This document shows positions 1 through 64,000 of a stretch of DNA of 64,000 bases, piece after piece (position 1 is the stretch's first letter; each line of letters opens with the position of its first letter). The translations under genes and the position numbers were made by a program. The stretch covers positions 296,797-360,796 of the forward strand of contig CBDBBK010000001.1 in NCBI GenBank assembly GCA_965202655.1, written 5' to 3'. Source of the stretch: Vicinamibacterales bacterium. GTDB taxonomy: Bacteria > Acidobacteriota > Vicinamibacteria > Vicinamibacterales > UBA8438. The notes under the pieces were generated by a model. That model was not told the DNA's origin. It ran no database searches and saw only the letters and a program-made list of their open reading frames with translations.

Positions 1-758
1 CGCACGGCGCGGAAATTGGTCGACTCGATGACCAGCGTGTTCCCTTCCCAGCGGCCACGCGGATCGCCTTCCCACTGCCGGATGCCGTCATCGACGTGTG
101 GGGTGTCGTCGATCGGAATGATCCGCGCGTTGTGAATCATCTCGCTGTGGAAGACGACATAGCCCGGCGGCTGCAGGATCAGGGTGCCGTTGTTGTATTC
201 GGTCGGCATCATCATGCCGAGCACGCCGCGCGAGATGCAGCGGTCGCCCGTTTCCATGTTGGCGTAGGAATCGTGCAACTGCGCCATGTTCAGGGCAATC
301 CGCTCCCGCGCGTCGGCGGTCCGTTCGGGGACGCGCCCGTTGGGCGGGTCGACGATGATGGACGCCTGGCCGATGTCGGTCGGTTCGTCGAAGAACCAGT
401 CGAACCAGTAGAGGCCGTAGCCGCCGACGCCGCCGCGGTTGTTCTCGTGGCCGCGCCATTCGCTCCGCTCGATCCGGCCGCTGCCCCGCGCCGACGCCCG
501 TTCACGCAATTCGTCCGTGGTGATGTCCTCCCGCCCCTCCAGCTCCTCCGGCAGCTCGAGCGGCGTGAACATCGCGCGCGTGTTGTTCCACATCCCCTGG
601 ATGTCGGGCTGGCCGTCGGCGAGGCGCTCGGGCTCCCAGCCATCGGGCGCGTTCTGGGCGCCGGCCGGCGCCGCGAAGCCGAGAACCATCACCGCGAGGG
701 CCGCGCAGGCCACGCTACGCGCCTCCGTAGACCATTGGCTTCCCGTATGCCGGTGCAT
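1..758 (-). CDS. Exported protein, ACHEGNY-family paralog A (5' portion only; the 3' end runs off the window start)
   Basis: My own minus-strand translation from ATG at 758 gives MHRHTGSQWSTEARSVACAALAVMVLGFAAPAGAQNAPDGWEPERLADGQPDIQGMWNN...GDRCISRG...MIHNARIIPIDDTPH...GDPRGRWEGNTLVIESTNF. The frame stays open to position 1, so it is absent from the ORF track (no stop inside the window). It has the same signal peptide and motif order as 7 other ORFs here. Confidence 0.8.
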   Translation of the reverse strand, partial: MHRHTGSQWSTEARSVACAALAVMVLGFAAPAGAQNAPDGWEPERLADGQPDIQGMWNNTRAMFTPLELPEELEGREDITTDELRERASARGSGRIERSEWRGHENNRGGVGGYGLYWFDWFFDEPTDIGQASIIVDPPNGRVPERTADARERIALNMAQLHDSYANMETGDRCISRGVLGMMMPTEYNNGTLILQPPGYVVFHSEMIHNARIIPIDDTPHVDDGIRQWEGDPRGRWEGNTLVIESTNFRAV

Positions 759-805
759 CACGTCGTCTCCTTCGCTGCTGCCCATCCCGTCACGACATCC
801 GGCGG

Positions 806-1687
806 TCATTCCACGGTGACCGTGATGTCAATCGGCGTGGTGTTGATGGAATCGTCGGCGTGGACGCGCAGCAGGTGCGTTCCCCGCTCCGTGAAACGGA
901 CGGTGGTGGTCGCTTCCCCGCCGCGTCCCCCTTCGATCGAGATCACTCTGGGGTCGAAGGTCACGTCACCCGGCCCACGGTAGTGGACCCAGGCCACGCC
1001 GAGGCCCGTCTTCGCCGCGTCGAAGGCCAACACGACCGCCTGGTTCATCGGATGCGCAAGCTGCCGGCGCCGCTCCCGGGACGCCGCCTGCTCCGGACTT
1101 GCGGGCTCCGGCTCCGGTCCCGGCACCCCGTCGTCGCTCACTTCCACCGTGATCGCCAGCGGCTCGCCCACCGCGACGGTCAACTCGGTGCCGCCGGGGA
1201 CCGCAATCTCCGGAAGCTGGTTGTCCGACGGCGCGCCCTGTATCCCCATGCCCCGGTTCGCCTTGATGACGCCGTCGTCGATTTCCCAGCTCGGCCAGAG
1301 CGATCCGAACGCCTGCTCCGTCTTGCCGTTCATGGTCAGGCTCCAGATCAGGTCCTGCTCGCCCCAGTCGGCCGGCACCTGCACCCGGAAGACGAACTGC
1401 TGGCGGCGGTTGTAGAAGCGGGTCGGCTGGCCGCGATCGGCGGGACCCGGTTCGAACCGGTTGTCCGGGCCGACCGGGACGTGCGGCATCTCCTCGTAGT
1501 TGCGGTTCATGTACCCGAACACCATCGTGAAAGTGCCGTCCGGGTTCCGCTCCCAACCCTCGTAGACCGGCGCCACGCTCTGGCCCCGGTCGTACCTCAT
1601 CTGCGCGCCGGCGGTGACGGGCACGGTGAGCAGCAGCGCCGCGCCCACCACGCCCGGGGCGGCCAGGAATCTCAGCAGCCGCATCAT
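806..1687 (-). CDS. Exported hypothetical protein, family unknown
   Basis: ORF 806..1759. Internal ATG-ATG at 1687/1684 is preceded by GGAGG and followed by signal peptide MMRLLRFLAAPGVVGAALLLTVPVTAGAQ. It begins 11 nt after the stop of the upstream gene (1698), so it is probably co-transcribed. Confidence 0.7.
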   Translation of the reverse strand: MMRLLRFLAAPGVVGAALLLTVPVTAGAQMRYDRGQSVAPVYEGWERNPDGTFTMVFGYMNRNYEEMPHVPVGPDNRFEPGPADRGQPTRFYNRRQQFVFRVQVPADWGEQDLIWSLTMNGKTEQAFGSLWPSWEIDDGVIKANRGMGIQGAPSDNQLPEIAVPGGTELTVAVGEPLAITVEVSDDGVPGPEPEPASPEQAASRERRRQLAHPMNQAVVLAFDAAKTGLGVAWVHYRGPGDVTFDPRVISIEGGRGGEATTTVRFTERGTHLLRVHADDSINTTPIDITVTVE

Positions 1688-1697
1688 CCCGCCTCCG

Positions 1698-2996
1698 TCA
1701 GTTGTTGTTGTTCGCGGCCGCTTCACGCTCTTCCAGCGCGGCGGCGTACTCGTCGTCATCCAGCTCGTAGTAGCTGGTCCACGTGAAGCTCATGTCGTCG
1801 CTCGACCGCTGGCCGAACCCGGCCCAGTTCCGCGGGTCGGGATTCCACCGGTTGCCGCGCGAGTTGTCGTGCCACGTGATCGTGTGGAGCATGGAGCCGG
1901 CCGGCAGCAGCGGCTGCACGTCATCCGCGTAGTTGTAGACGATGTGCCAGCCGAAGTCCCAGTTGGCGCAACTGAGCATCTCGGTCTGCCCGGTCGGATA
2001 GATCGCCTCTATGCACTGGCGCTTGCCCCGGTTGTGGAGATGCGGCTGAAATCCGGTCAGCCGGACGTTGTTCTCGAACCGGTGGTAACTGTCGTGCCGG
2101 ATGTCGTCCTCCCCCGGCGGGATGTCGAGGTCGTAGTTCTGCGCGAGTGCGCGCGAGAAGAGCTCGTGCTCCGGCTCCTCCCCCTCGGGATAGAAGGTGA
2201 GGCCGACGCTGGTCCGGTCGGTCCGCTCCTCGCCGATCGAGGCGTAGTGCATGTTGAACCGGATGATCGACCCCGCCTTCACGAGGCGGCCCGTGCCCGG
2301 CGGGAAGATGTCGCCGTTCTTCCCCTGCGCGTACTCGTTCAGGAAGTCTCCCTCGTCGGCATCCGCCGACTCCTGCAGCCGCGTCACCGCGTGGTGCACG
2401 ACCGGGAATCCTTCCGCGGACGGCTTGGTCTCGACCGCGCTGATCCACCGGTCCTCCGTCAGGCCCGAGTCCGAGAAGAGATCGCCCCACCAGTTGGCGC
2501 CGTCCGCCGGCACGACGAACGGCTCGGGGATCGGCACGATCCAGTCGGGCTCTCCGATATGCCAGATGTCGCGGTCGGCGAAGTCACGCGGCGGCGGCGC
2601 ATCGGCCGGGTTGCCGCGCGGCGCGCCCGCATCGACCCAGGCGGCGATCATGGCGATCTGATCGTCGTTGAGCGACCGGTCGTACTTGAAGCCCTGCACG
2701 CCGATGGTCTTGTCGATGAACCAGGGCGGCATGGCGCGGGTCGTCACCTTCTCGCGGATTGACCGCGCCCAGGGGCGGGTCTCCTCGTAGGTCATCAGCG
2801 ACATCGGGGCGATCGCGCCATCCCGGTGGCAGGTCTGGCACGAGTCCTGCAGAATCGGGAGCACGTCCTTCGTGAAGGTGACGTCCGCGCCAGCCTGCGC
2901 GGCGGCGCTGCCCGGCAGGGCGGCCGAGAGAGCGAACAGGGCAGCGACGGCGATACCGAACGATCCGAACACACGGACTCGCGCGTGGGGTCTCAT
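1698..2996 (-). CDS. Exported fusion protein: N-terminal mono-heme cytochrome c module plus copper type II ascorbate-dependent monooxygenase-like (PHM/DBH-fold) domain
   Basis: ORF 1698..3161 trimmed to ATG 2996, which opens signal peptide MRPHARVRVFGSFGIAVAALFALSAALPGSAAAQ. CQTCH heme c motif near the N-terminus. Downstream pattern VVHHAV, FNMHY, QPHLHNRG, DDMSF matches the HH..H and HxH..M copper-ligand layout of PHM-type enzymes. Confidence 0.75.
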   Translation of the reverse strand: MRPHARVRVFGSFGIAVAALFALSAALPGSAAAQAGADVTFTKDVLPILQDSCQTCHRDGAIAPMSLMTYEETRPWARSIREKVTTRAMPPWFIDKTIGVQGFKYDRSLNDDQIAMIAAWVDAGAPRGNPADAPPPRDFADRDIWHIGEPDWIVPIPEPFVVPADGANWWGDLFSDSGLTEDRWISAVETKPSAEGFPVVHHAVTRLQESADADEGDFLNEYAQGKNGDIFPPGTGRLVKAGSIIRFNMHYASIGEERTDRTSVGLTFYPEGEEPEHELFSRALAQNYDLDIPPGEDDIRHDSYHRFENNVRLTGFQPHLHNRGKRQCIEAIYPTGQTEMLSCANWDFGWHIVYNYADDVQPLLPAGSMLHTITWHDNSRGNRWNPDPRNWAGFGQRSSDDMSFTWTSYYELDDDEYAAALEEREAAANNNN

Positions 2997-3132
2997 GGGG
3001 CTCTGCCTCCTTGATCCGCAGCCGATCGAAGTAACTTTGCGCCGATCGTGCAGCGTTGTCAATGGGACACTCCGGGCGGCGTGATAGATTGTCGGATTGG
3101 CCCGACAGCAGGGGCCGAACAGGAGTACCACG

Positions 3133-5085
3133 GTGCCGGAGACTGACACTACGAAGACCACGCACGCCTTCCAGGCCGAGGCCAGACAACTCCTCGACCT
3201 GATGGTCCATTCGCTCTATTCCAACAAGGAGATCTTTCTCCGCGAGCTGATCTCGAACGCTTCGGACGCCTGCGACAAGCTCCGTTTCGAGGCGTTGACG
3301 GAGCCGGCCCTCCTCGGGTCCGCCGACGAGTTGGCGATCGAAGTGACGGTGGATGCCGCCGCCCGCACGATCACCGTCTCGGACACCGGCGTCGGGATGT
3401 CGCGCGAGGAAGTGATCGACAACATCGGGACGATCGCCCGCTCCGGCACCCGCGAGTTCGTCCAGCAGTTGACGGGCGATCAGGCGCACGACGCGCAGCT
3501 CATCGGCCAGTTCGGCGTCGGCTTCTATTCGTCGTTCATCGTGGCCGACCGGGTGACGCTGACGACGCGCCGGGCCGGTTCCCCCGAGGACGAGGCGACC
3601 CGCTGGGAGAGTGGCGGCGAAGGAGACTACACGCTGGAGAGCGCCGCGAAGCCGGCGCACGGAACGGACGTGACGCTGCACCTGCGGGAGGGCGAGGACG
3701 AGCTGCTCGATGCGGCGCATCTGCAGTCGATCGCCGTGAAGTACTCCAATCACATCAGCATTCCGATCCGCATGCCGAAGGTGCGGCCCGCCGGGAAGCC
3801 TCTCGACACCGGCGACACCGAACCGCTCGAGCAGGTGAACAGCGCCTCGGCGCTGTGGGCGAGGTCGAAGTCGGAGATCACGGCGGAGCAGTACGACGAG
3901 TTCTACCAGTCGATCGCGCACGACATCGAGGCGCCGCTCGCGCACACCCACGTCCACATCGAGGGACGGCAGGACTACACGCTGCTGCTCTACCTCCCGC
4001 GGCATGCGCCGTTCGATATGTGGGACCGGGAGCGGCGGCACGGGGTCAAGCTGTACGTGCGCCGCGTCTTCATCATGGACGGCGCAAAGGAACTCCTTCC
4101 CGGGTATCTCCGCTTCGTCCGGGGCGTGATCGACTCGAACGACCTGCCGCTCAACGTCTCCCGCGAGATCCTGCAGCACTCGAGCGACGTCGAGGCCATT
4201 CGGAATACCGCGGTGAAGCGGACGCTGGCGCGCCTCGAGGAGATCGCGGACAAGCAGCCGGAGACTTACCGGACGGTCTGGACGGAGTTCGGCCGCGTCC
4301 TGAAGGAAGGCATCGGCGAGGACCCGGGCAACCAGGACCGGCTCGCCCGGCTGCTCCGCTTCGCCTCGACCCATGCCGACACGCCGGAGCAGTCGGTCTC
4401 GCTCGCCGACTACGTGGAACGGATGCGGGACGGACAGCAGGCCATCTACTACGTGACCGCCGACAGTTTCGACGCGGCGCGTCAGAGCCCGCACCTCGAG
4501 GTGTTCCGGAAGAAGGGCGTCGAAGTGCTGCTGCTGCACGACCGGGTGGACGAATGGGTGGTCGGACACCTCCCGAAGTTCGACGACAAGCCGCTGCAGT
4601 CGGTCGCCCAGGGCGATCTCGATCTGGGCGAACTGGCGGCCGAGAGCGAGGAGGAGCAACCGCCTGACGAACAGACCGACGCGGACTTCCAGCCGCTCAC
4701 CGAACGCATGCAGAAGGCGCTCGGCGACCGCGCATCGGGGGTCCGGCTGACGCATCGGCTGACCGAGTCGCCCGCCTGCCTGGTGAGCGACGCCCCCGGC
4801 ATGAGCGCGAATCTGGAGCGGATGCTCCGCGCGGCGGGCCAGGCCGTGCCCAACATCCCGCTGGTGCTCGAAATCAACCCGACGCACCCCATCGTCAACC
4901 GACTCAAGGACGAGACCGACGACGAGCGTTTTCAGGACTGGAGCCACGTGCTGTTCGATCAGTCGATGCTGGCCGAGGGCGGCCACCTCGCGGATCCCGC
5001 GTCGTTCGTGAAGCGGTTGAACCGGCTGCTGCTCGAGATGGCGGGCGAGGGGAAACCGCGGCTGTGGACGCCTCCGGGCAGTTAG
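3133..5085 (+). CDS. htpG: Molecular chaperone HtpG (Hsp90 family)
   Basis: ORF 3097..5085 (TTG). I prefer GTG 3133, which lies 7 nt after AGGAG (3121-3125). [42 protein letters not shown] and [11 protein letters not shown] are textbook HtpG N-domain motifs. About 650 aa. Confidence 0.95.
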
Positions 5086-5108
5086 CGCGCCCGGTGAAAG
5101 ACAACACC

Positions 5109-6401
5109 ATGTCAGACAGCAAATACGGCGGCGTGCAGAACGGACGGACGACGCGGCGGCACTTCCTGCGGCGGATGGGCCGCTACGCCGCGCTGGCGGC
5201 GGCGGCGGGAGCAGGCCGCGCCGCGCCGGCCGAGGCATGGCGCTTGCAGGGCCCGCCGATCACCGTCGACGACGTGACCGCCTATCCGATCTACATCAAC
5301 CAGCGATCCGAGGGCCTGCTCGATCCACCGTCCTTCGCCGGCGACGACGACCCGCGCCGGTGGCGCTGGGGCGGCCCGTTCGAGCAGCTTCCCTCCGCCA
5401 TCCTCGTGGTCATCAAGACCGACCAGGGGATCACCGGCTTCGGGATGGGAGCCGGGGGCGGCGCGGCGGTCGAGATCATTCACGGCCACCTCCGCCATCT
5501 CCTCGTCGGCGCGAACCCGCTGAACGTCGAGCAGCTCTGGGACCAGATGTACAGCTCGGCCCTCTTCTACGGGCGGCGCGGCGTCTTCGCGATGGCGCTC
5601 AGCGCCGTCGACAATGCGCTCTGGGACATTGCCGGCAAGCACGCCGGCCGCCCGGTCCACCAGATGATCGGGGGCGTTTCGCGCGACCGGATCGCGATCT
5701 ACCAGACGGGCGGGGACGTCGCGCAGGGACGCGCGCGGGGAATCCGCCACTTCAAGCGGTCGGCCCCCGTCGGGCCGCACACGACGCCGGCCGACCAGGC
5801 CCGCCTCGTCGAGTCGGTGCTGGCGGCGCGCGACACGGCGGGGCCCGACGGCAACCTGATGACCGACTGCGTATCGCGCAACGGGACCGTCGAGTGGGCC
5901 GTCGGCTTCGCCGAACAGCTACGCGACGCGAACCTCTACTTCATGGAGGAACTGCTCTCGCCGGACGACGTGTTCGGCTACGCCGAGCTGGTCCGCCGCA
6001 TCGGCGGCGGCGGGCCCGGCTGGACCCGCGTCGCCTGCGGCGAGCACGAGTACACGGAGCATGGCTTCGACGTGCTGGTCCGGCTCGACGCGGCGCAGAT
6101 TCTGCAGCCGGACATCACGTGGTGCGGCGGCCTGACGGCGGGCCGGCGCATCCGCGACCTCGTCGAAGCCGCCGGCCTGGAACTGATCCCGCACCGCGGG
6201 GGCAGCGTCTGGGGCCTGCCGATCGCGCTGACGGCCGCCAGTTGCACGATGGCGGAGAGCTTCCCCGCCGGATCACCCATTCTGGAAGCGATGTCGCCGC
6301 CGTTCGACAACGGCGACGCGGTAGCGACGACCGCGCCGGGATTCGGGTCGACGCTTACCGAAGCGATGGTGCTAGACGCTCGGCTGCCGGGCACCTACTG
6401 A
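5109..6401 (+). CDS. Enolase-superfamily enzyme (mandelate racemase/muconate lactonizing, sugar-acid dehydratase-like) with Tat signal
   Basis: ORF 5064..6401 trimmed to ATG 5109. Twin-arginine motif TRRHFLRRMG followed by an Ala-rich h-region. ILVVIKTDQGITGFGMG...ALSAVDNALWDIAGKHAGRPVHQMIGG is typical of the MR/MLE N-terminal and barrel domains. Confidence 0.85.
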   Translation: MSDSKYGGVQNGRTTRRHFLRRMGRYAALAAAAGAGRAAPAEAWRLQGPPITVDDVTAYPIYINQRSEGLLDPPSFAGDDDPRRWRWGGPFEQLPSAILVVIKTDQGITGFGMGAGGGAAVEIIHGHLRHLLVGANPLNVEQLWDQMYSSALFYGRRGVFAMALSAVDNALWDIAGKHAGRPVHQMIGGVSRDRIAIYQTGGDVAQGRARGIRHFKRSAPVGPHTTPADQARLVESVLAARDTAGPDGNLMTDCVSRNGTVEWAVGFAEQLRDANLYFMEELLSPDDVFGYAELVRRIGGGGPGWTRVACGEHEYTEHGFDVLVRLDAAQILQPDITWCGGLTAGRRIRDLVEAAGLELIPHRGGSVWGLPIALTAASCTMAESFPAGSPILEAMSPPFDNGDAVATTAPGFGSTLTEAMVLDARLPGTY

Positions 6402-6433
6402 GAGCGGCGATGCATCCCGGCTGAACGGGGCTG

Positions 6434-7222
6434 CTAGCGGGGATACCACTCGGCGTCGCGCACTTCGATCGGCTCTCCCTCGAGCGCGTCGCGCAACGCG
6501 TGAATCGTGGCGGCGACTTCGGACGCATTGTCCGGCCGGGGCTGGCTCCGGTCGCCGAACCAGCGCGCCGACACGTTGTCGTAGTGGTAGACGTAGACGA
6601 CCGACGGTCCGAACGTCTTGACGCACTCCGCGACCGGCCGGGGACGCATCCGGTCTACCGGCAGGTTCATCGGCATGAACGCCACGTCGATATCGCGAAG
6701 CGCCTGGATCTCGGGCACGCACTCGCCGACGCCGGAGAAGAAGATGCGCTTGCCGCCGAGGGTGATGACGTAGCCGTTCGCCTCGCCCTTCGGATGCCAC
6801 GGTTGCCCCGGAGTCATGTCATAGGCCGGGACGGCTTCCACCGGAATGCCGGCGAACGTGCCCTGCGCGCCGTTGGCGAGCACTTCCCCACCGCCGAACC
6901 GCTCGGCCGCGGTGGCGGTCACCACCACCGGTGCTCCGGGCTTGCGGACACGCGCAATCGCTTCCGGATCCAGGTGGTGGGTCGGATCATCGGTCACCAG
7001 GATCAGGTCGGCCGGCTTCGCCAGTGACAGGTCGCCGGCGCTCCACGGATCCACGTGGACGACCGTCCCGTTGTGCTCCACCTGCACGGACGCATGCAGT
7101 ATCGGGGTAATCACCAGATCGCCTCCGTCGGCGGCGATCCGGTGAGGCTCCTGCGCCGCCGCCGGTGCGGCAGCCCAGGCGAGTGCGGCAAGAACGGTCA
7201 CGACGTAAGGCAGTCGAGGCAT
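6434..7222 (-). CDS. Exported MBL-fold metallo-hydrolase (UlaG-like)
   Basis: ORF 6434..7258 trimmed to ATG 7222 (MPRLPYVVTVLAALAWAAAPAAAQ signal). LILVTDDPTHHLDPE metal-binding His cluster and GKRIFFSGVGECVPE. It lies 11 nt downstream of cbiB. Confidence 0.75.
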   Translation of the reverse strand: MPRLPYVVTVLAALAWAAAPAAAQEPHRIAADGGDLVITPILHASVQVEHNGTVVHVDPWSAGDLSLAKPADLILVTDDPTHHLDPEAIARVRKPGAPVVVTATAAERFGGGEVLANGAQGTFAGIPVEAVPAYDMTPGQPWHPKGEANGYVITLGGKRIFFSGVGECVPEIQALRDIDVAFMPMNLPVDRMRPRPVAECVKTFGPSVVYVYHYDNVSARWFGDRSQPRPDNASEVAATIHALRDALEGEPIEVRDAEWYPR

Positions 7223-7232
7223 GCCCGCCATC

Positions 7233-8195
7233 CTACGCCAGCCACGCGGCGGCGGCAACGACGGTCAGGAACGCCGCCACCGCGACGACGCGGCCGGCCA
7301 CGCGGTAGTCCGCCGCGCTCCCGCCCGGCGGATCGCCGGGGTCGCCAATCCAGCGATCCGAGACCAACTCCCCGCGAAGGTGGATGGGCCCGGCGAGACG
7401 CCGCCGGATCGCCCCCGCCAGGGCGGTTTCGCTCCACCCGGCGTTCGGTCCCGGCACCACGGCATGCTGCGACCAGCCGATGCGCGCCGCGGCGGCGCCC
7501 GACGCCCCCGGAACCAGGGCGCCCGCTGCGGCGATCAGGAGCCACCCCACTCGGGCCGGCAGCAGGTTCATCACGTCGTCCAGCCGGGCGCCGCACCAGC
7601 CGAAGCGGGCGTAGCGTTCCGTCCGGTAACCGACCATCGAGTCCATCGTGCTCACTACCTTGAAGACCACCAGGCCAGGCAGTCCGGCGACCGCATACCA
7701 GGCGATCGGCGAGACGAAGCCGTCCACCAGGCTCTCCCCGAAGCTCTCGATGGCGCAGCGGCGGCAGCCGGCGGCATCGAGCCGCTCGACGTCGCGCCCG
7801 ACGAGCCTGGCGGCGGCGCGGCGCGCACCCTCGAGATCGCCGGCGTTGGCGGCGCCGTTGATCGCCCGGCCGTGGGCGTAGAGATCTCCCAGGGCGATCA
7901 GGCTGTAGAGCAGAAAACAGTGTCCCGCCAGCGCGGCGACGGAGTGGACGCCGGCCAGGCCGGTCACCAACGCCACCGCCACGCCCACGCTCACTGCCGC
8001 CAGCAGCACGAACAGGACGCAGCCGCCGACATATCCGTCACCGCCGGCGGCGCGCAGGCGCGTTTCCAGCGCCGTGAGGGCCCGGCCGATGAGCCGGACC
8101 GGGTGCAGCCGATAGGCCGGATCGCCCAGTGCGAGATCCGCCAGGACCGCGACGATCAGCAGATCGGCGCGGGGGGCCAGCAGGCTCAGCTCCAC
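7233..8195 (-). CDS. cbiB: Adenosylcobinamide-phosphate synthase CbiB/CobD
   Basis: ORF 7233..8315. The Arg-rich N-terminal extension overlaps cbiZ, so I prefer GTG 8195. Polytopic membrane protein with LGDPAYRLHPVRLIG, RLVGRDVERLD and DSMVGYR, typical of CobD/CbiB. Confidence 0.85.
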   Translation of the reverse strand: MELSLLAPRADLLIVAVLADLALGDPAYRLHPVRLIGRALTALETRLRAAGGDGYVGGCVLFVLLAAVSVGVAVALVTGLAGVHSVAALAGHCFLLYSLIALGDLYAHGRAINGAANAGDLEGARRAAARLVGRDVERLDAAGCRRCAIESFGESLVDGFVSPIAWYAVAGLPGLVVFKVVSTMDSMVGYRTERYARFGWCGARLDDVMNLLPARVGWLLIAAAGALVPGASGAAAARIGWSQHAVVPGPNAGWSETALAGAIRRRLAGPIHLRGELVSDRWIGDPGDPPGGSAADYRVAGRVVAVAAFLTVVAAAAWLA

Positions 8196-9319
8196 TTCGC
8201 GAGCCAGCCGGCCGCTATGGCGCGCAGCACCAGATCGACCGGATCGGCGTCGCGCGCGTCTCCCAGCGCGGCATGGAACGCGACCCAGTCCTGCGGGCGC
8301 GCCGCCACCGCGCACGCAAGCGAGGCCGCCTGGTGACGGAGCGCCTCGGCGGCGGCGCCGGACGGCAGGGTGCCGGCTGCGACACGGTCGAGCACGGCGG
8401 CGGTCGCGTAAGCCGACGCGGCGACGCCCGGGTCGTAGAACAGCCCGCGCTGATTGCGTTCGAGCAACGCATGCTGCGACTCCGGCAGCAGTTCGGCGAG
8501 CCGCTCCAGCGCCTCCGGCTCGGTGAAGCCAAAGCGGCCCAGAGCGTGGGCGAGACTACGGGTATACGAAGGCTCCAGTCCGTTCTGCCACCGGAGCGCC
8601 TCCGCCGTGGCCTCCTTGACGGCAACGCCAATCAGCTCGCCGAGCTTGGCGTGCGGGCTGGTCGACTCGCGCGGCCGGCGAGAGGGATCGAGCGGCGCGG
8701 CGATACAGAACTGATCCGTTCCGGTGCCGGTGGCGATCGCCGGCGACCGGCGGCTCGGCACCGCCAGATCCGCCAGCGCGGCCGACTTCGCCTCGGTCAT
8801 CGTCACCACCGCGCGGGCCTGGGCGGCGGCAGTGACCGGGACATTGATCAGCAGTATCGTGTTGATCGTTCCCGCCATCGGGTTGACGCGGCGCCACTTG
8901 CCGTCGTCACCCTCCGTCCACGATGCCGGCTCCCCGGCGCGCGTGGCGTTGCCCGCAACCCCCGCCGTCACGAACGCGTCGGCACGCAGGTCCTCGAACG
9001 CGGCGAAGCGGTGGCCGGCGCACGCCATGTTGGCGGCGGTTCCCATCACCGCCGCCCGGTCCGGGTCGACGCCGATTTCTTCGCATACCTCACCGTGGTA
9101 CGCGGGCAGCCCCAGCCGGGTGATCAGCTCGTGCCGCGCGGTATCGCCACTCGCTTCGCAGCTCTGGTGGTTCACCAGATAACGCAGGGCCTCCTGCTCT
9201 CCTCCACGGCGCGCCGAGGTGCTGAGAACGCGGTGGGGCGCGAGCAGTTCCACAACCAGGAACCGGCCGCCACGCCGGGCGGTGAAATGACGCCCCTGTG
9301 TGCAGCAACTCCGCCCCAT
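8186..9319 (-). CDS. cbiZ: Adenosylcobinamide amidohydrolase CbiZ-like (cobinamide salvage)
   Basis: ORF 8186..9319, ATG start. GTINTILLINVPVT, VVTMTEAKSAAL and ATGTGTDQF resemble CbiZ signature segments. It overlaps the cbiB start by 10 nt, which suggests operon coupling. Confidence 0.75.
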   Translation of the reverse strand: MGRSCCTQGRHFTARRGGRFLVVELLAPHRVLSTSARRGGEQEALRYLVNHQSCEASGDTARHELITRLGLPAYHGEVCEEIGVDPDRAAVMGTAANMACAGHRFAAFEDLRADAFVTAGVAGNATRAGEPASWTEGDDGKWRRVNPMAGTINTILLINVPVTAAAQARAVVTMTEAKSAALADLAVPSRRSPAIATGTGTDQFCIAAPLDPSRRPRESTSPHAKLGELIGVAVKEATAEALRWQNGLEPSYTRSLAHALGRFGFTEPEALERLAELLPESQHALLERNQRGLFYDPGVAASAYATAAVLDRVAAGTLPSGAAAEALRHQAASLACAVAARPQDWVAFHAALGDARDADPVDLVLRAIAAGWLAKWS

Positions 9320-9374
9320 CCGCCATCACGGTTGCCGTCCCGGCTCCGGCTGGATGCATGGTGTCGCGGGCATG

Positions 9375-9560
9375 CTACACTCTGCGCGCAGATTCGCGCC
9401 CCGACGAACTGGGAAGTGGGTGAAATGCCCACACGGTCCCGCCACTGTAAGTGGGGAGCGGACGGCAAGAAGGCGCTCGGGCGTCCGCCACTGTGCGCGT
9501 GCATGGGAAGGCGTTGCCGCACCGCGTCGATCCACGAGTCAGGAGACCAGGCGCCGGGGA
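9375..9560 (+). promoter_or_regulatory. Cobalamin (B12) riboswitch aptamer
   Basis: Plus strand reads GGGAAGTGGGTGAAATGCCCACACGGTCCCGCCACTGTAAGTGGGGAGCG (from 9411), then GCCACTG...GGGAAGGC (9487-9511), then the B12-box-like AGTCAGGAGACCAGGCGCC (9537-9555). The order and spacing match the conserved cobalamin riboswitch core. It lies upstream of a cobalamin adenosyltransferase gene. The 5' and 3' limits are approximate. Confidence 0.8.
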
Positions 9561-9679
9561 GTTCACGACCCTGCGGGCGCGGCATGACCGATGCCGCACC
9601 GCGCGTTCGGCGCGTGGAGACGCCGACTGGAGGTTCCGATGCGGTCCATCGTGGGCGCGCCGCCGCAGCGCCGCTTTCC

Positions 9680-9709
9680 CTCTCGCTCTCGTTCTCGTTG
9701 TCGTTCTCG
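9680..9709 (+). repeat. Five tandem pyrimidine-rich hexamers (CTCTCG CTCTCG TTCTCG TTGTCG TTCTCG)
   Basis: Read directly from the sequence between the riboswitch aptamer and the start codon at 9764. Confidence 0.6.
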
Positions 9710-9763
9710 GTCAGCCTGGGCGGCGACTGATTCCATGAACCGGACACCAGGGAGGATGTAACC

Positions 9764-10358
9764 ATGAGCAGTATTGCCACGACGCGCGGCGATGGCGGCG
9801 AAACCGGTCTCGTGGGTGGGGCGCGCGTTCGGAAGTCGTCGCCTCACATCGAGGCGTGCGGAACGGTGGACGAACTGAACGCCCAGGTCGGCTTCGCCCG
9901 ATCGATCTGCCGGGACGAACAGGTGGGCGCTCTGCTGAAGGAAATCCAGCGCGAGCTGTTCGTCGTCGGGGGCGAGCTGGTCACGCCGGCAGGCGCACCC
10001 GAGACGAAGGGCGGACGCGCGCTCAGCCGCGTAACCGACGCGATGGTCGAGCGGCTGACCGCCGAGGTGCATCGCATCGAGGGAATCGAAGGGGGTTCTG
10101 GGCGACTGGTCGCTCCCGGGCGAAGATCCCGTCGCCTCGGCCCTCGACGTCGCGCGAACCGTCTGCCGCCGGGCCGAACGGGATGCCGTCCGCCTGACGG
10201 AAGCGGGAGCGGACGTGCGGCCGCCCGTGCTCGCGTATCTCAACCGGCTCTCGGATCTGCTCTGGTTGTGCGGCCGCCTGCTGGAGCATCAGGCCGGCCT
10301 CGATGCCTCCCTCCGGACCGACGACCGGCCCGGACCGAGCTGGTCCCGCGCCTGGTGA
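9764..10358 (+). pseudogene. PduO-type ATP:cob(I)alamin adenosyltransferase with an apparent +1 frameshift at a G5 run (10091-10095)
   Basis: GGGAGGA SD, then ATG 9764. The N-terminal part, TTRGDGGETGLVGGARVRKSSPHIEACGTVDELNAQVGFAR...EIQRELFVVGGEL, is classic PduO-type. After 10095 the family-typical C-terminus, VLGDWSLPGEDPVASALDVARTVCRRAERDAVRL...LNRLSDLLWLCGRLLEHQAG, is found only in the +1 frame and stops at 10356-10358. The in-frame continuation to 10642 is Arg/Pro-rich nonsense. Confidence 0.8.
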
Positions 10359-10381
10359 CCCAGCGCGCAGGCCGACTGCCG

Positions 10382-10954
10382 TCAGTCCTGGGCGTCTTCC
10401 GCCGGCCGCGGATCGGAGAATCCCGGGTACCAGTAGATCGCGTGGCAGGCTTCGCACGCGAGGTGCAGCTCGGTGCCGGCGTTGAGCAGCGCGTCGACGT
10501 CGCGCGCGTCGATGGCGTCGAGCACGGTCTGACTGCTCGCCCCCAGTCCCTGCGACACGTCCACCCACGTCTCCCAGTCCTCGTCGACCAGGGTCTGAAT
10601 CGCATCCGGATGCAGATCGATCCCCGGCAATTCCGAGCGTGACGTCGGAGCGGCTATCCGGCGTCCTTCCACCAGCAGGAGGTTGGCCGACTCGGCCAGC
10701 GTCACGGCGTGGCGCCGCAGGCGGATCCAGTCGCCATCGGACTCCGGCACGATCTCGATGATGCCCTCGGGAGTGGCGTCCACCACGACGGCGTCCCAGA
10801 CCGCGTCGGCGGCCGGGTCGATCATCGTGCGCATCAGTTCCTCGACCGTCGCGGTCGGACGGAACGCGGAGGGCTCCGGCGCCGCCGCGCAGCCCGGGAG
10901 ACCGAGCAGCAGCAGGAACGGCGCCACCCCGGGCACGGGGAAGCAACGTCGCAT
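10382..10954 (-). CDS. Lipoprotein, class II (cytochrome c-prime/b562-like) cytochrome c
   Basis: Lipobox LLLLGLPGC. Single CEACH heme motif about 20 residues from the C-terminus, as in four-helix-bundle class II cytochromes c. Its ATG shares one nucleotide with the TAA of the upstream gene. Confidence 0.7.
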   Translation of the reverse strand: MRRCFPVPGVAPFLLLLGLPGCAAAPEPSAFRPTATVEELMRTMIDPAADAVWDAVVVDATPEGIIEIVPESDGDWIRLRRHAVTLAESANLLLVEGRRIAAPTSRSELPGIDLHPDAIQTLVDEDWETWVDVSQGLGASSQTVLDAIDARDVDALLNAGTELHLACEACHAIYWYPGFSDPRPAEDAQD

Positions 10955-11943
10955 TATCCGTTCAGATCGACCAGGCCCCGGCCCGCCATGTTGCCGGCCA
11001 GGATCGTGTCGATGGCATCCGACAGCGTCTCGAGCGTCAGCGGCACGACCAGCGCCTCGAGGTCAAGCCTCCACGGTCCGGCCAGCCGGTTCCAGATCTC
11101 CCGCTTCCGCTCCAGGGGCAGCACGACCGAGTCGACTCCCAGCAGGTTGACACCCCGCAGTATGAACGGGAAGACGGTGGCCGGAATCTCCGGCGAAGCC
11201 ACCAGGCCGCAGGCGGCCACGCTCGCGTCGTAGCGGAGCGCTTTGACCACGTTGAAGAGCATCGGCCCGCCGACGGTGTCGACGGCGCCGCCCCACTTCG
11301 GCCGCAGCAGCGGCCTGTTCGCGCCTTCCAGCGCCTCCTCGCGCGAAAGGATGGTGCTCGCGCCGAGATCCCGGAGAAAACCGTGCCGCGACGTCTTGCC
11401 GGTCACCGCATGCACGTCGTAGCCCAGCTTCGCCAGCAGCCTGACGGCAACCGATCCCACGCCGCCCGTCGCGCCGGTCACCACCACGGGCCCGCCCTCC
11501 GCCGTCATGCCGGCCGCTTCCAGCTTGTCGACCGAGAGCGCGGCCGTGAATCCGGCGGTCCCGAGGATCATGCTGCTGCGCGCATCGAGACCGTCCGGCA
11601 TGGGGATGGCCCAGTCGGCCGGCACCCGGATCCGCTGGCCGAACCCGCCCGGCGTGCTCATGCCGAGATCGAAGCCGCAGACAATCACCGCGTCGCCCGG
11701 CGAGAAGTCGGGAGAGGCGGATTCCACCACCGTGCCGGCGGCGTCGATGCCCGGAGTATGGGGGAAGCTGCGAGTGACCCCCGGGTTGCCGATGGCCGAG
11801 AGCCCGTCCTTGTAGTTGAGCGACGACCAGCGGACGTCGATCAGCAGGTCGCCGGGCGGCAGATCGTCCACCTCCCGCTCGACGATGCTCCGGACGAACT
11901 GCCCGTCTTCCGTTTTCTCGACCCGGAACGCGCGAAACGACAT
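10954..11943 (-). CDS. YhdH/AcuI-type NADPH:quinone (acrylyl-CoA) reductase, MDR superfamily
   Basis: IDVRWSSLNYKDGLSAIGNPGVTRSFPHTPGIDAAG and VVVTGATGGVGSVAVRLLAKLGY are typical of the YhdH/YhfP subgroup of zinc-free MDRs. Confidence 0.85.
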   Translation of the reverse strand: MSFRAFRVEKTEDGQFVRSIVEREVDDLPPGDLLIDVRWSSLNYKDGLSAIGNPGVTRSFPHTPGIDAAGTVVESASPDFSPGDAVIVCGFDLGMSTPGGFGQRIRVPADWAIPMPDGLDARSSMILGTAGFTAALSVDKLEAAGMTAEGGPVVVTGATGGVGSVAVRLLAKLGYDVHAVTGKTSRHGFLRDLGASTILSREEALEGANRPLLRPKWGGAVDTVGGPMLFNVVKALRYDASVAACGLVASPEIPATVFPFILRGVNLLGVDSVVLPLERKREIWNRLAGPWRLDLEALVVPLTLETLSDAIDTILAGNMAGRGLVDLNG

Positions 11944-11949
11944 CCGTCC

Positions 11950-12645
11950 TCAGTCCTCTTTCCACGGGTTGTTGGCGAAGATCGCCAGTTCCGGCCACAA
12001 CGCGCGGGGGTGCATCTCGAGCGCCGCCATGATGGTCTGCGCGATGTCGACCGCGTACAACTTGTTCGGATTGTTCCGGCCGGTCTTTCCCATCCAGTTG
12101 GTCTGCACTTCCGAAGGCAGGACGGAGATGACGTGGACGCCGTGCGGTCGCAGCTCCGCCTGCCAGCACTGGCTGATGCCGCGTACGGCCCACTTGCTCG
12201 CGGCGTATACCGTCCCGCCGGCCGCGCCCTTCATGCCGGACGTCGACGCGACGTTGATGATGGCGCCGCTCTGCTGCGCCTTGAGCATCGGGGCGACGCG
12301 GTTCGTCAGGTCGACCAGGCCGAACACGTTGATGTCGAAGAGGGCGCGCATCCGGTCCATTTCGATCGCGCCGAGCGGGTTGGCGTAACCGATCCCCGCG
12401 TTGTTGACGAGAATGTCCAGCCCGCCCATCCGTTCGACGCAGGTATCCACCGTGCGCTGGTTGTCGTCCGCGACGGCGACGTCCGCCTGGATGCCGTGCG
12501 CGCCGGTCGCGGTGGCGACCGCCGCGATGCGCGCCTCGTCCCGCCCGGTGAAGACGACGTCATGGCCCCGCTCGCGCGCCAGCCGGACGAGCGCCTCGCC
12601 GATGCCCTGGCTCGCGCCCGTAATCAGGAATCGTTGTCTCTCCAT
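11950..12645 (-). CDS. Short-chain dehydrogenase/reductase (SDR)
   Basis: TGASQGIG cofactor motif, NNAG, and the YAASKWAV catalytic YxxxK. Confidence 0.9.
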   Translation of the reverse strand: MERQRFLITGASQGIGEALVRLARERGHDVVFTGRDEARIAAVATATGAHGIQADVAVADDNQRTVDTCVERMGGLDILVNNAGIGYANPLGAIEMDRMRALFDINVFGLVDLTNRVAPMLKAQQSGAIINVASTSGMKGAAGGTVYAASKWAVRGISQCWQAELRPHGVHVISVLPSEVQTNWMGKTGRNNPNKLYAVDIAQTIMAALEMHPRALWPELAIFANNPWKED

Positions 12646-12815
12646 GGTCTTCCTCGTGGTCGCCGGGTTGAACGCGGTCTACTCCGCATACACGGGCGGC
12701 GCGTCCTGCCGCCCCGGGAGCCCGTGGTGAGCCCCCGGTTGCCTTCGAGGGGCGATGCGTCCCGCCTGAACGGCGTTGCTCCCCGGCTCGGAGCGGGGCG
12801 GGCGGGGACAGGCCG

Positions 12816-13229
12816 TCAGTCCGCCGGACGGATCGGACCGCCGTCGGCCCTGGTGAGCTCGGCGCAGCACATGCCGTGCGTTCCCGGAGCCCGCGACGGC
12901 TGGCCGACCGCGCGGATCGTGTCGCCCACCTCGATGGTCTCGGGACTCCAGCCGCGGCGGCTCATCGAGACGGCGGTGCCCATCTCGATCTCCCAGTGGA
13001 TCGTCTCGCCGTTCTCATCCTCGCCATCGAGGAAGAGAAACGAGTGGGGATTCCGGAACAGGAAACGGGTAACGGTGCCGATCGCCTCCACGCTCTTCGT
13101 GTTGTCGTAGAACGGGGCGCTCGCGTGGTGCGCCGTCGCCGGCGCGCCGGTCAGGACAATCGCAAGGGCCACCGCCGCCGCGGCCGCCGTTGCCCAAAGC
13201 AGGATTCTCACCGATCTACCCTCCTTCAT
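12816..13229 (-). CDS. DUF6152-like small exported protein
   Basis: ORF 12816..13343 trimmed to ATG 13229. The signal peptide ends in ATAHHASAPF, and NPHSFLFLDGEDENGETIHWEIEMG follows. It resembles the second copy at 33572..34033 (AHHAFGAEFD...NPHTWIHMEV). Confidence 0.65.
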   Translation of the reverse strand: MKEGRSVRILLWATAAAAAVALAIVLTGAPATAHHASAPFYDNTKSVEAIGTVTRFLFRNPHSFLFLDGEDENGETIHWEIEMGTAVSMSRRGWSPETIEVGDTIRAVGQPSRAPGTHGMCCAELTRADGGPIRPAD

Positions 13230-13243
13230 CGTCACCGGCGCCG

Positions 13244-13981
13244 CTACTGGTACTTCGGGACCATGAACTTCACCGGCATGCGCGCGATCTCGGGGTCGCA
13301 CTCGTAGGACTGCAGCTTGTAACCCTCCGGCGCCGGGTTCCACTGCGTCGTGAAGGCCGCCGGCTCGCGGAGGAAGAGTTCGTCCTCCACCGTTACCGTT
13401 ACCTTCAACTGCTCCTCTTCGCGCCAGTAGCGCTCCGTCACCTTCTTGAGCTGCGACGACGGAATGCCGTTGTAGTCATCGAAGCCACTGATGTCGAAAG
13501 TGAAATGCGTGGTCGTCACGACCAGCGCTCCGTCCTCGTAGTGACCGACCGACACGCCCTGCAGGCTGTAGTCGAGCACTGTCGGCTCGCGGCCGTCCAG
13601 CCAGACGGTGCGCAACTGATCGTCTTTCTCGTAGCGGAGCAGCACCCGGTCGGGCCACTGCACCACTTCCATCATGTAGGGGTCGTAGATCAGCGCCGGG
13701 GGCGTCGACGGCACGCAGTCGTACTTCGCCGCGATCGCCTCGTCGAACGCCTCCTGGTAGGCCAGGCCCCGTTCATTGAGCACGGGGAAGTTCTCGCCGG
13801 GCACCCACGGCATGTTCGGGCCGTTGATGGGCCGCGAGCCGGGTCCGCCGTCCCACGTCCCCTCGAGGTCCGGGATCTCCGCGGCGCCGTCCTGTGCGGA
13901 CCCGACGCCCGGCGCGCCCCACAGCAACAGCGCCGCCACGATCATGATCACCCGCGTCCGTGCATCCACCCATTTCGGCAT
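13244..13981 (-). CDS. Exported protein, distant relative of the ACHEGNY family
   Basis: ORF 13244..14041 trimmed to ATG 13981 (MPKWVDARTRVIMIVAALLLWGAPGVGSAQ). It keeps the family layout: PDLEGTW near the mature N-terminus, a first Cys (KYDCVP), QWPDRVLLRYE, GHYEDGALVVTTTHF, VTERYW, VEDELFLREP and a C-terminal Cys (YECDPE). The His-Glu-Gly-Asn-Tyr tail is absent. Confidence 0.6.
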   Translation of the reverse strand: MPKWVDARTRVIMIVAALLLWGAPGVGSAQDGAAEIPDLEGTWDGGPGSRPINGPNMPWVPGENFPVLNERGLAYQEAFDEAIAAKYDCVPSTPPALIYDPYMMEVVQWPDRVLLRYEKDDQLRTVWLDGREPTVLDYSLQGVSVGHYEDGALVVTTTHFTFDISGFDDYNGIPSSQLKKVTERYWREEEQLKVTVTVEDELFLREPAAFTTQWNPAPEGYKLQSYECDPEIARMPVKFMVPKYQ

Positions 13982-14053
13982 GGTCGCTGAACCTCTCGCT
14001 TTCGTCTGTCCTGCAGGCGATTCTACACTGGGCCGCTCCATTTCGGGCCGCCG

Positions 14054-15793
14054 TCAGTTCTCCCTCGGCAGCGCGAAGGCGAGGATCAGGTCGCCGCCCC
14101 GCCGGCCCCGGTCGCCGCCGCCCGACGCGACCGTTACGAACTGTTCGCCGTTCACCATGTAGACGGAAGGAGACGAGAAAACTCCGGCGCCGGTGTTGAA
14201 GCGGTAGAGCTCTTCGCCCGTGCGCGCGTCCATCGCGAAGAAATAGCCGGCGATGTTACTCCCGGTGCCGACGAAGACCACGCCGCCGGAAGTCACCACC
14301 GGTCCCGCCTGGCCGTAGCCCTCGTAGATCCGCCGCCAGACCATCTCGCCGGTCGTCGGATCGTAGGCCGTGAAGAACATCCGCGGACCACGCCCCGAAT
14401 TGAAGGGCTGATCGATGGCGTTGACGTAGAGCAGACCGGTCTGCTCGCTGTAGGCGAGCGGCCCGTAGCTCGGGCCTCCGCCGTAGCCGGGGGCGAAGAT
14501 CTGATCCGGGGCCATCGGCGTGTACATCGGTACGAGGGTCTTGCCCTCGGCATGATCGGCGGGAATCAACTCCGGGAAGATGGGCGACGCCGGCAGCATC
14601 GGCTCGCCGGCCGCGGTGTGCGGAATCGGCTGCGTCGGCCACGGCTCCTCGCCCTCGCGCTCGGTCGCGGTCGGCACCGGTGTCTCGACGATCGAGTGGA
14701 TCGGCTCGCCGGTCTCCCGGTTCAGCAGATACACGAAGCTGTTCTTGTTGGCCTGGGCCAGCGCGGGCACCCGCTCGCCGTCCACCTCCATGTCGAAAAG
14801 GATCGGTTGGCTCCCGTTGTCGTAGTCCCAGACGTCGTGGTGGACGAGCTGGTAGTACCAGCGCAGTTCCCCGTCGTCGAGACTGAGCGCCACCACCGAG
14901 TCGCTAAAGAGATTCATGCCGTCCCGCGCCGTGCTGTCGCCGAACGGGTTGCCCACCGCGACGTACAGCAGGCCCAGTTCCGGGTCGATCGACGGCGTTT
15001 CCCAGATGCCGCCTCCCTCTCGCCCGCCACCGACCCAGGTGGGACCGGCAATGTCCCATCCCTGATCGTTCTCGTCCTGCGGGATCGTGTTGAAGTGCCA
15101 GAGCACCTCGCCCGTCTTCGCGTCGACGGCCAGCACGTGGCCGCCCGGAATCAGGCTCTCGCTCCGCGTGGAGCCGACGTAGATGACGCCGTCGTGGATC
15201 TGCGGCGCCGTCGTGAACCAGTAGCCCATCGAAATGGCGGTCTCGACATCGGGGTAGCGAAGCCGCAGCACGTCGAGGATGACCGACGCCTGGCCATTGT
15301 CGCCGAACGTCTCGATCGGCTCCCCCGTCTCGGCGTCGAGCGCGAAGATGAACGACCCCGCGGCGCTGTAGACGACGCCATCCTCGTAGGTCGGACCGCG
15401 GTGTCGGAAGATGTAGCCCTCCGCGCGTCCCCCGCCGAGCAGGTTGGTCACGTCGTAGGTCCAGAGATGATGCCCGTCGTGGGCGTCGACGGCGTAGACG
15501 CTGCCCCGCGAATCGGTCAGGTACATCACGCCGTCGATGACGATCGGCGTCGTCTGGTTGCTGACCCCGTCGATGACGCCATGCTGGAACAGCCAGCGCG
15601 GCTCCAGCCGGTGGGCGTTCTCCGGCGTGATCTGGTCGAGCTCGGCGTAGCGGCTGCCGTGCAGGTCGAGATTGTGCAGGCGCCAGTCGACGTTCTGCTG
15701 CCCCAGTGCCGGCGTTGCTCCTCCCAGGAACAGCGCTGCCGCCGCAGCCACGGCGGTGCCCGAACGAGCCGTCAATCGGTGCCTGTGCGTCAT
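14054..15793 (-). CDS. PQQ-dependent dehydrogenase (quinoprotein alcohol dehydrogenase-like beta-propeller), exported
   Basis: ORF 14054..15829 trimmed to ATG 15793. Signal peptide, then DWRLHNLDLHGSRYAELDQITPENAHRLEPRW and repeated propeller blades (GVMYLTDSRGSVYAVDAHDGHHLW, VLAVDAKTGEVLW, FFAMDARTGEELY). Confidence 0.85.
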   Translation of the reverse strand: MTHRHRLTARSGTAVAAAAALFLGGATPALGQQNVDWRLHNLDLHGSRYAELDQITPENAHRLEPRWLFQHGVIDGVSNQTTPIVIDGVMYLTDSRGSVYAVDAHDGHHLWTYDVTNLLGGGRAEGYIFRHRGPTYEDGVVYSAAGSFIFALDAETGEPIETFGDNGQASVILDVLRLRYPDVETAISMGYWFTTAPQIHDGVIYVGSTRSESLIPGGHVLAVDAKTGEVLWHFNTIPQDENDQGWDIAGPTWVGGGREGGGIWETPSIDPELGLLYVAVGNPFGDSTARDGMNLFSDSVVALSLDDGELRWYYQLVHHDVWDYDNGSQPILFDMEVDGERVPALAQANKNSFVYLLNRETGEPIHSIVETPVPTATEREGEEPWPTQPIPHTAAGEPMLPASPIFPELIPADHAEGKTLVPMYTPMAPDQIFAPGYGGGPSYGPLAYSEQTGLLYVNAIDQPFNSGRGPRMFFTAYDPTTGEMVWRRIYEGYGQAGPVVTSGGVVFVGTGSNIAGYFFAMDARTGEELYRFNTGAGVFSSPSVYMVNGEQFVTVASGGGDRGRRGGDLILAFALPREN

Positions 15794-15912
15794 CGGTCGA
15801 CCTCCAGCCGAAAAGCATAGTCGAATCACCCGGGCGGAGCGTTGCGGCGTTGTCTTCTCCCGCGGGGGGGCGTAAGGTGCAGCAAGCGGCGTTACGAAGG
15901 GAGCGGTAAGCC

Positions 15913-17091
15913 ATGGCGACCATCGACCGGCGGCGTTTCCTCGGGGTCGGCGCGCTCGGCGTGGGCTACGGCCTCGGGGCGACCGGTACGGTCGAAGCCC
16001 AGGGCGGATCGGCGGCCTCCCCGGGCCCGGCGGAGTCGCGCGAGGTGCGCATGGTGGGCGACGGCCTCGGTCTCACTCCCGCGGAGTCGGCGAAGCTGCT
16101 GGCCGAGCTCGCCGCCGATGGCGGCATCGTGCGGGACTCCTACTCGAACGGCGGCGCGGTCGAGCGGCTCGAGAACACGTTCGCGGAACTGCTCGGCAAG
16201 GAGCGAGCGGTGTTCATGCCGACCGGCACCCTGGCGAACCACCTCGCGGTTCGCGCGCTGGCGGGGGGAACCGGACGGGCCATCGTGCAGGCCGACAGCC
16301 ACCTGTACAACGACTCGGGCGACTGCGTGCAGACGCTCAGCGGCATCACCCTCATACCGCTCGGCGCCGGACGTCCCGACTTTACGGCCGTGGACGTGGA
16401 AGCGACCCTCGACCGCACCGCCAGCGGGCGGGTGGAGACGCCGGTCCGGGTCATCTCGATCGAGACTCCGGTCCGCCGCCATTACGGGGCCACCTTCGAT
16501 CGCGGCGAGCTGAGCCGAATCGCGTCGCTGGCGCAACGCGAGGGGATCCGCCTCCATCTCGACGGCGCCCGCATCTTCCTGCAGGCGGCGTACGAAGGAC
16601 GCGCCGTCGCCGAATACGCCGCGCCGTTCGACACCGTCTACGTGTCGCTTTACAAGTACTTCAACGCGCCGTCCGGGGCGATCCTCGCCGGCCCCCGCGC
16701 CCTGCTCGACGACATGTACCACACGCGGCGCATGTTCGGCGCCGGACTGCCGGCGGCGTGGCCTTTCGCCGCGATAGCTCACCACTACCTGCCCGGCTTC
16801 ATCGACCGCTACCGTCAGGCCATCGACGTCTCGACGTCGTGGTCGGCAAAGATCGCGAGGCACGACGCGTTCTCGATCGAGCCGGTCGCCAAGGGAACCA
16901 ACCTGTCCTGGCTGAGGCCGAGGACCGGCGATGCCGCCGCTTTCCGGCGCCGGCTGCGCGATGCGGGCGTCACGGTGAGCGAGCCTCGCGGCGGCCGCAT
17001 GCTGATCGGCGTCAACGAAACCTGGAATCGCCGCCCGGCCGACGAACTGGCGGAGCTGTTCGCAGCCGCGGTCCAGAACCCTGCGCCGTAA
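15913..17091 (+). CDS. Threonine aldolase-like/beta-eliminating lyase family PLP enzyme with Tat signal
   Basis: DRRRFLGVGALGVG twin-arginine motif. FMPTGTLANHLAVRAL, HLDGARIF and YVSLYKYFNAP (putative PLP-Lys region) resemble low-specificity threonine aldolases. Confidence 0.75.
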   Translation: MATIDRRRFLGVGALGVGYGLGATGTVEAQGGSAASPGPAESREVRMVGDGLGLTPAESAKLLAELAADGGIVRDSYSNGGAVERLENTFAELLGKERAVFMPTGTLANHLAVRALAGGTGRAIVQADSHLYNDSGDCVQTLSGITLIPLGAGRPDFTAVDVEATLDRTASGRVETPVRVISIETPVRRHYGATFDRGELSRIASLAQREGIRLHLDGARIFLQAAYEGRAVAEYAAPFDTVYVSLYKYFNAPSGAILAGPRALLDDMYHTRRMFGAGLPAAWPFAAIAHHYLPGFIDRYRQAIDVSTSWSAKIARHDAFSIEPVAKGTNLSWLRPRTGDAAAFRRRLRDAGVTVSEPRGGRMLIGVNETWNRRPADELAELFAAAVQNPAP

Positions 17092-17150
17092 CTTCCAACG
17101 CGCCCGCCAGGGCGCGCTGGTTGCCGGCGGCCTGCGGTATCAACGGCGCG

Positions 17151-17522
17151 TCAGGAAGAGCGCAGCGCGGCGACCGCCAGCAGCGCCCAGCCCGCGATCA
17201 TGCACAGGCCGCCGATTGGCGTGATCGCACCCAGCCAGCGGATGCCGGAGACGGAGAGGACGTACAGGCTGCCGGAGAAGATCACGATGCCCGCCACGAA
17301 CAGCCATCCGGCAACGCCGACGAGCGGACCGGGCCAGCGGGAGGCCGCCCAGGCGACGACGAAGAGGGCGAGGGCGTGAATGAAGTGGTAGCGGACACCC
17401 GTCTCGAAGATCGCGAGCATGTCGGCGCTGAGGCGATCGCGCAGCGTATGTGCGCCGAACGCGCCGAGCATGACGCCGAACCCGCACAACGCCGCGCCCG
17501 CCGCGAACCACCCGGCCACCAT
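17151..17522 (-). CDS. DUF423 (YgdD/TMEM256-like) membrane protein
   Basis: ORF 17151..17606 trimmed to ATG 17522. GAFGAHTLRDRL...TGVRYHFIHALAL...VFSGSLY is the DUF423 pattern. About 123 aa with 4 TM segments. Confidence 0.8.
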   Translation of the reverse strand: MVAGWFAAGAALCGFGVMLGAFGAHTLRDRLSADMLAIFETGVRYHFIHALALFVVAWAASRWPGPLVGVAGWLFVAGIVIFSGSLYVLSVSGIRWLGAITPIGGLCMIAGWALLAVAALRSS

Positions 17523-17541
17523 CCCTCTATATGATACCGCC

Positions 17542-18690
17542 GTGGTCACGAACTGGGCCGCGTTCTCGGAGTTTCTTGGCGGAGAGCTGCGTGATCTGCT
17601 TTCCACGGACCTTGCGCAGGTCCGCTACGGCGACACCGGCACCGCGGTGCTGGTGGCGTTGGCGGTCGTTACCGCGGCGCTCCTGACGGCGGGCCGCCTG
17701 GCCCTGCTTCGCCGGCGGCATGCGCGCCGCCACTCGGGTTACCGGGTTCCGCGGCGGTTCCATCGCGGCTGGCCCGGCCGCGTTCTGCACGCCGTACCGA
17801 AGATCGCGCTGGGTCTCGCCCTCCTGATGGTCCTCGTGGCGCTCTCCGATCCGTTTCTCACGTCGAGCGAGCGGGTCACCGGGAACGTGGAGTCGCGCGT
17901 GCGGATCGACCTCGTCGACACGTCCCTCTCCATGGCGTGGGAGTTCGCGAACAGCGACCGATCGCGCGCCGAAGTGGCGCGCGAGGCGCACCTCGAGTTC
18001 CTCGAAATGCGACGCCAGAAGAACGACCGCGTGTCGCTCTGGCTCTTCTCGTCCTATCCCTACATGGTGGATGACTTCGTCCTCGACGACGAGCTCTACT
18101 ACTTCCAGGTGATGGAAGCGCCCTGGGTGACGGTGAAGATCCTGGCGAGCGAGCCGGGCGCCGCGCGCGATCGCTTTTTCGTCCCGGAGGACAAGGTGCG
18201 GATCATCGACTCCGAGGGAACCACGAACATCACGCGCGCCCTGCAGTCGATCATCCGGCACTTCGACCGCGACGCTTCCGTCGTCAACCGGGGCGCGCCG
18301 GAGAGCCGCGCCCTGCTGATCATCACCGACGCCGACGTCGACGAGATTCCCGAGGCGGAGCTCGCCGCTCTGAACGCCCGAAACGTGATCCCCTACATCG
18401 TCTACATCAATACGCTGGCCGAGACCTCGACGCAGGAGGATGCCGACCGCGTCCTGCTGATAGACCGAATCCGCGACTTCGGCGGGGACTACTTCGACGT
18501 GTCCACGGAGAACGGGCTGCAGGAGGCTTACGCGGCGATTGACGAACGCGAGACGGTCGCCGTCCCGCTGACGCACCGCGCCCTGAAGGTCCCCATCTAT
18601 TCCCGGTTCCTGCTCATCAGCCTGGCGCTGATGGTGGTCGGTATTCCGGCCGGCTTTCTCGCCGAGCTGGTCTGGGGCACCCATCCCTAG
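17542..18690 (+). CDS. Membrane-anchored von Willebrand factor A (VWA) domain protein (BatA-like)
   Basis: ORF 17419..18690. Its 5' part overlaps the DUF423 gene, so I chose in-frame GTG 17542; this start is uncertain. Two N-terminal TM segments, then the MIDAS-like DLVDTSLSM, then ALLIITDADVD. Confidence 0.65.
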   Translation: MVTNWAAFSEFLGGELRDLLSTDLAQVRYGDTGTAVLVALAVVTAALLTAGRLALLRRRHARRHSGYRVPRRFHRGWPGRVLHAVPKIALGLALLMVLVALSDPFLTSSERVTGNVESRVRIDLVDTSLSMAWEFANSDRSRAEVAREAHLEFLEMRRQKNDRVSLWLFSSYPYMVDDFVLDDELYYFQVMEAPWVTVKILASEPGAARDRFFVPEDKVRIIDSEGTTNITRALQSIIRHFDRDASVVNRGAPESRALLIITDADVDEIPEAELAALNARNVIPYIVYINTLAETSTQEDADRVLLIDRIRDFGGDYFDVSTENGLQEAYAAIDERETVAVPLTHRALKVPIYSRFLLISLALMVVGIPAGFLAELVWGTHP

Positions 18691-18729
18691 GGGCCGTCGC
18701 AAACCCCTGCTGCACTCGAGCGAGCGGCG

Positions 18730-19353
18730 ATGAACCGGCAGATCGCGAAGTGGAACGCGCGGTACGCCGGCCGTGATCCCGGGCTGAGCGAACCGCCGGC
18801 CTCACCGCTGCCGGAGGCCGTGGAGGCGCTGAGCCCGGGGCGCGCGCTCGATCTGGCCTGCGGGGCCGGCCGCAACGCCATCTGGCTCGCGCAGCGGGGC
18901 TGGCGGGTCGATGCGGTGGATGGCGCCGAGGCCGCCCTGACCTTGCTGGCGACGCATGCCGAACGGGCCGGCTGCCAGGACCGGATCGCGGCGCACGCCG
19001 CCGACCTCGAGGCCGACCCGCCAGGGTTCGCGATAGCCCGCGAGGCGTACGACCTGATCGTCGACTGCTACTTCCTGCACCGGCCGCTGTTCGCGGCGAT
19101 CCGGGAGGGAACGCGCCCCGGCGGGCTGTTCGTCGCCGCACTGCACCTGCCGGCGCGCGCCGGCGGGAAGGGACACCGCTACGTGCTGCGGCCGGGCGAA
19201 CTCGAACAGGTGGTGAAGGGATGGCGCTGGGACGTCGTCCACAGCGCGGAGCGGGCAGCGTTGCCCACGGCGAGCGACGATCTCGGCGTCGCCGAAATCA
19301 TCGCCCGCCGGCCGTCTTCCGCCAGGCGCCCGGCCTGGCAGCTAGGGCTGTGA
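18730..19353 (+). CDS. Class I SAM-dependent methyltransferase (TehB-like)
   Basis: ALDLACGAGRNAIWLAQRGWRVDAVD is motif I, and YDLIVDCYFLHRPL follows. Confidence 0.8.
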   Translation: MNRQIAKWNARYAGRDPGLSEPPASPLPEAVEALSPGRALDLACGAGRNAIWLAQRGWRVDAVDGAEAALTLLATHAERAGCQDRIAAHAADLEADPPGFAIAREAYDLIVDCYFLHRPLFAAIREGTRPGGLFVAALHLPARAGGKGHRYVLRPGELEQVVKGWRWDVVHSAERAALPTASDDLGVAEIIARRPSSARRPAWQLGL

Positions 19354-20313
19354 ATCCGTCGCCGGTTCTTCCGCCGCCCGCGCGCCCGACAGGATGTTGA
19401 AGAGCCCGTAGTTGCCTTCGTGGCAGGCGTACTCGTACATGCCCTCGCCACGCTTCATCGGCAGCGCCGCCGTGAAGGGCGCGGTAAACGTGGTCGAGTC
19501 GTTGACCGTGAACTCGTACAGCAGCGTGTCGTCCCCGACAAGACTGAAACGCTCCGTCAGGTGCATCGTGTCGCCGGTGCCGATGGACGTCGCGACCGAC
19601 GGGTTGAAGCTCGCCACCTTCTCGCTGAAGTTCCTCGATTCGACAACCAGGGTGTCTCCATCCCAGTAGCCGCGCGAGTCGCCCATCCACTGGGGAATGC
19701 CCCCGGGCAGATGGTCGCGGCCGTCGAGGGGCACGATCCGGGCGTCGTGCACCATCTCGTGCAGGATGACGACGTGGTCGGGCGTCTGGAAGATCTGCAG
19801 GTTCTGGTTGTAGCCGGCGGGAACGATCGGGGGACCGGAGTTGAAGCCCAGCAGGCAGCGTTCCGCGAGGCCGCGGTCCTCGTAGCTGTCCGCCCCGATG
19901 CCGGCCGCGCGGACCCGCACCGGGCGGGTGCCGGGCCGGTCCTCGGCGAGTGACAGCTCCACCAACTCGAAACCGGGCCGGAGCGCCGGCAGGCGTCCGG
20001 TCGGCGGATCCGTCAGCAGCGCCGTCCGCTGGTCGTCCACGACGCTCGCGCCCTGGTCCACCCAATAGTGGTTGTAGCCGCCGACGTTGCCGCCGACCGG
20101 CAGCAACTCGCCCGTCCGCTCGGTGGGCGCGTTCAGCTCGGCGCTGCGCTCGGCGGACCGCGCCTCGATCTCGGCCGCCTCTTCAGCGCTGAGAACCGCG
20201 CTCTCCTGGTCCTCGGGCCGTTGCAGCGGCGTCAGGGTGCGGAAGTCCCACACCCCCTGAAGGTCGGGCCGGCCGTCGGGAAGCCGCGGCGGCTCGAACC
20301 CGCCCTGCGCCAT
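19342..20313 (-). CDS. ACHEGNY-family paralog B; 5' end apparently disrupted (no in-frame signal peptide)
   Basis: The ORF starts MAQGGFEPPRLPDGRPDLQGVWDF, which is already the mature-protein motif. It carries all family motifs through YEYACHEGNYGLFN. A strong SD (GGGAGG) plus ATG-ATG sits at 20384/20381 but is out of frame by 71 nt. Confidence 0.75.
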   Translation of the reverse strand: MAQGGFEPPRLPDGRPDLQGVWDFRTLTPLQRPEDQESAVLSAEEAAEIEARSAERSAELNAPTERTGELLPVGGNVGGYNHYWVDQGASVVDDQRTALLTDPPTGRLPALRPGFELVELSLAEDRPGTRPVRVRAAGIGADSYEDRGLAERCLLGFNSGPPIVPAGYNQNLQIFQTPDHVVILHEMVHDARIVPLDGRDHLPGGIPQWMGDSRGYWDGDTLVVESRNFSEKVASFNPSVATSIGTGDTMHLTERFSLVGDDTLLYEFTVNDSTTFTAPFTAALPMKRGEGMYEYACHEGNYGLFNILSGARAAEEPATDSQP

Positions 20314-20430
20314 CGCCGGCGCCGACGCAGACCGCCGTCAATCCGATCAGCATGCAAAGCGACGACGAAACCGCGAACCATCATGTTGAACCTCCCTGGC
20401 AACGCCATTCTACGACGATCCGTGTCCTCC

Positions 20431-21408
20431 TCACCGGCGCGCTTCGACCGCCCGCGACGACCTCAGCAGGTTGGTCATCCCGTAGTTCCCTTCGTGGCAG
20501 GCGTACTCGAACGCCGGCCCCTCGGCCGGACGCCACGGCACCATGCCGCTCCACGGCCGGGTCCAGACGCTCGGGTCGGTCACCGTGAACGAGTACTCGA
20601 TGGCGTCCTCGCCCCGTCGCGTGAAACGCTCCACGACGCTGCGGTTCGGACCCGATCCGAGATAGTCGGTCTGGGCGTGGAAGTTGGTCGTCTCGACGAC
20701 GAGCGTATCGCCTTCCCAGTGACCGCGCGACACGCCCAGCCACAGGCGAATCTGATCGGGCAGCGCCGGCTGATCGAAGACCGGGATGATGCGGAAGTCG
20801 TGAATCTGCTCCTGGAAGATGGCGACATAGCCCGGCGACTGCAGGATGTGGACGTGGTTGTTGTAGCCGCTCGACGTGATCGGCACGTGGCGATAGACGA
20901 GACAGCGGTCGCCGAGATCCATGTCCTCCGGCCCGTGCGCCGGCACCCGGCCGCGCTTGGCGGCGGCCAGCCGCCGGGCTTCGTCCGTCGCCTCATACTG
21001 CTGCCGCTCCGGCGTACGCGGAGGGAGCCGGCCGTCCGCCGGGTCCGTGATGAGCGAAGTGCGGCCCACCGAGATGCCGCGGTCCCACCAGAACTGGTTG
21101 TAGGCGAGTGCGACGTCCTGCTCCCGGGTCAACTCGCTCCTCCGCTCGGAGGTCGCCCGGGTTTCGGAAGCGCGGTTGGCGGCGGCGATTTCCTCTTCCG
21201 TCAGCCACTCGCGGCCGGCATGTTCGGGCGGCCGCTCGAGCGGCGTGATGGTGCCGTGGTTCCACAACCCCTGCAGATCGGGATCGCCCCAGGGCGTACG
21301 GGGAACCGCCGGCCCCTCACCCGGTTCCGGGGCCTGGGCCGCCGCGGCGGGCGGGTTTCCACCGGCGAGGATCGCCGGTACGGCGAGCGCAAGAACGAAC
21401 CATCTCAT
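20431..21408 (-). CDS. ACHEGNY-family paralog C, exported
   Basis: MRWFVLALAVPAILAGG signal; PRTPWGDPDLQGLWN; GDRCLVYR; IHDFRIIPV; GVSRGHWEGDTLVVETTNF; ERFTRRGEDAIEY; FEYACHEGNYGMTN. Confidence 0.85.
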   Translation of the reverse strand: MRWFVLALAVPAILAGGNPPAAAAQAPEPGEGPAVPRTPWGDPDLQGLWNHGTITPLERPPEHAGREWLTEEEIAAANRASETRATSERRSELTREQDVALAYNQFWWDRGISVGRTSLITDPADGRLPPRTPERQQYEATDEARRLAAAKRGRVPAHGPEDMDLGDRCLVYRHVPITSSGYNNHVHILQSPGYVAIFQEQIHDFRIIPVFDQPALPDQIRLWLGVSRGHWEGDTLVVETTNFHAQTDYLGSGPNRSVVERFTRRGEDAIEYSFTVTDPSVWTRPWSGMVPWRPAEGPAFEYACHEGNYGMTNLLRSSRAVEARR

Positions 21409-21562
21409 GAGCGTCCTCCTGAACTCGGCCCGGCCATCGCAGTCTCCCGGATGATGGCCCAGGCGCGTGTCCGGCGCAAGAGCGGCGACTCGACTTCGCC
21501 CCGCTTGTAGTAAGCTTGCGTGCTACCTGCACGGTCCAAGAAGCCCGGAGGGCGCGCCTTAT

Positions 21563-23076
21563 ATGCGCATTCATCTCATCAACCCCAGCCATATCGCGTT
21601 CGGCCTCGCGGTCATCACGCCACGCTGGCTCTACGTGCTGGCGCACGCCACGCCCCGGAAGTACGGCGATCCCGTCATCGTCGACGAGACGCTCGAACCG
21701 CTCGACCCCGAGACGATCGAGGAAGGGGACATCGTCGGCGTCGGCGTCCACACCGGCAATGCGCTGCGCGGGTACGAGGTGGGACGCATTGCGAGGGAGC
21801 GCGGGGCGCGGGTTATCTACGGCGGCATCCATGCCACGCTCTACCCGGAGGAAGCGCTCGAGCGCGGCCACGCCGACGCGGTCGTCAAGGGAGACGGAGA
21901 CGGCGTCTGGCCGCAGGTGATTGAAGACGTCGCCGAGGGACGGCACGAGCGCATCTATGACGGTGGCCGGGTGCCCGGCACATCGCTGCAGAAGGCGCGA
22001 TGGGACCTGATGCCGCGCGACCGCTACATGTGGGCCTCCGTCCAGACGGTGCGGGGCTGCCCGAAGCACTGCTCGTTCTGCTCGGTCTGGCGGACCGACG
22101 GCCAGGAGCCGCGCCAGCGGACGGTTGACGCGGTCGTTGAGGAGATCGTGCAGCTCCGGCGAATGGGTTTCCGCTTCATCGCGCTGGCGGACGACAACTT
22201 CTACCCGGTCACGCTCGAGGACCTGGCAATGGCGCGGCGAAAGAAGGACCCGTCGCGGCTGCAGGAACTCGAGGCGCTGCGCGCCGAACGCTTCGAACTG
22301 ATGGAACAGCTCGCGAAGCTGCCGGAAGACACCATCTTCTTCACACAGATCACGATGGAGGCGGCCGAGGATCCCGCGTTCCTCGATGCGATGCGCGGGG
22401 CGCGCATCAAGGGAGCGCTGATCGGCGTCGAGGCGGTGACCGAAGAGGGACTGAAGGACGTCTACAAGGGCTTCAACCTGGCGGGCGACGACCTGGTGAA
22501 ACAGTTGCGGCAGTTCCGCGAGCACGGCGTGCACGTGCTGGGATCGTTCATCTTCGGCCTGCCCAGCGACAAACCGTCGACGTTCGATGCTACCGCGGCG
22601 CTCGCGAATGCCGCGGACATCGACTTCGCGCAGTTCCTGACGCTCACTCCGTTTCCCGGCACCCTCGATTTCCTGAAGTGGGAAGAGAACGAGGCCAAGG
22701 GAGTGCCGGACGTCGACGGCGTTCCCGTCAGCCGCTACTGGCTGATCCCCCGATCAAGCGGCCGAAGATCTTCTCACCCCACCCGGCCATGACGGGCGAG
22801 GAGATTCGTCTCGGCACGCAGCGGGCCTGGGACCGGTTCTACCGGCTCGGCGCGGTCTGGCGGCGGTCGCGGTGCGTCCGCTCGCTCAAGTCGCGCCTCG
22901 CGTTCATGCTGGTGTCGAAGTTGTACCGCCAGATGTACGGCAACACCGGCATCGCCACCGACAGCGCGCGCGTCTCCCGCGCCGCGACCTGGGCGCGGTG
23001 GCTGGCGATTCCCCTGAAGCGGCTCTTTACCGCGGCGCCCATGCCGGACCTGCAGGTGCCGGCGCGCACGCAGTAA
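21563..23076 (+). pseudogene. B12-binding radical SAM enzyme with an apparent -1 frameshift at a C5 run (22747-22751)
   Basis: ATG 21563 follows GGAGGG. N-terminal B12-binding-like domain, then the CPKHCSFC radical SAM cluster motif. ORF 21467..22792 ends ...VSRYWLIPRSSGRRSS. The conserved-looking C-terminus PIKRPKIFSPHPAMTGEEIRLGTQRAWDRFYRL... continues in ORF 22678..23076. One extra C in the run would join the two. Confidence 0.8.
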
Positions 23077-23155
23077 ACGGCGAAACCGCCGGACCCGTCC
23101 TTAGGGGCGTAGATCGTTGCGCCGGGAAGGTCAGCGCTGCGGCGAACGGATCGAG

Positions 23156-25681
23156 ATGACTTACCTGTTGCCGCGTGCGACCGCGCCGGTAGCCCTCCTT
23201 CTGTTGCTGGCGGTGACCGGCTGCGCTCCGGTCACGATCACGATCAATCCCGACTGGCCGCCAGCGGGGGAAGCCCCGCCGTCAGGTGATACGCCGCCGC
23301 CGGAAGCGCAACCTCCGCGCGAGGGGCCGCCGCCGGGAACGCGCCCCCCCGGGGCGCGCGGAGGACCGCCCGGAAGAGGCGCCCCCCCCAGGGGCGGGCC
23401 ACCACCGGCCGCCCGAGAGGTCGCGGGCGGCACGGCGCGCTCCGCGCCCGGCAACACCGACGGACCGCCACCCCCCGAGGCTCCGGAAGTCATGATCCGC
23501 GACGCCGCCGGCCGCGCCTCGGTGCGGGCGGTCCGGATCGGCGAACCGCTCCGGCTGGACGGCGTGCTCGACGAAGGGGCCTACGAGACGACGCCGTCGA
23601 TGACCGACTTCCTGCAGCAGCTCCCGGATGAAGGGGCTCCCGCAACGGAGCGGACCGAGACGTGGATCTTCTTCGACGACACGAATGTCTACGTGGCGGC
23701 GCGCATGTGGGACTCGGCCCCCGAATCGCGCTGGGTCGCCAACGAGATGCAGCGCGACTCGTTCCAGTTGATCAACAACGACACGTTCAGCGTCGCTTTC
23801 GACACGTTCTACGACCGCCGCAACGGCGTCGCCTTCATGGTCAATCCCATCGGCGGCTTCTTCGACTACGAGATCACCGACGAGGGCAACCCGAACAACG
23901 ACTGGAACCCGATCTGGGATTCGCGCACCGGCCGCTTCGATGGCGGCTGGACGGTAGAGCTGGAGATCCCGTTCAAGTCGCTCCGGTTCCCGGGGCGGAC
24001 GGATCAGGTCTGGGGCGTGCAGGTCGGCCGGCGGATTCGATGGAAGAACGAGAGCGTCTACCTGACGGCGGTGCCGATCTCGGTCGGACCGGGCATGTTC
24101 CGCCTGTCTGCGGCCGGAACGATGACGGGCCTCGAAACGCCGTCGAGCAACCGTGTGTTCGACATCAAGCCGTACGGCATCGGCTCGCTGGAAACGAACC
24201 TGACGGGCGACTCGCCGTTCACGAACCGGGGGGACGGCACCGGCGGGGTCGACGTGAAGGTCGGCATTACGCAGAACCTGACCGCCGATTTCACCTACAA
24301 CACCGACTTTGCACAGGTCGAGGCGGACGAGGCGCAGGTCAACCTGTCGCGTTTCAACCTCTTCTTTCCCGAGAAGCGCGAGTTCTTCCTGGAGGGGCGG
24401 GGGATCTTCGATTTCGGCCGCTCGGCCGGCACCACCGGCGGCGTGTTCCGCGCCACGCGGCTCGGAACGGGCGGACCCTTCGGCAGCAGCGACACGCCGC
24501 AGGTTTTCTTCAGCCGGCGGATCGGATTGGCCGAACCCATTCTGGGGGGCGGACGGCTGACCGGCAAGGCTGGCGCCTTCACCATCGGCGCGCTCAACAT
24601 CCAGACCGACGACGCCAACGCGGCGGACGGGCCGGACTCCACCAACTTCACCGTGCTTCGCGTCAAGCGGGACATCCTGCGCCGAAGCCGGATCGGGGCC
24701 ATCTTCACGGGCCGGTCGATTGCCGTCGACGGTAACGGGTCGAACGAAGCCTACGGTCTGGACGCCGCGTTCTCGTTCTACGACAACGTCAATTTCTACG
24801 GGTACTGGGCGCAGACCCGAACGCCGGACATGGTGGGTGACGACCAGAGTTACCAGGCGGCGTTCAACTACACCGGCGACCTCTTCGGGCTGCAGGTGGA
24901 CCGGCTGATGGTCGGCGACAACTTCAATCCCGAAGTGGGCTTCAAGCGGCGCGACGAGGGCTTCCTGCGCACCTACGCGCTGGCCCGCTACAGCCCGCGG
25001 CCCCGCTCGATCCGGGCCATCCGGCAGTTTCGGTGGGAAGGAAGCCTGGACTACATCGAGAATCCGGCCGGCCTCGTCGAGACCCGCATCCAGATGGGCG
25101 CCTTCTCGGCTGAACTGGAAAACAGCGACGTTATCGGAATCGACCTCGAGCAGCGCTACGACTACGTCCCCTACGAATTCAACGCGGCCGGCGTCGTGCC
25201 CATTGCGGTTGGCGATTACGACTACCGGAGCGTCTTCATGTCGTACGCCATGGGACAGCAACGGCGCGTCTCAGGCACGCTGTCTCTCTGGAAGGGTGGC
25301 TACTACGACGGCGACATCACCGCGATCGGATACTCGCGGGGCCGGATAGAACTCACGCCGCAGTTCTCCCTCGAGCCGGGCGTCTCGGTCAACATGATCC
25401 GGATTGACGAGGAAGACTACACGGCGCCGCTCGTCACGAGCCGCATCACCTACACGTTCACGCCCCGGATGTTCTTCGGGGGGCTCGTGCAGTACAACTC
25501 GGTCTCCAACTCGCTCAGCGCCAATCTCCGGCTGCGCTGGGAGTATCAGCCGGGCAGCGAGATGTTCATCGTCTACAACGATCAGCGTGACGTTGCGGAC
25601 TTCTCGTTCCGGGACGCGCGGTGGCCGATCCTCGAGAACCGCGCGTTCGTCATCAAGTTCACGCGGCTGTTCCGCTTCTGA
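23156..25681 (+). CDS. DUF5916/carbohydrate-binding family 9-like outer-membrane-type lipoprotein with a Pro-rich linker
   Basis: ORF 23117..25681 trimmed to ATG 23156. Lipobox LLLAVTGC. About 90 residues of P/G/A/R-rich low complexity. DGVLDEGAYE...WIFFDDTNVYVAARMWD then resembles CBM9-like/DUF5916 proteins, and the long C-terminal part looks like alternating beta strands ending in ...FVIKFTRLFRF. Confidence 0.7.
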   Translation: MTYLLPRATAPVALLLLLAVTGCAPVTITINPDWPPAGEAPPSGDTPPPEAQPPREGPPPGTRPPGARGGPPGRGAPPRGGPPPAAREVAGGTARSAPGNTDGPPPPEAPEVMIRDAAGRASVRAVRIGEPLRLDGVLDEGAYETTPSMTDFLQQLPDEGAPATERTETWIFFDDTNVYVAARMWDSAPESRWVANEMQRDSFQLINNDTFSVAFDTFYDRRNGVAFMVNPIGGFFDYEITDEGNPNNDWNPIWDSRTGRFDGGWTVELEIPFKSLRFPGRTDQVWGVQVGRRIRWKNESVYLTAVPISVGPGMFRLSAAGTMTGLETPSSNRVFDIKPYGIGSLETNLTGDSPFTNRGDGTGGVDVKVGITQNLTADFTYNTDFAQVEADEAQVNLSRFNLFFPEKREFFLEGRGIFDFGRSAGTTGGVFRATRLGTGGPFGSSDTPQVFFSRRIGLAEPILGGGRLTGKAGAFTIGALNIQTDDANAADGPDSTNFTVLRVKRDILRRSRIGAIFTGRSIAVDGNGSNEAYGLDAAFSFYDNVNFYGYWAQTRTPDMVGDDQSYQAAFNYTGDLFGLQVDRLMVGDNFNPEVGFKRRDEGFLRTYALARYSPRPRSIRAIRQFRWEGSLDYIENPAGLVETRIQMGAFSAELENSDVIGIDLEQRYDYVPYEFNAAGVVPIAVGDYDYRSVFMSYAMGQQRRVSGTLSLWKGGYYDGDITAIGYSRGRIELTPQFSLEPGVSVNMIRIDEEDYTAPLVTSRITYTFTPRMFFGGLVQYNSVSNSLSANLRLRWEYQPGSEMFIVYNDQRDVADFSFRDARWPILENRAFVIKFTRLFRF

Positions 25682-25690
25682 TTCTGACGG

Positions 25691-25724
25691 ACGGGCGGGG
25701 GCTGTTCGCGCAGCCCCCGCCCGT
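25691..25724. terminator. Perfect 14-bp GC-rich hairpin between convergent genes (possible bidirectional terminator)
   Basis: ACGGGCGGGGGCTG (25691-25704), loop TTCGCG, CAGCCCCCGCCCGT (25711-25724). It lies 10 nt after the stop at 25681 and 27 nt before the convergent stop at 25751. There is no clear U-tract. Confidence 0.55.
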
Positions 25725-25750
25725 TCCGAAACAGGACGTAGCGACCGGGT

Positions 25751-26905
25751 TCAGTCGCGGTAGTTGCTGACCGGCGGCAGTTGCGCGCCCGTCAGATCGG
25801 CCGGCGGCTCCTCGCCTGCCACAACCGGCATGCGCAGGGTGCCGATGCCCTCGATGCTGGCCTCGACCACCTCGCCCGGCTTCAGGTAGCGATCCTCCGG
25901 GCCGCGGGTATCCGCGGCGCCCGCCGCAGTGCCGCCCGACGTCCCGTTGTTGATCACGTCGCCCGGGTAGAGCGTGATGATCGACGAGGCGTACTCGATG
26001 ATCTCCCAGAGCGAGTGGATCATGTCGCCCGCCTGGGCGTCCTGCAGCACCTGGCCGCCAACCGTCAACGTCTGGCGCAGGTTGGCCATCGGGTCGCCAT
26101 AGAACTCCTTCGGCGCGATCCACGGACCCTGGGGCGCGAAGGTGTCGTGCCCCTTGCCGACGAACCAGTCCGACCGCGTGGCGTTACCGCCCGGGGGACG
26201 GCCGCCGCGGTCGGAGACGTCGATCGACACGATGTAGCCGAAGACGTGGTCCTGCGCATTCGTGGCCGACACGTACTTCGCGGTGCGCCCGATCACCGCG
26301 CCCAGCTCCACTTCCCAGTCGGTCCGGTCGCGCCCGTAGGGAATGACGATCGGATCGCCGTTACCGACGACCGCGCCGCGGCTCGGCTTCAGGAAGAGAT
26401 ACGGGACGCCCCGTTCGTCGCGCCGCCGCCGCTGCTCCGCCGCCCGCTCCTCGGGGGTGGCGCCCTCGCTGACGTGGCTGTAGAAGTTGACGGCGGCGTT
26501 CAGGATCTTGCCCGGAAACATGATCGGCGGGCGCGTCCGCAGGTCGGCCACCGCGTACACGTAGTCGGCCTGGCCGTTACCCGTGAGCAGGTCGTTGCCG
26601 ACGACGTGGTTCACGATCTCGAACAGGCGGTACTTCAGGCCGTAGTCCCAGCGCCCGATCAGCTCGAGCGTGTCCTCCGGCATCGGCACATGGCTGTAGG
26701 ACGGGTCCGACTCGAGCGCCAGGTTGGCCACCTCGATGTCGATGACCAGGCTGTCGCGAAGGACCAGGCCGACATGGGGTACCCCGTGGATGTCGAACGT
26801 CCCGACGTGGAACGGCTCGACCGATTCGACCCCGGGGCCCTGCGCGAGCGCCGCGCCGGGGGCCGCAAGGGCCAAGAGTGTTGCGATGGTCAGAATGCGT
26901 CGCAT
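25751..26905 (-). CDS. Fumarylacetoacetate hydrolase (FAH) family protein with signal peptide
   Basis: MRRILTIATLLALAAPGAALAQ signal. YLFLKPSRGAVVGNGDPIVIP, WEVELGAVIG, GKGHDTFAPQGPW and PGDVINNGTSGG are FAH-fold segments. Confidence 0.8.
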   Translation of the reverse strand: MRRILTIATLLALAAPGAALAQGPGVESVEPFHVGTFDIHGVPHVGLVLRDSLVIDIEVANLALESDPSYSHVPMPEDTLELIGRWDYGLKYRLFEIVNHVVGNDLLTGNGQADYVYAVADLRTRPPIMFPGKILNAAVNFYSHVSEGATPEERAAEQRRRRDERGVPYLFLKPSRGAVVGNGDPIVIPYGRDRTDWEVELGAVIGRTAKYVSATNAQDHVFGYIVSIDVSDRGGRPPGGNATRSDWFVGKGHDTFAPQGPWIAPKEFYGDPMANLRQTLTVGGQVLQDAQAGDMIHSLWEIIEYASSIITLYPGDVINNGTSGGTAAGAADTRGPEDRYLKPGEVVEASIEGIGTLRMPVVAGEEPPADLTGAQLPPVSNYRD

Positions 26906-27071
26906 GATGCTCCTCTGTGGCGAGATCCGAATGATCCAGCTACTTTACCTGAACGCCGTCCCGCGGCGCAGTGCGGTTGTACTCCCGCCCCGTGAGACTG
27001 TCAAGAAACCACCCTCTCCGGCTGCCGGGTGGGTGTATCCTGCAACGACGCACCGACTCAGGAGGAAGACG

Positions 27072-28130
27072 ATGCACCAGCGGAATTCCGGATGGCTGCG
27101 CGCGCTGGCAGTCGGAGTTGCGGCCCTGGCCCTCACGGCGACGTTCGCCCCGGCCGGCGCACTGGCGCAGCAGGAGGCGCCCGATGGCTGGACGGCGCCG
27201 CGAACCCCCTGGGGCGACCCGGACCTGCGGGCAATCTGGAACAACTCCACCATCACGCCGCTGGAACGGCCGGGGGCGCTGGCGGACCAGGCGTTCCTGA
27301 GCGACGAGCAGGCGGCGGAACTGGAACGGCTCGCGGTCGAGCGAGTGAACCAGGCGAACGCCCCGAGCGAAGTGCGCACCGAACCGTTGCCGGTGGGCGG
27401 CAATGTCGGCGCCTACAACAGCTTCTGGACCGATCAGCGGACGTCGGTGGTCGGCACGCAGCGGACGTCGATCATCACGTATCCCGAGAACGGCCGGCTG
27501 CCGGTGTTGACGGATACGGCGCGCGAGCGGATTGCGTCGGCCGAGACGCGGCGACTGGCGGATGTCCGGGACGGCCGCGTCCCCGCGGACGGACCGGAGG
27601 ATATGGGCCTGAGCGAGCGGTGCCTCTGGTACCGCGGCATCCCCACGATCCCGACCGGCTACAACAACAACTTCCACTTCTTCCAGACGCCGGAGATGGT
27701 GATCATCCTGCAGGAGCACATTCACGATCTCCGGATCATCGCCCTCGACGGCCGTCCCCACCTGCCGGAGGGCATCCGGCAGTTCGCCGGCAGCTCGCGC
27801 GGCCACTGGGAGGGAGACACGCTGGTGGTCGAGACGACCAACCTGCGGCAGCCCTTCATCCGGCGGTGGGCCCGCCCGGAACACTCGCTGTCGCGGGGGG
27901 ACATGACCGAAGCGGTGCGCGTCGTCGAACGGTTTACCCGCGTCGGACCCGACACGCTGGACGTCACTTTCACCGTCGAGGACCCCGGCACCTGGGTCGA
28001 GCCCTGGTCGGGCGCGCTGCCGATGACCCGCACCGACGGGCCGATCTTCGAGTTCGCCTGCCACGAGGGGAACTACGGCATGTTCAACATGATGGCGGGG
28101 TCGCGGGCGGAGGAAGCCGAAGGACAGTAG
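27072..28130 (+). CDS. ACHEGNY-family paralog D, exported
   Basis: ORF 26724..28130 trimmed to ATG 27072 after AGGAGGA. MHQRNSGWLRALAVGVAALALTATFAPAGALAQ; PRTPWGDPDLRAIWN; SERCLWYR; IHDLRIIALDGRPH; GSSRGHWEGDTLVVETTNL; FEFACHEGNYGMFN. Confidence 0.85.
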   Translation: MHQRNSGWLRALAVGVAALALTATFAPAGALAQQEAPDGWTAPRTPWGDPDLRAIWNNSTITPLERPGALADQAFLSDEQAAELERLAVERVNQANAPSEVRTEPLPVGGNVGAYNSFWTDQRTSVVGTQRTSIITYPENGRLPVLTDTARERIASAETRRLADVRDGRVPADGPEDMGLSERCLWYRGIPTIPTGYNNNFHFFQTPEMVIILQEHIHDLRIIALDGRPHLPEGIRQFAGSSRGHWEGDTLVVETTNLRQPFIRRWARPEHSLSRGDMTEAVRVVERFTRVGPDTLDVTFTVEDPGTWVEPWSGALPMTRTDGPIFEFACHEGNYGMFNMMAGSRAEEAEGQ

Positions 28131-28195
28131 GAACGGCCGGCGCGTTCCTCCCCCCGACATCCTCGTCGCTCCGGTTCGTCGCGCCGGCGCGCGCG

Positions 28196-29074
28196 TCAGG
28201 CCGAGGCGCCGCCCAGTTCCTCCACCAGCCGGATCAGGGACGACAGATCGTCGCGGCCGAGCCCCCGGCCGTGCAGGCCGTTGATGAACTGCATCGTCAC
28301 CGCGCCGGCCGGCAGCGCAACCCCCAGCGTGTGCGCCAGGCCGAGGACGATGTCGAGATCCTTGTGATAGAGCCGGCTCTCGATGCCGGCCGCGAAGTCG
28401 CGCCGCGCCATCCGGTCGCCAAAAAAGTCGAGCACCCGGCTCGACGCCATCCCGTCCAGCATCGCCTCGCGGACCTGCCCGACGTCCAGGCCCGCCCGCC
28501 GCGCCAGGTTCAGCGACTCCGCCACGCCCTGCGCCGTGATCAACAGCAGCAACTGGTGGCACGCCTTCGTCGCCTGCCCGGCGCCCTGGCCGCCCATGTG
28601 CCGCACCTTCGCGCCGACGGCGTCCAACACCGGGCGGACCCGCTCCAGCGCCGCCGCATCGCCCCCCACCATGATCGAAAGCGTCGCATCGCGCGCGCCA
28701 TGCGGGCCGCCCGAGACGGGCGCGTCGAGCATCTCTATCCCCTGTCCGGCCAGTGCGGCGGCGATCGTCCGGGTGGCCGACGGATCGATCGTGCTGGTGT
28801 CGATGACGACCAGGCCCGCCTCCGCCCCGCTGGCGACACCGTCCTCCCCGAGCAGCACGTGCTCGACGTCGGCGGTGGAGGTCAGCATCGTGAAAACGAC
28901 GTCGCACCGGGCCGCCAGCTCCGCCGGCGAGGCGGCGGCGGTCGCACCCCGCTCGACAAGCGGTTCCGCCGACTCGGGCCGACGCGCCCAGACCGTCACT
29001 TCGTGGCGGGCGCGCAGCAGGTTGAGCGCCATGGGGCGCCCCATTACGCCCAGGCCGATGAATCCAACGCGCAT
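28196..29074 (-). CDS. NAD(P)-dependent 3-hydroxyisobutyrate/2-hydroxy-3-oxopropionate reductase family dehydrogenase
   Basis: ORF 28196..29134 trimmed to ATG 29074. MRVGFIGLGVMGRPMALNL Rossmann motif, DAPVSGG, and GAGQATKACHQ. Confidence 0.9.
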   Translation of the reverse strand: MRVGFIGLGVMGRPMALNLLRARHEVTVWARRPESAEPLVERGATAAASPAELAARCDVVFTMLTSTADVEHVLLGEDGVASGAEAGLVVIDTSTIDPSATRTIAAALAGQGIEMLDAPVSGGPHGARDATLSIMVGGDAAALERVRPVLDAVGAKVRHMGGQGAGQATKACHQLLLLITAQGVAESLNLARRAGLDVGQVREAMLDGMASSRVLDFFGDRMARRDFAAGIESRLYHKDLDIVLGLAHTLGVALPAGAVTMQFINGLHGRGLGRDDLSSLIRLVEELGGASA

Positions 29075-29208
29075 GCGATGCTCCTTCCCGTGTGCGGCAA
29101 TCTCCCGCGTGAGCGTACATGACCGGGGACCCATGCCACCGGGCTGTACTAGAATGACAGGGCGCCGGAGCCGTGCCGCGCCGGCCGAGCCAGGCAGGGG
29201 GAAAGAAG

Positions 29209-30357
29209 ATGATCTGTCGACGCTTCGGATTTGCGCTGTTCATCGTCACCATCGCCATGACGCTCGCGTGCGGCGGGTCCGCTCCGGCGGAGAGCGATCC
29301 CTCCGCGGCCGACGCGGCGCCCGATCCGTTCGAGGGGCTGCCGGGCGGCGCGGGGTTCGTCTTCGATCCCACGTGGCCCAAGCCCCTGCCCGACAACCAG
29401 ACGCTGGGCAATGTCGTCGGCGTCGCGGTCGACTCGCGCGACTTCATCTGGGTGGTCCACCGTCCCGGCAGCCTGTCGCAGCAGGAAGGCGGAGCCGACG
29501 ACGACCCGCCGCTCGCCGAGTGCTGCCGGCCGGCGCCGCCGGTCCTGGTGTTCAACCAGGAGGGCGACCTGGTCGAGGCCTGGGGCGGTCCGGGCGACGG
29601 CTACCAGTGGCCCCAGTCGGAGCACGGGATCTTCATCGATCACATGGACAACGTCTGGCTGGGCGGGAGCGGCGGCGAAGACTCGCACATCCTGAAATTC
29701 ACCCGCGACGGCCAGTTCCTGATGCAGATCGGCGCGCAGGGCGAAGGCCAGGGAAGCAACGACACCGCGAACTTCGGCCAGCCGGCGGAGATCGACGTCG
29801 ATCCGGAAACGAACGAGGTGTTCATCGCGGACGGCTACGGCAACCGGCGGGTCGCGGTCTTCGACGGCGACACGGGCGAGCACCTGCGGCACTGGGGCGC
29901 CTACGGCAACGTACCGACCGACGATGCCTACACCTACGATCCCGACGCGCCGCCGGCGCAGCAGTTCGGCCGTCCGGTCCACTGCGCCACCCTCTCGGAT
30001 GACGGCCGCCTCTACGTCTGCGACCGGGTGAACAACCGGATTCAGGTGTTCGAGCGGGACGGCACGTACATCGACGAGGTGGTCATGGCGCCGCGGACGC
30101 TCGATTTCGGTTCGGCGTTCGACGTCGACTTCTCTCCCGATCCGGCCCAGGAGTTTCTTTACAACATCGACGGCATGAACGCGAGGGTGTGGGTGATTTC
30201 GCGCGCGGACCTGTCGATCGTCGACTCGTTCGGCTTCGGCGGCCACCAGGCGGGCGGCTTCACCGCGGCGCACAGCCTCGCCGTCGACTCGAGCGGGAAC
30301 CTCTACGTCGGAGAAACCCTCGAAGGGAAACGGGTGCAGCGCTTCGTCCGCCGGTAG
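29209..30357 (+). CDS. NHL-repeat lipoprotein resembling peptidyl-alpha-hydroxyglycine alpha-amidating lyase (PAL)
   Basis: ORF 29173..30357 trimmed to ATG 29209. Lipobox MTLACG. FIWVVHRPG, QSEHGIFIDHMDNVW, FGQPAEIDVDPETNEVFIADGYGNRRVAVFD and NLYVGETLEGKRVQRF recall the PAL six-bladed propeller, including its xDGYxNxR segment. Confidence 0.65.
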   Translation: MICRRFGFALFIVTIAMTLACGGSAPAESDPSAADAAPDPFEGLPGGAGFVFDPTWPKPLPDNQTLGNVVGVAVDSRDFIWVVHRPGSLSQQEGGADDDPPLAECCRPAPPVLVFNQEGDLVEAWGGPGDGYQWPQSEHGIFIDHMDNVWLGGSGGEDSHILKFTRDGQFLMQIGAQGEGQGSNDTANFGQPAEIDVDPETNEVFIADGYGNRRVAVFDGDTGEHLRHWGAYGNVPTDDAYTYDPDAPPAQQFGRPVHCATLSDDGRLYVCDRVNNRIQVFERDGTYIDEVVMAPRTLDFGSAFDVDFSPDPAQEFLYNIDGMNARVWVISRADLSIVDSFGFGGHQAGGFTAAHSLAVDSSGNLYVGETLEGKRVQRFVRR

Positions 30358-30385
30358 GACAGAAGCCCCCTGCTATGATTCGTCC

Positions 30386-31252
30386 ATGCTGACGACTGGA
30401 CGACAAGCCCCCTGGATTGCGGCCTCCCTGGCCGTCGCCGCCCTGCTGGTGTCGACTCCCGCGGCGGGTCAGCCGGCGGACTTCGAACCGCCCCGGCTGT
30501 CGAACGGCAACCCCGACCTGAACGGCATCTGGCAGGCGCTCAGCGCGGCGCACTACGACCTCGAGCCGCACAACGCACGCCATGCGATGCAGTTGCGGGA
30601 GGGGCCGCGCGGCCCGCTGCCGGACGTGCCGGTGCTGCGCCTCGGCGCGGTCGGGGCCGTGCCCGGGAGCATGGGTTTCATCGTGGGTGGCGGGCAGATT
30701 CCGTACACCGACGAGGCCCGCGCCCTCAAGGAGGAGAACCACGCCAACTGGCTGGATCGCGATCCGGAGATCAAGTGCTACATGCCGGGCGTCCCGCGCG
30801 CCACCTATATGCCATTTCCGTTCCAGATCTTCCAGAACGAGGGCAACATCCTGATCGCCTACGAGTTCGCGGGAGCCGTCCGCGAGATCTATCTGGAAGA
30901 TGTCGGCCCGGCGGAAACCGATTCGTGGATGGGTCAGTCGGTCGGACGGTGGGAGGGCGACACGCTGGTCGTGGAGGTGACGGGCCAGAGTGACCAGACC
31001 TGGTTCGACCGGGCCGGCAGCCACCATTCGAACCAGTTGGTCGTCACCGAGCGCTACACCCTCATCAGTCCGAACCACGTTCAGTACGAAGCGACGATGG
31101 AAGACCCGAACGTCTTCACGGAGCCCTGGACCATCCGGATGCCGCTGTACCGCCGGATGGAAGATGGCGCCCGTCTGATGGATTTCAAGTGCGTGGAGTT
31201 CGTCGAGGAACTGATCTATGGCGAGTTCCGCCGGACGCCCCTGCCCCGCTGA
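30386..31252 (+). CDS. Exported protein, distant relative of the ACHEGNY family
   Basis: Signal peptide; PRLSNGNPDLNGIW; first Cys EIKCYMPGVP; FQNEGNILIAYE; GQSVGRWEGDTLVVEVTG; VTERYTL; MEDPNVFTEPWT; C-terminal Cys DFKCVEF. The order matches the core family, but the ACHEGNY tail is missing. Confidence 0.65.
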   Translation: MLTTGRQAPWIAASLAVAALLVSTPAAGQPADFEPPRLSNGNPDLNGIWQALSAAHYDLEPHNARHAMQLREGPRGPLPDVPVLRLGAVGAVPGSMGFIVGGGQIPYTDEARALKEENHANWLDRDPEIKCYMPGVPRATYMPFPFQIFQNEGNILIAYEFAGAVREIYLEDVGPAETDSWMGQSVGRWEGDTLVVEVTGQSDQTWFDRAGSHHSNQLVVTERYTLISPNHVQYEATMEDPNVFTEPWTIRMPLYRRMEDGARLMDFKCVEFVEELIYGEFRRTPLPR

Positions 31253-31298
31253 CAGCCCGTGGCCGTGGCAGGCGCAACCGGCATCCGCGGAGGGTAGT

Positions 31299-32387
31299 AT
31301 GGCAAGCATGCACACGGCGCTCCGGTTCGTGATCGCCCTCGGCGTTACGGGCGCGGTGGTCGTCTCCGCGGCGGGACAGGACATCCCCCGAACTGCGAGC
31401 GGACGGCCCGACCTGTCCGGCACCTACGACACGGCGACGCTGACACCGCTGCAGCGGCCCGAAGAGTTCGGCGACCGGCTGACGCTGAACGAGGAAGAGG
31501 CTGCCGCAATCGCCTCCGGCGAGCCGGTCGCTCTGGCGGCGGCGTTCGGCATCCCGGCCGAGCGCAACATCGAAGCGGCCCCGCCGACCGAGGCGCCACC
31601 CGTTGGCGGCGACGGATCGACCGGCGCGGCCGGCGGAGTCGGCGGCTACAACACGTTCTGGATGGACCGCGGAACCTCGGCGTTCCAGATCGACGGCCAG
31701 TGGCGCACGTCGATCATCACGGATCCGCCCAACGGCCGGCGGCCGCCCCTCACTCCCGAGGCGCAGGCCGCCGCGGCCGCGTTGGCCGGGTTCTTTCGGC
31801 CCAACACCGGCACCGCCTGGTGGCTCATCGAGAATGGACTCGACGCGCCCGGGCCGTATGACGATCCGGAGATTCGTCCGCTGGCCGAGCGCTGCCTGCT
31901 CGGCTTCGGCTCGACCGCCGGACCGCCGATGCTGCCCGTCCTCTACAACAACCTGAAGCGGATCGTGCAGACCGACGACTACGTGATGATCCTGGTCGAG
32001 ATGGTCCACGATGTGCGGATCGTCCGCATGAACGAGGAGCATGCGCCGTCCGGGATCCGGAACTGGCTGGGGGACTCGGTCGGCCACTGGGAGGGCGACA
32101 CGCTGGTCGTCGACACCACCAATTTCACCGATCAGCCGGCCCTCAGCGGGGCCTCGCGGAACCTCCACGTGGTGGAACGTTTCACGCGGGTCGACGCCGA
32201 TACGCTCCTCTACCAGTTCACCGTGGACGACCCGACCATCTGGGCCGCGCCCTGGAGCGGCGAGTACATCTGGCCGGCCACGAACGACCGGGTCTACGAG
32301 TACGCCTGCCACGAGGCGAACTACTCGTTCCGGGGTATTCTGGGCGGGGCGCGCATCCTGGAGCAGGACGTGCGCGAAGGACGCTAG
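31299..32387 (+). CDS. ACHEGNY-family paralog F, exported
   Basis: ORF 31218..32387 trimmed to ATG 31299 after GGAGGG. MASMHTALRFVIALGVTGAVVVSAAGQ; GRPDLSGTYD; AERCLLGF; VHDVRIVRMN; GDSVGHWEGDTLVVDTTNF; YEYACHEANYSF. Confidence 0.85.
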   Translation: MASMHTALRFVIALGVTGAVVVSAAGQDIPRTASGRPDLSGTYDTATLTPLQRPEEFGDRLTLNEEEAAAIASGEPVALAAAFGIPAERNIEAAPPTEAPPVGGDGSTGAAGGVGGYNTFWMDRGTSAFQIDGQWRTSIITDPPNGRRPPLTPEAQAAAAALAGFFRPNTGTAWWLIENGLDAPGPYDDPEIRPLAERCLLGFGSTAGPPMLPVLYNNLKRIVQTDDYVMILVEMVHDVRIVRMNEEHAPSGIRNWLGDSVGHWEGDTLVVDTTNFTDQPALSGASRNLHVVERFTRVDADTLLYQFTVDDPTIWAAPWSGEYIWPATNDRVYEYACHEANYSFRGILGGARILEQDVREGR

Positions 32388-32417
32388 TCGCCCCCGGTAG
32401 AGAGGCACTCCCGGGGC

Positions 32418-33503
32418 ATGGAGGTGATGATGCTGGGGCGAGCGATCGCGGCGGCAACCGTGCTGGCGTTGGCGGCGCCTGCCGCAATCCAGGCGCAGGA
32501 GATTCCGCGGACGCCCAGTGGTCGGCCCGATCTGTCGGGCACCTACGACATCGCCACGTTGACGCCGCTGCAGCGGCCGGAGCGCTTCGGCGACACCCTG
32601 TCGCTCTCGGAGGAAGAAGCGGCGGCCATCGCGCGGCAGGAGTTCGACCGCAACGCGCAGCGTAACCAGGCGAGCGACCCGAACCGCGAGGCGCCGCCCG
32701 TCGGCGGCGACGGATCGCCGGGCGCCGCCGGCAATGTGGGGGGCTATAACACTTTCTGGATCGACCGCGGCGCCGGCGCATTCCAGATCGACGGCGAGTG
32801 GCGCACGTCGATCATCACCGACCCGGCCAACGGCCGGCAGCCGCCGCGGACCGAGGCGGCGCGGGCGCGGGCAGCCGAGCGGGCCGCGTTCGCCCGGCCG
32901 AACAGCGGGACCGCATGGTGGATGATCGAGAACGGCCTGGACGCTCCCGGTCCCTACGACGATCCGGAGATCCGCCCGCTCGCCGAGCGCTGCCTCCTCG
33001 GCTTCGGCTCGACCGCCGGGCCGCCGATGCTGCCGGTCCTCTACAACAACCTGAAGCGGATCATCCAGACCGACGACTACGTGATGATCCTGGTCGAGAT
33101 GGTGCACGACGCGCGCATCGTCCGGATGAACCAGGAACATGCCCCACCCGGGATCCGGAACTGGCTGGGCGACTCGGTCGGCCACTGGGAAGGCGACACG
33201 CTGGTCATCGACACGACGAACTTCAACGACACGCCGGCGCTGCGGGGCGCGACGCGCGACCTTCACGTGGTGGAGCGCTTCACCCGGCTGGACGCCGACA
33301 CGTTGCTTTATCAGTTCACGGTGGAGGATCCGAACGTCTGGACCGCGCCCTGGAGCGGCGAGTACGTCTGGCCAGCCAGCGACACGCGAGTCTACGAGTA
33401 CGCCTGTCACGAAGCGAACTATTCCTTCCAGGGAATCCTCGGCGGGGCGCGCATCCTGGAGCAGGACGTCCGCGAGGGACGGGTGCCGGATCCGCCACAA
33501 TAG
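32418..33503 (+). CDS. ACHEGNY-family paralog G, exported (tandem duplicate of F)
   Basis: About 80 percent identical to F by eye over the mature protein, for example LAERCLLGFGSTAGPPMLPVLYNNLKRI and RVYEYACHEANYSF. The start could also be ATG 32427 or 32430. Confidence 0.85.
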   Translation: MEVMMLGRAIAAATVLALAAPAAIQAQEIPRTPSGRPDLSGTYDIATLTPLQRPERFGDTLSLSEEEAAAIARQEFDRNAQRNQASDPNREAPPVGGDGSPGAAGNVGGYNTFWIDRGAGAFQIDGEWRTSIITDPANGRQPPRTEAARARAAERAAFARPNSGTAWWMIENGLDAPGPYDDPEIRPLAERCLLGFGSTAGPPMLPVLYNNLKRIIQTDDYVMILVEMVHDARIVRMNQEHAPPGIRNWLGDSVGHWEGDTLVIDTTNFNDTPALRGATRDLHVVERFTRLDADTLLYQFTVEDPNVWTAPWSGEYVWPASDTRVYEYACHEANYSFQGILGGARILEQDVREGRVPDPPQ

Positions 33504-33571
33504 ACCGGATGCAGGCAGAAGCTGCCACACGCAGCAGGGAAACGGCAGGGAGAAGCCACAGGGGAACCGTC

Positions 33572-34033
33572 ATGCAGAAACTGTCACACCACTCGCGGCG
33601 CGCAGCGCCTTTCCTGCTTGGCCTTCTGGCCACCGGCCTCATCGCCTTCGTCACGGCCGGCACACCGGTGGATGCCCACCACGCCTTCGGCGCGGAGTTC
33701 GATCCGAACCGTCCCGTGCTCCTGCGCGGGCCGGTCGTCAGGGTGGAATGGGTCAACCCCCACACGTGGATCCACATGGAGGTGACCAACGAAGACGGCA
33801 CCACGGACGTGTGGATGGTCGAAGGCGGCACGCCGAATACGCTGCTGCGACGCGGACTGAGCCGGGACTACATCCAGCCCGGCACGATCATCGTCGTGGA
33901 CGGGTACCAGAGCAAGGATCGGACCACGCGCGCCAACGGCCGCGACGTCACGTTCGAGGACGGCCGGAAGTTCTTCATGGGCTCGTCCGGCACCGGCGCG
34001 CCTTACGACAACCCGCAGAACCGGAACCGGTAG
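33572..34033 (+). CDS. DUF6152-like small exported protein
   Basis: ATG 33572 within ORF 32798..34033. The signal peptide ends VDAHHAFGAEFDPNRPVLLRGPVVRVEWVNPHTWIHMEV, the pattern I associate with DUF6152. Confidence 0.7.
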   Translation: MQKLSHHSRRAAPFLLGLLATGLIAFVTAGTPVDAHHAFGAEFDPNRPVLLRGPVVRVEWVNPHTWIHMEVTNEDGTTDVWMVEGGTPNTLLRRGLSRDYIQPGTIIVVDGYQSKDRTTRANGRDVTFEDGRKFFMGSSGTGAPYDNPQNRNR

Positions 34034-34100
34034 ACCACCAGCCGCCGGGTGCTTCGGTTCGTGCTAGAGTCAGGCATCCCGATTCCGACGAGGTGATCCA

Positions 34101-35084
34101 ATGACCTTCCGTTTCTCCTGGCACGGCGTGATGGCGTGCGCCGTCCTGCTGGCATTTGCTCCCGCCGCCCTGGCCCAGTCGGGCAGCGGCAGCGCCCTCC
34201 GCACCCCGGACGGCCATCCGGACATCAGCGGCGTCTGGGACTTCCGGACCGTAACGCCCCTTGAGCGGCCCGAACAGTTCGCCGACAAGGAGTTCCTGAC
34301 CGAGGAAGAGGTGGCCGCCTACGAGCAGGAACGGGTCCGCGCCAACAACGCCGACCTGAACCGGGAAGACACGACCACCGACCGCGCCGTGGTGAACGGC
34401 ACGCGCGAGAGCGCCGACCTCCGCCTGGCCTACAACGACTTCTGGTGGGACCGCGGAACGACCGCGGTGGAGACGCGCCGGACGTCGCTCGTCGTCGATC
34501 CGCCGAACGGCCGGATCCCGCCGCTTACCGAAGCGGCGCAGGCGCGCAGCGACGAGCGGGTTCGCATCAGCCAGCGGCCGTCGGAGGGACCGGAGGACCG
34601 CTCCCTCGCCGAGCGGTGCATCACGGGATTCAACTCGGGCCCGCCGATGTTGCCGGCCGCCTACAACATGAACGTGCAGATCTTCCAGACGAAGGACCAC
34701 GTCGTGCTGCTCAACGAAATGGTCCACAACGCGCGGATCGTCCCGCTCGATGGATCGACGCATGACGTACCCCTCTGGACGGGCGTGTCGACCGGCCGCT
34801 GGGAAGGCGACACCCTCGTGGTCGAGACGAAGAACTTCCTCCGCGAAACGAGCTTCCGAAACTCGAGCAAGAACCTGATGCTGACCGAGCGGTTCGAGCG
34901 GCTCGACGACGACACGCTGGTCTACACCTTCACGGTGGAGGATCCGACGACATGGACCGCGCCGTGGTCGGTGGAGCTGCCGATGCGGCGGAGCGACATG
35001 CCGATCTTCGAGTACGCCTGCCACGAGGGGAACTACGGCATGGAAGGGACCCTGAGCGGCGCCCGTTACGTCGAGAACCGGTAA
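34101..35084 (+). CDS. ACHEGNY-family paralog H, exported
   Basis: MTFRFSWHGVMACAVLLAFAPAALAQ; DGHPDISGVWDF; AERCITGFN; VHNARIVPLDGSTH; GVSTGRWEGDTLVVETKNF; FEYACHEGNYGMEG. Confidence 0.85.
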   Translation: MTFRFSWHGVMACAVLLAFAPAALAQSGSGSALRTPDGHPDISGVWDFRTVTPLERPEQFADKEFLTEEEVAAYEQERVRANNADLNREDTTTDRAVVNGTRESADLRLAYNDFWWDRGTTAVETRRTSLVVDPPNGRIPPLTEAAQARSDERVRISQRPSEGPEDRSLAERCITGFNSGPPMLPAAYNMNVQIFQTKDHVVLLNEMVHNARIVPLDGSTHDVPLWTGVSTGRWEGDTLVVETKNFLRETSFRNSSKNLMLTERFERLDDDTLVYTFTVEDPTTWTAPWSVELPMRRSDMPIFEYACHEGNYGMEGTLSGARYVENR

Positions 35085-35146
35085 GCGATCCGAGCCGGCG
35101 CGGCCGTCTCGCCGCCAACTCCGCTCCAGGGGCTCCTAGGCTGACG

Positions 35147-35998
35147 ATGCCTTCCGTTTCGCAGCCCCGTGTCGCCGCCGCAGCCCTGCTGGTTGCCGCG
35201 GGGGCCGGGGCTGTCGTGCTGTACGGCGCGAACCCGTCCGGACGGGAGGTTCAGGATCCGCCCGCGGTCGGCCAGGACGGCAAGGATGTGGAATGGGTTC
35301 CGACGCCGGACGCGCTGACCGAGACGATGCTCGACATGGCCGACCTCGGCCCGGACGATGTCCTGATGGACCTCGGCTCGGGCGACGGGCGGCTGGTAAT
35401 CGAGGCGGCGAGGCGCGGCGCACGCGCCATCGGCGTGGAGTACGACGCCCAACTCGTGGCGCTGTCGCGCGAGCGGGCCGCCGATGCCGGGATGTCCGGG
35501 CGCGCCTCGTTCCGGCAGGCGGATCTGTTCGAGGTCGATCTGTCGGAAGCCACGGTCGTCACCCTCTTCCTGCTCCCGGATCTGAACCTGCGGCTACGGC
35601 CGACGCTGCTCGACCTCGCCCCGGGCACGCGCATCGTCTCGAACACGTGGGACATGGGCGCCTGGGCGGCGGACGAGACGATCCAGATCGAGCCCTGCCC
35701 CGGCTTCTGTACGGCGCTCCTCTGGATTGTTCCCGCCCGCGTCGCCGGCGCGTGGGTGACGGCGAACGGGGACGACACGTTCCGCTTCGAACAGCGGTTT
35801 CAGACGGTCACCGGTACGTTCCGCCGGCAGGGCGGCGGCGCGCTGACCCTGGACGACGTCGCGCTCCTGGGTGACGCGCTGACGTTCCGCGCCGACGGCA
35901 CGCTCTACCGCGGCGTGGTGGACGGCGACACGATCACGGGTACGGCGACGGCCGGCGGCAGGCAGTCCGCCTGGACCGTCACGCGCGCGGGGCCGTAG
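35147..35998 (+). CDS. Membrane-anchored class I SAM-dependent methyltransferase
   Basis: ORF 34952..35998 trimmed to ATG 35147. N-terminal TM segment, then VLMDLGSGDGRLVIEAARRGARAIGVE (motif I) and VVTLFLLP. Confidence 0.75.
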   Translation: MPSVSQPRVAAAALLVAAGAGAVVLYGANPSGREVQDPPAVGQDGKDVEWVPTPDALTETMLDMADLGPDDVLMDLGSGDGRLVIEAARRGARAIGVEYDAQLVALSRERAADAGMSGRASFRQADLFEVDLSEATVVTLFLLPDLNLRLRPTLLDLAPGTRIVSNTWDMGAWAADETIQIEPCPGFCTALLWIVPARVAGAWVTANGDDTFRFEQRFQTVTGTFRRQGGGALTLDDVALLGDALTFRADGTLYRGVVDGDTITGTATAGGRQSAWTVTRAGP

Positions 35999-36023
35999 GA
36001 TCCCGCGCGAGGAGGGGCGTCAG

Positions 36024-36680
36024 ATGAAAGCCAATCGTCACCGCATTGCCGCGGCCGCCGGGAAGCTCGCGGCCATCATCGTTCTGGCGCCGACGTACGC
36101 CATGACCGCCACCGCACAGGACCGCATGCCGGCGATTCCGGAAGCGGAGTTGACCGAGGCCCAGCGGGCCGCCGTCGAGGAGTTCAAGACCGTCCGCAAC
36201 CGAACCAGCGTCGGCGGCCCGTTCGTTCCCCTGCTTCGGAGCCCGGAAGTAATGAGCCGCGCCCGCAACGTGGGCGACTACGTTCGCTACCAGACGGCGC
36301 TCCCGCCGCGGCTGAGCGAGTTCGTCATCCTGCTCACGGCGCGCCACTGGACGCAACAGTACGAATGGTACGTCCATGCGCCGATCGCCGAACGCGAAGG
36401 GCTCGATCGTTCCATCATCGACGCCGTCGCGGACGGCCGCCGCCCCGGCGCCATGGCGGACGACGAGGGGGCGGTCTACGACTTCGTGACGGAACTGTTC
36501 CGCACGCGGGGAGTCAGCGATCCGACCTACGCCCGCCTCGTCGACCACCTCGGCGAACGCGGCGTCGTCGACACCATCGGCATCATGGGCTACTACCAGC
36601 TCCTCGCCATGATGATGAACACCGCTCGGACCCCGCTTCCGGACGGCGTCGAGCCGGCCCTGCCGGCGTTCCCCCGGTAA
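36024..36680 (+). CDS. Carboxymuconolactone decarboxylase (CMD/AhpD-like) family protein with signal peptide
   Basis: Signal-like N-terminus. FVILLTARHWTQQYEWYVHAPIA and the duplicated CMD-type helices (GVVDTIGIMGYYQLLAMMMN). Confidence 0.7.
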   Translation: MKANRHRIAAAAGKLAAIIVLAPTYAMTATAQDRMPAIPEAELTEAQRAAVEEFKTVRNRTSVGGPFVPLLRSPEVMSRARNVGDYVRYQTALPPRLSEFVILLTARHWTQQYEWYVHAPIAEREGLDRSIIDAVADGRRPGAMADDEGAVYDFVTELFRTRGVSDPTYARLVDHLGERGVVDTIGIMGYYQLLAMMMNTARTPLPDGVEPALPAFPR

Positions 36681-36762
36681 CCAAGATCGCTGTGGACCGT
36701 GCCAACCGATCCGCACGGCGCGCACTCTCATCCGGGGGAGCGATCCGCGAGGACGATTAAGT

Positions 36763-36822
36763 ATAACGGTATGGAAAAACCGATGATTTTGCATTTACAA
36801 CACGACGTGAATCTTGTTTAAT
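36763..36822 (+). promoter_or_regulatory. AT-rich promoter-like module, left copy (-35 TTTACA at 36794-36799, 17-nt spacer, -10 TTTAAT at 36817-36822)
   Basis: This is a local AT-rich island in a GC-rich window. It lies 51 nt upstream of the precursor ATG. An inverted, roughly 75-80 percent identical copy is found at 53834..53900. The shared core is CCGATGATTTTGCATTT(T)ACAA. Confidence 0.55.
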
Positions 36823-36872
36823 AGTTTGTGTAGCTTGAAAGGCTGTTTCGTTCGTTCAAAAGGAGATCATTG

Positions 36873-37139
36873 ATGGCTAAACAGTTTCAGACGTTTGAGG
36901 ACTTCTACGACTACGCCCGAAACAAGGCGGCGGAGGACGAGGAGTTCAGGTCCCGCCTGCTCGCAGATCCCAAGGCGGTGATCGAGGAAGAACTGGACCT
37001 GTCCATTCCGGACGGTCTCGATATCCAGATACACGAGGACACTGCCACGACCTCGCACTTCGTGCTTCCACCCTCGGCCAAGCTCGCCGAAGAGGACATG
37101 CGCGCCGTCGCCGGCGGCGGCTGGTGCTGCCCGGTCTAG
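36873..37139 (+). CDS. NHLP (nitrile hydratase-like leader peptide) family RiPP precursor
   Basis: AGGAG (36861-36865) lies 7 nt before ATG 36873. The product is MAKQFQTFEDFYDYARNKAAEDEEFRSRLLADPKAVIEEELDLSIPDGLDIQIHEDTATTSHFVLPPSAKLAEEDMRAVAGG-GWCCPV. The FxxxLLxxPKAxIExEL...P.G..I...E.T....xxVLPP...L..E....VAGG pattern is the NHLP leader. Confidence 0.85.
   Translation: MAKQFQTFEDFYDYARNKAAEDEEFRSRLLADPKAVIEEELDLSIPDGLDIQIHEDTATTSHFVLPPSAKLAEEDMRAVAGGGWCCPV
37119..37136 (+). other. Predicted core peptide GWCCPV (or WCCPV) after the double-glycine cleavage site
   Basis: The leader ends L(-12)AEED M(-7)RA V(-4)AG(-2)G(-1), matching the hydrophobic -4/-7/-12 spacing of C39-processed double-glycine leaders. 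Only 6 codons remain before TAG at 37137. Confidence 0.6.
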
Positions 37140-37270
37140 CTCCGGCAAGCTGTCTGGCTTGTCTGGTCAGCTCCAGGCGACCGTCCGGCCCCGTCGAGGC
37201 AGGTTGCTGCGGCTGACGGCGATGGGGTCAGGCAACTCGGCACGCGTCTGAGCGACGGGCTCGGGGTTGC

Positions 37271-38323
37271 TTGCGCGTGAGTGACAGCCTGTCCTTCGGG
37301 GGGCTTCTCGGAGGAATGCAGCGGCTGTTCCCGCAGGCCTTGCTGAGTGGAGACGGCCTCGAGCGTCTTCTGGCAGCGGCGGAACGATTGCCGCTTTGCG
37401 TGATCGACAAGCCATTCGGCTTCGAGTTTTCGCTCTGCAACGAAGCGGCTGCCGCGGATTTTTGTGTGATTGCCGCCCCCGGCTCCTCCCTTGCCGCGCA
37501 CTACATCCGTGCAGGCGCGGCAGCGCCGACCGGGTCCGCCGCGTCAGCCCTGGGCGCCTGCCTTGCCGGGAATGCCCGCGACCCCGCTTCCTTTCTTGCC
37601 AGCAGAGACGGCAGCATCATCCTCGAGTACGACGTTCCAGCGCATTGTCGGGAGGCACCGCCACCGCCCGGCATCTTCTTCGTGCCCGGCGACGTTTCGG
37701 TCGATGCCGCAAAGAAACTCCTCGACGATCCGGCCGACACCGTCGCCGCGCTCTGGGCCGCGGCCGGTTTGCGCGCCGACCCTGCGGAGTTGCGCCAGGT
37801 CGAGCGCGTGTCCGAGGTTTTCTCCGACGCCGCGTTGGTCGTCCAGGCGGGCGTGTTGCCGGGGCGGCCACAGCGCGCCGTGCGCCTCGTCGTGCATCGC
37901 ATCGACACCGCCGAGCTTCCCGGCCTGCTCGATCGGCTCCGATGGCCGGGACCTGCCGATACGGCCCTGTCGGTGACAGCGGCGACGAACGACCTGACCT
38001 CGCCCGGCGCCGTACTCAGCCTCGACGTCTCGGCGACCGGCGTCTCGCCGCGGCTCGGGCTGGAGTTGTTCCGGCCGGTGCAGCAGTTTTCCATCGACCG
38101 CACGGGCTGGCTGCCCATGATCGAACGGCTGACGGACAGACGGTGGTGCGTGCCTGCGAAGGCCGAGGGCCTGCGCGCGTGGCCGCGCACCGAACGGGTG
38201 CTCGGCCCCCACGGCGCCTACCGGGTTTACCAGTACATCAACCACGTCAAGGCCGTCGTGGATCATGGTCGCATCGTCGCCAAGGCCTACGTGGCCATGG
38301 TCGTCCGCCAGTTCGGCGGATGA
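37271..38323 (+). CDS. Hypothetical protein, 350 aa, no family recognised (candidate RiPP tailoring or recognition protein)
   Basis: ORF with TTG start at 37271. The start is uncertain; GTG 37277 and ATG 37316 are alternatives. Coding-like composition. It sits between the precursor and the CoA-transferase genes on the same strand. Confidence 0.6.
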   Translation: MRVSDSLSFGGLLGGMQRLFPQALLSGDGLERLLAAAERLPLCVIDKPFGFEFSLCNEAAAADFCVIAAPGSSLAAHYIRAGAAAPTGSAASALGACLAGNARDPASFLASRDGSIILEYDVPAHCREAPPPPGIFFVPGDVSVDAAKKLLDDPADTVAALWAAAGLRADPAELRQVERVSEVFSDAALVVQAGVLPGRPQRAVRLVVHRIDTAELPGLLDRLRWPGPADTALSVTAATNDLTSPGAVLSLDVSATGVSPRLGLELFRPVQQFSIDRTGWLPMIERLTDRRWCVPAKAEGLRAWPRTERVLGPHGAYRVYQYINHVKAVVDHGRIVAKAYVAMVVRQFGG

Positions 38324-38354
38324 GGCGGTGGAGCCGACCAGCGGAGGGTGTGTC

Positions 38355-39569
38355 TTGCCTGCATTGGACGGCCTGAGGATCCTCGACCTGACGCAGTTCG
38401 AGGCCGGTCCTGCTTGCACGCAGGCGCTGGCCTGGCTGGGCGCCGATGTCGTGAAGGTGGAGAAGCCCGGGCGCGGCGACCGGGCCCGCGGCGCGGACAG
38501 CGCCCGCAACGAAGCGTACGCCCCACTGTTCTGCGCCTGGAACGCCAACAAGCGGAGCCTGGCGATCGACATCGGCAGCGAGCAGGGCCACGCACTGTTC
38601 CTGCGCCTCGTGCCGCAGTTCGACGTGCTGGTGGAGAACTTCGGGCCCGGCGTGATGGAGCGGCTCGACATCGACCCTGACGCGCTGCGCCCCGTTGCTC
38701 CGGGGCTGATCTACGCACGCATCAAGGGTTTCGGAAACAGCGGCCCGTACGCCAGCTTCGCGGTCCAGCGGCCGATCGCGCAGGCCGCGGCCGGCGCACT
38801 TTCGATCAACGGACAACCTGACGGCCCCCCGACGATACCCGGCTCGATGGGCGATGCCAGCGCCGGGACGTATGCGGCGGTGGCCGTGCTGGCCGCCTGG
38901 GCGCAGAAGTTACGCACCGGCCGGGGTCAACAGATTGACCTCTCGATGCAGGAGGCCATGACGTTCTTCGTGCGCGGGCGCGGCGCCCTCGGCTCGCGTT
39001 GGGGCGCCCGGGCGGCGCCGCGCAGAGGCAACGCCGGCGACGCGCCGCCGGGCGATCTCTATCCCTGCAAGCCGTTCGGCCCCAATGACTACGTCTATCT
39101 CATGCCGATGACGGAGATCCACTGGGCATCCCTGTGCAGGGCCATGGGCCGACCCGAGCTGCGCACGGACCTGCGCTTCTACAGCATGCCCTGGCGCATC
39201 CAGAACCATCGGGCGCTGCACGCGGAGATCAGCTCCTGGACGAGAGCACGAACCAAGTTCGAGGCGATGGAGACCCTGGGAGCCGCGGGCGTCCCTTGCA
39301 GCCCATGCCTGGACACGACAGAGCTGCTTCGCGACAGGCACCTGGCCGAGCGCGGCTTCATCGAGGAAATGGACCTGCCGGTGCACGGCAAGGTGCGCGT
39401 GCCGGGCTTTGCACCACGCCTGTCCGGATCGCGGGTGCCGGTGAAGCGCCCGCCCCGCCTGGGGGAGCACACCGACGAGCTGCTGCGCGCCGAGCTCGCG
39501 TTGGACGATTCCCAACTCGATGCACTGCGAGAGGCCGGGGTGATCGGCGGCCCGCCGCGATGCGACTGA
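38355..39569 (+). CDS. Family III (CaiB/BaiF-type) CoA-transferase, copy 1
   Basis: ORF 38265..39569 trimmed to TTG 38355, 6 nt after GGAGGG, giving (M)PALDGLRILDLTQFEAGPACTQALAWLGADVVKVEKPGRGD. This parallels the ATG-initiated copy 2. GDASAG carries the putative catalytic Asp. 404 aa. Confidence 0.85.
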   Translation: MPALDGLRILDLTQFEAGPACTQALAWLGADVVKVEKPGRGDRARGADSARNEAYAPLFCAWNANKRSLAIDIGSEQGHALFLRLVPQFDVLVENFGPGVMERLDIDPDALRPVAPGLIYARIKGFGNSGPYASFAVQRPIAQAAAGALSINGQPDGPPTIPGSMGDASAGTYAAVAVLAAWAQKLRTGRGQQIDLSMQEAMTFFVRGRGALGSRWGARAAPRRGNAGDAPPGDLYPCKPFGPNDYVYLMPMTEIHWASLCRAMGRPELRTDLRFYSMPWRIQNHRALHAEISSWTRARTKFEAMETLGAAGVPCSPCLDTTELLRDRHLAERGFIEEMDLPVHGKVRVPGFAPRLSGSRVPVKRPPRLGEHTDELLRAELALDDSQLDALREAGVIGGPPRCD

Positions 39570-39594
39570 CGCGCCGAGTGCCCGGAGGTGCGAG

Positions 39595-40809
39595 ATGCCG
39601 GCATTGGATGGAATGAAAGTCCTCGACATGACCCAGTACGAGGCGGGCCCGTCATGCACGCAGGTGCTGGCGTGGTTCGGGGCGGACGTGGTCAAGATCG
39701 AGTCGCCCGGACGAGGCGACGGCGCCCGCGTGTTCGGCCGCGACGGCTCCAGCGGCTACTCGGCGTTCTTCTGCGCCTGGAACGCGAACAAGCGCAGCCT
39801 GGCGGTGGACCTCGGCCGCCGCCGGGGCCGGGAGTTGCTGCTGCGCCTGATACCGGCGTTCGACGTCTTCGTGGAGAACTACGGTCCCGGCGTGATCGAA
39901 CGGTTCGACCTCGGCTACGAGACGCTTGGCGCCATCAACCCGGGCCTTGTCTACGCCCGCATCAAGGGTTTCGGCGCCAGCGGCCCGGACGCGGGCTACG
40001 ACAGCGTCGACCCGACGGCGCAGGCCGCCGCCGGGGCATTCTCCGTCAACGGCGAGGCGACCGGGCCGCCGCTGATGCCCGGTCCGACGATGGCCGACGC
40101 GGGCTCCGGCCTGCAGGCGGCGCTGGCGGTGCTGGCCGCGTGGACGCAGAAGCAGCGGACCGGTGAAGGGCAGTTCATCGAGTTGTCGATGCAGGAGGCC
40201 GTAACGTACTACCTGCGCTCCCACTTCTTCGGACGCTCGATGAGGCGTGGGCAGGCGGCACCGCGCACCGGCAACAGGGTCGGGCTGCCACCGGCCGGCT
40301 TGTATCCGTGCAAGCCGTTCGGCGCCAACGACTACATCTGTCTCCAACCTCTCACCGAGGGCCACTGGGACGCCCTGTGCCGGGCGATCGACCGCCCCGA
40401 CCTGCGCGCCGATCCGCGCTTCTGCAGCCCGCGCTGGCGCCTGCAGTACGCTGACGCGCTGCGCGAGGAGATCGGCTCCTGGATCCGCGAACGCACCAAG
40501 TACGAGGCGATGGAGACCATCGCCGGCGCCGGCGTGCCCTGTGCGGCGTGTCTGGACACCGTTGACCTGCATAGGGACCGCCACCTGGCCGCGCGCGGCT
40601 TTATCCACGATCTGGATCTGCCGGTGCACGGAAGGGTGCGGATGCTGGGGTTCGCTGCGGGGCCTTCGGCGGCGTGCGCCGCGATGAAGCCCCCGCCCAG
40701 GCTTGGCGAACATACAGGCGAGGTGCTCAACGCGGAGTTGGACCTGAACGACGCGGAAATCGAGGCGCTGCACGACGCCGGCGTCATTCGGGATGCCGCT
40801 CGCCGGTAG
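39595..40809 (+). CDS. Family III (CaiB/BaiF-type) CoA-transferase, copy 2
   Basis: MPALDGMKVLDMTQYEAGPSCTQVLAWFGADVVKIESPGRGD; ADAGSG Asp motif. It is 404 aa, the same length as copy 1, and about 60 percent identical to it by eye. Confidence 0.9.
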   Translation: MPALDGMKVLDMTQYEAGPSCTQVLAWFGADVVKIESPGRGDGARVFGRDGSSGYSAFFCAWNANKRSLAVDLGRRRGRELLLRLIPAFDVFVENYGPGVIERFDLGYETLGAINPGLVYARIKGFGASGPDAGYDSVDPTAQAAAGAFSVNGEATGPPLMPGPTMADAGSGLQAALAVLAAWTQKQRTGEGQFIELSMQEAVTYYLRSHFFGRSMRRGQAAPRTGNRVGLPPAGLYPCKPFGANDYICLQPLTEGHWDALCRAIDRPDLRADPRFCSPRWRLQYADALREEIGSWIRERTKYEAMETIAGAGVPCAACLDTVDLHRDRHLAARGFIHDLDLPVHGRVRMLGFAAGPSAACAAMKPPPRLGEHTGEVLNAELDLNDAEIEALHDAGVIRDAARR

Positions 40810-42127
40810 GCGAACGCCGCGCTTCCGCAAGCTCATGACCTCGTCTCCTCGCCTTTCGCACGACAATCCTCCACCCTCGCACCCGCGCGATTTCGGCGGC
40901 CTCGTCCACGGGGCTCCCGCCAGGAGCGTTCATCCCTCCTCTGCCCGCGAGGTCTCGCTTGCGTTTCGTGCGGCTCGCTCCGACGGGCTCCCTGTCGCGG
41001 TGCGCGGCGCGGGACACTCGCAGTCGGGACACACCGTCCTTCGCGATGGGATGGTCATCGATACTTCACGTCTTTGCGGGGTAACGCTCCATGAGGGGGA
41101 CATCCTCGAAGTCGGCGGCGGCCAGCCGTGGGGCGGCGTCATCGACGCGCTGCACGGGACCGGGTTGACCGTGCCGGTGCTCACCGACAGCGCCTTTCCG
41201 ACCGTGGGCGGAACGTTGTCGGCAGGTGGTTTCGGCACCGCTTCGGTGCGCTTCGGCGCGCAGGTCGGGCACGTCGAGCGCCTCGAAATGGTCACTCCCG
41301 CGGGCGATCTCGTGACGTGTTCACGCGAGGCCGAGCGTGAGCTCTTTGACGCGGTACGCGCTGGACAGGGTCAGTTCGGGGTGATCACCCGGGCGTGGCT
41401 GCGGCTTCGCCGGTGCCCTTCGCGTATTCGCTACTATCGCTTGCGCTACGTCGACATGGATCGTCTCGCCGACGACGTGGAGCGTCTGTATTCGGATCCT
41501 CGCTATGGCCACCTGCGTCTGGAGCTTCGGCCGCATGCGGGCGAAGCGCTGTTTGACATCGGCATCGAGTACGAGCCTCCCGGACCTTCGCCCCTCGAAC
41601 TTCTTTTCGGTCTCGGTTGCGTTCAGGCGCAGTTCTGGACTGACGCCGACGACATCGGCCGCGCCGGCCTCATTCCGGACGATCAGTTTCCGAGGCAGCG
41701 CTTTTATCCCTGGCGCGACTGGTTTCTTCCGTGGAGTGCGCTCCGTCGACTCCTTGCACGTCCGCCCGTGCCCCTCGACCGGCTTCCCGACCCGCCCGGC
41801 TGGACCGGTTGCTTCTTCATCGGCGGCGCGCACATCGATGCGCCTGCGCTCGTACTGCCCCCGGGCGACCGGTTGTTCACGTACTCCGTCCTGCCCATGT
41901 TCGAGCGGCGCGCGGACGCGCTCGAGGCCGCCGCCCGTCTCGACGTTGCCGATCGCGTGATTCGCGATCTCGGCGGTTGCGCTTACGTGTCGGGCGCGAC
42001 CGGCTACGATGCTTCCCGCTGGCGGGCGCATTTCGGGGAGGCGCGCCATGCCCGTCTCGTCCGGCTTCAGCGTGCTGTCGATCCTGCCGGTCTTCTTCGC
42101 CGGCCGGGGCTTCCCTTCTGCGCCTGA
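40793..42127 (+). CDS. FAD-binding PCMH/VAO-type oxidoreductase (cytokinin dehydrogenase-like)
   Basis: VHPSSAREVSLAFRAARSDGLPVAVRGAGHSQSGH (FAD_binding_4-like with a GHS His), TVGGTLSAGGFG, and ELFDAVRAGQGQFGVITRAWLRL. The start is ATG 40793 (17-nt overlap with the upstream gene) or ATG 40835. Confidence 0.8.
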   Translation: MPLAGRRTPRFRKLMTSSPRLSHDNPPPSHPRDFGGLVHGAPARSVHPSSAREVSLAFRAARSDGLPVAVRGAGHSQSGHTVLRDGMVIDTSRLCGVTLHEGDILEVGGGQPWGGVIDALHGTGLTVPVLTDSAFPTVGGTLSAGGFGTASVRFGAQVGHVERLEMVTPAGDLVTCSREAERELFDAVRAGQGQFGVITRAWLRLRRCPSRIRYYRLRYVDMDRLADDVERLYSDPRYGHLRLELRPHAGEALFDIGIEYEPPGPSPLELLFGLGCVQAQFWTDADDIGRAGLIPDDQFPRQRFYPWRDWFLPWSALRRLLARPPVPLDRLPDPPGWTGCFFIGGAHIDAPALVLPPGDRLFTYSVLPMFERRADALEAAARLDVADRVIRDLGGCAYVSGATGYDASRWRAHFGEARHARLVRLQRAVDPAGLLRRPGLPFCA

Positions 42128-43350
42128 GCGGGGCGTTGGACGGGCTTCTGCGCGAGAGCGGCGTCGACGAGCTCGCGGAGGGAACGTGCCTGGAGTTTTA
42201 CCCGGGCGGCGCGCAGCTCGGAAATTGGAACGGGAGGACCACCCCAGGCCACGCCCCGGCGCAGTGTGACAATCACGGAGCGCCACCAACTGTAGACGAT
42301 GACCGCACTGGCCACCGGAAGCGCCAGTCCGGTCCACCACCGGAAGCGGGAGGCTCGGGCGATGTAGATGGCGACCCCCCAGGCAGTCACTGCAGAAGCA
42401 GCGAACAACGCGGCGGCCGCAGCGTCCACGGCAGCCAGGGCGGCGCCCAGCACGACCGGTGCAATCCCCATCCACAGCAATCCGACCGTCTGCACCAGCA
42501 CGGCCGAAATCCGGTAGTCCTGGAGGGCGAAGAAATTGTTCGCCGTTCCGTGGACCAGGTCCCGGACGGACTGATACCACTCGCATCGCACCCCGGATTG
42601 GGCGCGGAGCAGGTCCGAGCAGCGGCCGGTCAACTTCACCAGTCGACCCAGTTGACGGGCCTCGTCGGGGCGCAGGGCGACCTGCCTGTGTCCCCCGATG
42701 GCGTGGTAGGAATCCGCCCGGAACAGGTTGCAGGCGCCGCTCCCGAAGGAGGCCGTGCTCCCGGAGTCGCGAACCTGCCAGAGCCTCCCCGTGACGTGCG
42801 CGCCCCAATGGAACACGATCACGCAGGCTTCCAGCATGGGCCCCGGCATCGTCAACGTGGCCAGAACGGCGACATGGTCCAGCTTGTTTCTCAGGAGGTG
42901 GCGCACCCCGCGCCTCACCGCCTCCTGCCCGAACACCACGTCCCCATCGGTAAAGAGGAGCACGTCCCCGCTCGCAGCCAGCGCGCCGCGCCAGCAGGCG
43001 TGGTTCTTCCCGAACCATCCCGCGGGCAACTTCTCGATGTGAATCACCTTGAGACGGTCGTCCCGCTCGCTCAGCCGATCCGCGATCTCGCCGGTGCGGT
43101 CGTCGGAACGGTCATCGACGAAGATGACCTCGTAGTCCGGGTAGTCGAGGACGAGCAGCGATGCGAGCGCCCGTTCCACCCGGAGATCCTCGTTCCGGGC
43201 AGCCACCACCACCGACAGCCGGGGAAACGGCGGATCTTCGTCGCTGCGTTCCCCGATCTCTTCGAGACTGAAGACGTGCTGGTAGCTGTAGAGGGTGATG
43301 AGCGCCATGGCCACCCAGATGACCAGTGTCACGGCGGCGATGATGAGCAT
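42067..43350 (-). CDS. Integral-membrane family 2 glycosyltransferase (CrtQ/hopanoid-associated GT-like)
   Basis: N-terminal TM segment, LSVVVAARNE, VIFVDDRSDDRT and FTDGDVVF (DxD-type), then several C-terminal TM segments. Its 3' end overlaps the convergent flavoprotein gene by 61 nt. Confidence 0.8.
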   Translation of the reverse strand: MLIIAAVTLVIWVAMALITLYSYQHVFSLEEIGERSDEDPPFPRLSVVVAARNEDLRVERALASLLVLDYPDYEVIFVDDRSDDRTGEIADRLSERDDRLKVIHIEKLPAGWFGKNHACWRGALAASGDVLLFTDGDVVFGQEAVRRGVRHLLRNKLDHVAVLATLTMPGPMLEACVIVFHWGAHVTGRLWQVRDSGSTASFGSGACNLFRADSYHAIGGHRQVALRPDEARQLGRLVKLTGRCSDLLRAQSGVRCEWYQSVRDLVHGTANNFFALQDYRISAVLVQTVGLLWMGIAPVVLGAALAAVDAAAAALFAASAVTAWGVAIYIARASRFRWWTGLALPVASAVIVYSWWRSVIVTLRRGVAWGGPPVPISELRAARVKLQARSLRELVDAALAQKPVQRPAQAQKGSPGRRRRPAGSTAR

Positions 43351-43427
43351 GGTGGTGAATGTCGTCCGCGCTTCTCCTCACCCGGCGCCATGTGGGGCAG
43401 AAGCGTCGGCGTGGGGCGCTCGCGCCC

Positions 43428-46394
43428 TCAAGTCAACTGGCGGCTCGCCAGGTCGCGGAAAATGCCCGGCGTCTCGATCAGTTGTGCAAAGGTCCCTTGC
43501 TGCGCCACCCGGCCCTCGTCGAGCACGTAGATGCGGTCCACGTTGCGGATTGTGGACAGCCGGTGCGCGATGACGATGCGGGTGACGGCTAGTTCCTCGA
43601 TTCGCTCCATGATCGTCGCCTGCGTGTCGTTGTCGAGCCAACTGGTGGCCTCGTCGAGCAGCAGCACGCGCGGACTCCGCACCAGGGCTGCAGCCAGCAT
43701 GATGCGCTGGACCTGCCCGCCTGAGAACACCGCCGAGTTCTCGGTGATGACGGTGAACATGCCCATCGGCATCGACCTGATGTCGCGGTCGACCGCGGCA
43801 AGGCGGGCGGCGCGCCAGGCGTCGTCCAGCGTCAGGTCCGTTGCTATGCCGATGATGTTGTCGCAAACCGTCCGGGGTCGCAACGAGCTGTCTTGCGTCA
43901 CCACGCCGACCTGTTGAGTCAGGGCGCGGCGGTTGATGCGGTCGAGATCGTGGCCGTCGTAGTACACGACGCCGGACGACGGCTTCTCGAGTCCAAGGAT
44001 AATGCGCAGCATGGTGCTCTTGCCGGCGCCGGAACCGCCGACCAGGGCAACGAACTCGCCGGGCTGCACATCGATGGAAACATCGCGCAGCACCGGAGGG
44101 CCTCCCTCGGTATAGCGGAAACTGACCCTGTCCAGGCGTACGCCGCCGCGCAACTCCGGCAGGAGGGCGTCCCCGGCGGTGCTCTTCGGCGCCGCTTCGA
44201 GGATCGGAGAAACCTGTTCGACGGCCGGTACGATGGCCGCCACACCGGACATGGAGTGGCCGAGCGCGGTAATCGCCGACATGAAGACCATGTAGGCCGC
44301 GTAGACGGTCAGGAAGGCGCCTGCGGACAGTGCGGCGGGACCCATTTCGACGGCCACGGCGAAAAGCGCGGCGGTAGCCAGCAGTGGCGCTGCGGCCGTG
44401 AACGCGACCAGGTGTTCGTGCAGGGCGCCGACCTTCATCGCGCTGCGCGTCTGTTCCCGGTAGTCTCGCGCCCACCGTGTGAATGCCGTCCATTCCTTCC
44501 CGGCGGCGCGCAGTTTGTGCGCGGCGCCGATCAACTGCAGCAGGACGCCGGCGAGCGAGCGCTGCGCGGCGACCAGCCGTCGGTGATGAGGTACTTGCCG
44601 TGCGCCTAGCGTGATGGTCACGGCCAGCGCGACAAGGCCGCCTGCAAGACCCAGCCACCCCATCGCGACGTCGTAGACGAACAGCAGGACGAACGTTGGT
44701 AGCAGGAAAACGGTCGACAGCAGAGCCCCCATGACGACGCCCGACACCTGATCGCGCAGGCCCTGGAACGCCATGGCGCGCATTGCCAGGTCGCCGGACG
44801 TGAAGTCGCGGAAGAAGGCTGCTGGCAGGTCCAGCAGGCGGTCCCACAACGCCGCCGTGATGCGCGCGGTGACGCGACCCTCCAGACGCATCAGGGCCGT
44901 GCCTTCACGCACCTGGAGCAAGGCCGCCGCCAGCGCCAGCAACAGCATCCCCGCCGTCAGCCAGGCCAGCATGTCCACGCGCCCCGCCGGCGCCACCTCG
45001 TCGGCGAAGACGCCAAGCAGGACCGCGGGAACGAGCATGGCGAGACCGGACAGCAGTCCAGCCGTTACGAACCTGAACACGTCGCCTTTCCACCGGCGGA
45101 ACGCGACCCGGACCAGGTCGCGGGCGCCCGACGTCCGACCAGGAGGTAACGACTGATAGAAGAAGATCGCATTCGAGCGCAGCAGGGCGGCCCTACCGGC
45201 ATTGACAGGCTGTGCCCGTCCCGTTGTCGGGTCCACCATGCGGTAGCGCCCGAAGCGGCCCGGAAGCAGGGCGATCGGCGCGCCGTCCTCGCGCCGGAAC
45301 GCCAGCATCGAGCCGCTGTCGCCAAGCCACCAGCGATCGCTTGCGCGGAGCGCGACCTCGCGGCCGCGTACTCCAGACGCGGTCAGAATACGACCCAGGG
45401 ATTGACCGGTCTCGGGGTCATTCTGGCTGCCCTGTGGGGCAGGCAGCGTCTGGAACCGAATGCCCTCGTGGCGCCCAACCAGGACCAGCGCCGCCTGCAG
45501 GGCGCCGCCGCTCGATTTCGGCCGGGAGCCGCGCGCGTCGTTTACGTCAAAAAGTCTTCGGCGCGCTGCATCTTCGCTTTCCCGGCGATATCGCGTTTGC
45601 GCGGCGCGCAGGTTCGCCGCATCGGCCAACAACAGGCGGCGGTTGAGGTCGTCGGCGGCTAGCGCCAAGCGCTGGAATTCGGCCAGCGCCGCCAAGAGGC
45701 GCCCCGCGCGATGCAACTCCCGAGAGGAAGCGCCCTGCAGCCGGGTCGGGTTGGAAACGCTGACCCAACTGCCGGGCGCCATGGGCACGAAGCCGGAGTC
45801 GGTCCGGCCAGGCTCCTCGGTGCCGAGGAATGCGAGGCCGCCATCCCTGCTTGACGTCCAGACGACGCCGCGCTTGGCGGAAACGACCGCGCCAGGATCC
45901 AAGTCCACCGTGGCGCCGGCGGAAAGAAAACACTCGGTGTGCGGCCGATGCGTCACGTCCAGAGCTACGGTGGCCGAGATTTCGGCGATCCAGAGATCCA
46001 CCTGATCGACGACGGCGCCGCCCTCGTCCGCCGCCAGGAGGTCGTCGCGCGACACGCGCCGCAGTTCGGAATCGGACAGCCCCTTCGCGACAAGCGCGTT
46101 CGGCCCTTCTGCAGTCGGGAATAGGAGACGGCCGCGCGCCGCGCGAAGGAGGTGCTTGAACTCAACGAATTCGCCGTCCTGCTCGCGCGCCACGAACACG
46201 TTCACCGAACCGCGGGCGATGAACCACAGGGCATCGGGATCGTCGAGGCGAACGGGCCGGTTGCCACCGCCCGCGAACGGCGTGCCGTGCGCCAGGGCGA
46301 AGTTCGCCAGCCATTCGGCGGCAGCGTCAACTGCGGCGTCCGAGACCCGCAAGCCGGTGGGAACGTGCTTCCGTCCGGGGGCTTCCGCCATCAC
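43428..46394 (-). CDS. NHLP-type bacteriocin export ABC transporter, permease/ATPase subunit with a long N-terminal extension (possible cNMP-binding-like domain)
   Basis: 988 aa. The N-terminal ~300 aa include LWFIARGSVNVFVAREQDGEFVEFKHL, which looks jelly-roll-like. A 6-TM block follows, then Walker A GGSGAGKST, signature FSGGQVQR and LLLDEAT. GTG 46394 or ATG 46391 abuts the TAG of the upstream gene. Confidence 0.85.
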   Translation of the reverse strand: MMAEAPGRKHVPTGLRVSDAAVDAAAEWLANFALAHGTPFAGGGNRPVRLDDPDALWFIARGSVNVFVAREQDGEFVEFKHLLRAARGRLLFPTAEGPNALVAKGLSDSELRRVSRDDLLAADEGGAVVDQVDLWIAEISATVALDVTHRPHTECFLSAGATVDLDPGAVVSAKRGVVWTSSRDGGLAFLGTEEPGRTDSGFVPMAPGSWVSVSNPTRLQGASSRELHRAGRLLAALAEFQRLALAADDLNRRLLLADAANLRAAQTRYRRESEDAARRRLFDVNDARGSRPKSSGGALQAALVLVGRHEGIRFQTLPAPQGSQNDPETGQSLGRILTASGVRGREVALRASDRWWLGDSGSMLAFRREDGAPIALLPGRFGRYRMVDPTTGRAQPVNAGRAALLRSNAIFFYQSLPPGRTSGARDLVRVAFRRWKGDVFRFVTAGLLSGLAMLVPAVLLGVFADEVAPAGRVDMLAWLTAGMLLLALAAALLQVREGTALMRLEGRVTARITAALWDRLLDLPAAFFRDFTSGDLAMRAMAFQGLRDQVSGVVMGALLSTVFLLPTFVLLFVYDVAMGWLGLAGGLVALAVTITLGARQVPHHRRLVAAQRSLAGVLLQLIGAAHKLRAAGKEWTAFTRWARDYREQTRSAMKVGALHEHLVAFTAAAPLLATAALFAVAVEMGPAALSAGAFLTVYAAYMVFMSAITALGHSMSGVAAIVPAVEQVSPILEAAPKSTAGDALLPELRGGVRLDRVSFRYTEGGPPVLRDVSIDVQPGEFVALVGGSGAGKSTMLRIILGLEKPSSGVVYYDGHDLDRINRRALTQQVGVVTQDSSLRPRTVCDNIIGIATDLTLDDAWRAARLAAVDRDIRSMPMGMFTVITENSAVFSGGQVQRIMLAAALVRSPRVLLLDEATSWLDNDTQATIMERIEELAVTRIVIAHRLSTIRNVDRIYVLDEGRVAQQGTFAQLIETPGIFRDLASRQLT

Positions 46395-48586
46395 TACTCG
46401 GCCTCCATCAGTCGACGGTACAGGCCGTCGTCATCTTCCATCAGTTCCTGATGGGTGCCGCGCTGGGCTTCCCGACCGCGGTCGAGCACGACGATCAGAT
46501 CGCTGTCCCGGATCGTGCTCAGGCGATGGGCGATGATCAGGCAGGTGATGCCGCGGCTGCGCAAGGCATCGTCGATACGCAGCTCGGCGATCGGATCGAG
46601 AGCGCAGGTGGCCTCGTCGAGAATCAGAACGGTTGGATTCGACACCAGCGCCCTGGCGATTTCGAGGCGCTGCTGCTGGCCGCCGCTGAAGTTGCGCCCA
46701 CCCTCCAGTACGGGAGCGTCGTAACCCCGGGGCAGGGCGGTGATCTCCGCATGGATGTCGGCATCCCTGGCCGCGGCCACTAAGTCCTGATCCGGCGTTT
46801 CCCGATCCCACATGGTCAGGTTGTCGCGCACCGAGCCGGCGAACAGGAAGATGTGCTGGTCGACAAGCGATACCGAGTCCGTCAGAAGATCGCGCGGCAC
46901 CTCGGCGAGGGCCTGACCGTCGAACAGGATCTCGCCGGACCAGGGCCGATGGGTTCCCGTCACCAGAGACACCAGCGTGGACTTCCCCGAACCACTCGGC
47001 CCGACGACGGCTACGCGCTGGCCGGGTTCGACGACCAGACTGAAGTCCTTGACCAGGGGTTCCCCGGTGTTCTTGTAGCCGAACGTCACGTTCCGCAACT
47101 CCACCCGTCCTGTCAGTCGCAACCGCTTGGCGAACGCCGGCGGCCGTTCGGCCAGCTCTTCGTCGCACTTGGCCAGGACGGCGTCCTCTGGCGCGTCGAA
47201 GACATCGTCGAGGCGCTGCAGGTGGCCCTCGAGCACCTGGAACAGGTCCGCGAACTGCACGAACCGCCCGATCGGCAGCAGGAAACTCGCCGCCAACACG
47301 TAAAAGGCCATCATCGCACCCAGCGTCATGTCGCCCGACATCACGCGCACGCCACCCAGGCCGAGCACGGCGGCGTTGCCGGTGATCAGGAACAGACCCG
47401 GCAGCGCCGCAATCACGTGGCCAAGCTCGGTGAAGCGCTGTCGGGCCAGCAGCTCGCGGGCCTGATAGCCGGTGAAGTGGACGAAGAAATCGTTCTCGCC
47501 AGCTATCGCCTGCAGCCTGTCGATGGAGCGCAATCCACTCATCCCGGCCCCCTGCATGTTGCCGGCCTCGCGCTGCAGTAGGCGGTTCTCCTCGATCCGC
47601 GAGCGGGTCACCGCTCGGGTCAGAAGAGCGCTCGCCGCACCCAGTGCGACCACTACCCCGGCCAGCAGCGGGTCGTAAACGATCATCAGCACCACGAACA
47701 GGAGGCTGGTGACCAGTTCGATGCCGACACCCGCGAACTGGCCCGTCGCCACGGCGGCGACTTCGTTGATGGACTGCATCCTCGCGGTCAGATCTCCGGC
47801 GTAGCGGTGGGCGAAGAACTCCGTGCGTAACCGGAAGAGGTGAGTGATGAAGTAGTCGGCACGACCAAGCGAAAGCCGCACCGAGAGCAGGCGCAGGCAG
47901 CGCTCCCGCAGCCACGTGAGCAGGTAGACAAGCCCGGCCGCTACCGTCGCGCCGATGACCAGCCCCCCGCCCCACGAGGGCTCTCGACCGCTCAGCACGT
48001 AGTCTACGAACACGTTGAGCAACAGCGGCAAGGCCAGCGCCGTCAACGACAGCAGCAACCCGCAGGTGGACGCGAAGGCAAGAGGCGCCTTGCCTTCCCG
48101 CAACCAGGGCCAGAGCCGGCGCAAGACGCCAGGCCTGCGTCCACCCGGCTCGAAGTCCGCGCCCGGCTCGAAACTCACGGCCACGCCGGTGAACCGCTTG
48201 CCGAACTCGTCCTCGTCGACCGTCCTGCGTCCACCGTTGGGATCGTTGATGTAGTAGCGGCCGCGCGCATAGCCCTCCAGCACCAGGAAATGGCCGAAGT
48301 CCCAGAACAGGATGAGCGGCATGGGCATGGCATGGAGCTGATGGGGCTCCCTGCGCCAGCCTTGCGGTTCGAGGCCGAAGTGCCTGGCGGCTCGCAAGAG
48401 GTCGACGCCGTCGCAGCCGTCGCGAGTCACGTCGCAGACCGCGCGCAGGTCTTCTATCGGCACCCAGCGGCCAAAGAACGCGAGCACGATGCCGAGGCTG
48501 ATCGCGCCGCACTCGGCGGCGTCGTTCTGCAGCAGCGTCGGCGTGCGCACGCGGCCCCGGCGTTTGGGGTTGACCGCGAAACCCAT
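46394..48586 (-). CDS. NHLP-type bacteriocin export ABC transporter with N-terminal C39 peptidase domain
   Basis: ORF 46394..48754 trimmed to ATG 48586, which shares one nucleotide with the HlyD stop. C39 motifs: QNDAAECGAISLGIVL (Cys), GHFLVLEGY (His), YINDPNGG (Asp). TM block; GPSGSGKST; FSGGQQQR; ILILDEAT. Confidence 0.9.
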   Translation of the reverse strand: MGFAVNPKRRGRVRTPTLLQNDAAECGAISLGIVLAFFGRWVPIEDLRAVCDVTRDGCDGVDLLRAARHFGLEPQGWRREPHQLHAMPMPLILFWDFGHFLVLEGYARGRYYINDPNGGRRTVDEDEFGKRFTGVAVSFEPGADFEPGGRRPGVLRRLWPWLREGKAPLAFASTCGLLLSLTALALPLLLNVFVDYVLSGREPSWGGGLVIGATVAAGLVYLLTWLRERCLRLLSVRLSLGRADYFITHLFRLRTEFFAHRYAGDLTARMQSINEVAAVATGQFAGVGIELVTSLLFVVLMIVYDPLLAGVVVALGAASALLTRAVTRSRIEENRLLQREAGNMQGAGMSGLRSIDRLQAIAGENDFFVHFTGYQARELLARQRFTELGHVIAALPGLFLITGNAAVLGLGGVRVMSGDMTLGAMMAFYVLAASFLLPIGRFVQFADLFQVLEGHLQRLDDVFDAPEDAVLAKCDEELAERPPAFAKRLRLTGRVELRNVTFGYKNTGEPLVKDFSLVVEPGQRVAVVGPSGSGKSTLVSLVTGTHRPWSGEILFDGQALAEVPRDLLTDSVSLVDQHIFLFAGSVRDNLTMWDRETPDQDLVAAARDADIHAEITALPRGYDAPVLEGGRNFSGGQQQRLEIARALVSNPTVLILDEATCALDPIAELRIDDALRSRGITCLIIAHRLSTIRDSDLIVVLDRGREAQRGTHQELMEDDDGLYRRLMEAE

Positions 48587-49404
48587 CAGTCGCCGCCGTT
48601 CCCGAAGAGCAGCGAGGCGAATGAACGGTGGCCGAGGACGATCCGCATCGTGCCGATGGCGCCATCGATGATCGACCGCGGTTCCGGGTCCGTCAGTGTC
48701 GCGCGCAGCAGATGGGCACGTACCGGTGGCTCGAGCCCGAACTCGGTCAGCCACGGCGCCGGCGGTACGACGCGGGGGGATACGCGCTCGACGCGCGCCG
48801 ACAGGATTCGAGTTGCGCCCGTGCCGGGCACGATCAGGCGCACCTGCGCCTGCATGCCAGGCGCAAGCTGCAGGGCCTCGTCGCGCGTGACGAACGCGAT
48901 CGCCTCCATGTGACCGGCGGACGCCGTGCGAATACGGGCCGCGAGTTCGCCGGCCGCGACCCGCTGGCCCGCCGTCAGGGGCAGCGTCACGAGTTCGCCG
49001 TCAGCCGAAGCCACGATATCGTGTGTCGTGAAGTTGTCGGCCCCGCCTTGCGCAGTCTCGGAGCGCGGGGCGGCAGGGGCGCGGAGGACAGGCGTTTGCA
49101 CGCGCGCGATGGACTGACCCTGCGCCACCGTGTCGCCGACCTCCGAGAACACATCGACGACCACGCCGGGCGCGCCGGCAACCACGGCAACGCGCTCCCC
49201 GGGCTGGACCAGCACCGTCTCGACAGAAAGGCTGCGCTCCACCCGCCCGATCAGGCCATAGGCCAGCAGGGCGACCAGCACCACGCCCAGTCCCGACACC
49301 AACAGCCACTCGTGGGGCGCCGTAACCTGTAGCCTGGCGTCGATGGCCTCCCGCTCCGCACGTTGGGCCAACGCCTTCTCACGGAACACGGTTTGGAACT
49401 GCAA
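48586..49404 (-). CDS. NHLP-type bacteriocin system HlyD-family secretion protein
   Basis: FREKALAQRAEREAIDARLQVTAPHEWLLVSGLGVVLVALLAYGLIG is an N-terminal anchor. Barrel-sandwich/lipoyl-like segments follow (PGVVVDVFSEVGDTVAQGQSIARV). About 270 aa, as in the short NHLM HlyD proteins. Confidence 0.8.
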   Translation of the reverse strand: MQFQTVFREKALAQRAEREAIDARLQVTAPHEWLLVSGLGVVLVALLAYGLIGRVERSLSVETVLVQPGERVAVVAGAPGVVVDVFSEVGDTVAQGQSIARVQTPVLRAPAAPRSETAQGGADNFTTHDIVASADGELVTLPLTAGQRVAAGELAARIRTASAGHMEAIAFVTRDEALQLAPGMQAQVRLIVPGTGATRILSARVERVSPRVVPPAPWLTEFGLEPPVRAHLLRATLTDPEPRSIIDGAIGTMRIVLGHRSFASLLFGNGGD

Positions 49405-49414
49405 GGGTCGATCC

Positions 49415-52400
49415 TCAAGCGACAGATTTTGGCCGAGACCCGTCCGACGCGCGCGCCCCGCCCGGCGCGAACGATGCCGACAAGCGCCCCGGCAGACGCT
49501 GCAGATCGTCGAGAATCAGGTACGAGGTCGGCACCAGGAAGAGCGTGACCAACGTAGCGAACAACACGCCGAACGCCAGCGAGGCGGCCATCGGAACGAA
49601 GAGCGAAGCCTGCAGACTCCGATCCAGCATCATCGGACCGAGCCCCACGAACGTGGTCAGTGACGTCAGCAGGATGGGGCGGAACCGCCGGCTGCCCGCT
49701 TCTCGAATCGCTTGCGCAAGGCTGGCGCCCGACCGCTGAACTCGCGCCCGGTTGATGAAGTCAACCATGAGCAGACTGTCGTTGACGACCACTCCGGTCA
49801 GGGCCACCAGGCCGAACACCGAGGTGAACGACAATGCGATGCCGAGCAGCATGTGGCCCCAAATTGCCCCGACGAAGGCGAACGGGATGGCGCCCATGAC
49901 GATGACTGGCTGGATGTACGATCGCAGCGGGATGGCGAGAAGCCCGAAGATCGCGATCACCGCGAGGACGAACCCGGTCGCCAACGCTTCCGTGGTGTTC
50001 TGCTGCTCGGCTTGGGCGCCCTCGAAACTGTTGTGAACACCTGGGAAGTCGGCGAGCACGTCGGGGAGGATGCGTGCGCGGAGATCGGCGACGATCTCCG
50101 AGGCGGATGCCCCCGGGGCGACCGACGCCGTCACATCCACGGTGCGGTTGCCGTCGACACGCGTAATCGATGGCAAGCCGTGCGCGGCCTCCAGCCGCAC
50201 TACCTGACCGAACGGCACCTGCCCGCCATCCGGCGTGCGGATGCGCATGTTCTCGAGATTACCGAGTGACCGTCTGTCGTCACGTGGATAGCGGACCATG
50301 ACACGGATGTTGTCCCGGCCGCGCTGGATGCGCTGCGCCTCCTCGCCGTAGAACGCTTGCCGCACCTGGTGGCCGAGATCCTGCCGGCGTAACCCCAGCC
50401 CTTCGGCTGCTGGCCGGATGTCGAGCCGCATCTCCGTCCTCGGGGTGCGAAACGAATCGGCGATTCCATAGACACCCGCATACTCCGCCAGCCGGCCCGC
50501 GAGGGCGCCGGCGGCAGAATGCAGCGCGTCCACGTCCTGTCCTGCGAGCTCCACGTCGACGGACTCGCTCGTACTCATCAGTGAAGCAATAAGGCCCACC
50601 GAGTCGGCTTCCGGGATGGGGCCGGTATGCTCAAGCCACAGGATGCCGAGCTCCTCGCTCGTGTACGAACGATACTCCGGTGATGCGAGCTCGATCGTGA
50701 CTTCGGCAAGGTGCGGCGCGTTGGCAGGGTTGCCTGTCCGACCCGTGGGGCTGGCGCTGGCCGCCGCCAGCCCCTGGTCGCCGATCATCGTCGCCACGTG
50801 CCGGAAGTGGTCCATGCCCGTCTCTTCTTCAAGGCTGGCGCGCAACCGCAGGGCGCCGGCCTCGAACTTCTCGACCGTCCGCAAAGTGGCCTCGATCGGC
50901 GTGCCAAGCGGCATCGTCACCGCGGCCGTAACAAACTCGGACTCGACGGATGGAAAGAAACGCAAGGCGAGCCGACCGCTCAAGGCAAGGGCCCCGCTCA
51001 GCATCAAGGCGGCGATCCCGATCGCGGCCGTGACATACCGCCAGCGCAAGGCCACTTCCAGCAGCGGCTCGTAGACCGACCGGGCGACCCACACGAGCCC
51101 GTCCGCGATGCGCTGCTGAAACCCCAACCATGAGCCGGCCGCCCGCCGCCGGCGGGCGTGCGCCAGGTGGGCAGGCAGGATACCCAGCGATTCGAGCAAC
51201 GAGAAAAGCAGGCAGGGGACGACGACAAGCGGAATGACCCCGAACATGTCCCCCGCGAGGCCGGGCACGAACAGCAGTGGCAGAAACGCCACCACCGTTG
51301 TCAGGACCGCGAAGATGACGGGCCTGTAAATCTCTCGCACACCCTCCACCGCGCCGCGCAGACTGTCCCCTTCTGCTCGCTGATGGCGGTAGATGTTCTC
51401 ACCGACGATGATGGCGTCGTCGACGACGATGCCGAGCACCAGGAGGAATGCGAAGCTGGAGACCATGTTTATCGACACGCCCAGCCCCGGCATCAGCGCG
51501 ATGGCCCCTAGGAACGCGATCGGTATTCCGAGGCTGACCCAGATGGCGAGCCGAATCTCGAGAAACAACGCCAGCACGACGAGAACGAGCGCCAGCCCGG
51601 CAGCGCCGTTGCGCAGCATGATCGCCAGCCGGTCGTCGATCGCCAGCGACTGATCCTGCCAGATGGTCAGCGCAATGCCGTCAGGCAACCGCGGGCGGAG
51701 GCCGTCGATGTAGTCGTGCACGGCGGCCGAGGTGTCCTTCGTGCTCTGGCTGCCGGGCCGGAAGACGGACAGCATGACGGCCGGAGTCTGGTTGAAGCGG
51801 GCGAGCTGTTCCGTTTCGGCGAAACCGTCGACGACGGTCGCCACGTCACCCAGCAACAGGCGGGTGCCGTCGCGCCGCGCCAACAACACGAGGTTCTCGT
51901 ACTCGGCTCCCCGGTAGGCTTGCCCGATGGTGCGGAGCAGGATGTCTCCCCCTTCACTGCGGACCGCGCCGCCGGGAATATCGAGCGAGGAGCGCCGCAC
52001 GGCGTTGGTCACATCGTCGAATGTCAGTCGGTGCGCGCGCAGCGCCGCCTCCGACACCTCGATGGAAATTTCATACGGTGGGACGCCGACTACGTCTACC
52101 TGGTTGACCTCCGACAGGGTGAGCACTTCGTTGCGCACCTGTTCGGCGACCGACTTCAAGGTGGCGACGTCGACGGCGCCGGAGATGGCAATGACGAGAA
52201 CTTGATTGCGGACGATCGGCTTGCGGATGAGCGGCTCTTCAGTGGCGGCCGGAAACGTCGTGATCGCCTGGACAGCGGTGGTGACCTCGTCCAACACGCG
52301 CTGGGCGTTGGCGCCGAGCTCAAGATCGAGCTGGACCGACGCACGGCCCGGGCTCGCCGTCGACCGGATCTGCCTGATGCCCTGGATGTTCCGAACGGCC

Positions 52401-52615
52401 TCCTCGATCCGCAGGATGACCCCTGCCTCCACATCCTCGGGCGCCGCGCCGAGAAAGGGCACGTCAATGCCGATCACATCCAGATCGGCTTGCGGAAACG
52501 CCTCGTCGACAACCTCCGTGGATGCCATCAGGCCGGCCGCCACGAAGACAACCATCAGGAGGTTGGCGGCGACCGGGTTGCGCGCCAGCCATGCAATGCC
52601 GCCGTTCAACGCCAT
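49415..52615 (-). CDS. RND-family efflux transporter permease (AcrB/HAE-type)
   Basis: 1066 aa. IAWLARNPVAANLLMV start, 12-TM architecture, two large periplasmic loops, and VVDDAIIVGENI and VVNDSLLMVDFI motifs. AGGTGA SD. It begins 15 nt after the desaturase stop and ends 10 nt before the HlyD start. Confidence 0.9.
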   Translation of the reverse strand: MALNGGIAWLARNPVAANLLMVVFVAAGLMASTEVVDEAFPQADLDVIGIDVPFLGAAPEDVEAGVILRIEEAVRNIQGIRQIRSTASPGRASVQLDLELGANAQRVLDEVTTAVQAITTFPAATEEPLIRKPIVRNQVLVIAISGAVDVATLKSVAEQVRNEVLTLSEVNQVDVVGVPPYEISIEVSEAALRAHRLTFDDVTNAVRRSSLDIPGGAVRSEGGDILLRTIGQAYRGAEYENLVLLARRDGTRLLLGDVATVVDGFAETEQLARFNQTPAVMLSVFRPGSQSTKDTSAAVHDYIDGLRPRLPDGIALTIWQDQSLAIDDRLAIMLRNGAAGLALVLVVLALFLEIRLAIWVSLGIPIAFLGAIALMPGLGVSINMVSSFAFLLVLGIVVDDAIIVGENIYRHQRAEGDSLRGAVEGVREIYRPVIFAVLTTVVAFLPLLFVPGLAGDMFGVIPLVVVPCLLFSLLESLGILPAHLAHARRRRAAGSWLGFQQRIADGLVWVARSVYEPLLEVALRWRYVTAAIGIAALMLSGALALSGRLALRFFPSVESEFVTAAVTMPLGTPIEATLRTVEKFEAGALRLRASLEEETGMDHFRHVATMIGDQGLAAASASPTGRTGNPANAPHLAEVTIELASPEYRSYTSEELGILWLEHTGPIPEADSVGLIASLMSTSESVDVELAGQDVDALHSAAGALAGRLAEYAGVYGIADSFRTPRTEMRLDIRPAAEGLGLRRQDLGHQVRQAFYGEEAQRIQRGRDNIRVMVRYPRDDRRSLGNLENMRIRTPDGGQVPFGQVVRLEAAHGLPSITRVDGNRTVDVTASVAPGASASEIVADLRARILPDVLADFPGVHNSFEGAQAEQQNTTEALATGFVLAVIAIFGLLAIPLRSYIQPVIVMGAIPFAFVGAIWGHMLLGIALSFTSVFGLVALTGVVVNDSLLMVDFINRARVQRSGASLAQAIREAGSRRFRPILLTSLTTFVGLGPMMLDRSLQASLFVPMAASLAFGVLFATLVTLFLVPTSYLILDDLQRLPGRLSASFAPGGARASDGSRPKSVA

Positions 52616-52630
52616 GTCGCCAAATCACCT

Positions 52631-53812
52631 TCATCGACCCACGGCCATTGATTGGGCCGGCTCGCGGTACTCGCGACGGTATTCGCCGAACGAAATCAAC
52701 TTGCCGCGCCGCTCGTCCCAGAGCGCCAGAGGCAGTGCCTTCAACGCTTGCAACAACGTGATTCGGTGGGCGGACCACAGTGTCGGATTCTCGTCGTGAC
52801 AGCGCTGCAGGCGGTAGTTCGGAATGCGGGTGCTCAGATGGTGCACGTGGTGCAGACCGATACTGGCGGTCAGCCACTGCAGCGGTTTCGGGAGTGCGAG
52901 CCAGGATGAGCCTCGCAACCCGGCCTCGAAGAAGTCCCACTCGCCCGACCGGCGCCAGTAGGCGTCCTCGAACTGGTGCTGCGCGTGGTTGATCACGCCG
53001 GAGAACGCGCCTGCATACACCGCGATCATGCCTTGGATGATCACGACCTGCACGAGACTTTCAATCCCGGCGACAAGCCAGATGCCCACCAGCACCGCCG
53101 CCAGGGCGGCGTTGGTCCACCATACGGAGCGCCATTCCCGCGCCCAGGAAAGCGGTGCGGACGCGGGAAAACGGTTCACGAACAGGAACTGCGCCGGAAC
53201 CAGAACGCCGATCATCCAGGGGTTCCGTTGCAAGCGATACGCAAGCCGGCGCCACCATCCCAGTGCGCGGTACTCGGCGACCGTGAGCGTCGGGAGGTCA
53301 CTGCCCAACGGCTTGTCCAGGTTGCCGGAGTGGGCGTGGTGCTCTACGTGAATCCTTTTCGCGTAGTCGTAGGGCGTCAGGGCCACGCCCGCGACTACCC
53401 TGCCGACAACGTCGCACACCCGCTGCGACGTGAAGTACGAGTGGTGGCTGCAGTCATGCTGAATGATGATCAGCCGCACCATCAGACCCGCTGCTGGCAG
53501 CGCGACAATCGCCGTCAGCCAGTAGCCGACGTCCGCGCTCCGGAGCAGAACGGTCCACGCGACGCCGTACAATGCCAGGGTGACCGCCAGTTGCAGCAGA
53601 CTGCGACGGTTGTCCGGCCGCTCGTACGGCGCCAGAATGGATCTCGCACGTTCCTGCGAGATCGCGTTGCGGAGCAGCGTCTCAAGGGCGCCCGGTATCG
53701 CGTCAGCAGACTTGCCGGTCACCCCATCGCCTCCGCGACTCTTGAGCAAGTCCTTGCGGTCGAGTCGGATTCTGTCGGCAGCCGGTCTGGCGCATGTTTC
53801 GTCGGTCCGCAA
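52631..53812 (-). CDS. Membrane fatty-acid desaturase family protein
   Basis: His boxes HDCSHH, HVEHHAHSGN and HHVHH. The ORF starts at TTG 53812, but in-frame GTG 53722, which lies 7 nt after GGAGG, is a better-supported start. Confidence 0.8.
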   Translation of the reverse strand: MRTDETCARPAADRIRLDRKDLLKSRGGDGVTGKSADAIPGALETLLRNAISQERARSILAPYERPDNRRSLLQLAVTLALYGVAWTVLLRSADVGYWLTAIVALPAAGLMVRLIIIQHDCSHHSYFTSQRVCDVVGRVVAGVALTPYDYAKRIHVEHHAHSGNLDKPLGSDLPTLTVAEYRALGWWRRLAYRLQRNPWMIGVLVPAQFLFVNRFPASAPLSWAREWRSVWWTNAALAAVLVGIWLVAGIESLVQVVIIQGMIAVYAGAFSGVINHAQHQFEDAYWRRSGEWDFFEAGLRGSSWLALPKPLQWLTASIGLHHVHHLSTRIPNYRLQRCHDENPTLWSAHRITLLQALKALPLALWDERRGKLISFGEYRREYREPAQSMAVGR

Positions 53813-53833
53813 TCTGCACTAGAGCATTTTACA

Positions 53834-53900
53834 ATTAACCAAGATCGCGTCGTACTTGTAAAATGCAAAATCATCGGCTTCTAGATACCAATTTCGTTAT
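53834..53900 (-). promoter_or_regulatory. AT-rich promoter-like module, right copy in inverted orientation (-35 TTTACA = plus 53857-53862, 17-nt spacer, -10 GTTAAT = plus 53834-53839)
   Basis: The reverse complement reads ATAACGAAATTGGTATCTAGAAGCCGATGATTTTGCATTTTACAAGTACGACGCGATCTTGGTTAAT. This aligns with 36763-36822 (ATAACGGTATGGAAAAACCGATGATTTTGCATTTACAACACGACGTGAATCTTGTTTAAT). It lies directly upstream of the desaturase-led minus-strand operon. Confidence 0.55.
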
Positions 53901-54004
53901 GACTCCACGCATGGCAGCTTCCTGGAATCGGCTGTTTCCGGCCCACGAATTCGCCGAGGAACTCGCAAAGACTCGCTTGGAAGTGCGGATCCGAGTGTAA
54001 GTGA

Positions 54005-54163
54005 CCCGCTAACCCGCGCGCCGGCGTCGACGACCGGGTCGGCTCCATCGAAGTCGGCAAGGACGCCGATCTCGTGCTCTACGACGGCGATCCGTTCGAG
54101 TACACCAGCCACGTCTGCGGCGTGGTGATCGAGTCGGAGGTGGTCTCGCGCGAATGCCGGTAG
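54005..54163 (+). pseudogene. 3' remnant (52 codons) of an amidohydrolase-family gene
   Basis: My translation in the frame ending at TAG 54161-54163 gives PANPRAGVDDRVGSIEVGKDADLVLYDGDPFEYTSHVCGVVIESEVVSRECR. GSIEVGKDADLVL...DP is the typical C-terminal segment of metal-dependent amidohydrolases. An in-frame TGA lies at 54002, and there is no start codon or upstream body. Confidence 0.7.
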
Positions 54164-54237
54164 CGCGGCGTTAACCGGCCTGCGCCGGCAGGCGCATCGA
54201 AAGCCTCGCTGCCGCGGAACTTCGGCGGCTGGCGCCG

Positions 54238-56226
54238 CTAGTCGCCGTCCGGCAACCGCAGGGCGACCAGCGAGCCGGGCATGCGTTCCGGGCCGCCGGC
54301 GATCGGGACGACGATGTACTGGCTCCCCGCATGCAGGTAGCTCATCGGGATGCTGGTGGCGGGCGCCGGGATCCCGACGGCGCCGACCCGGTCGCCGGTC
54401 CGCTTGTCGACGGCGTAGAGCAGCGGACGGCCACCCCGCCCTTCGGAGTACATCAGCAGTGAGCGGGTGACGATGGAGAGCGACTGGCTCCGCACGCCGG
54501 TGTTCGGCAGGTCGACGCCGGCCAGCGCCGGGTGATTCCTGATCGCGTCGGGGGTATCGCCGTTGGGAATCATCCAGAGCGTCTCCCCGGTGTTCATGTC
54601 GATGGCCGTGATCCGGCCGTAGGGCGGCTTGAAGAGCGGCAGCCCCTGCGGTCCCTGCAGGAACCCGTTGTCGGTCGCGTACTTCGCAATGGTGCGGCCG
54701 ACGGGGTTCGGATCCGCCGCATCCCCCTCTTCACCCGGCGTCAGGATCGGCGCCGCGCACAGCGTCATCGACGAGGCGTACAGGATGCCCGTCTCGGGGT
54801 CGGCCGACGTGCCGCCGGTGATGTTGGTGCCGCCACCCGGACCGGGGCAGTGGATTGCGCCGCGCTTCCCCAGGTCGTTGTCCGGATGGAGCGGCGGCAT
54901 GAACATCGACCCGTACTCGTACTGGTTCAGGATGTCGAGCGCCTGCTGCCGCAACTCCGGCGTGAAGTCGATCAGGTCGTCCTCGGTCACTTCCTGCAGG
55001 TCGTAGGCGGGCGGCTTTGTCGGAAACGGCTGGGTCGGCGAATACCACTCGCCCGGAACGTGTCCGCGCGGCACCGGGCGCTCCTCGATGGGCCAGATCG
55101 GCTCGCCCGTCTCGCGGTTGAACGTGTAGGCGAAGGCCTGCTTCGTCGTCTGAACGAGAATCGGTGTCCGCCGGCCATCGATGGTGACGTCGAGCAGGCT
55201 CGGCGCGGTGGGATTGTCGCGGTTCCAGATGTCGTGGTGCACCGTCTGGAAGTGCCACTGCCGCTCGCCGGTCCGGACGTCGAGAGCCAGGATGCTCGTG
55301 GCGAACAGGTTGTCGCCCGGATGGAAGCCGCCCCAGTAGTCGTTGGTCGGCGGGTCGGTCACGACGTAGACCAGCCCCAGCTCGGAGTCGGCCGACAGCG
55401 GCGCCCAGGCCGAGACGTTGCCCGTCCACTGCCAGGCGTCGTTCTCCCACGTGTCGAAGCCGAACTCGCTCTCCGACTGCGGGATCACGTTGAACTTCCA
55501 GAGGTGCTCCCCGGTCGCGGCGTCGTACGCCAGCACGTGCCCCGGCACGTTCTCGTGGCGCGTCTGGCGGTAGCCCTGTTCGTGGGAGTTGCCCACCACG
55601 ACCACCCCGTTCACGACGATCGGCGGGGACGAGTTGGTGATGTAGCCCACCTCGGACGGCAGGCCGTTCGTCGGGTGGTACTCGTAGCCGAAGTCGGCGA
55701 GCAGGTCGACCGTCCCGTTGTTGCCGAAGCCGCGGATCAGCTTGCCGGTGTCCGGATCGAGGGCGTGCAGGAAGAAGCCGGGAGTGACGACGTAGATGCG
55801 GCCCTCGCCGTTCACCTGCTCGTAGGCGACCCCCTTGCCGTAGTTCTTGCGCATCGAATCCGCCCACCGCTTCGTCGTCGGCTCGCGGAACGTCCAGAGC
55901 GTCTCGCCGCTCTCCGGGTCCATGGCGATCACCTGGCGGCGGTAGCCGGCGACGCCGAACAGCTTGCCTTCGGCGTAGATCGGCGTCGAACGCATGACGT
56001 TGTCGACCTGCGGCCCGTAGTTATCACCCCGCCAGACCCAGGCCACCTCGAGATCCTCGAAGTTCGCGGCGTTGATCTGATCGAACGGCGCGTAGCGCGC
56101 GCTCCGCTCATTGCCGCCCCAGTGGGTCCAGCCGCCGTCGTCCTGCGCCGAAATCGTGACCGTAGCCGCCACGGCCAGCATGCCCAACGCTCCGAGCACG
56201 GTTCCCGCCGCTCGCCGTCGTGTCAT
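54238..56226 (-). CDS. PQQ-dependent dehydrogenase (glucose/quinate-type soluble beta-propeller), exported
   Basis: ORF 54238..56244 trimmed to ATG 56226. MTRRRAAGTVLGALGMLAVAATVTISAQ signal; WTHWGGNERSARYAPFDQINAANFEDLEVAW; repeated blades (VIAMDPESGETLW, VLAYDAATGEHLW, ILALDVRTGERQW, ITAIDMNTGETLW). Confidence 0.85.
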   Translation of the reverse strand: MTRRRAAGTVLGALGMLAVAATVTISAQDDGGWTHWGGNERSARYAPFDQINAANFEDLEVAWVWRGDNYGPQVDNVMRSTPIYAEGKLFGVAGYRRQVIAMDPESGETLWTFREPTTKRWADSMRKNYGKGVAYEQVNGEGRIYVVTPGFFLHALDPDTGKLIRGFGNNGTVDLLADFGYEYHPTNGLPSEVGYITNSSPPIVVNGVVVVGNSHEQGYRQTRHENVPGHVLAYDAATGEHLWKFNVIPQSESEFGFDTWENDAWQWTGNVSAWAPLSADSELGLVYVVTDPPTNDYWGGFHPGDNLFATSILALDVRTGERQWHFQTVHHDIWNRDNPTAPSLLDVTIDGRRTPILVQTTKQAFAYTFNRETGEPIWPIEERPVPRGHVPGEWYSPTQPFPTKPPAYDLQEVTEDDLIDFTPELRQQALDILNQYEYGSMFMPPLHPDNDLGKRGAIHCPGPGGGTNITGGTSADPETGILYASSMTLCAAPILTPGEEGDAADPNPVGRTIAKYATDNGFLQGPQGLPLFKPPYGRITAIDMNTGETLWMIPNGDTPDAIRNHPALAGVDLPNTGVRSQSLSIVTRSLLMYSEGRGGRPLLYAVDKRTGDRVGAVGIPAPATSIPMSYLHAGSQYIVVPIAGGPERMPGSLVALRLPDGD

Positions 56227-56332
56227 GGTGTCGATCCCCCTCAACCGAGTCGGGAAATTATGCCCGATCCCGCCCGTTGACGCCGCCGCCGCCGCGTGAC
56301 AGAGTCGGAATCCACGTCTCCAGGAGGAACCC

Positions 56333-57304
56333 GTGCGACTTCACATTTCCCCGATCGCCTTCCTGCTGCTGCTCGCCGTGACCGCCGGTGCGCACGCCCT
56401 CGCGCCAGCCGCGCACGCGCAGTCCTGGTCGCTGCCGTCCGAGGCGGAACGCTGCCCGTCGAAGTGGGGCGCGAACGACACGCGCGGCGCCGCCAACCAC
56501 ATGGGGCCGGAGTCGGTGCTGCGCGCGGCGCGGCTGATTCAGCAAGGCCGCGTGATCGAGCTGGGACAGGTGCTCCACAGCGGCATGCCGCTCGGCGCCC
56601 GGCACTTCGACGTCTACATGAAGCCGACGACGATGAACCCGCAGAGCAACCGGCGCGGGTCCAACGAGGAGCTGGTGGTCGCCGAGATGGGGCAGGTCGG
56701 GACGCAGTTCGACGCCTTCCCACACCAGACCATCGGGGACAGTCTCTACAACTGCGTCGACATGAACGACGTGATGACCCGCACCGGCTTCACGCGGCTC
56801 GGCGTCGAGGGCATCGGCACCCTGATGACGCGCGGCGTCCTCATCGATGTCGCCGCCCTCAAGGGCGTCGACATGCTGCCCGACACCTACGAGATCACGG
56901 TCGAGGATCTGCAGCAGGCGCTCGACCGCCAGGGCGTATCGCTGGAAGCCGGCGACGCGGTGCTGATTCACACCGGCTGGGGCGTGCTCTGGGAAACCGA
57001 CGGCGACCGTTTCATGGCGACCAACCCCGGCATCGGCATCGCCGCGGCCGAATGGCTCATCGGGCACGACCCGATGATCCTCGGGGCCGACAACCAGCCC
57101 GTGGAAGTCTCTCCGAATCCCGATCCGAACCTGTCCCTCCCCATCCATCAACTGGCGCTCGTCGTCCACGGCATCCACCTCGTCGAGCGCATGAAGCTGG
57201 ACGAGCTGGCCGCGGCCGGCGTCTACGAGTTCGCCTTCGTCGTTCAGCCGCTGAAGCTGCAGGGCGCGACCGGATCGACCGTCGTGCCGGTCGCCATCTA
57301 CTGA
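56333..57304 (+). CDS. Cyclase-family (kynurenine formamidase-like) protein with signal peptide
   Basis: AGGAGG, then GTG 56333. Signal MRLHISPIAFLLLLAVTAGAHALA. GTQFDAFPH, GDAVLIHTGWG and IGIAAAEWLI resemble the putative cyclase fold. The HxGTHxD His residues are not all conserved. Confidence 0.65.
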   Translation: MRLHISPIAFLLLLAVTAGAHALAPAAHAQSWSLPSEAERCPSKWGANDTRGAANHMGPESVLRAARLIQQGRVIELGQVLHSGMPLGARHFDVYMKPTTMNPQSNRRGSNEELVVAEMGQVGTQFDAFPHQTIGDSLYNCVDMNDVMTRTGFTRLGVEGIGTLMTRGVLIDVAALKGVDMLPDTYEITVEDLQQALDRQGVSLEAGDAVLIHTGWGVLWETDGDRFMATNPGIGIAAAEWLIGHDPMILGADNQPVEVSPNPDPNLSLPIHQLALVVHGIHLVERMKLDELAAAGVYEFAFVVQPLKLQGATGSTVVPVAIY

Positions 57305-57355
57305 GGGACCGCCCGGGGCGGGCCGACCGCTGACCTCCCCTGTAGACTGTCGGAA

Positions 57356-58336
57356 ATGACTGGGCCCCAGGATCCCGTCGAACGGTACCTCCTCGTCCTC
57401 GACCGCCTTCGGGCGCGCAAGCGGTGGCACCACAACATGACGGGGTTCCGGTATGTCGCCGTGACGCTGGGTAGCGTCGGCCCGACGATTGACTACGACC
57501 GTCTGGAGGAGGCCGCGGCCGGACTGAAGCGTCGCGCGCGCTGGACCAGTCCGCTCAAGTCGGAAGTCCGCTATGTCGTGGCGGCCATGATCCTGCGCCG
57601 CGGACTGGACCCGGCCGAGGTGCACCGGGTCGTCTACGAGACGCGTGACGCGTTCAAGTCGAAGAAACTGTCGAGCCGCGGCGTCGGACCAACCCTGGCG
57701 GCGCTGTTGCTGGCGCTGCATGGCGACGCCCGGCCCGTACCCGACACCCACGTCGAACGGCTCGCGCGCATCTACCGGCAGTGGCGCAAGGACCATTTCT
57801 GGCTCACCTCGTCCCGGGACCTGCCGACGGCCGCGCTTCATGCGACCCGGGACCGGGCCGTGGAATCGGTGACCCACGACGTCGAGCGGGCCTACGAACG
57901 ACTACGCGAAGGGGGGCTGTGGCGCGGCAACCAGCTTCAGCTCGCGTCCCACCTGCTCGCGGCCGATCCGCGCGGCGTCGACACCGCCGTGCAGCGATTC
58001 CAGGTCATCTCGGAACGGCTGCGGAACGCCGGACAACGCATTGGACCGAGCCGTTACGACGAGGTCGCGATCCTCGCCCTGACGCAGTCGACCCCCTCCC
58101 AGGTGGTCGACCGGGTCCTGGAGTTCCGGGACCGGTTGCGTGGAGCGAAGCCGAGGCCCACCAGGGACATCGCGTTCTCGCTGGCGGCAGGCATATTCCT
58201 GGCGGAAGATCACCAGCGCGCCGGCCAGGAGGCGGCCGGTGATCTTGCCGCACTCCAGGCAATCCAGGCGATTATCGACGCCCAGCAGGCGGCGGCCGCG
58301 GGCGCCGCGGCGGCGGCCAGTTCGGGCGCCCACTGA
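57356..58336 (+). CDS. Hypothetical protein (possibly DUF4003-like)
   Basis: 326-aa ORF with coding-like composition. The family assignment is a weak recollection only. Confidence 0.5.
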   Translation: MTGPQDPVERYLLVLDRLRARKRWHHNMTGFRYVAVTLGSVGPTIDYDRLEEAAAGLKRRARWTSPLKSEVRYVVAAMILRRGLDPAEVHRVVYETRDAFKSKKLSSRGVGPTLAALLLALHGDARPVPDTHVERLARIYRQWRKDHFWLTSSRDLPTAALHATRDRAVESVTHDVERAYERLREGGLWRGNQLQLASHLLAADPRGVDTAVQRFQVISERLRNAGQRIGPSRYDEVAILALTQSTPSQVVDRVLEFRDRLRGAKPRPTRDIAFSLAAGIFLAEDHQRAGQEAAGDLAALQAIQAIIDAQQAAAAGAAAAASSGAH

Positions 58337-58390
58337 CCGCGCGTTGGCTGGCGATGCCGCAGCGTCGATCTGCGTGGTCTGTTACGCGAT

Positions 58391-58945
58391 CTACCGAAAC
58401 ACGTCGTCGAGCTGGAGAGCGAGGCCGACCAGCAACGGCGACCGAAGTGTGTCTCGCCGCCCGAAGGTCCGGCTGAGCGCCAGCCGACCCGCCTGCCGGT
58501 GATGGATGGCGACGATCTCGGCCATTGGGTCGACGAGCCAGTACTCCGTCACGCCGTGTCGGTCGTAGAGTTCGTGCTTGATTCCCCGGTCCCTGTCGGC
58601 GGTCGACGGCGACAGAATCTCGATCAAGAGGTCGGGCGCACCCTGCACGTTCTCGCCCCCGCTCAGCAGATGCTCGCGTTCCCGGGCGACGAACAGCAGG
58701 TCCGGCTGTACGACGTCGGTGTCGGACAGCACCACGTCGCAGGGGGCGAGCAACAGCTCCCCCAGTTCGTGGTCGCGGATGAACTGCGTCAGCTTGTAGT
58801 ACAGCCGCCCTTTCACCCTCTGGTGCTTGATGTTCGGGGCTGGAACCATGATCAGATCGCCGCCGAGGAGCTCGTAGCGCTCGTCTTCCCGTGTGGCGCG
58901 GTAGTCCTCGTACGTGAACTTGGCGACGGGTTGTGCGGTGGCCAC
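58391..58945 (-). CDS. Uma2-family (DUF820) putative restriction-endonuclease-fold protein
   Basis: YELLGGDLIMVPAPNIKHQRV...QPDLLFV...APDLLIEILSPST...D...K...Y...GVTEYWLVDP is the standard Uma2 pattern. Confidence 0.85.
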   Translation of the reverse strand: MATAQPVAKFTYEDYRATREDERYELLGGDLIMVPAPNIKHQRVKGRLYYKLTQFIRDHELGELLLAPCDVVLSDTDVVQPDLLFVAREREHLLSGGENVQGAPDLLIEILSPSTADRDRGIKHELYDRHGVTEYWLVDPMAEIVAIHHRQAGRLALSRTFGRRDTLRSPLLVGLALQLDDVFR

Positions 58946-58978
58946 GTCGGTGTTCTCCGGGGCGGTCCGGCCGGCCGG

Positions 58979-59968
58979 CTACTGCCCGGCGCCGGCCCCT
59001 GCTTCGAGGGCGCGCGCGCCTCCGAGCATGATGGGCATCGAGACGTGTCCCTCGTGGCAGGCGTACTCCCACTTCTCGCCGTCGAGGAGCTTCATCGGGA
59101 CCTCGAACGTCCAGGGTGCGGTCCACGTCTCCGGGTCGTCGATCGTCGCCTCGTAGAGCAGCGTCTCCGCGTCAACGCGCGTCAGGCGCTCGGTCAGGCG
59201 CATCGCGCCGCTTGTCGTCCGCCACTGCCGGCGCGCATCGAAGTTCGCGGTCTCGATGACGAGCGTGTCCCCCTCCCACCGGCCGCGCGATTCGCCGGAC
59301 CACTGCAGAAGGTCGTGCATCGGCCGCCCGTCGAGCGGAACGACGCGCACCGTGTTCACCATCTCGGTGACGATAGCCACCGTGTCGGGCGTCTGCACCA
59401 ACTGCATGTTGTTGTTGTAGGCGCTCGGGGTCATCGGCGGTCCGGCGTTGAAGCCGAGGATGCAGCGGTCGTAGGTGCTGAAGTCGAGCCAGGAATCCGC
59501 CGGCTGGTTGCGCCGGTGTTCGGAATAGGCCTCCGCGCGCGCCTGCCCCTCCGGCGTCCGCGGGGGGTAGCGTCCGTTTGGCGGATCGACGATCAGCGAC
59601 GTCCGGCCCGTCGTCACCGCTTCGAGTCCCTGATCGAGCCACGTATGGTTGTAGGAACCGTTTCCGCCGTCCGGCCGGCGGTCGACGTTCTCGCCCGCCA
59701 CCGTCCGCTGCGCGGGCAGGTTCAGGAAGTTGTTCAGCCGGTCGAGCGCCTGCTGCTCAAGGTCGGCCACTTCCTCTTCCGTCAGGAACTCCTGGTCAGC
59801 GAACTGCTCGGGACGCTCCATGCGCGTGATGCTGCGGTAGTCCCAGACGCCGGTCAGGTCGGGCTGGCCCCAGGCCGTTCGCGGCACGTCGTCCTGCGCG
59901 GCGACGGGCGCGGCGATCAACGCCACACCGATCGCCACCGCCAACGCCGTCAGTCGATAGGTCGTCAT
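58979..59968 (-). CDS. ACHEGNY-family paralog I, exported
   Basis: ORF 58979..60841 trimmed to ATG 59968 after GGAGG. MTTYRLTALAVAIGVALIAAPVAAQ; PRTAWGQPDLTGVWDY; YDRCILGFN; VNTVRVVPLDGRPM; GESRGRWEGDTLVIETANF; WEYACHEGHVSM. Confidence 0.85.
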   Translation of the reverse strand: MTTYRLTALAVAIGVALIAAPVAAQDDVPRTAWGQPDLTGVWDYRSITRMERPEQFADQEFLTEEEVADLEQQALDRLNNFLNLPAQRTVAGENVDRRPDGGNGSYNHTWLDQGLEAVTTGRTSLIVDPPNGRYPPRTPEGQARAEAYSEHRRNQPADSWLDFSTYDRCILGFNAGPPMTPSAYNNNMQLVQTPDTVAIVTEMVNTVRVVPLDGRPMHDLLQWSGESRGRWEGDTLVIETANFDARRQWRTTSGAMRLTERLTRVDAETLLYEATIDDPETWTAPWTFEVPMKLLDGEKWEYACHEGHVSMPIMLGGARALEAGAGAGQ

Positions 59969-60027
59969 GGCTTCGCCTCCTCTACTCACGATGTCTACTC
60001 CGCCGTCCGGATCGTCAATTCGCCCGT

Positions 60028-62226
60028 CTACTCCGCGAGCGGGTGGGGGCGGATCTGGAAGTGAATAATCGAGCTCCGCATCCCCTTGCCTCCCTCGATA
60101 TGCCAGTTCAGGTTCGAACCGTAGTTGGCCCACAGGCCACGCCCCTTCCATCCGGCGTCCGGATCGTCGATCCGCCCGTCGAGGCCGCGCGAATAGAAGC
60201 CGAGCGGGTAGGGGACGCGCAGTACGACCCACTCCTCCGTCTCCGGCAGCAGCGCCAGTATCGAATCCGATCCGGAACCGGGCGCCATCGGGACGTTCGG
60301 GCCCAGGCCGAGCGTGTCGAACTGATCGACCCAGTTGTAATAGTGGTAATCCGCGCTTCCCGGATCGTCGACTCCCCTCATCTGGGGACCGGGCGACGGG
60401 TAGAGCGTCCACCCCTCCGGACAGTGCTGCCCGGTCGCCTCGGGACCGTTCAGAACCGCGCACTTGCTCCGGTCGAAGCTCGCCATGTGGCCGCTGCCCG
60501 AGAGCGCGGTCCAGATCAGGCCGTTCCGGTCGACGTCGACGCCGCGCGGCGCGTGCCCGGTCTGCGCCGAATCGACGGCCGGGTTCTCGATCGACGGAGG
60601 CTCGAACACTTCGGCGATGCAGGTCTCCGGTGGATTGTCGCCGCGGTCGAGGCGGACCAGGCGCCCGGGAAACGGTCCGGTCCGGGCGATCCAGGCGGAG
60701 TCGTCCACGGGGCTCGCGATGATTCCGTAGGCGAAACCCGAGATGCGCGTGTCGCGTGAAGGATCGACCGGCTCGTTCGGCTCGTTCCAGGGACGCGTGA
60801 TCCGGCCGTCGCCGTTCGTGTCGATCACGGTCGGGCACCATCCCTGCGACGCACGCTCATCGCCCGTCTCGTCGTACAGCTTCGTGTCCAGCCAGCCGAC
60901 GACGTTCGGGTCGCCACTCAGCCAGAGCGTGTCCTGCTCATCCTCGCCGAACTGCAGGTGATGCGTGCCGTAGCAACTGTCGATCAGCGTGAACGACTCG
61001 GAGGCCGGGTCGTAGTAGGAGATCTGCCGCCCGCTCCGATCGACCGGGAAGTACTGGGCCGAGGGATGCATCGAGCCTTCCTTGCACCAGTCCGGGTTGT
61101 CGCGGCGGCGCACCGTCGAGGTCATCCAGACCCGGCCCTCGCCGTCCATCATCGGATTGTGCGGGTTCGCCGGCGCATTGAAGATCACCTCGTCCCCCCA
61201 GCTCGGCGACGGCTCGAAGCCGGGCTCGGTCGGGAAGAACGACGGCACCATTCCATCCGGCTCGCGCAGCGGGATGTTCAGCTCCATCGACTGGTGCCCG
61301 GCAGGATCCGTGATCACGAGCGTGTCGTGCGTGATCGAGACGCCGTACAGCAGGCCGTTGGCGTTGACCGTCGGATCGCGCTTGTCGGTGGTGATCTCGT
61401 CGTGGATGTACGACGTCTCACCACCCCACTCCCACATCGTAAGCACCAGGTTGCGCTCCACGCCCTCGGGACGCGGCGGCGCCGGAGGCACTTCGCCGGC
61501 CGCGATGCGGTCGCTCCAGTCGGCATACATCTCCAGGGCCCGCTGCCGGCCGAAACGGTTCATGACGGCGCTCATCTGCCGGCCGCGCTGGCCGAACAGC
61601 AGCCGGTGATCCCATGCCTCGACGGTCGAATCGAAATCCGTCAGGTGGCTCGTGTCGAACGTGTACCGGTTTCCCATCTGGTGGCAGAGCTGGCACCCCT
61701 GCTTCGTGAGGTCGACCCACGCGGCCTGGCTTCGGAGGTTCTCCGCGATGCCATTCCCCTCCGGGCCGGTCCCGGGGAAATCGCCCGACGGGGGCGGCTC
61801 GAGCAAGGAGTACCAGTAGTTCGCGGGATAGACCTGCGCCGCTTCCGCCGGGGTCGCCGCGGGCGTGGCCTGCAGCGTCAACGTCTCGCCGGGCTCGGCG
61901 GTGACGGGCTCGGAATCGACCAGACCGTAGCCCCGCACCCACACGCTGTAGGAAGCGGCCGGCAGGTCGGGTACGAGAAACCGGCCGTCGTCGCCGGTCA
62001 CCACGATCTTGCGGAACCTGGTGTCGAGGTCGTCGGTTTCCGCGATGACCCAGACTCCCGCCTCCGGACCGGCCGGGCTCTGCACGACACCGCGCAGGTC
62101 TTCCTCGTCCGCGGCCGGATCCGGCGGCTGGACGGCGCCGGGCGATGCGGCGAAAGCAAGGGTGGCGGCGAGGGCGGCTCCCACTCCACCGGCCATGAAC
62201 CGTCGAATCCCTGTCTGGCGCGTCAT
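60028..62226 (-). CDS. Exported multidomain protein: carboxypeptidase-regulatory-like domain, mono-heme CxxCH module and beta-propeller-like C-terminal region
   Basis: ORF 60028..62418 trimmed to ATG 62226 after GGAGGAGG. Signal peptide. VWVIAETDDLDTRFRKIVVTGDDGRFLVPDLPAASYSVWVRGYG is CarboxypepD_reg-like. CQLCH heme c motif. Long repeat-like C-terminal part. Confidence 0.7.
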   Translation of the reverse strand: MTRQTGIRRFMAGGVGAALAATLAFAASPGAVQPPDPAADEEDLRGVVQSPAGPEAGVWVIAETDDLDTRFRKIVVTGDDGRFLVPDLPAASYSVWVRGYGLVDSEPVTAEPGETLTLQATPAATPAEAAQVYPANYWYSLLEPPPSGDFPGTGPEGNGIAENLRSQAAWVDLTKQGCQLCHQMGNRYTFDTSHLTDFDSTVEAWDHRLLFGQRGRQMSAVMNRFGRQRALEMYADWSDRIAAGEVPPAPPRPEGVERNLVLTMWEWGGETSYIHDEITTDKRDPTVNANGLLYGVSITHDTLVITDPAGHQSMELNIPLREPDGMVPSFFPTEPGFEPSPSWGDEVIFNAPANPHNPMMDGEGRVWMTSTVRRRDNPDWCKEGSMHPSAQYFPVDRSGRQISYYDPASESFTLIDSCYGTHHLQFGEDEQDTLWLSGDPNVVGWLDTKLYDETGDERASQGWCPTVIDTNGDGRITRPWNEPNEPVDPSRDTRISGFAYGIIASPVDDSAWIARTGPFPGRLVRLDRGDNPPETCIAEVFEPPSIENPAVDSAQTGHAPRGVDVDRNGLIWTALSGSGHMASFDRSKCAVLNGPEATGQHCPEGWTLYPSPGPQMRGVDDPGSADYHYYNWVDQFDTLGLGPNVPMAPGSGSDSILALLPETEEWVVLRVPYPLGFYSRGLDGRIDDPDAGWKGRGLWANYGSNLNWHIEGGKGMRSSIIHFQIRPHPLAE

Positions 62227-62322
62227 CGGCTTCCTCCTCCGGGCGTCGCTGAACGGCGTGCTGCGGTCGCTAACGGCTGCTTGCGCCATTCTGCAACGAC
62301 TGCGCCACCTGATCCAAGCCGG

Positions 62323-62350
62323 TTGCGAGGCTGATGAATCGCCGTAGAAT
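62323..62350 (+). promoter_or_regulatory. Candidate sigma70-type promoter (TTGCGA, 16 nt, TAGAAT)
   Basis: TTGCGA at 62323-62328 and TAGAAT at 62345-62350, 61 nt upstream of ATG 62411 in a divergent intergenic region. Motif match only. Confidence 0.35.
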
Positions 62351-62410
62351 AGGGTCGCAAGTGTGGGCGGGACCGGACCGTCGCCGCCGCCGCGACCCGG
62401 AGCAATAACC

Positions 62411-63643
62411 ATGAACAATCAGAAGCGACTGTGGGTGGCCGCCCTGGCCATCGCCTTGACTCCGTTGGGCGTCGCCGGCGCCGCCGCCCAGGACTGGCCG
62501 CAATGGCGCGGCCCGGCACGGGACGGCGTGGCCAGCGGGTTCGACGTTCCGTCCGAGTGGCCGAGCGCACTGAACCGGCAATGGTCGGTCGAGGTGGGGC
62601 TGGGCTACGCCACGCCGGTTCTGATCGGCGACCGGATCTACCAGTTCAGCCGCCAGGGGGACGACGAGGTGATGATGGCCCTCGACGCCGGCACCGGCGA
62701 GACCCTCTGGCAGACCTCCTATGCCGCGCCGTTCAACATGAACCCGTCGACGGCGCGCCATCGCGCGGGACCGAAGGCCACGCCGACGTATGCCGACGGC
62801 CGTCTCTTCACGCTCGGCATGACCGGGACCGTGACCGCGTTCGACGCCTCCGACGGGCGGCAACTGTGGCAGGTCCCCGACACCGGCGCCCCCGCTTTCC
62901 ACACGTCGCAGTCGGCGCTGGTCGTCGGCGACCTCGTGATCCTGCATGTCGGCGGCGACAACGACGGCCGGCTGACCGCCTTCGATGTCGCGACCGGTGA
63001 CGCCCGCTGGACGTGGGACGGCGATGGCCCCGCCTACGGCTCGCCGATGCTGTTCGACCTGGGCGGGACGCGGCAGGTGGTCGTCTTCACGCACCGGCAA
63101 TTCGTCGGCGTGTCGCTCGAGACCGGCGCGCTCCTCTGGAGCCGGCCGTTCACCACGTCGTCCGACACGACGTCCCAGACGCCGATCCTCTACAACGACA
63201 TGGTGATCCAGCTTGGGCGCGGCAACGGCGTTACGGCGTTCCGGGTCGCGGAGAGCGGTGGCGCCTGGACGACCGAGGATGTCTGGCACACGGACGAAGT
63301 GTCGCTCCACATGGTGAACGGCGTGGTGGACGGCGATGTCCTGATCGGTCTTTCGCACCTCAACAGCGGCCAGTATTTCGGTCTCGATCTCGACACCGGC
63401 GAAGTGCTCTGGACCAGCGACCCGCGCCAGGCGGAACACGCCTCGATCGCCCGGTCGGGCAGCACGATCCTCTCGCTCGAGGACGACGCCGAACTCGTGG
63501 TGATCGATCACGACCGGACGCGGTTCAACCCGGTGCAGCGCTACGAAGTGGCGGACAGCGAGACGTGGACCGCTCCGACGCTGTCGGGCAACCGTCTCTT
63601 CGTGAAGGACATCTCGACGCTCACGCTCTGGACGCTCGACTGA
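62411..63643 (+). CDS. PQQ-like beta-propeller repeat protein (BamB/quinoprotein-like), exported
   Basis: ORF 62363..63643 trimmed to ATG 62411. Signal peptide, then DWPQWRGPARDGV and repeated blades (MMALDAGTGETLW, VTAFDASDGRQLW, LTAFDVATGDARW, GLDLDTGEVLW). Confidence 0.85.
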   Translation: MNNQKRLWVAALAIALTPLGVAGAAAQDWPQWRGPARDGVASGFDVPSEWPSALNRQWSVEVGLGYATPVLIGDRIYQFSRQGDDEVMMALDAGTGETLWQTSYAAPFNMNPSTARHRAGPKATPTYADGRLFTLGMTGTVTAFDASDGRQLWQVPDTGAPAFHTSQSALVVGDLVILHVGGDNDGRLTAFDVATGDARWTWDGDGPAYGSPMLFDLGGTRQVVVFTHRQFVGVSLETGALLWSRPFTTSSDTTSQTPILYNDMVIQLGRGNGVTAFRVAESGGAWTTEDVWHTDEVSLHMVNGVVDGDVLIGLSHLNSGQYFGLDLDTGEVLWTSDPRQAEHASIARSGSTILSLEDDAELVVIDHDRTRFNPVQRYEVADSETWTAPTLSGNRLFVKDISTLTLWTLD

Positions 63644-63710
63644 CCGGTTCGCAACCTGAACGCCGTGCGCCCCTCGGGGGCGCCGCGGCGCAAGCTGGGA
63701 GGACAAGGCG

Positions 63711-64000
63711 ATGACGCAACGCACGCAATCAGGAATTCGGTTGGCGCTGGCGGTAGTGACGGCGGCAACCGTCGCGGGGGTGGCGGTCGGCTACCAGCCT
63801 GGCGCCACGGCGGCCCAAAGCAACTTCGTCGGCGGCGATCCGACCCGCCCCGACTCGTCCGATATCCGGGCCGTGCGGCTGCGCTTCGAGGCGGGCGCGC
63901 GTTCCAACTGGCACAGCCATTCGAACTGGCAGATCATCATGGCCGAGGAGGGACGCGGGCGGACCCAGGTCCGCGGCGAGGCGCTGCAGGAGTTGACGCC
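63711..64000 (+). CDS. Cupin-domain protein, exported (5' part; the 3' end runs off the window)
   Basis: My translation from ATG 63711 (after GGGAGGA) gives MTQRTQSGIRLALAVVTAATVAGVAVG...IRAVRLRFEAGARSNWHSHSNWQIIMAEEGRGRTQVRGE. The HSH...Q segment looks like a cupin metal motif. The frame stays open to 64000. Confidence 0.6.
   Translation, partial: MTQRTQSGIRLALAVVTAATVAGVAVGYQPGATAAQSNFVGGDPTRPDSSDIRAVRLRFEAGARSNWHSHSNWQIIMAEEGRGRTQVRGEALQELT

Follow-up and report, generated by a model that had tools for sequence, protein, structure and literature searches.

The 64,000-nt stretch of DNA analysed here, referred to as the window, contains a 17-kb RiPP cluster of the NHLP type that is composed of two convergent operons. 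The cluster is bracketed by two inverted copies of an AT-rich, promoter-like module of about 65 bp, one ahead of each operon. The operon on the plus strand (36873-42127) has five genes with precursor and tailoring functions. These encode, in order, the precursor, a 335-aa protein that belongs to no family, two family-III CoA-transferases and a FAD-binding oxidoreductase. The precursor gene (36873..37139, +) encodes an NHLP-leader peptide of 88 aa that matches TIGR03793 above the cut-off (6e-17). The operon on the minus strand runs from 53722 down to 42067 and has six genes for a desaturase, an RND pump and ABC/C39 export. The first is a DesA-like fatty-acid desaturase (52631..53722, -; PF00487), and it is followed by an AcrB-type RND pump, a short HlyD-like adaptor of the NHLP secretion family, a C39-peptidase ABC exporter, a second NHLP-type ABC protein and a GT2 glycosyltransferase. 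The desaturase gene starts with GTG at 53722, 7 nt after a GGAGG, and this start agrees with its homologues. All genes between the two copies but one have been assigned a RiPP-type function. The exception is the gene of the 335-aa protein, which is kept beside the precursor in related loci.

The part of the precursor that follows the double-glycine is very short (AVAGG/GWCCPV), and about 40 precursor homologues (P0241-P0283) keep a C-terminal WC(S/C/N/T)P(V/I) motif. The cluster, with its two CoA-transferase III genes, FAD oxidase, GT2, desaturase, RND and C39-ABC genes, recurs in many Acidobacteria contigs with its gene order shuffled. A literature search found no description of this WCxP(V/I) NHLP cluster. 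GC3 is 0.80-0.85 in the cluster (36000-54000) and 0.87-0.93 in most of the flanking genes, a mild difference that is consistent with a separate history of the cluster.

To the left, the neighbour of the cluster is a CMD-like gene of 218 aa. Farther left are two adjacent paralogues of unknown function (31589-32383 and 32687-33481) with about 84% nucleotide identity, as seen in cross-matches of strain L001. On the right there is an amidohydrolase remnant, followed by a PQQ dehydrogenase gene. The remnant (54005..54163, +) is a C-terminal piece of 52 codons that matches PF01979 positions 299-323 of 345 (E = 5e-6) and has an in-frame stop upstream. Located 105 nt outside the right copy of the module, it is a rearrangement scar at the border of the cluster.

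A Pfam scan, which took in the cluster genes and the large majority of the window's remaining predicted genes, detected no DNA-binding or response regulator, no sigma factor and no transposase, integrase or recombinase. A reading of the window made from its sequence only, hereafter the sequence-only reading, had stated that no regulator gene lies inside the locus; none is detectable by Pfam, either there or among the scanned genes of the window. A search of the whole cluster against Rfam gave nothing relevant.

Two copies of an AT-rich module

The left copy of the module (36763..36825, +) lies upstream of the NHLP precursor gene, at -48 to -110 of its start. The right copy (53831..53900, -) lies upstream of the desaturase and the export operon, at -109 to -178 of the desaturase start. 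The sequence-only reading had placed inverted copies of such a module at the heads of both operons, each facing into its own operon. The left (36763-36822) and right (53834-53900) sequences that it quoted are both present, the orientation is correct, and the duplication is confirmed by a shared 17-mer and by the identity of 49 of the 60 aligned columns (82%).

The exact 17-mer, CCGATGATTTTGCATTT, is found at 36780-36796 (+) and 53861-53877 (-). The two sites are inverted relative to each other, and a search tolerating 3 mismatches found no third one in the 64-kb window. By chance 0.03 matches are expected, and none of 100 shuffles contained two. Local alignment of the two upstream regions gave a score of 59, compared with 16.5 +/- 2.0 (maximum 24) in 300 shuffles. 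The 17-mer count and the alignment score rule out chance similarity, and the paired copies are a real duplicated sequence. The consensus of the alignment is GGTAT..CCGATGATTTTGCA(T)TTTACAA..ACGACG..ATCTTG.TTAAT.GT. Its conserved core, CCGATGATTTTGCATTT-ACAA in the left copy (36780..36800, +) and CCGATGATTTTGCATTTTACAA in the right (53856..53877, -), includes the -35-like hexamer together with about 15 nt on its upstream side. This perfect core is internal to the module. Conservation is lowest in the outer 20-25 nt, where a 6-nt indel shifts a further ATAAC present upstream in both copies. The sequence-only reading let the similarity stop at about the -10 element; it runs about 3 nt past the inner ends given there (TTAATAGT / TTAATTGT).

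Is the perfect core more than would be left in any decaying duplicate? Under uniform decay of an 80%-identical duplicate, a perfect run of 17 nt has a probability that we estimate at about 0.1, and 17 identical bases are not clearly above this expectation.

The mean GC content of the window is 68.3%. Windows of 60 nt with less than 45% GC occur only at 36737-36925 and 53802-53921, and the modules are thus the only markedly AT-rich stretches, as had been noticed from the sequence. Exact scans with the 21-22-nt core pattern covered 185,579 species genomes and a metagenome collection. Each scan gave one match, in DNA of low GC content (43% and 31% GC), and because there is no similarity beyond the pattern both are chance matches. 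The genome that the window comes from is evidently in neither of these two collections. The module has no match in plasmid and phage collections.

Promoter-like features and further repeats

The best sigma-70-like pair in the left region is TTTACA-17-TTTAAT (10/12), made up of a -35-like hexamer at 36794..36799 (+) with 5/6 matches to TTGACA and a -10-like hexamer at 36817-36822 (+). In the right region it is TTTACA-17-GTTAAT (9/12), with hexamers at 53857..53862 (-; again 5/6) and 53839-53834 (-). Both copies have a 17-nt spacer, whose length is kept in the gapped alignment by an insertion and a deletion of 1 nt each that cancel. Both -10 hexamers have a T at position 2 where the critical A (-11) is expected, and because of this T a stricter consensus scan omits both of them. 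The A is present in the alternative registers TAATAG (36819-36824, +) and TAATTG (53837-53832, -), in which the T at position 6 is absent and a 19-nt spacer is needed. The end of the -10 is 50 nt from the start codon of the precursor and 111 nt from that of the desaturase. By consensus scoring, the hexamer pairs of the modules beat any candidate upstream of the same genes in related loci. The layout had been described as near-consensus sigma70, which holds for the choice of hexamers and the 17-nt spacer but overstates a -10 that lacks A-11. A literature search for promoter rules in Acidobacteria gave nothing relevant. The consensus sequences of sigma-54, sigma-28, the Fur box and IHF were compared by eye, with no convincing match.

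The strongest conservation is in the 17-mer and not in the proposed -10, which is also the element without A-11. Both observations would suit a module in which the 17-mer is read by an alternative sigma factor and the stretch down to TTAAT is a shared transcribed leader. This is distinctly improbable. Inspection by hand revealed no convincing sigma-54 (GG-N10-GC) or sigma-28 layout, the TTTACA-17-TTAAT geometry is held by compensating indels, and there is no sigma factor gene nearby.

The module regions contain further repeats. A 13-mer, TAACCAAGATCGC, at 36678-36690 (+) is a third, partial copy that overlaps the stop codon of the CMD-like gene. It is identical to 53836-53848, the -10 part of the right module, and the two sites are in direct orientation. 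The left site is 73 nt outside the left module and carries a C-to-T SNP in strain L001. The right copy alone has an inverted repeat (53824-53837 / 53853-53866; 13/14, with 15 nt between the arms) that spans from the -35 to just past the -10 and holds the perfect 11-mer GCATTTTACAA. One of its arms is partly outside the shared module. Its chance expectation is about 0.01 by our estimate, and its DNA fold has a z-score of only -1.2. An element of the TAACCAAGAT type occurs three times in the two module regions, including the exact 13-mer outside the left copy. At one mismatch or fewer TAACSAAGAT has four matches in the 64 kb, and three of the four are in the two module regions. Simple copying of a promoter does not account for the third copy of the 13-mer or for the right-hand palindrome. 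RNA and DNA folds of the module regions were no better than those of shuffled sequences. There is also a GC-rich inverted repeat of 11 nt, CGTTCCCCCGG / CCGGGGGAGCG (36667-36677 / 36732-36742; 10/11, 54-nt loop), at the 3' end of the CMD-like gene and directly upstream of the left module. Since it is not followed by a T-run, it is not a classical terminator.

These repeats bear on whether the core acts mainly as an operator. A transcription factor encoded at an unlinked site might bind CCGATGATTTTGCATTT(T)ACAA and switch both operons within a wider regulon, and perhaps it would also bind the GCATTTTACAA palindrome and the TAACCAAGAT repeats. The perfect core is set in flanks of about 75% identity and, judged from its position at about -50 to -30, it is where class II activators and many repressors bind. 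The 13/14 inverted repeat of the right copy brackets the -35 to +1 region, the TAACSAAGAT matches cluster at the modules, and shared boxes before biosynthesis and export operons are familiar from bacteriocin loci. Nevertheless, no regulator gene was found in the locus or the window, the motif is conserved in no relative and no further genomic copy was found. In addition, the left copy has no palindrome, the core and the -35 are 1 nt farther apart in one copy than in the other, and the run of 17 matches is not clearly above chance in an 80%-identical duplicate. We regard a chiefly operator role as unlikely, while granting it some weight.

Related loci and the borders of the cluster

Ten related Acidobacteria loci were fetched through homologues of the ABC, desaturase and precursor genes. 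The ABC is 94% identical in L005 and 86%, 89%, 77% and 69% identical in L006, L007, L008 and L009, respectively; the desaturase is 91% identical in L011, and the precursor 93% in L012 and 89% in L013-L016. All relatives with enough sequence have the same gene set, with variation in gene order and flanks. The flanks are DUF420/UbiA and NamZ/beta-lactamase in L005-L007 and others in L008, L009, L011 and L013. The desaturase/RND unit and the precursor gene are divergently arranged in L013.

Several additional genes were seen in these loci. The head of the export operon in L008 (3495-5873) has a hybrid histidine kinase/response regulator with Trans_reg_C and a group II intron reverse transcriptase, that of L013 (3564-4261) a FitA/PIN toxin-antitoxin pair, and L011 has a phage-integrase fragment (7671-7847) near its desaturase.

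Is the module shared by these relatives? The 17-mer core is absent from L005-L009 and L011-L016, even at 4 mismatches. L005-L007 have two promoter regions of their own that show no mutual similarity in local alignment (scores at shuffle level), and the modules of the window resemble the promoter regions of none of the relatives. Because the related loci lack the core, the module is, by this comparison, specific to this species or lineage. Its absence from the relatives therefore leaves no phylogenetic footprint for an operator and no conservation support for function. Three strains of the window's own species (L001-L003; 98-99.4% nucleotide identity) have an invariant left copy. This invariance is without statistical weight, because at a divergence of 0.6-2% about one SNP is expected in 60 nt. 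For the right copy, look-ups of the window's desaturase with V or M as first residue gave no record from another strain.

The 5'UTRs, however, are kept across the relatives. On the precursor side the conserved blocks are TGTGTAGC and CGTTTCGTTC; the left TAATAG is 2 nt before TGTGTAGC, and TACTTA has the same placing in L007. On the desaturase side there is a conserved leader of about 90 nt (53723..53811, -) with 73-83% identity to L005, L006, L007 and L011, and in all five sequences the block TCCGAYTCGACC is 46-48 nt before the desaturase start. The leader is non-coding, because frame and ATG are not kept: an upstream ORF was rejected since L006 has no ATG and L005 has another frame. The leader has no Rfam match and no covariation support, and it might pair with the GGAGG ribosome-binding site. 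Nucleotide homology to the relatives ends about 5-20 nt from the inner ends of the modules (about 20 nt inside the right one). Since the homology of the 5'UTRs reaches the inner ends of the modules, no other promoter space is left. The modules fill the stretch directly upstream of the shared 5'UTR blocks, and this, together with the spacer kept at 17 nt by the cancelling indels, is some support for their being promoters.

At the equivalent positions the relatives have candidate sites of their own that are weaker, richer in GC and below consensus thresholds: TTGCGC-N17-TAnnnn on the precursor side and a conserved GACTTGCGC..GATGATGTGCAAAGCT block on the desaturase side. Hand alignments that derived the core from the relatives' GATGATGTGCAAAGCT block and the left -10 from their ATCTGTGTTAC were dropped, as local alignment was at shuffle level in both cases.

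Could such AT-rich, lineage-specific DNA be something other than a promoter? The modules might be non-functional, a scar of transfer or recombination, or else the target of a nucleoid-associated silencer, and the cluster would then be silent or transcribed from other sites. The high-GC window has no other AT-rich DNA, the modules are confined to this lineage, and a rearrangement scar is present beside the right copy. However, two independent scars would not share 82% identity, a facing at promoter distance and a 17-nt spacing of hexamers, and upstream of the conserved 5'UTRs there is no space for an alternative promoter. We consider this reading very improbable.

A further alternative was that the copies are terminal inverted repeats. 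The modules would then be such repeats, or flanking IS or MITE remnants, of a non-autonomous unit formed by the 17-kb cluster, and promoter activity would be a by-product. Much at the borders invites this reading: the inverted copies bracket the cluster exactly, the flanks of the cluster differ between genomes (CMD-like and PQQ dehydrogenase in the window), and nucleotide homology to the relatives ends at the modules. The truncated amidohydrolase gene outside the right copy, the integrase fragment near the desaturase of L011, a cluster GC3 slightly below that of the flanks and the recurrence of a module 13-mer outside the left copy can be counted with these. However, there is no target-site duplication; the outer flanks end in GATTAAGT on the left and begin with GACTCCAC on the right, and CGATTAAGT and GACTCCACG at the same borders have nothing in common. 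No transposase, integrase or recombinase is present in the cluster or among the scanned genes of the 64 kb. Conservation is best inside each copy, 17-38 nt from its outer end, and poor at the ends. Instead of flanking the native promoters on the outside, the modules take their place. Scans with the 21-22-nt core pattern detected no further copy in the window, the species genomes or the metagenomes, and plasmid and phage collections gave no match. Candidate short terminal repeats (9/10) are at chance level, with about one expected per 300 nt by our estimate. The lack of a target-site duplication, transposase and terminal conservation weakens the terminal-repeat alternative of the sequence-only reading, while the differing flanks and the truncated gene speak for it, and we judge it improbable.

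A MITE in the left region, 143 bp from ACCAAGAT to ATCTTGTT and bordered by TA on each side, was also considered and rejected: chance alone would give a 9/10 inverted repeat in 300 nt, and a matching second end is missing at the right locus. Finally, the modules might be the ends of an undescribed non-autonomous cassette that moves the whole 17-kb RiPP cluster with its own inward-facing promoters. Such a cassette would explain the varied genomic contexts of this cluster family in Acidobacteria, although it is very improbable.

Proposed promoter reuse and its known counterparts

The explanation that we prefer, with a probability only a little above one half (about 0.55), is that the modules are paralogous promoter regions that arose by promoter reuse inside one gene cluster. 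The native promoters of both convergent operons would have been replaced in this Acidobacterium lineage, either through the copying of one promoter over the other or through the introduction of both from a common source. The replacement would supply a -35 (TTTACA), a 17-nt spacer, a TTAAT-type -10 and about 35 nt of A/T-rich DNA upstream. This upstream part could be an UP-like element, a binding site overlapping the -35, or both. Transcription of the two operons would then begin at equivalent promoters and react in the same way to factors acting on that sequence, so that expression of the precursor and tailoring genes would be coupled to export and promoter strength equalised. The duplication, its placing and orientation at the promoter positions, its confinement to this lineage and the lack of mobile-element hallmarks are observed directly, whereas we infer promoter activity, the direction of copying and any regulator.

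If the modules are indeed promoters, they are a clean natural case of promoter reuse in a secondary-metabolite cluster of a high-GC, uncultured Acidobacterium, in which precursor and tailoring genes and export and lipid-modifying genes have been rewired to the same AT-rich promoter. The modules of about 65 bp are the parts to keep or to replace for heterologous expression of this widespread WCxP(V/I) NHLP cluster. The 17-mer can be used as a probe for a possible regulon in a complete genome.

The modules can be compared with several known systems. They are like a sigma-70 promoter with an UP element in their TTTACA, 17-nt spacer and A/T-rich -40 to -60 region (GGAAAAA, GATGATTTT), and differ from it in a -10 that lacks A-11. 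Shared boxes are found before the structural and transport operons of bacteriocin and lantibiotic loci, such as the nis-box, the spa-box and LytTR direct repeats. These are short repeats that related loci share and that are bound by a response regulator whose gene is in the locus itself. The modules likewise have one motif upstream of and overlapping the -35 of the precursor and export operons, from which coordinated expression is expected. Unlike those boxes, they are in a locus without a regulator, are not conserved in relatives and have no direct repeats; it is a whole promoter that has been duplicated.

Outward promoters can also be carried by IS elements and MITEs, as in the Correia elements of Neisseria and the hybrid promoters at IS ends. 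The likeness here is that a short AT-rich module provides hexamers beside genes, in inverted copies and with broken synteny in the flanks. The modules differ in the lack of a target-site duplication and of a transposase; neither copy has convincing terminal repeats of its own, and only two copies are known.

Putative mobile promoters have been surveyed as sequences of more than 50 nt with at least 80% identity that occur within one genome beside non-homologous downstream and upstream genes (Matus-Garcia, Nijveen & van Passel 2012, PMC3488235). Two-member families were the commonest class in that survey, which used a 50-150-nt frame and found a mean identity of 92% between pairs (PMC3488235). 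With 60 aligned columns at 82% identity, the module pair is within this definition. Its downstream genes (NHLP precursor and desaturase) are non-homologous, as are its upstream genes (CMD-like on one side, amidohydrolase remnant and PQQ dehydrogenase on the other). It differs from the surveyed pairs in that the right module, 112-180 nt from the start codon, is partly outside the 50-150-nt frame and its 82% identity is below their mean of 92%. It also differs in that its copies are inverted and are both in one biosynthetic cluster, where they head the convergent operons. In all, the locus looks like ordinary, lineage-specific promoter reuse and not like a new class of element or mechanism.

Follow-up and report, generated by a model that had tools for sequence, protein, structure and literature searches.

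We analyzed a 64,000-nucleotide stretch (the window) of a Vicinamibacterales contig (CBDBBK010000001.1, assembly GCA_965202655.1), in which two family III CoA-transferase genes lie within a gene cluster for a small ribosomal peptide (RiPP). The cluster begins with a precursor gene at 36873-37139 (+) encoding 88 aa. This protein matches the NHLP leader model TIGR03793 (61.2 bits, cut-off 50.9) and ends in AGGGWCCPV, giving a GG cleavage motif followed by the core (G)WCCPV. It is followed by a gene at 37271-38323 (+) for an unannotated 350-aa protein (X350). The CoA-transferase genes, here called CoAT1 and CoAT2, lie at 38355-39569 (+) and 39595-40809 (+). Each encodes 404 aa and they are separated by a 25-nt spacer (39570-39594). 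CoAT1 starts with TTG. This start is supported by a GGAGG 7-8 nt upstream, by the N-terminus MPALDG shared with CoAT2, and by orthologs in other loci that start at the same place, whereas the longer ATG ORF from 38265 would overlap the preceding gene. CoAT2 starts with ATG, with a GGAGG 6 nt before it. The pair lies 31 nt after X350, and CoAT2 overlaps the next gene by 17 nt.

That next gene, at 40793-42127 (+), encodes a FAD-linked oxidase (PF01565, E 2e-26) whose best solved relatives are cytokinin dehydrogenases (E 6e-37). Its start is uncertain, with an alternative ATG at 40835. On the minus strand follow a membrane GT2 glycosyltransferase (HpnB/GT21-like, 42067-43350) and an NHLP bacteriocin export ABC transporter permease/ATPase subunit (43428-46394; TIGR03797, 721.9 bits, cut-off 709.4). 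Next come an NHLP export ABC transporter with a C39 peptidase domain, a domain that cleaves after GG (46394-48754, 5' start uncertain; TIGR03796, 864.9 bits, cut-off 853.3; PF03412), and a short-form HlyD-type secretion adaptor (48586-49404; HlyD_3). The adaptor is atypical, as it scores 71 bits against the TIGR03794 cut-off of 156. A DesA-like membrane fatty-acid desaturase is encoded at 52631-53812 (-) (PF00487; NF052548, 273 bits, below the cut-off of 500), and a comparison with solved structures gave no hit. A promoter and terminator scan of 36500-43500 returned nothing above the shuffled background.

An earlier note had described the two genes from the sequence alone as equal-length CaiB/BaiF-type paralogs, about 60% identical and 25 nt apart, that retain the catalytic Asp. 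This observation is confirmed. The two proteins are 60% identical by BLASTP (238/398, E 3e-161) and both match PF02515 end to end (E 1.5e-100 for CoAT1 and 1.4e-102 for CoAT2; 337 and 344 bits, cut-off 23.3; profile positions 1-366). The Asp in SMGDASAG (CoAT1) and TMADAGSG (CoAT2) aligns with the catalytic Asp of Escherichia coli YfdW (LGDSNTG), which corresponds to Asp169 of Frc/YfdW/CaiB and forms the acyl-anhydride. It is kept in all 17 CoAT1 orthologs, all 16 CoAT2 orthologs and 105 outgroup sequences. Both genes are under purifying selection (dN/dS 0.16-0.30 for CoAT1 and 0.13-0.28 for CoAT2).

The closest solved structures are those of the formyl-CoA transferases Frc/YfdW (E 4e-65, about 35% identity), with which the pair shares the fold, the N-terminal CoA-binding motif and the catalytic Asp. 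However, an Frc identity is rejected. CoAT1 scores 318 and 331 bits and CoAT2 299 and 311 bits against the TIGR03253 and NF003809 cut-offs of 504 and 442. The glycine-rich GGGGQ loop of YfdW/Frc is replaced by G-[DL]-x-P-P (GN.-.GLPPaG in CoAT2 and GNa-GdvPPgd in CoAT1), and the insertion at YfdW residues ~213-235 is missing. The nearest sequence relatives outside the clusters are uncharacterized 405-aa CoA-transferases of marine Gammaproteobacteria (for example, P0141, P0167 and P0233 among our protein hits), which are 60-65% identical over the full length and carry the same Asp. These are single-copy genes with no NHLP precursor or X350 nearby. They sit beside a GntR regulator, a second distant CoA-transferase and an HMGL-like lyase, or beside housekeeping genes. 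CoAT1, CoAT2 and this metabolic group form three separate clades, and an Arg conserved in the metabolic clade, near YfdW Tyr139, is replaced in both paralogs. We take both points as support for neofunctionalization.

X350 has no Pfam or NCBIfam hit at E<0.01 and so belongs to no described prenyltransferase family by sequence. However, its AlphaFold2 model (pLDDT 91, pTM 0.90) is predicted with high confidence to have the ABBA aromatic-prenyltransferase fold. Foldseek matched it with probability 1.0 and TM 0.5-0.58 to more than 20 solved prenyltransferase chains, including DMATS1, AnaPT, TleC, CloQ and FgaPT2, to which it is only about 11% identical. X350 defines a large family of about 2,900 representative sequences. 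It lies beside NHLP precursors in 70 loci from many phyla, and the cores of these precursors are hypervariable and Trp-rich (93% contain Trp). The earlier note had not recognized that this gene is the family-defining one, nor that the CoA-transferase pair is an accessory of only one subclade.

The pair occurs in 12 of the 70 loci (numbered L001-L012) and in six further contexts from metagenomes (L074/L075, L076, L077, L078/L079, L080 and L096), with CoAT1 decayed in L096. Both genes are recognizable in all 17 of the other CoAT-bearing contexts, although CoAT1 is largely deleted in L012. They are adjacent in 16 contexts, whereas L078 has the order precursor-CoAT2-X350-CoAT1. Host GC ranges from 51 to 72%, and L002 and L009 are two copies in one chromosome with different cores. 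The genes upstream of the window's precursor are absent from the other loci, so the cluster moves as a unit. Every CoAT2-clade protein that could be placed (at least 72% identity, plus that of L074 at 65%) lies in such a cluster. Four of these (P0127, P0128, P0133 and P0134) were inspected directly, and most other CoAT2-clade hits were linked only indirectly to a locus or X350 hit that carries the cluster or sit on contigs too short to judge. A scan of JGI metagenomes with CoAT1 returned almost only the metabolic clade (76 of 80 loci with a single gene) and the one decayed cluster, L096. It served as a negative control rather than adding new core variants.

The neighboring genes differ in their distribution. 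Orthologs of the flavoprotein are found in L001-L009, and homologs of about 30% identity follow X350 in other phyla, including subclades that lack the pair. The glycosyltransferase, a possible accessory gene, is present in the window, L001, L006, L009 (fragments) and L077 (on the other side of the cluster) but absent from most clusters. The HlyD-type gene is syntenic after the ABC1 exporter gene in L002, L003, L005, L008, L010, L074, L076 and L077. The desaturase-like gene co-occurs only with CoAT-bearing clusters, with tblastn hits only in L003, L010, L011, L012, L076, L077 and L080, in varying positions and orientations.

Presence of the pair tracks the C-terminus of the precursor. The motif W-C-x(2-3)-[V/I/A] occurs in 18 of 19 precursors of CoAT loci and in 0 of 223 elsewhere, and precursors orthologous to that of the window end in xWC[S/C/T]P[V/I]. 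The exception is L012, which has a deleted CoAT1 and a frameshifted CoAT2. L096, with a gutted CoAT1 and X350, ends in WCSPNDL. Vicinamibacterales genomes also hold X350 loci that lack both the pair and the motif (L048, L053, L061 and L062). The pair therefore follows the peptide, not the host. However, these counts are not phylogenetically independent. The CoAT-bearing clusters form one clade of X350 (at least 52% identity), so the motif and the enzymes could be linked by common descent alone, and all loci come from metagenome assemblies.

We compared the cluster with systems that share some of its parts. The benzylsuccinate CoA-transferase BbsEF is a family III enzyme built from two paralogous subunits encoded side by side, and its solved chains (PDB 9fn0 A and B) match CoAT2 at E 3e-23 and 3e-42. 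It is only a distant relative, a catabolic enzyme that acts on a free dicarboxylic acid with succinyl-CoA as donor (PMC10818641) and has no peptide context. The pair here arose by a separate duplication next to a different clade. SmtAB, the succinyl-CoA:malate CoA-transferase of Chloroflexus, is similar to BbsEF. The lanthipeptide enzyme MppC geranylates Trp C5 and needs the Nif11 leader (PMC12715784). The precursor here likewise has a long structured leader and Trp as the likely acceptor, but X350 is paired with NHLP leaders and no lanthionine synthetase is present. The srp proteusins of sponge microbiomes (SrpI brominase plus YcaO) share NHLP precursors, a conserved Trp and a spread across the phyla of sponge symbionts. 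However, the srp core is LCCCW, with bromination and azoline formation. Pfam scans of the GC3-supported ORFs between 29173 and 56244 (leaving out one short ORF, 35905-35982) found no halogenase, YcaO or radical SAM gene, and an srp-type cluster is rejected.

The earlier note knew of no RiPP pathway that uses this enzyme family, a statement that needs qualifying. A 2025 title reports a CoA-transferase, not necessarily of family III, for tyrosine lipidation of lipolasso peptides (Org. Lett. 2025, 27, 12148; cited in PMC12636437 and PMC13060382). Going by the title alone, this enzyme belongs to a lasso-peptide pathway, targets Tyr and appears to act as a single enzyme, recruited for RiPP tailoring. 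Our literature searches on CoA-transferases, CaiB and family III enzymes in RiPP or peptide gene clusters, which did not extend to the text of that article, found no description of the present system. Reviews on sponge peptides and on peptide prenylation do not mention NHLP-linked prenyltransferases or CoA-transferases, and we found no paper describing the X350 family.

We interpret CoAT1 and CoAT2 as a dedicated, probably heteromeric, tailoring enzyme of one subclade of this family rather than as catabolic passengers. Comparative sequence evidence, and that alone, supports two points. The family is defined by an NHLP-leader precursor, the ABBA-fold prenyltransferase-like X350 and NHLP-type C39/ABC exporters, with cores that are hypervariable but almost always contain Trp. 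In the subclade of the window the core is fixed as x(0-5)-W-C-x(2-3)-[V/I/A]-COOH, and only there does the cluster also carry the pair. The catalytic activities, the heteromer, the action of the pair on the peptide and the chemistry are inferred. In the pathway that we favor, X350 would prenylate the Trp indole on the full-length precursor and the flavoprotein would oxidize the prenyl attachment. CoAT1 and CoAT2 would form an interlocked heterodimer, as BbsEF does, and take CoA from a cellular acyl-CoA through the usual Asp-anhydride/Asp-CoA-thioester cycle. The CoA would then pass to a carboxylate on the peptide, most simply the free C-terminal Val/Ile carboxylate. The invariant Cys, 3-4 residues upstream, would attack this peptidyl-CoA thioester, releasing CoA and forming a 13- or 16-membered thiolactone without ATP. 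Finally, the C39 ABC transporter would cut after GG and export a 5-10-residue prenylated peptide. We give this explanation as a whole a probability of about 0.35. That the pair belongs to the pathway is likely and a heteromer is somewhat more likely than not, whereas C-terminal activation with Cys capture is only a tentative proposal.

The interpretation in the earlier note, that the pair may form a heteromer and that its setting suggests either CoA activation of a carboxylate that ends up on the peptide or chemistry on the peptide C-terminus, is supported in part. Among the conditions that it named as counting against it were a failed alignment of the catalytic Asp and a linkage unique to this locus with closest homologs always in catabolic operons without peptides. 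The Asp alignment holds and the linkage recurs in at least 18 contexts, although the nearest relatives outside the clusters do lie in metabolic settings without a peptide. The heteromer remains plausible by analogy with BbsEF and from the 1:1 occurrence of the genes. In L002 and L006 the two genes read as single 847/848-aa ORFs, but we did not rely on this. The linkers are Arg-rich and look like translated spacer, an in-frame, stop-free read-through is not rare in 70% GC DNA, and the fusions may be assembly artefacts. Two separate homodimers carrying out successive CoA transfers are also possible, as both proteins keep the Asp and are under similar constraint, most family III enzymes are homodimers (PMC9196870) and X350 separates the two genes in L078. 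As to the target, the N-terminal side of WC varies by 0-5 residues, whereas the distance from Cys to the free carboxylate is fixed at 3-4 residues and the last residue is V, I or A. This leans towards the C-terminus, and a carboxylate is the only acceptor known for the family (PMC9196870). However, the fixed position could instead reflect the needs of X350 or the exporter. No family III CoA-transferase is known to accept a peptide, and their active sites are buried at the dimer interface.

Other readings of the pair's role deserve consideration. The pair may act on a free small carboxylic acid, producing an acyl-CoA, or directly an enzyme-bound acyl group, that ends up as a thioester on the conserved Cys or as an ester on the following Ser/Thr. 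The identity to metabolic enzymes fits a small-acid substrate at least as well as a peptide, the conserved Cys is specific to the subclade with the pair, and both the lipolasso title and the co-occurring desaturase-like gene point in this direction. The desaturase hints at lipid or isoprenoid chemistry that the thiolactone model does not use. Against this, S- or O-acylation does not explain why Cys must sit 3-4 residues from a free V/I/A C-terminus, no acyltransferase gene is present to move the acyl group, and the Arg conserved in the metabolic clade is lost in both paralogs, so the substrate has probably changed. We regard this reading as possible. A less likely alternative places the activated carboxylate on an oxidized prenyl group. 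The desaturase/hydroxylase-like enzyme and the flavoprotein would convert a prenyl methyl on Trp to an acid, the CoA-transferases would activate that acid, and the adjacent Cys would capture it, bridging W and C. W and C are always adjacent, the desaturase-like gene shares the restricted distribution of the pair, the flavoprotein resembles an oxidase of N-prenyl groups, and PF00487 includes hydroxylases of methyl and isoprenoid groups. However, this alternative requires several unproven oxidation steps, the flavoprotein also occurs without the pair, and the fixed C-terminal distance is left unexplained. It is also unlikely that the genes are metabolic passengers held in the cluster by descent, even though their closest outside relatives are ordinary single metabolic genes and all CoAT-bearing clusters form one X350 clade. 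The genes are retained through a rearrangement, across a wide GC range, in two copies in one genome and in different flanking contexts. They lie between biosynthetic genes with tight or overlapping spacing, every clade member that could be placed lies in a cluster, and where they decay, the precursor motif decays too.

If the favored model holds, the product would be a very short exported peptide with a Cys-to-C-terminus thiolactone, as in the AIP pheromones (AgrD/AgrB), and a prenylated Trp, as in ComX. This is a functional analogy only. AgrB forms the thioester by cleaving a C-terminal tail, ComQ is a polyprenyl-synthase-type enzyme, and neither pathway is known to use CoA or an NHLP leader. 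On this tentative reading, a family III CoA-transferase heterodimer would use a ribosomal peptide as its acid substrate and convert its C-terminal carboxylate into a CoA thioester, which the conserved Cys would capture. This would give an ATP-independent route to a thiolactone macrocycle in a tiny prenylated peptide, perhaps a signaling molecule of sponge symbionts. It would be a new activation logic for RiPP macrocyclization and the first peptide substrate for this enzyme family. Family III CoA-transferases are known as enzymes of small-acid catabolism. Here, in marine, probably sponge-associated, bacteria, a duplicated pair has been recruited into a peptide natural-product cluster and kept there across hosts, and its presence predicts the C-terminal sequence of the peptide. 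With a substrate of five to ten residues, few genes and simple expected mass shifts, this makes a clean, testable case for a new tailoring reaction.

The window is high-GC DNA (about 68%), and we therefore selected genes by third-position GC. Two ORFs, 38355-39569 and 39595-40809, each encode 404 aa and are separated by 25 nt. The first ORF requires a TTG start, which is supported by a GGAGG 7-8 nt upstream, by the N-terminus MPALDG that it shares with the second protein, and by orthologs that begin at the same residue. The two proteins (CoAT1 and CoAT2) are 60% identical (238/398), and both match PF02515 over its full length (E about 1e-100). The Asp in SMGDASAG (CoAT1) and TMADAGSG (CoAT2) aligns with the catalytic Asp of YfdW and is invariant in every ortholog collected. 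An earlier note had described two tandem, equal-length family III CoA-transferase paralogs that retain the catalytic Asp, and this description is correct in every detail.

The pair lies in an operon headed by a gene for an 88-aa NHLP-leader precursor (36873-37139), which scores above cut-off on TIGR03793 and ends in AGGGWCCPV. The next gene (37271-38323) encodes a 350-aa protein, here called X350, with no Pfam or NCBIfam hit, and the two CoA-transferase genes follow. The end of CoAT2 is overlapped by a gene for an FAD_binding_4 oxidase (40793-42127), whose closest solved relatives are plant cytokinin dehydrogenases (E 6e-37), enzymes that oxidize an N-linked prenyl group. Homologs of this oxidase at ~30% identity follow X350 in loci from Dehalococcoidia, Acidimicrobiia, Gemmatimonadetes and Latescibacterota whose cores are VDVNWDTVNIS or VDVYPV.

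Convergent on the minus strand are a GT2 glycosyltransferase, the two NHLP-type ABC exporters (TIGR03797 and TIGR03796, both above cut-off) and a short HlyD-like adaptor, followed by an RND pump and a DesA-like desaturase. The glycosyltransferase (42067-43350, minus) is an HpnB/GT21-like membrane protein wedged between the oxidase and the exporter, and its gene overlaps the 3' end of the oxidase gene by 61 nt. It is also present in loci L001, L006, L009 (fragments) and, on the other side of the cluster, in L077. The HlyD-type adaptor (48586-49404, minus; 272 aa) scores well below the cut-off of the NHLP HlyD model (71 against 156 bits). As called, its ORF overlaps the 5' end of the C39-ABC gene, so the start codons here are uncertain. 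Pfam scans of the GC3-supported ORFs between 29 and 56 kb found no YcaO, radical SAM, lanthionine synthetase or halogenase.

X350 defines a large family. It has more than 140 homologs in a word-indexed search, and a profile search of 1.84 billion representative proteins gave 2,889 hits at E<=1e-3. An AlphaFold2 model built on a 21-sequence alignment is confident (pLDDT 91, pTM 0.90). Foldseek matched this model only to ABBA/DMATS aromatic prenyltransferases (DMATS1, AnaPT, TleC, EpzP, AmbP1, CloQ, FgaPT2 and IptA), with probability 1.0, TM-scores of 0.5-0.58 and about 11% identity. A scan of one genome per species found 70 loci (L001-L070) in at least ten phyla. They come from Vicinamibacterales, Dehalococcoidia/SAR202, Acidimicrobiia, Spirochaetia, Binatia, Gamma- and Alphaproteobacteria, Gemmatimonadetes, Nitrospirales and Latescibacterota. 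Many of the isolate names resemble those of sponge-microbiome studies.

In these loci, X350 lies beside NHLP precursors, often in arrays of 5-20 genes, and usually beside the NHLP exporters, although one decaying copy, L008, has no precursor and a 5'-truncated X350. Some loci (L025, L028, L033, L038, L049 and L070) carry arrays of 10-20 precursor genes with different short cores, and several hold multiple X350 paralogs (three or four in L028, L033, L038, L046 and L056), which looks like a combinatorial peptide library. Of 242 parsed cores, which are hypervariable, 224 contain Trp and 238 contain Trp or Tyr. Trp makes up 8.9% of core residues and is the last residue in 78 cores. The simplest reading is that X350 is a leader-dependent peptide Trp prenyltransferase, a function inferred here from the predicted fold and the cores. 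A leader-dependent Trp geranyltransferase for lanthipeptides, MppC, is a published precedent (PMC12715784), whereas our literature searches returned no paper on this NHLP-linked family. Two paralogous ~330-aa proteins with no Pfam or NCBIfam hit also recur next to X350 clusters in several phyla (L078 7649-8668 and 8678-9667 (minus); also L010, L022, L033, L036, L038, L043, L046, L053-L055, L062, L066 and L067) and are a further candidate accessory enzyme family. No homolog was seen in the window's cluster, although not in a directed search of the window.

The CoA-transferase pair is present in only 12 of the 70 loci, L001-L012, which are those whose X350 is at least 62% identical to that of the window. 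Metagenome look-ups added five more contexts: L074/L075 (X350 52% identical, GC 51%, core WTWCNQVV), L076 (core WCSPI), L077 (core WCSPV), L078/L079 (core DMDWCSPA) and L080 (core HAMDWCSPV), the last a decaying copy interrupted by insertion sequences, with X350 split by an insertion (5392-8546). A sixth context, L096 (6062-8598), is a decayed copy. In two complete-chromosome MAGs, CoAT1 and CoAT2 read as one 847/848-aa ORF through an Arg-rich spacer of ~35-40 aa (L002 11082-13607; L006 11085-13607), which is either a natural fusion or a lost stop or assembly error.

Several features argue that the pair belongs to the cluster and is not a passenger. GC ranges from 51 to 72% across these loci. 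In L078 (3696-7644) the gene order is rearranged to precursor-CoAT2-X350-CoAT1, yet all parts are kept. L002 and L009 are two copies in one chromosome with different cores. Every member of the CoAT2 clade that could be placed on a contig lies in such a cluster. Finally, the genes upstream of the window's precursor are absent from the other loci, which places the left boundary of the cluster at the precursor. Just upstream of the precursor lie genes for a methyltransferase (34952-35998), with weak hits that include the daptide-type RiPP methyltransferase model, and a carboxymuconolactone-decarboxylase-like protein (36024-36680). Neither was found near the other CoAT-bearing clusters, so they are probably outside the cluster. 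Both CoA-transferase paralogs are under purifying selection, with dN/dS of 0.13-0.30, tighter than X350 at 0.17-0.41.

The presence of the pair covaries with the peptide. In CoAT-bearing loci the core is x(0-5)-W-C-x(2-3)-[V/I/A] at the C-terminus in 18 of 19 precursors, against 0 of 223 in loci without the pair. These counts are not phylogenetically independent, because the CoAT-bearing clusters form one clade. The one exception, L012 (10961-12384; core DMDWCTSSGAV), is a decaying copy of the cluster with a deleted CoAT1 and a frameshifted CoAT2. The decayed L096 has internal deletions in X350 and CoAT1, and its core, KTGGWCSPNDL, ends in WCSPNDL. Vicinamibacterales genomes also hold X350 loci with neither the pair nor the motif (L048, L053, L061 and L062). 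The pair therefore follows the peptide, not the host.

Outside the clusters, CoAT2 has hundreds of 405-aa homologs at 62-66% identity, mostly in marine Gammaproteobacteria. One of these lies next to housekeeping genes, a GntR regulator, a distant second CoA-transferase and an HMGL-like lyase. In a scan of JGI metagenomes, 76 of 80 loci held a single gene, and only L096, itself a decayed copy of the cluster, had an NHLP precursor or X350 within 7 kb. A neighbor-joining tree gave three clades, CoAT1, CoAT2 and the metabolic clade, with mutual identity of 60-65% and CoAT2 weakly nearer the metabolic clade. The pair thus arose by duplication of a small-acid enzyme before the clusters diversified. 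Both paralogs have lost an Arg that the metabolic clade conserves near YfdW Tyr139. Neither is Frc, as their scores fall below the Frc cut-offs and the glycine loop is absent.

Family III enzymes are interlocked dimers in which a conserved Asp forms an anhydride with the acyl group, and the acceptor is a free carboxylate (PMC9196870). Two-subunit forms exist, as in BbsEF (PMC10818641; PDB 9fn0 chains A and B). What our analyses support, from comparative sequence evidence only and in the absence of any knockout or product, is that the pair looks like an intact, selected, cluster-specific component tied to a Cys-containing C-terminal motif. The association of the two proteins, CoA transfer by them and any action on the peptide are inferred. 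The N-terminal side of WC varies, whereas the distance from Cys to the free carboxylate is fixed and the last residue is hydrophobic. We therefore favor a sequence in which a CoAT1/CoAT2 heterodimer would move CoA from a cellular acyl-CoA onto the C-terminal carboxylate of the peptide, and the Cys thiol would capture the thioester as a 13- or 16-membered thiolactone. We put the probability that the pair belongs to the pathway at about 0.8, that it is a heteromer at about 0.6, and that this chemistry is correct at only about 0.25. The interpretation in the earlier note, that the pair may form a heteromer and may either activate a carboxylate that ends up on the peptide or act on the peptide C-terminus, is partly supported.

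Other explanations remain possible. Activation of a small acid followed by S-acylation of the Cys is as tentative as the chemistry that we favor. Activation of a carboxylate on an oxidized prenyl group seems unlikely, and it is similarly unlikely that the two genes are passengers, given the recurrence of the pair described here. A gene for a DesA-like membrane fatty-acid desaturase (52631-53812, minus, in the window) occurs only in loci that have the CoA-transferase pair (also L003, L010, L011, L012, L076, L077 and L080). Its position and orientation vary, and it is often next to an RND pump. Our favored model does not explain this shared restricted distribution.

By membership, CoAT1 and CoAT2 are family III CoA-transferases that are not Frc and are not close to BbsEF. 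The only RiPP precedent that we found is a CoA-transferase that, according to the title of a paper, reportedly lipidates Tyr in lasso peptides. The system is small, recurrent and directly testable, and it sits in a large RiPP family that appears to be undescribed. By function, the pair would be a new use of the family III CoA-transferases.
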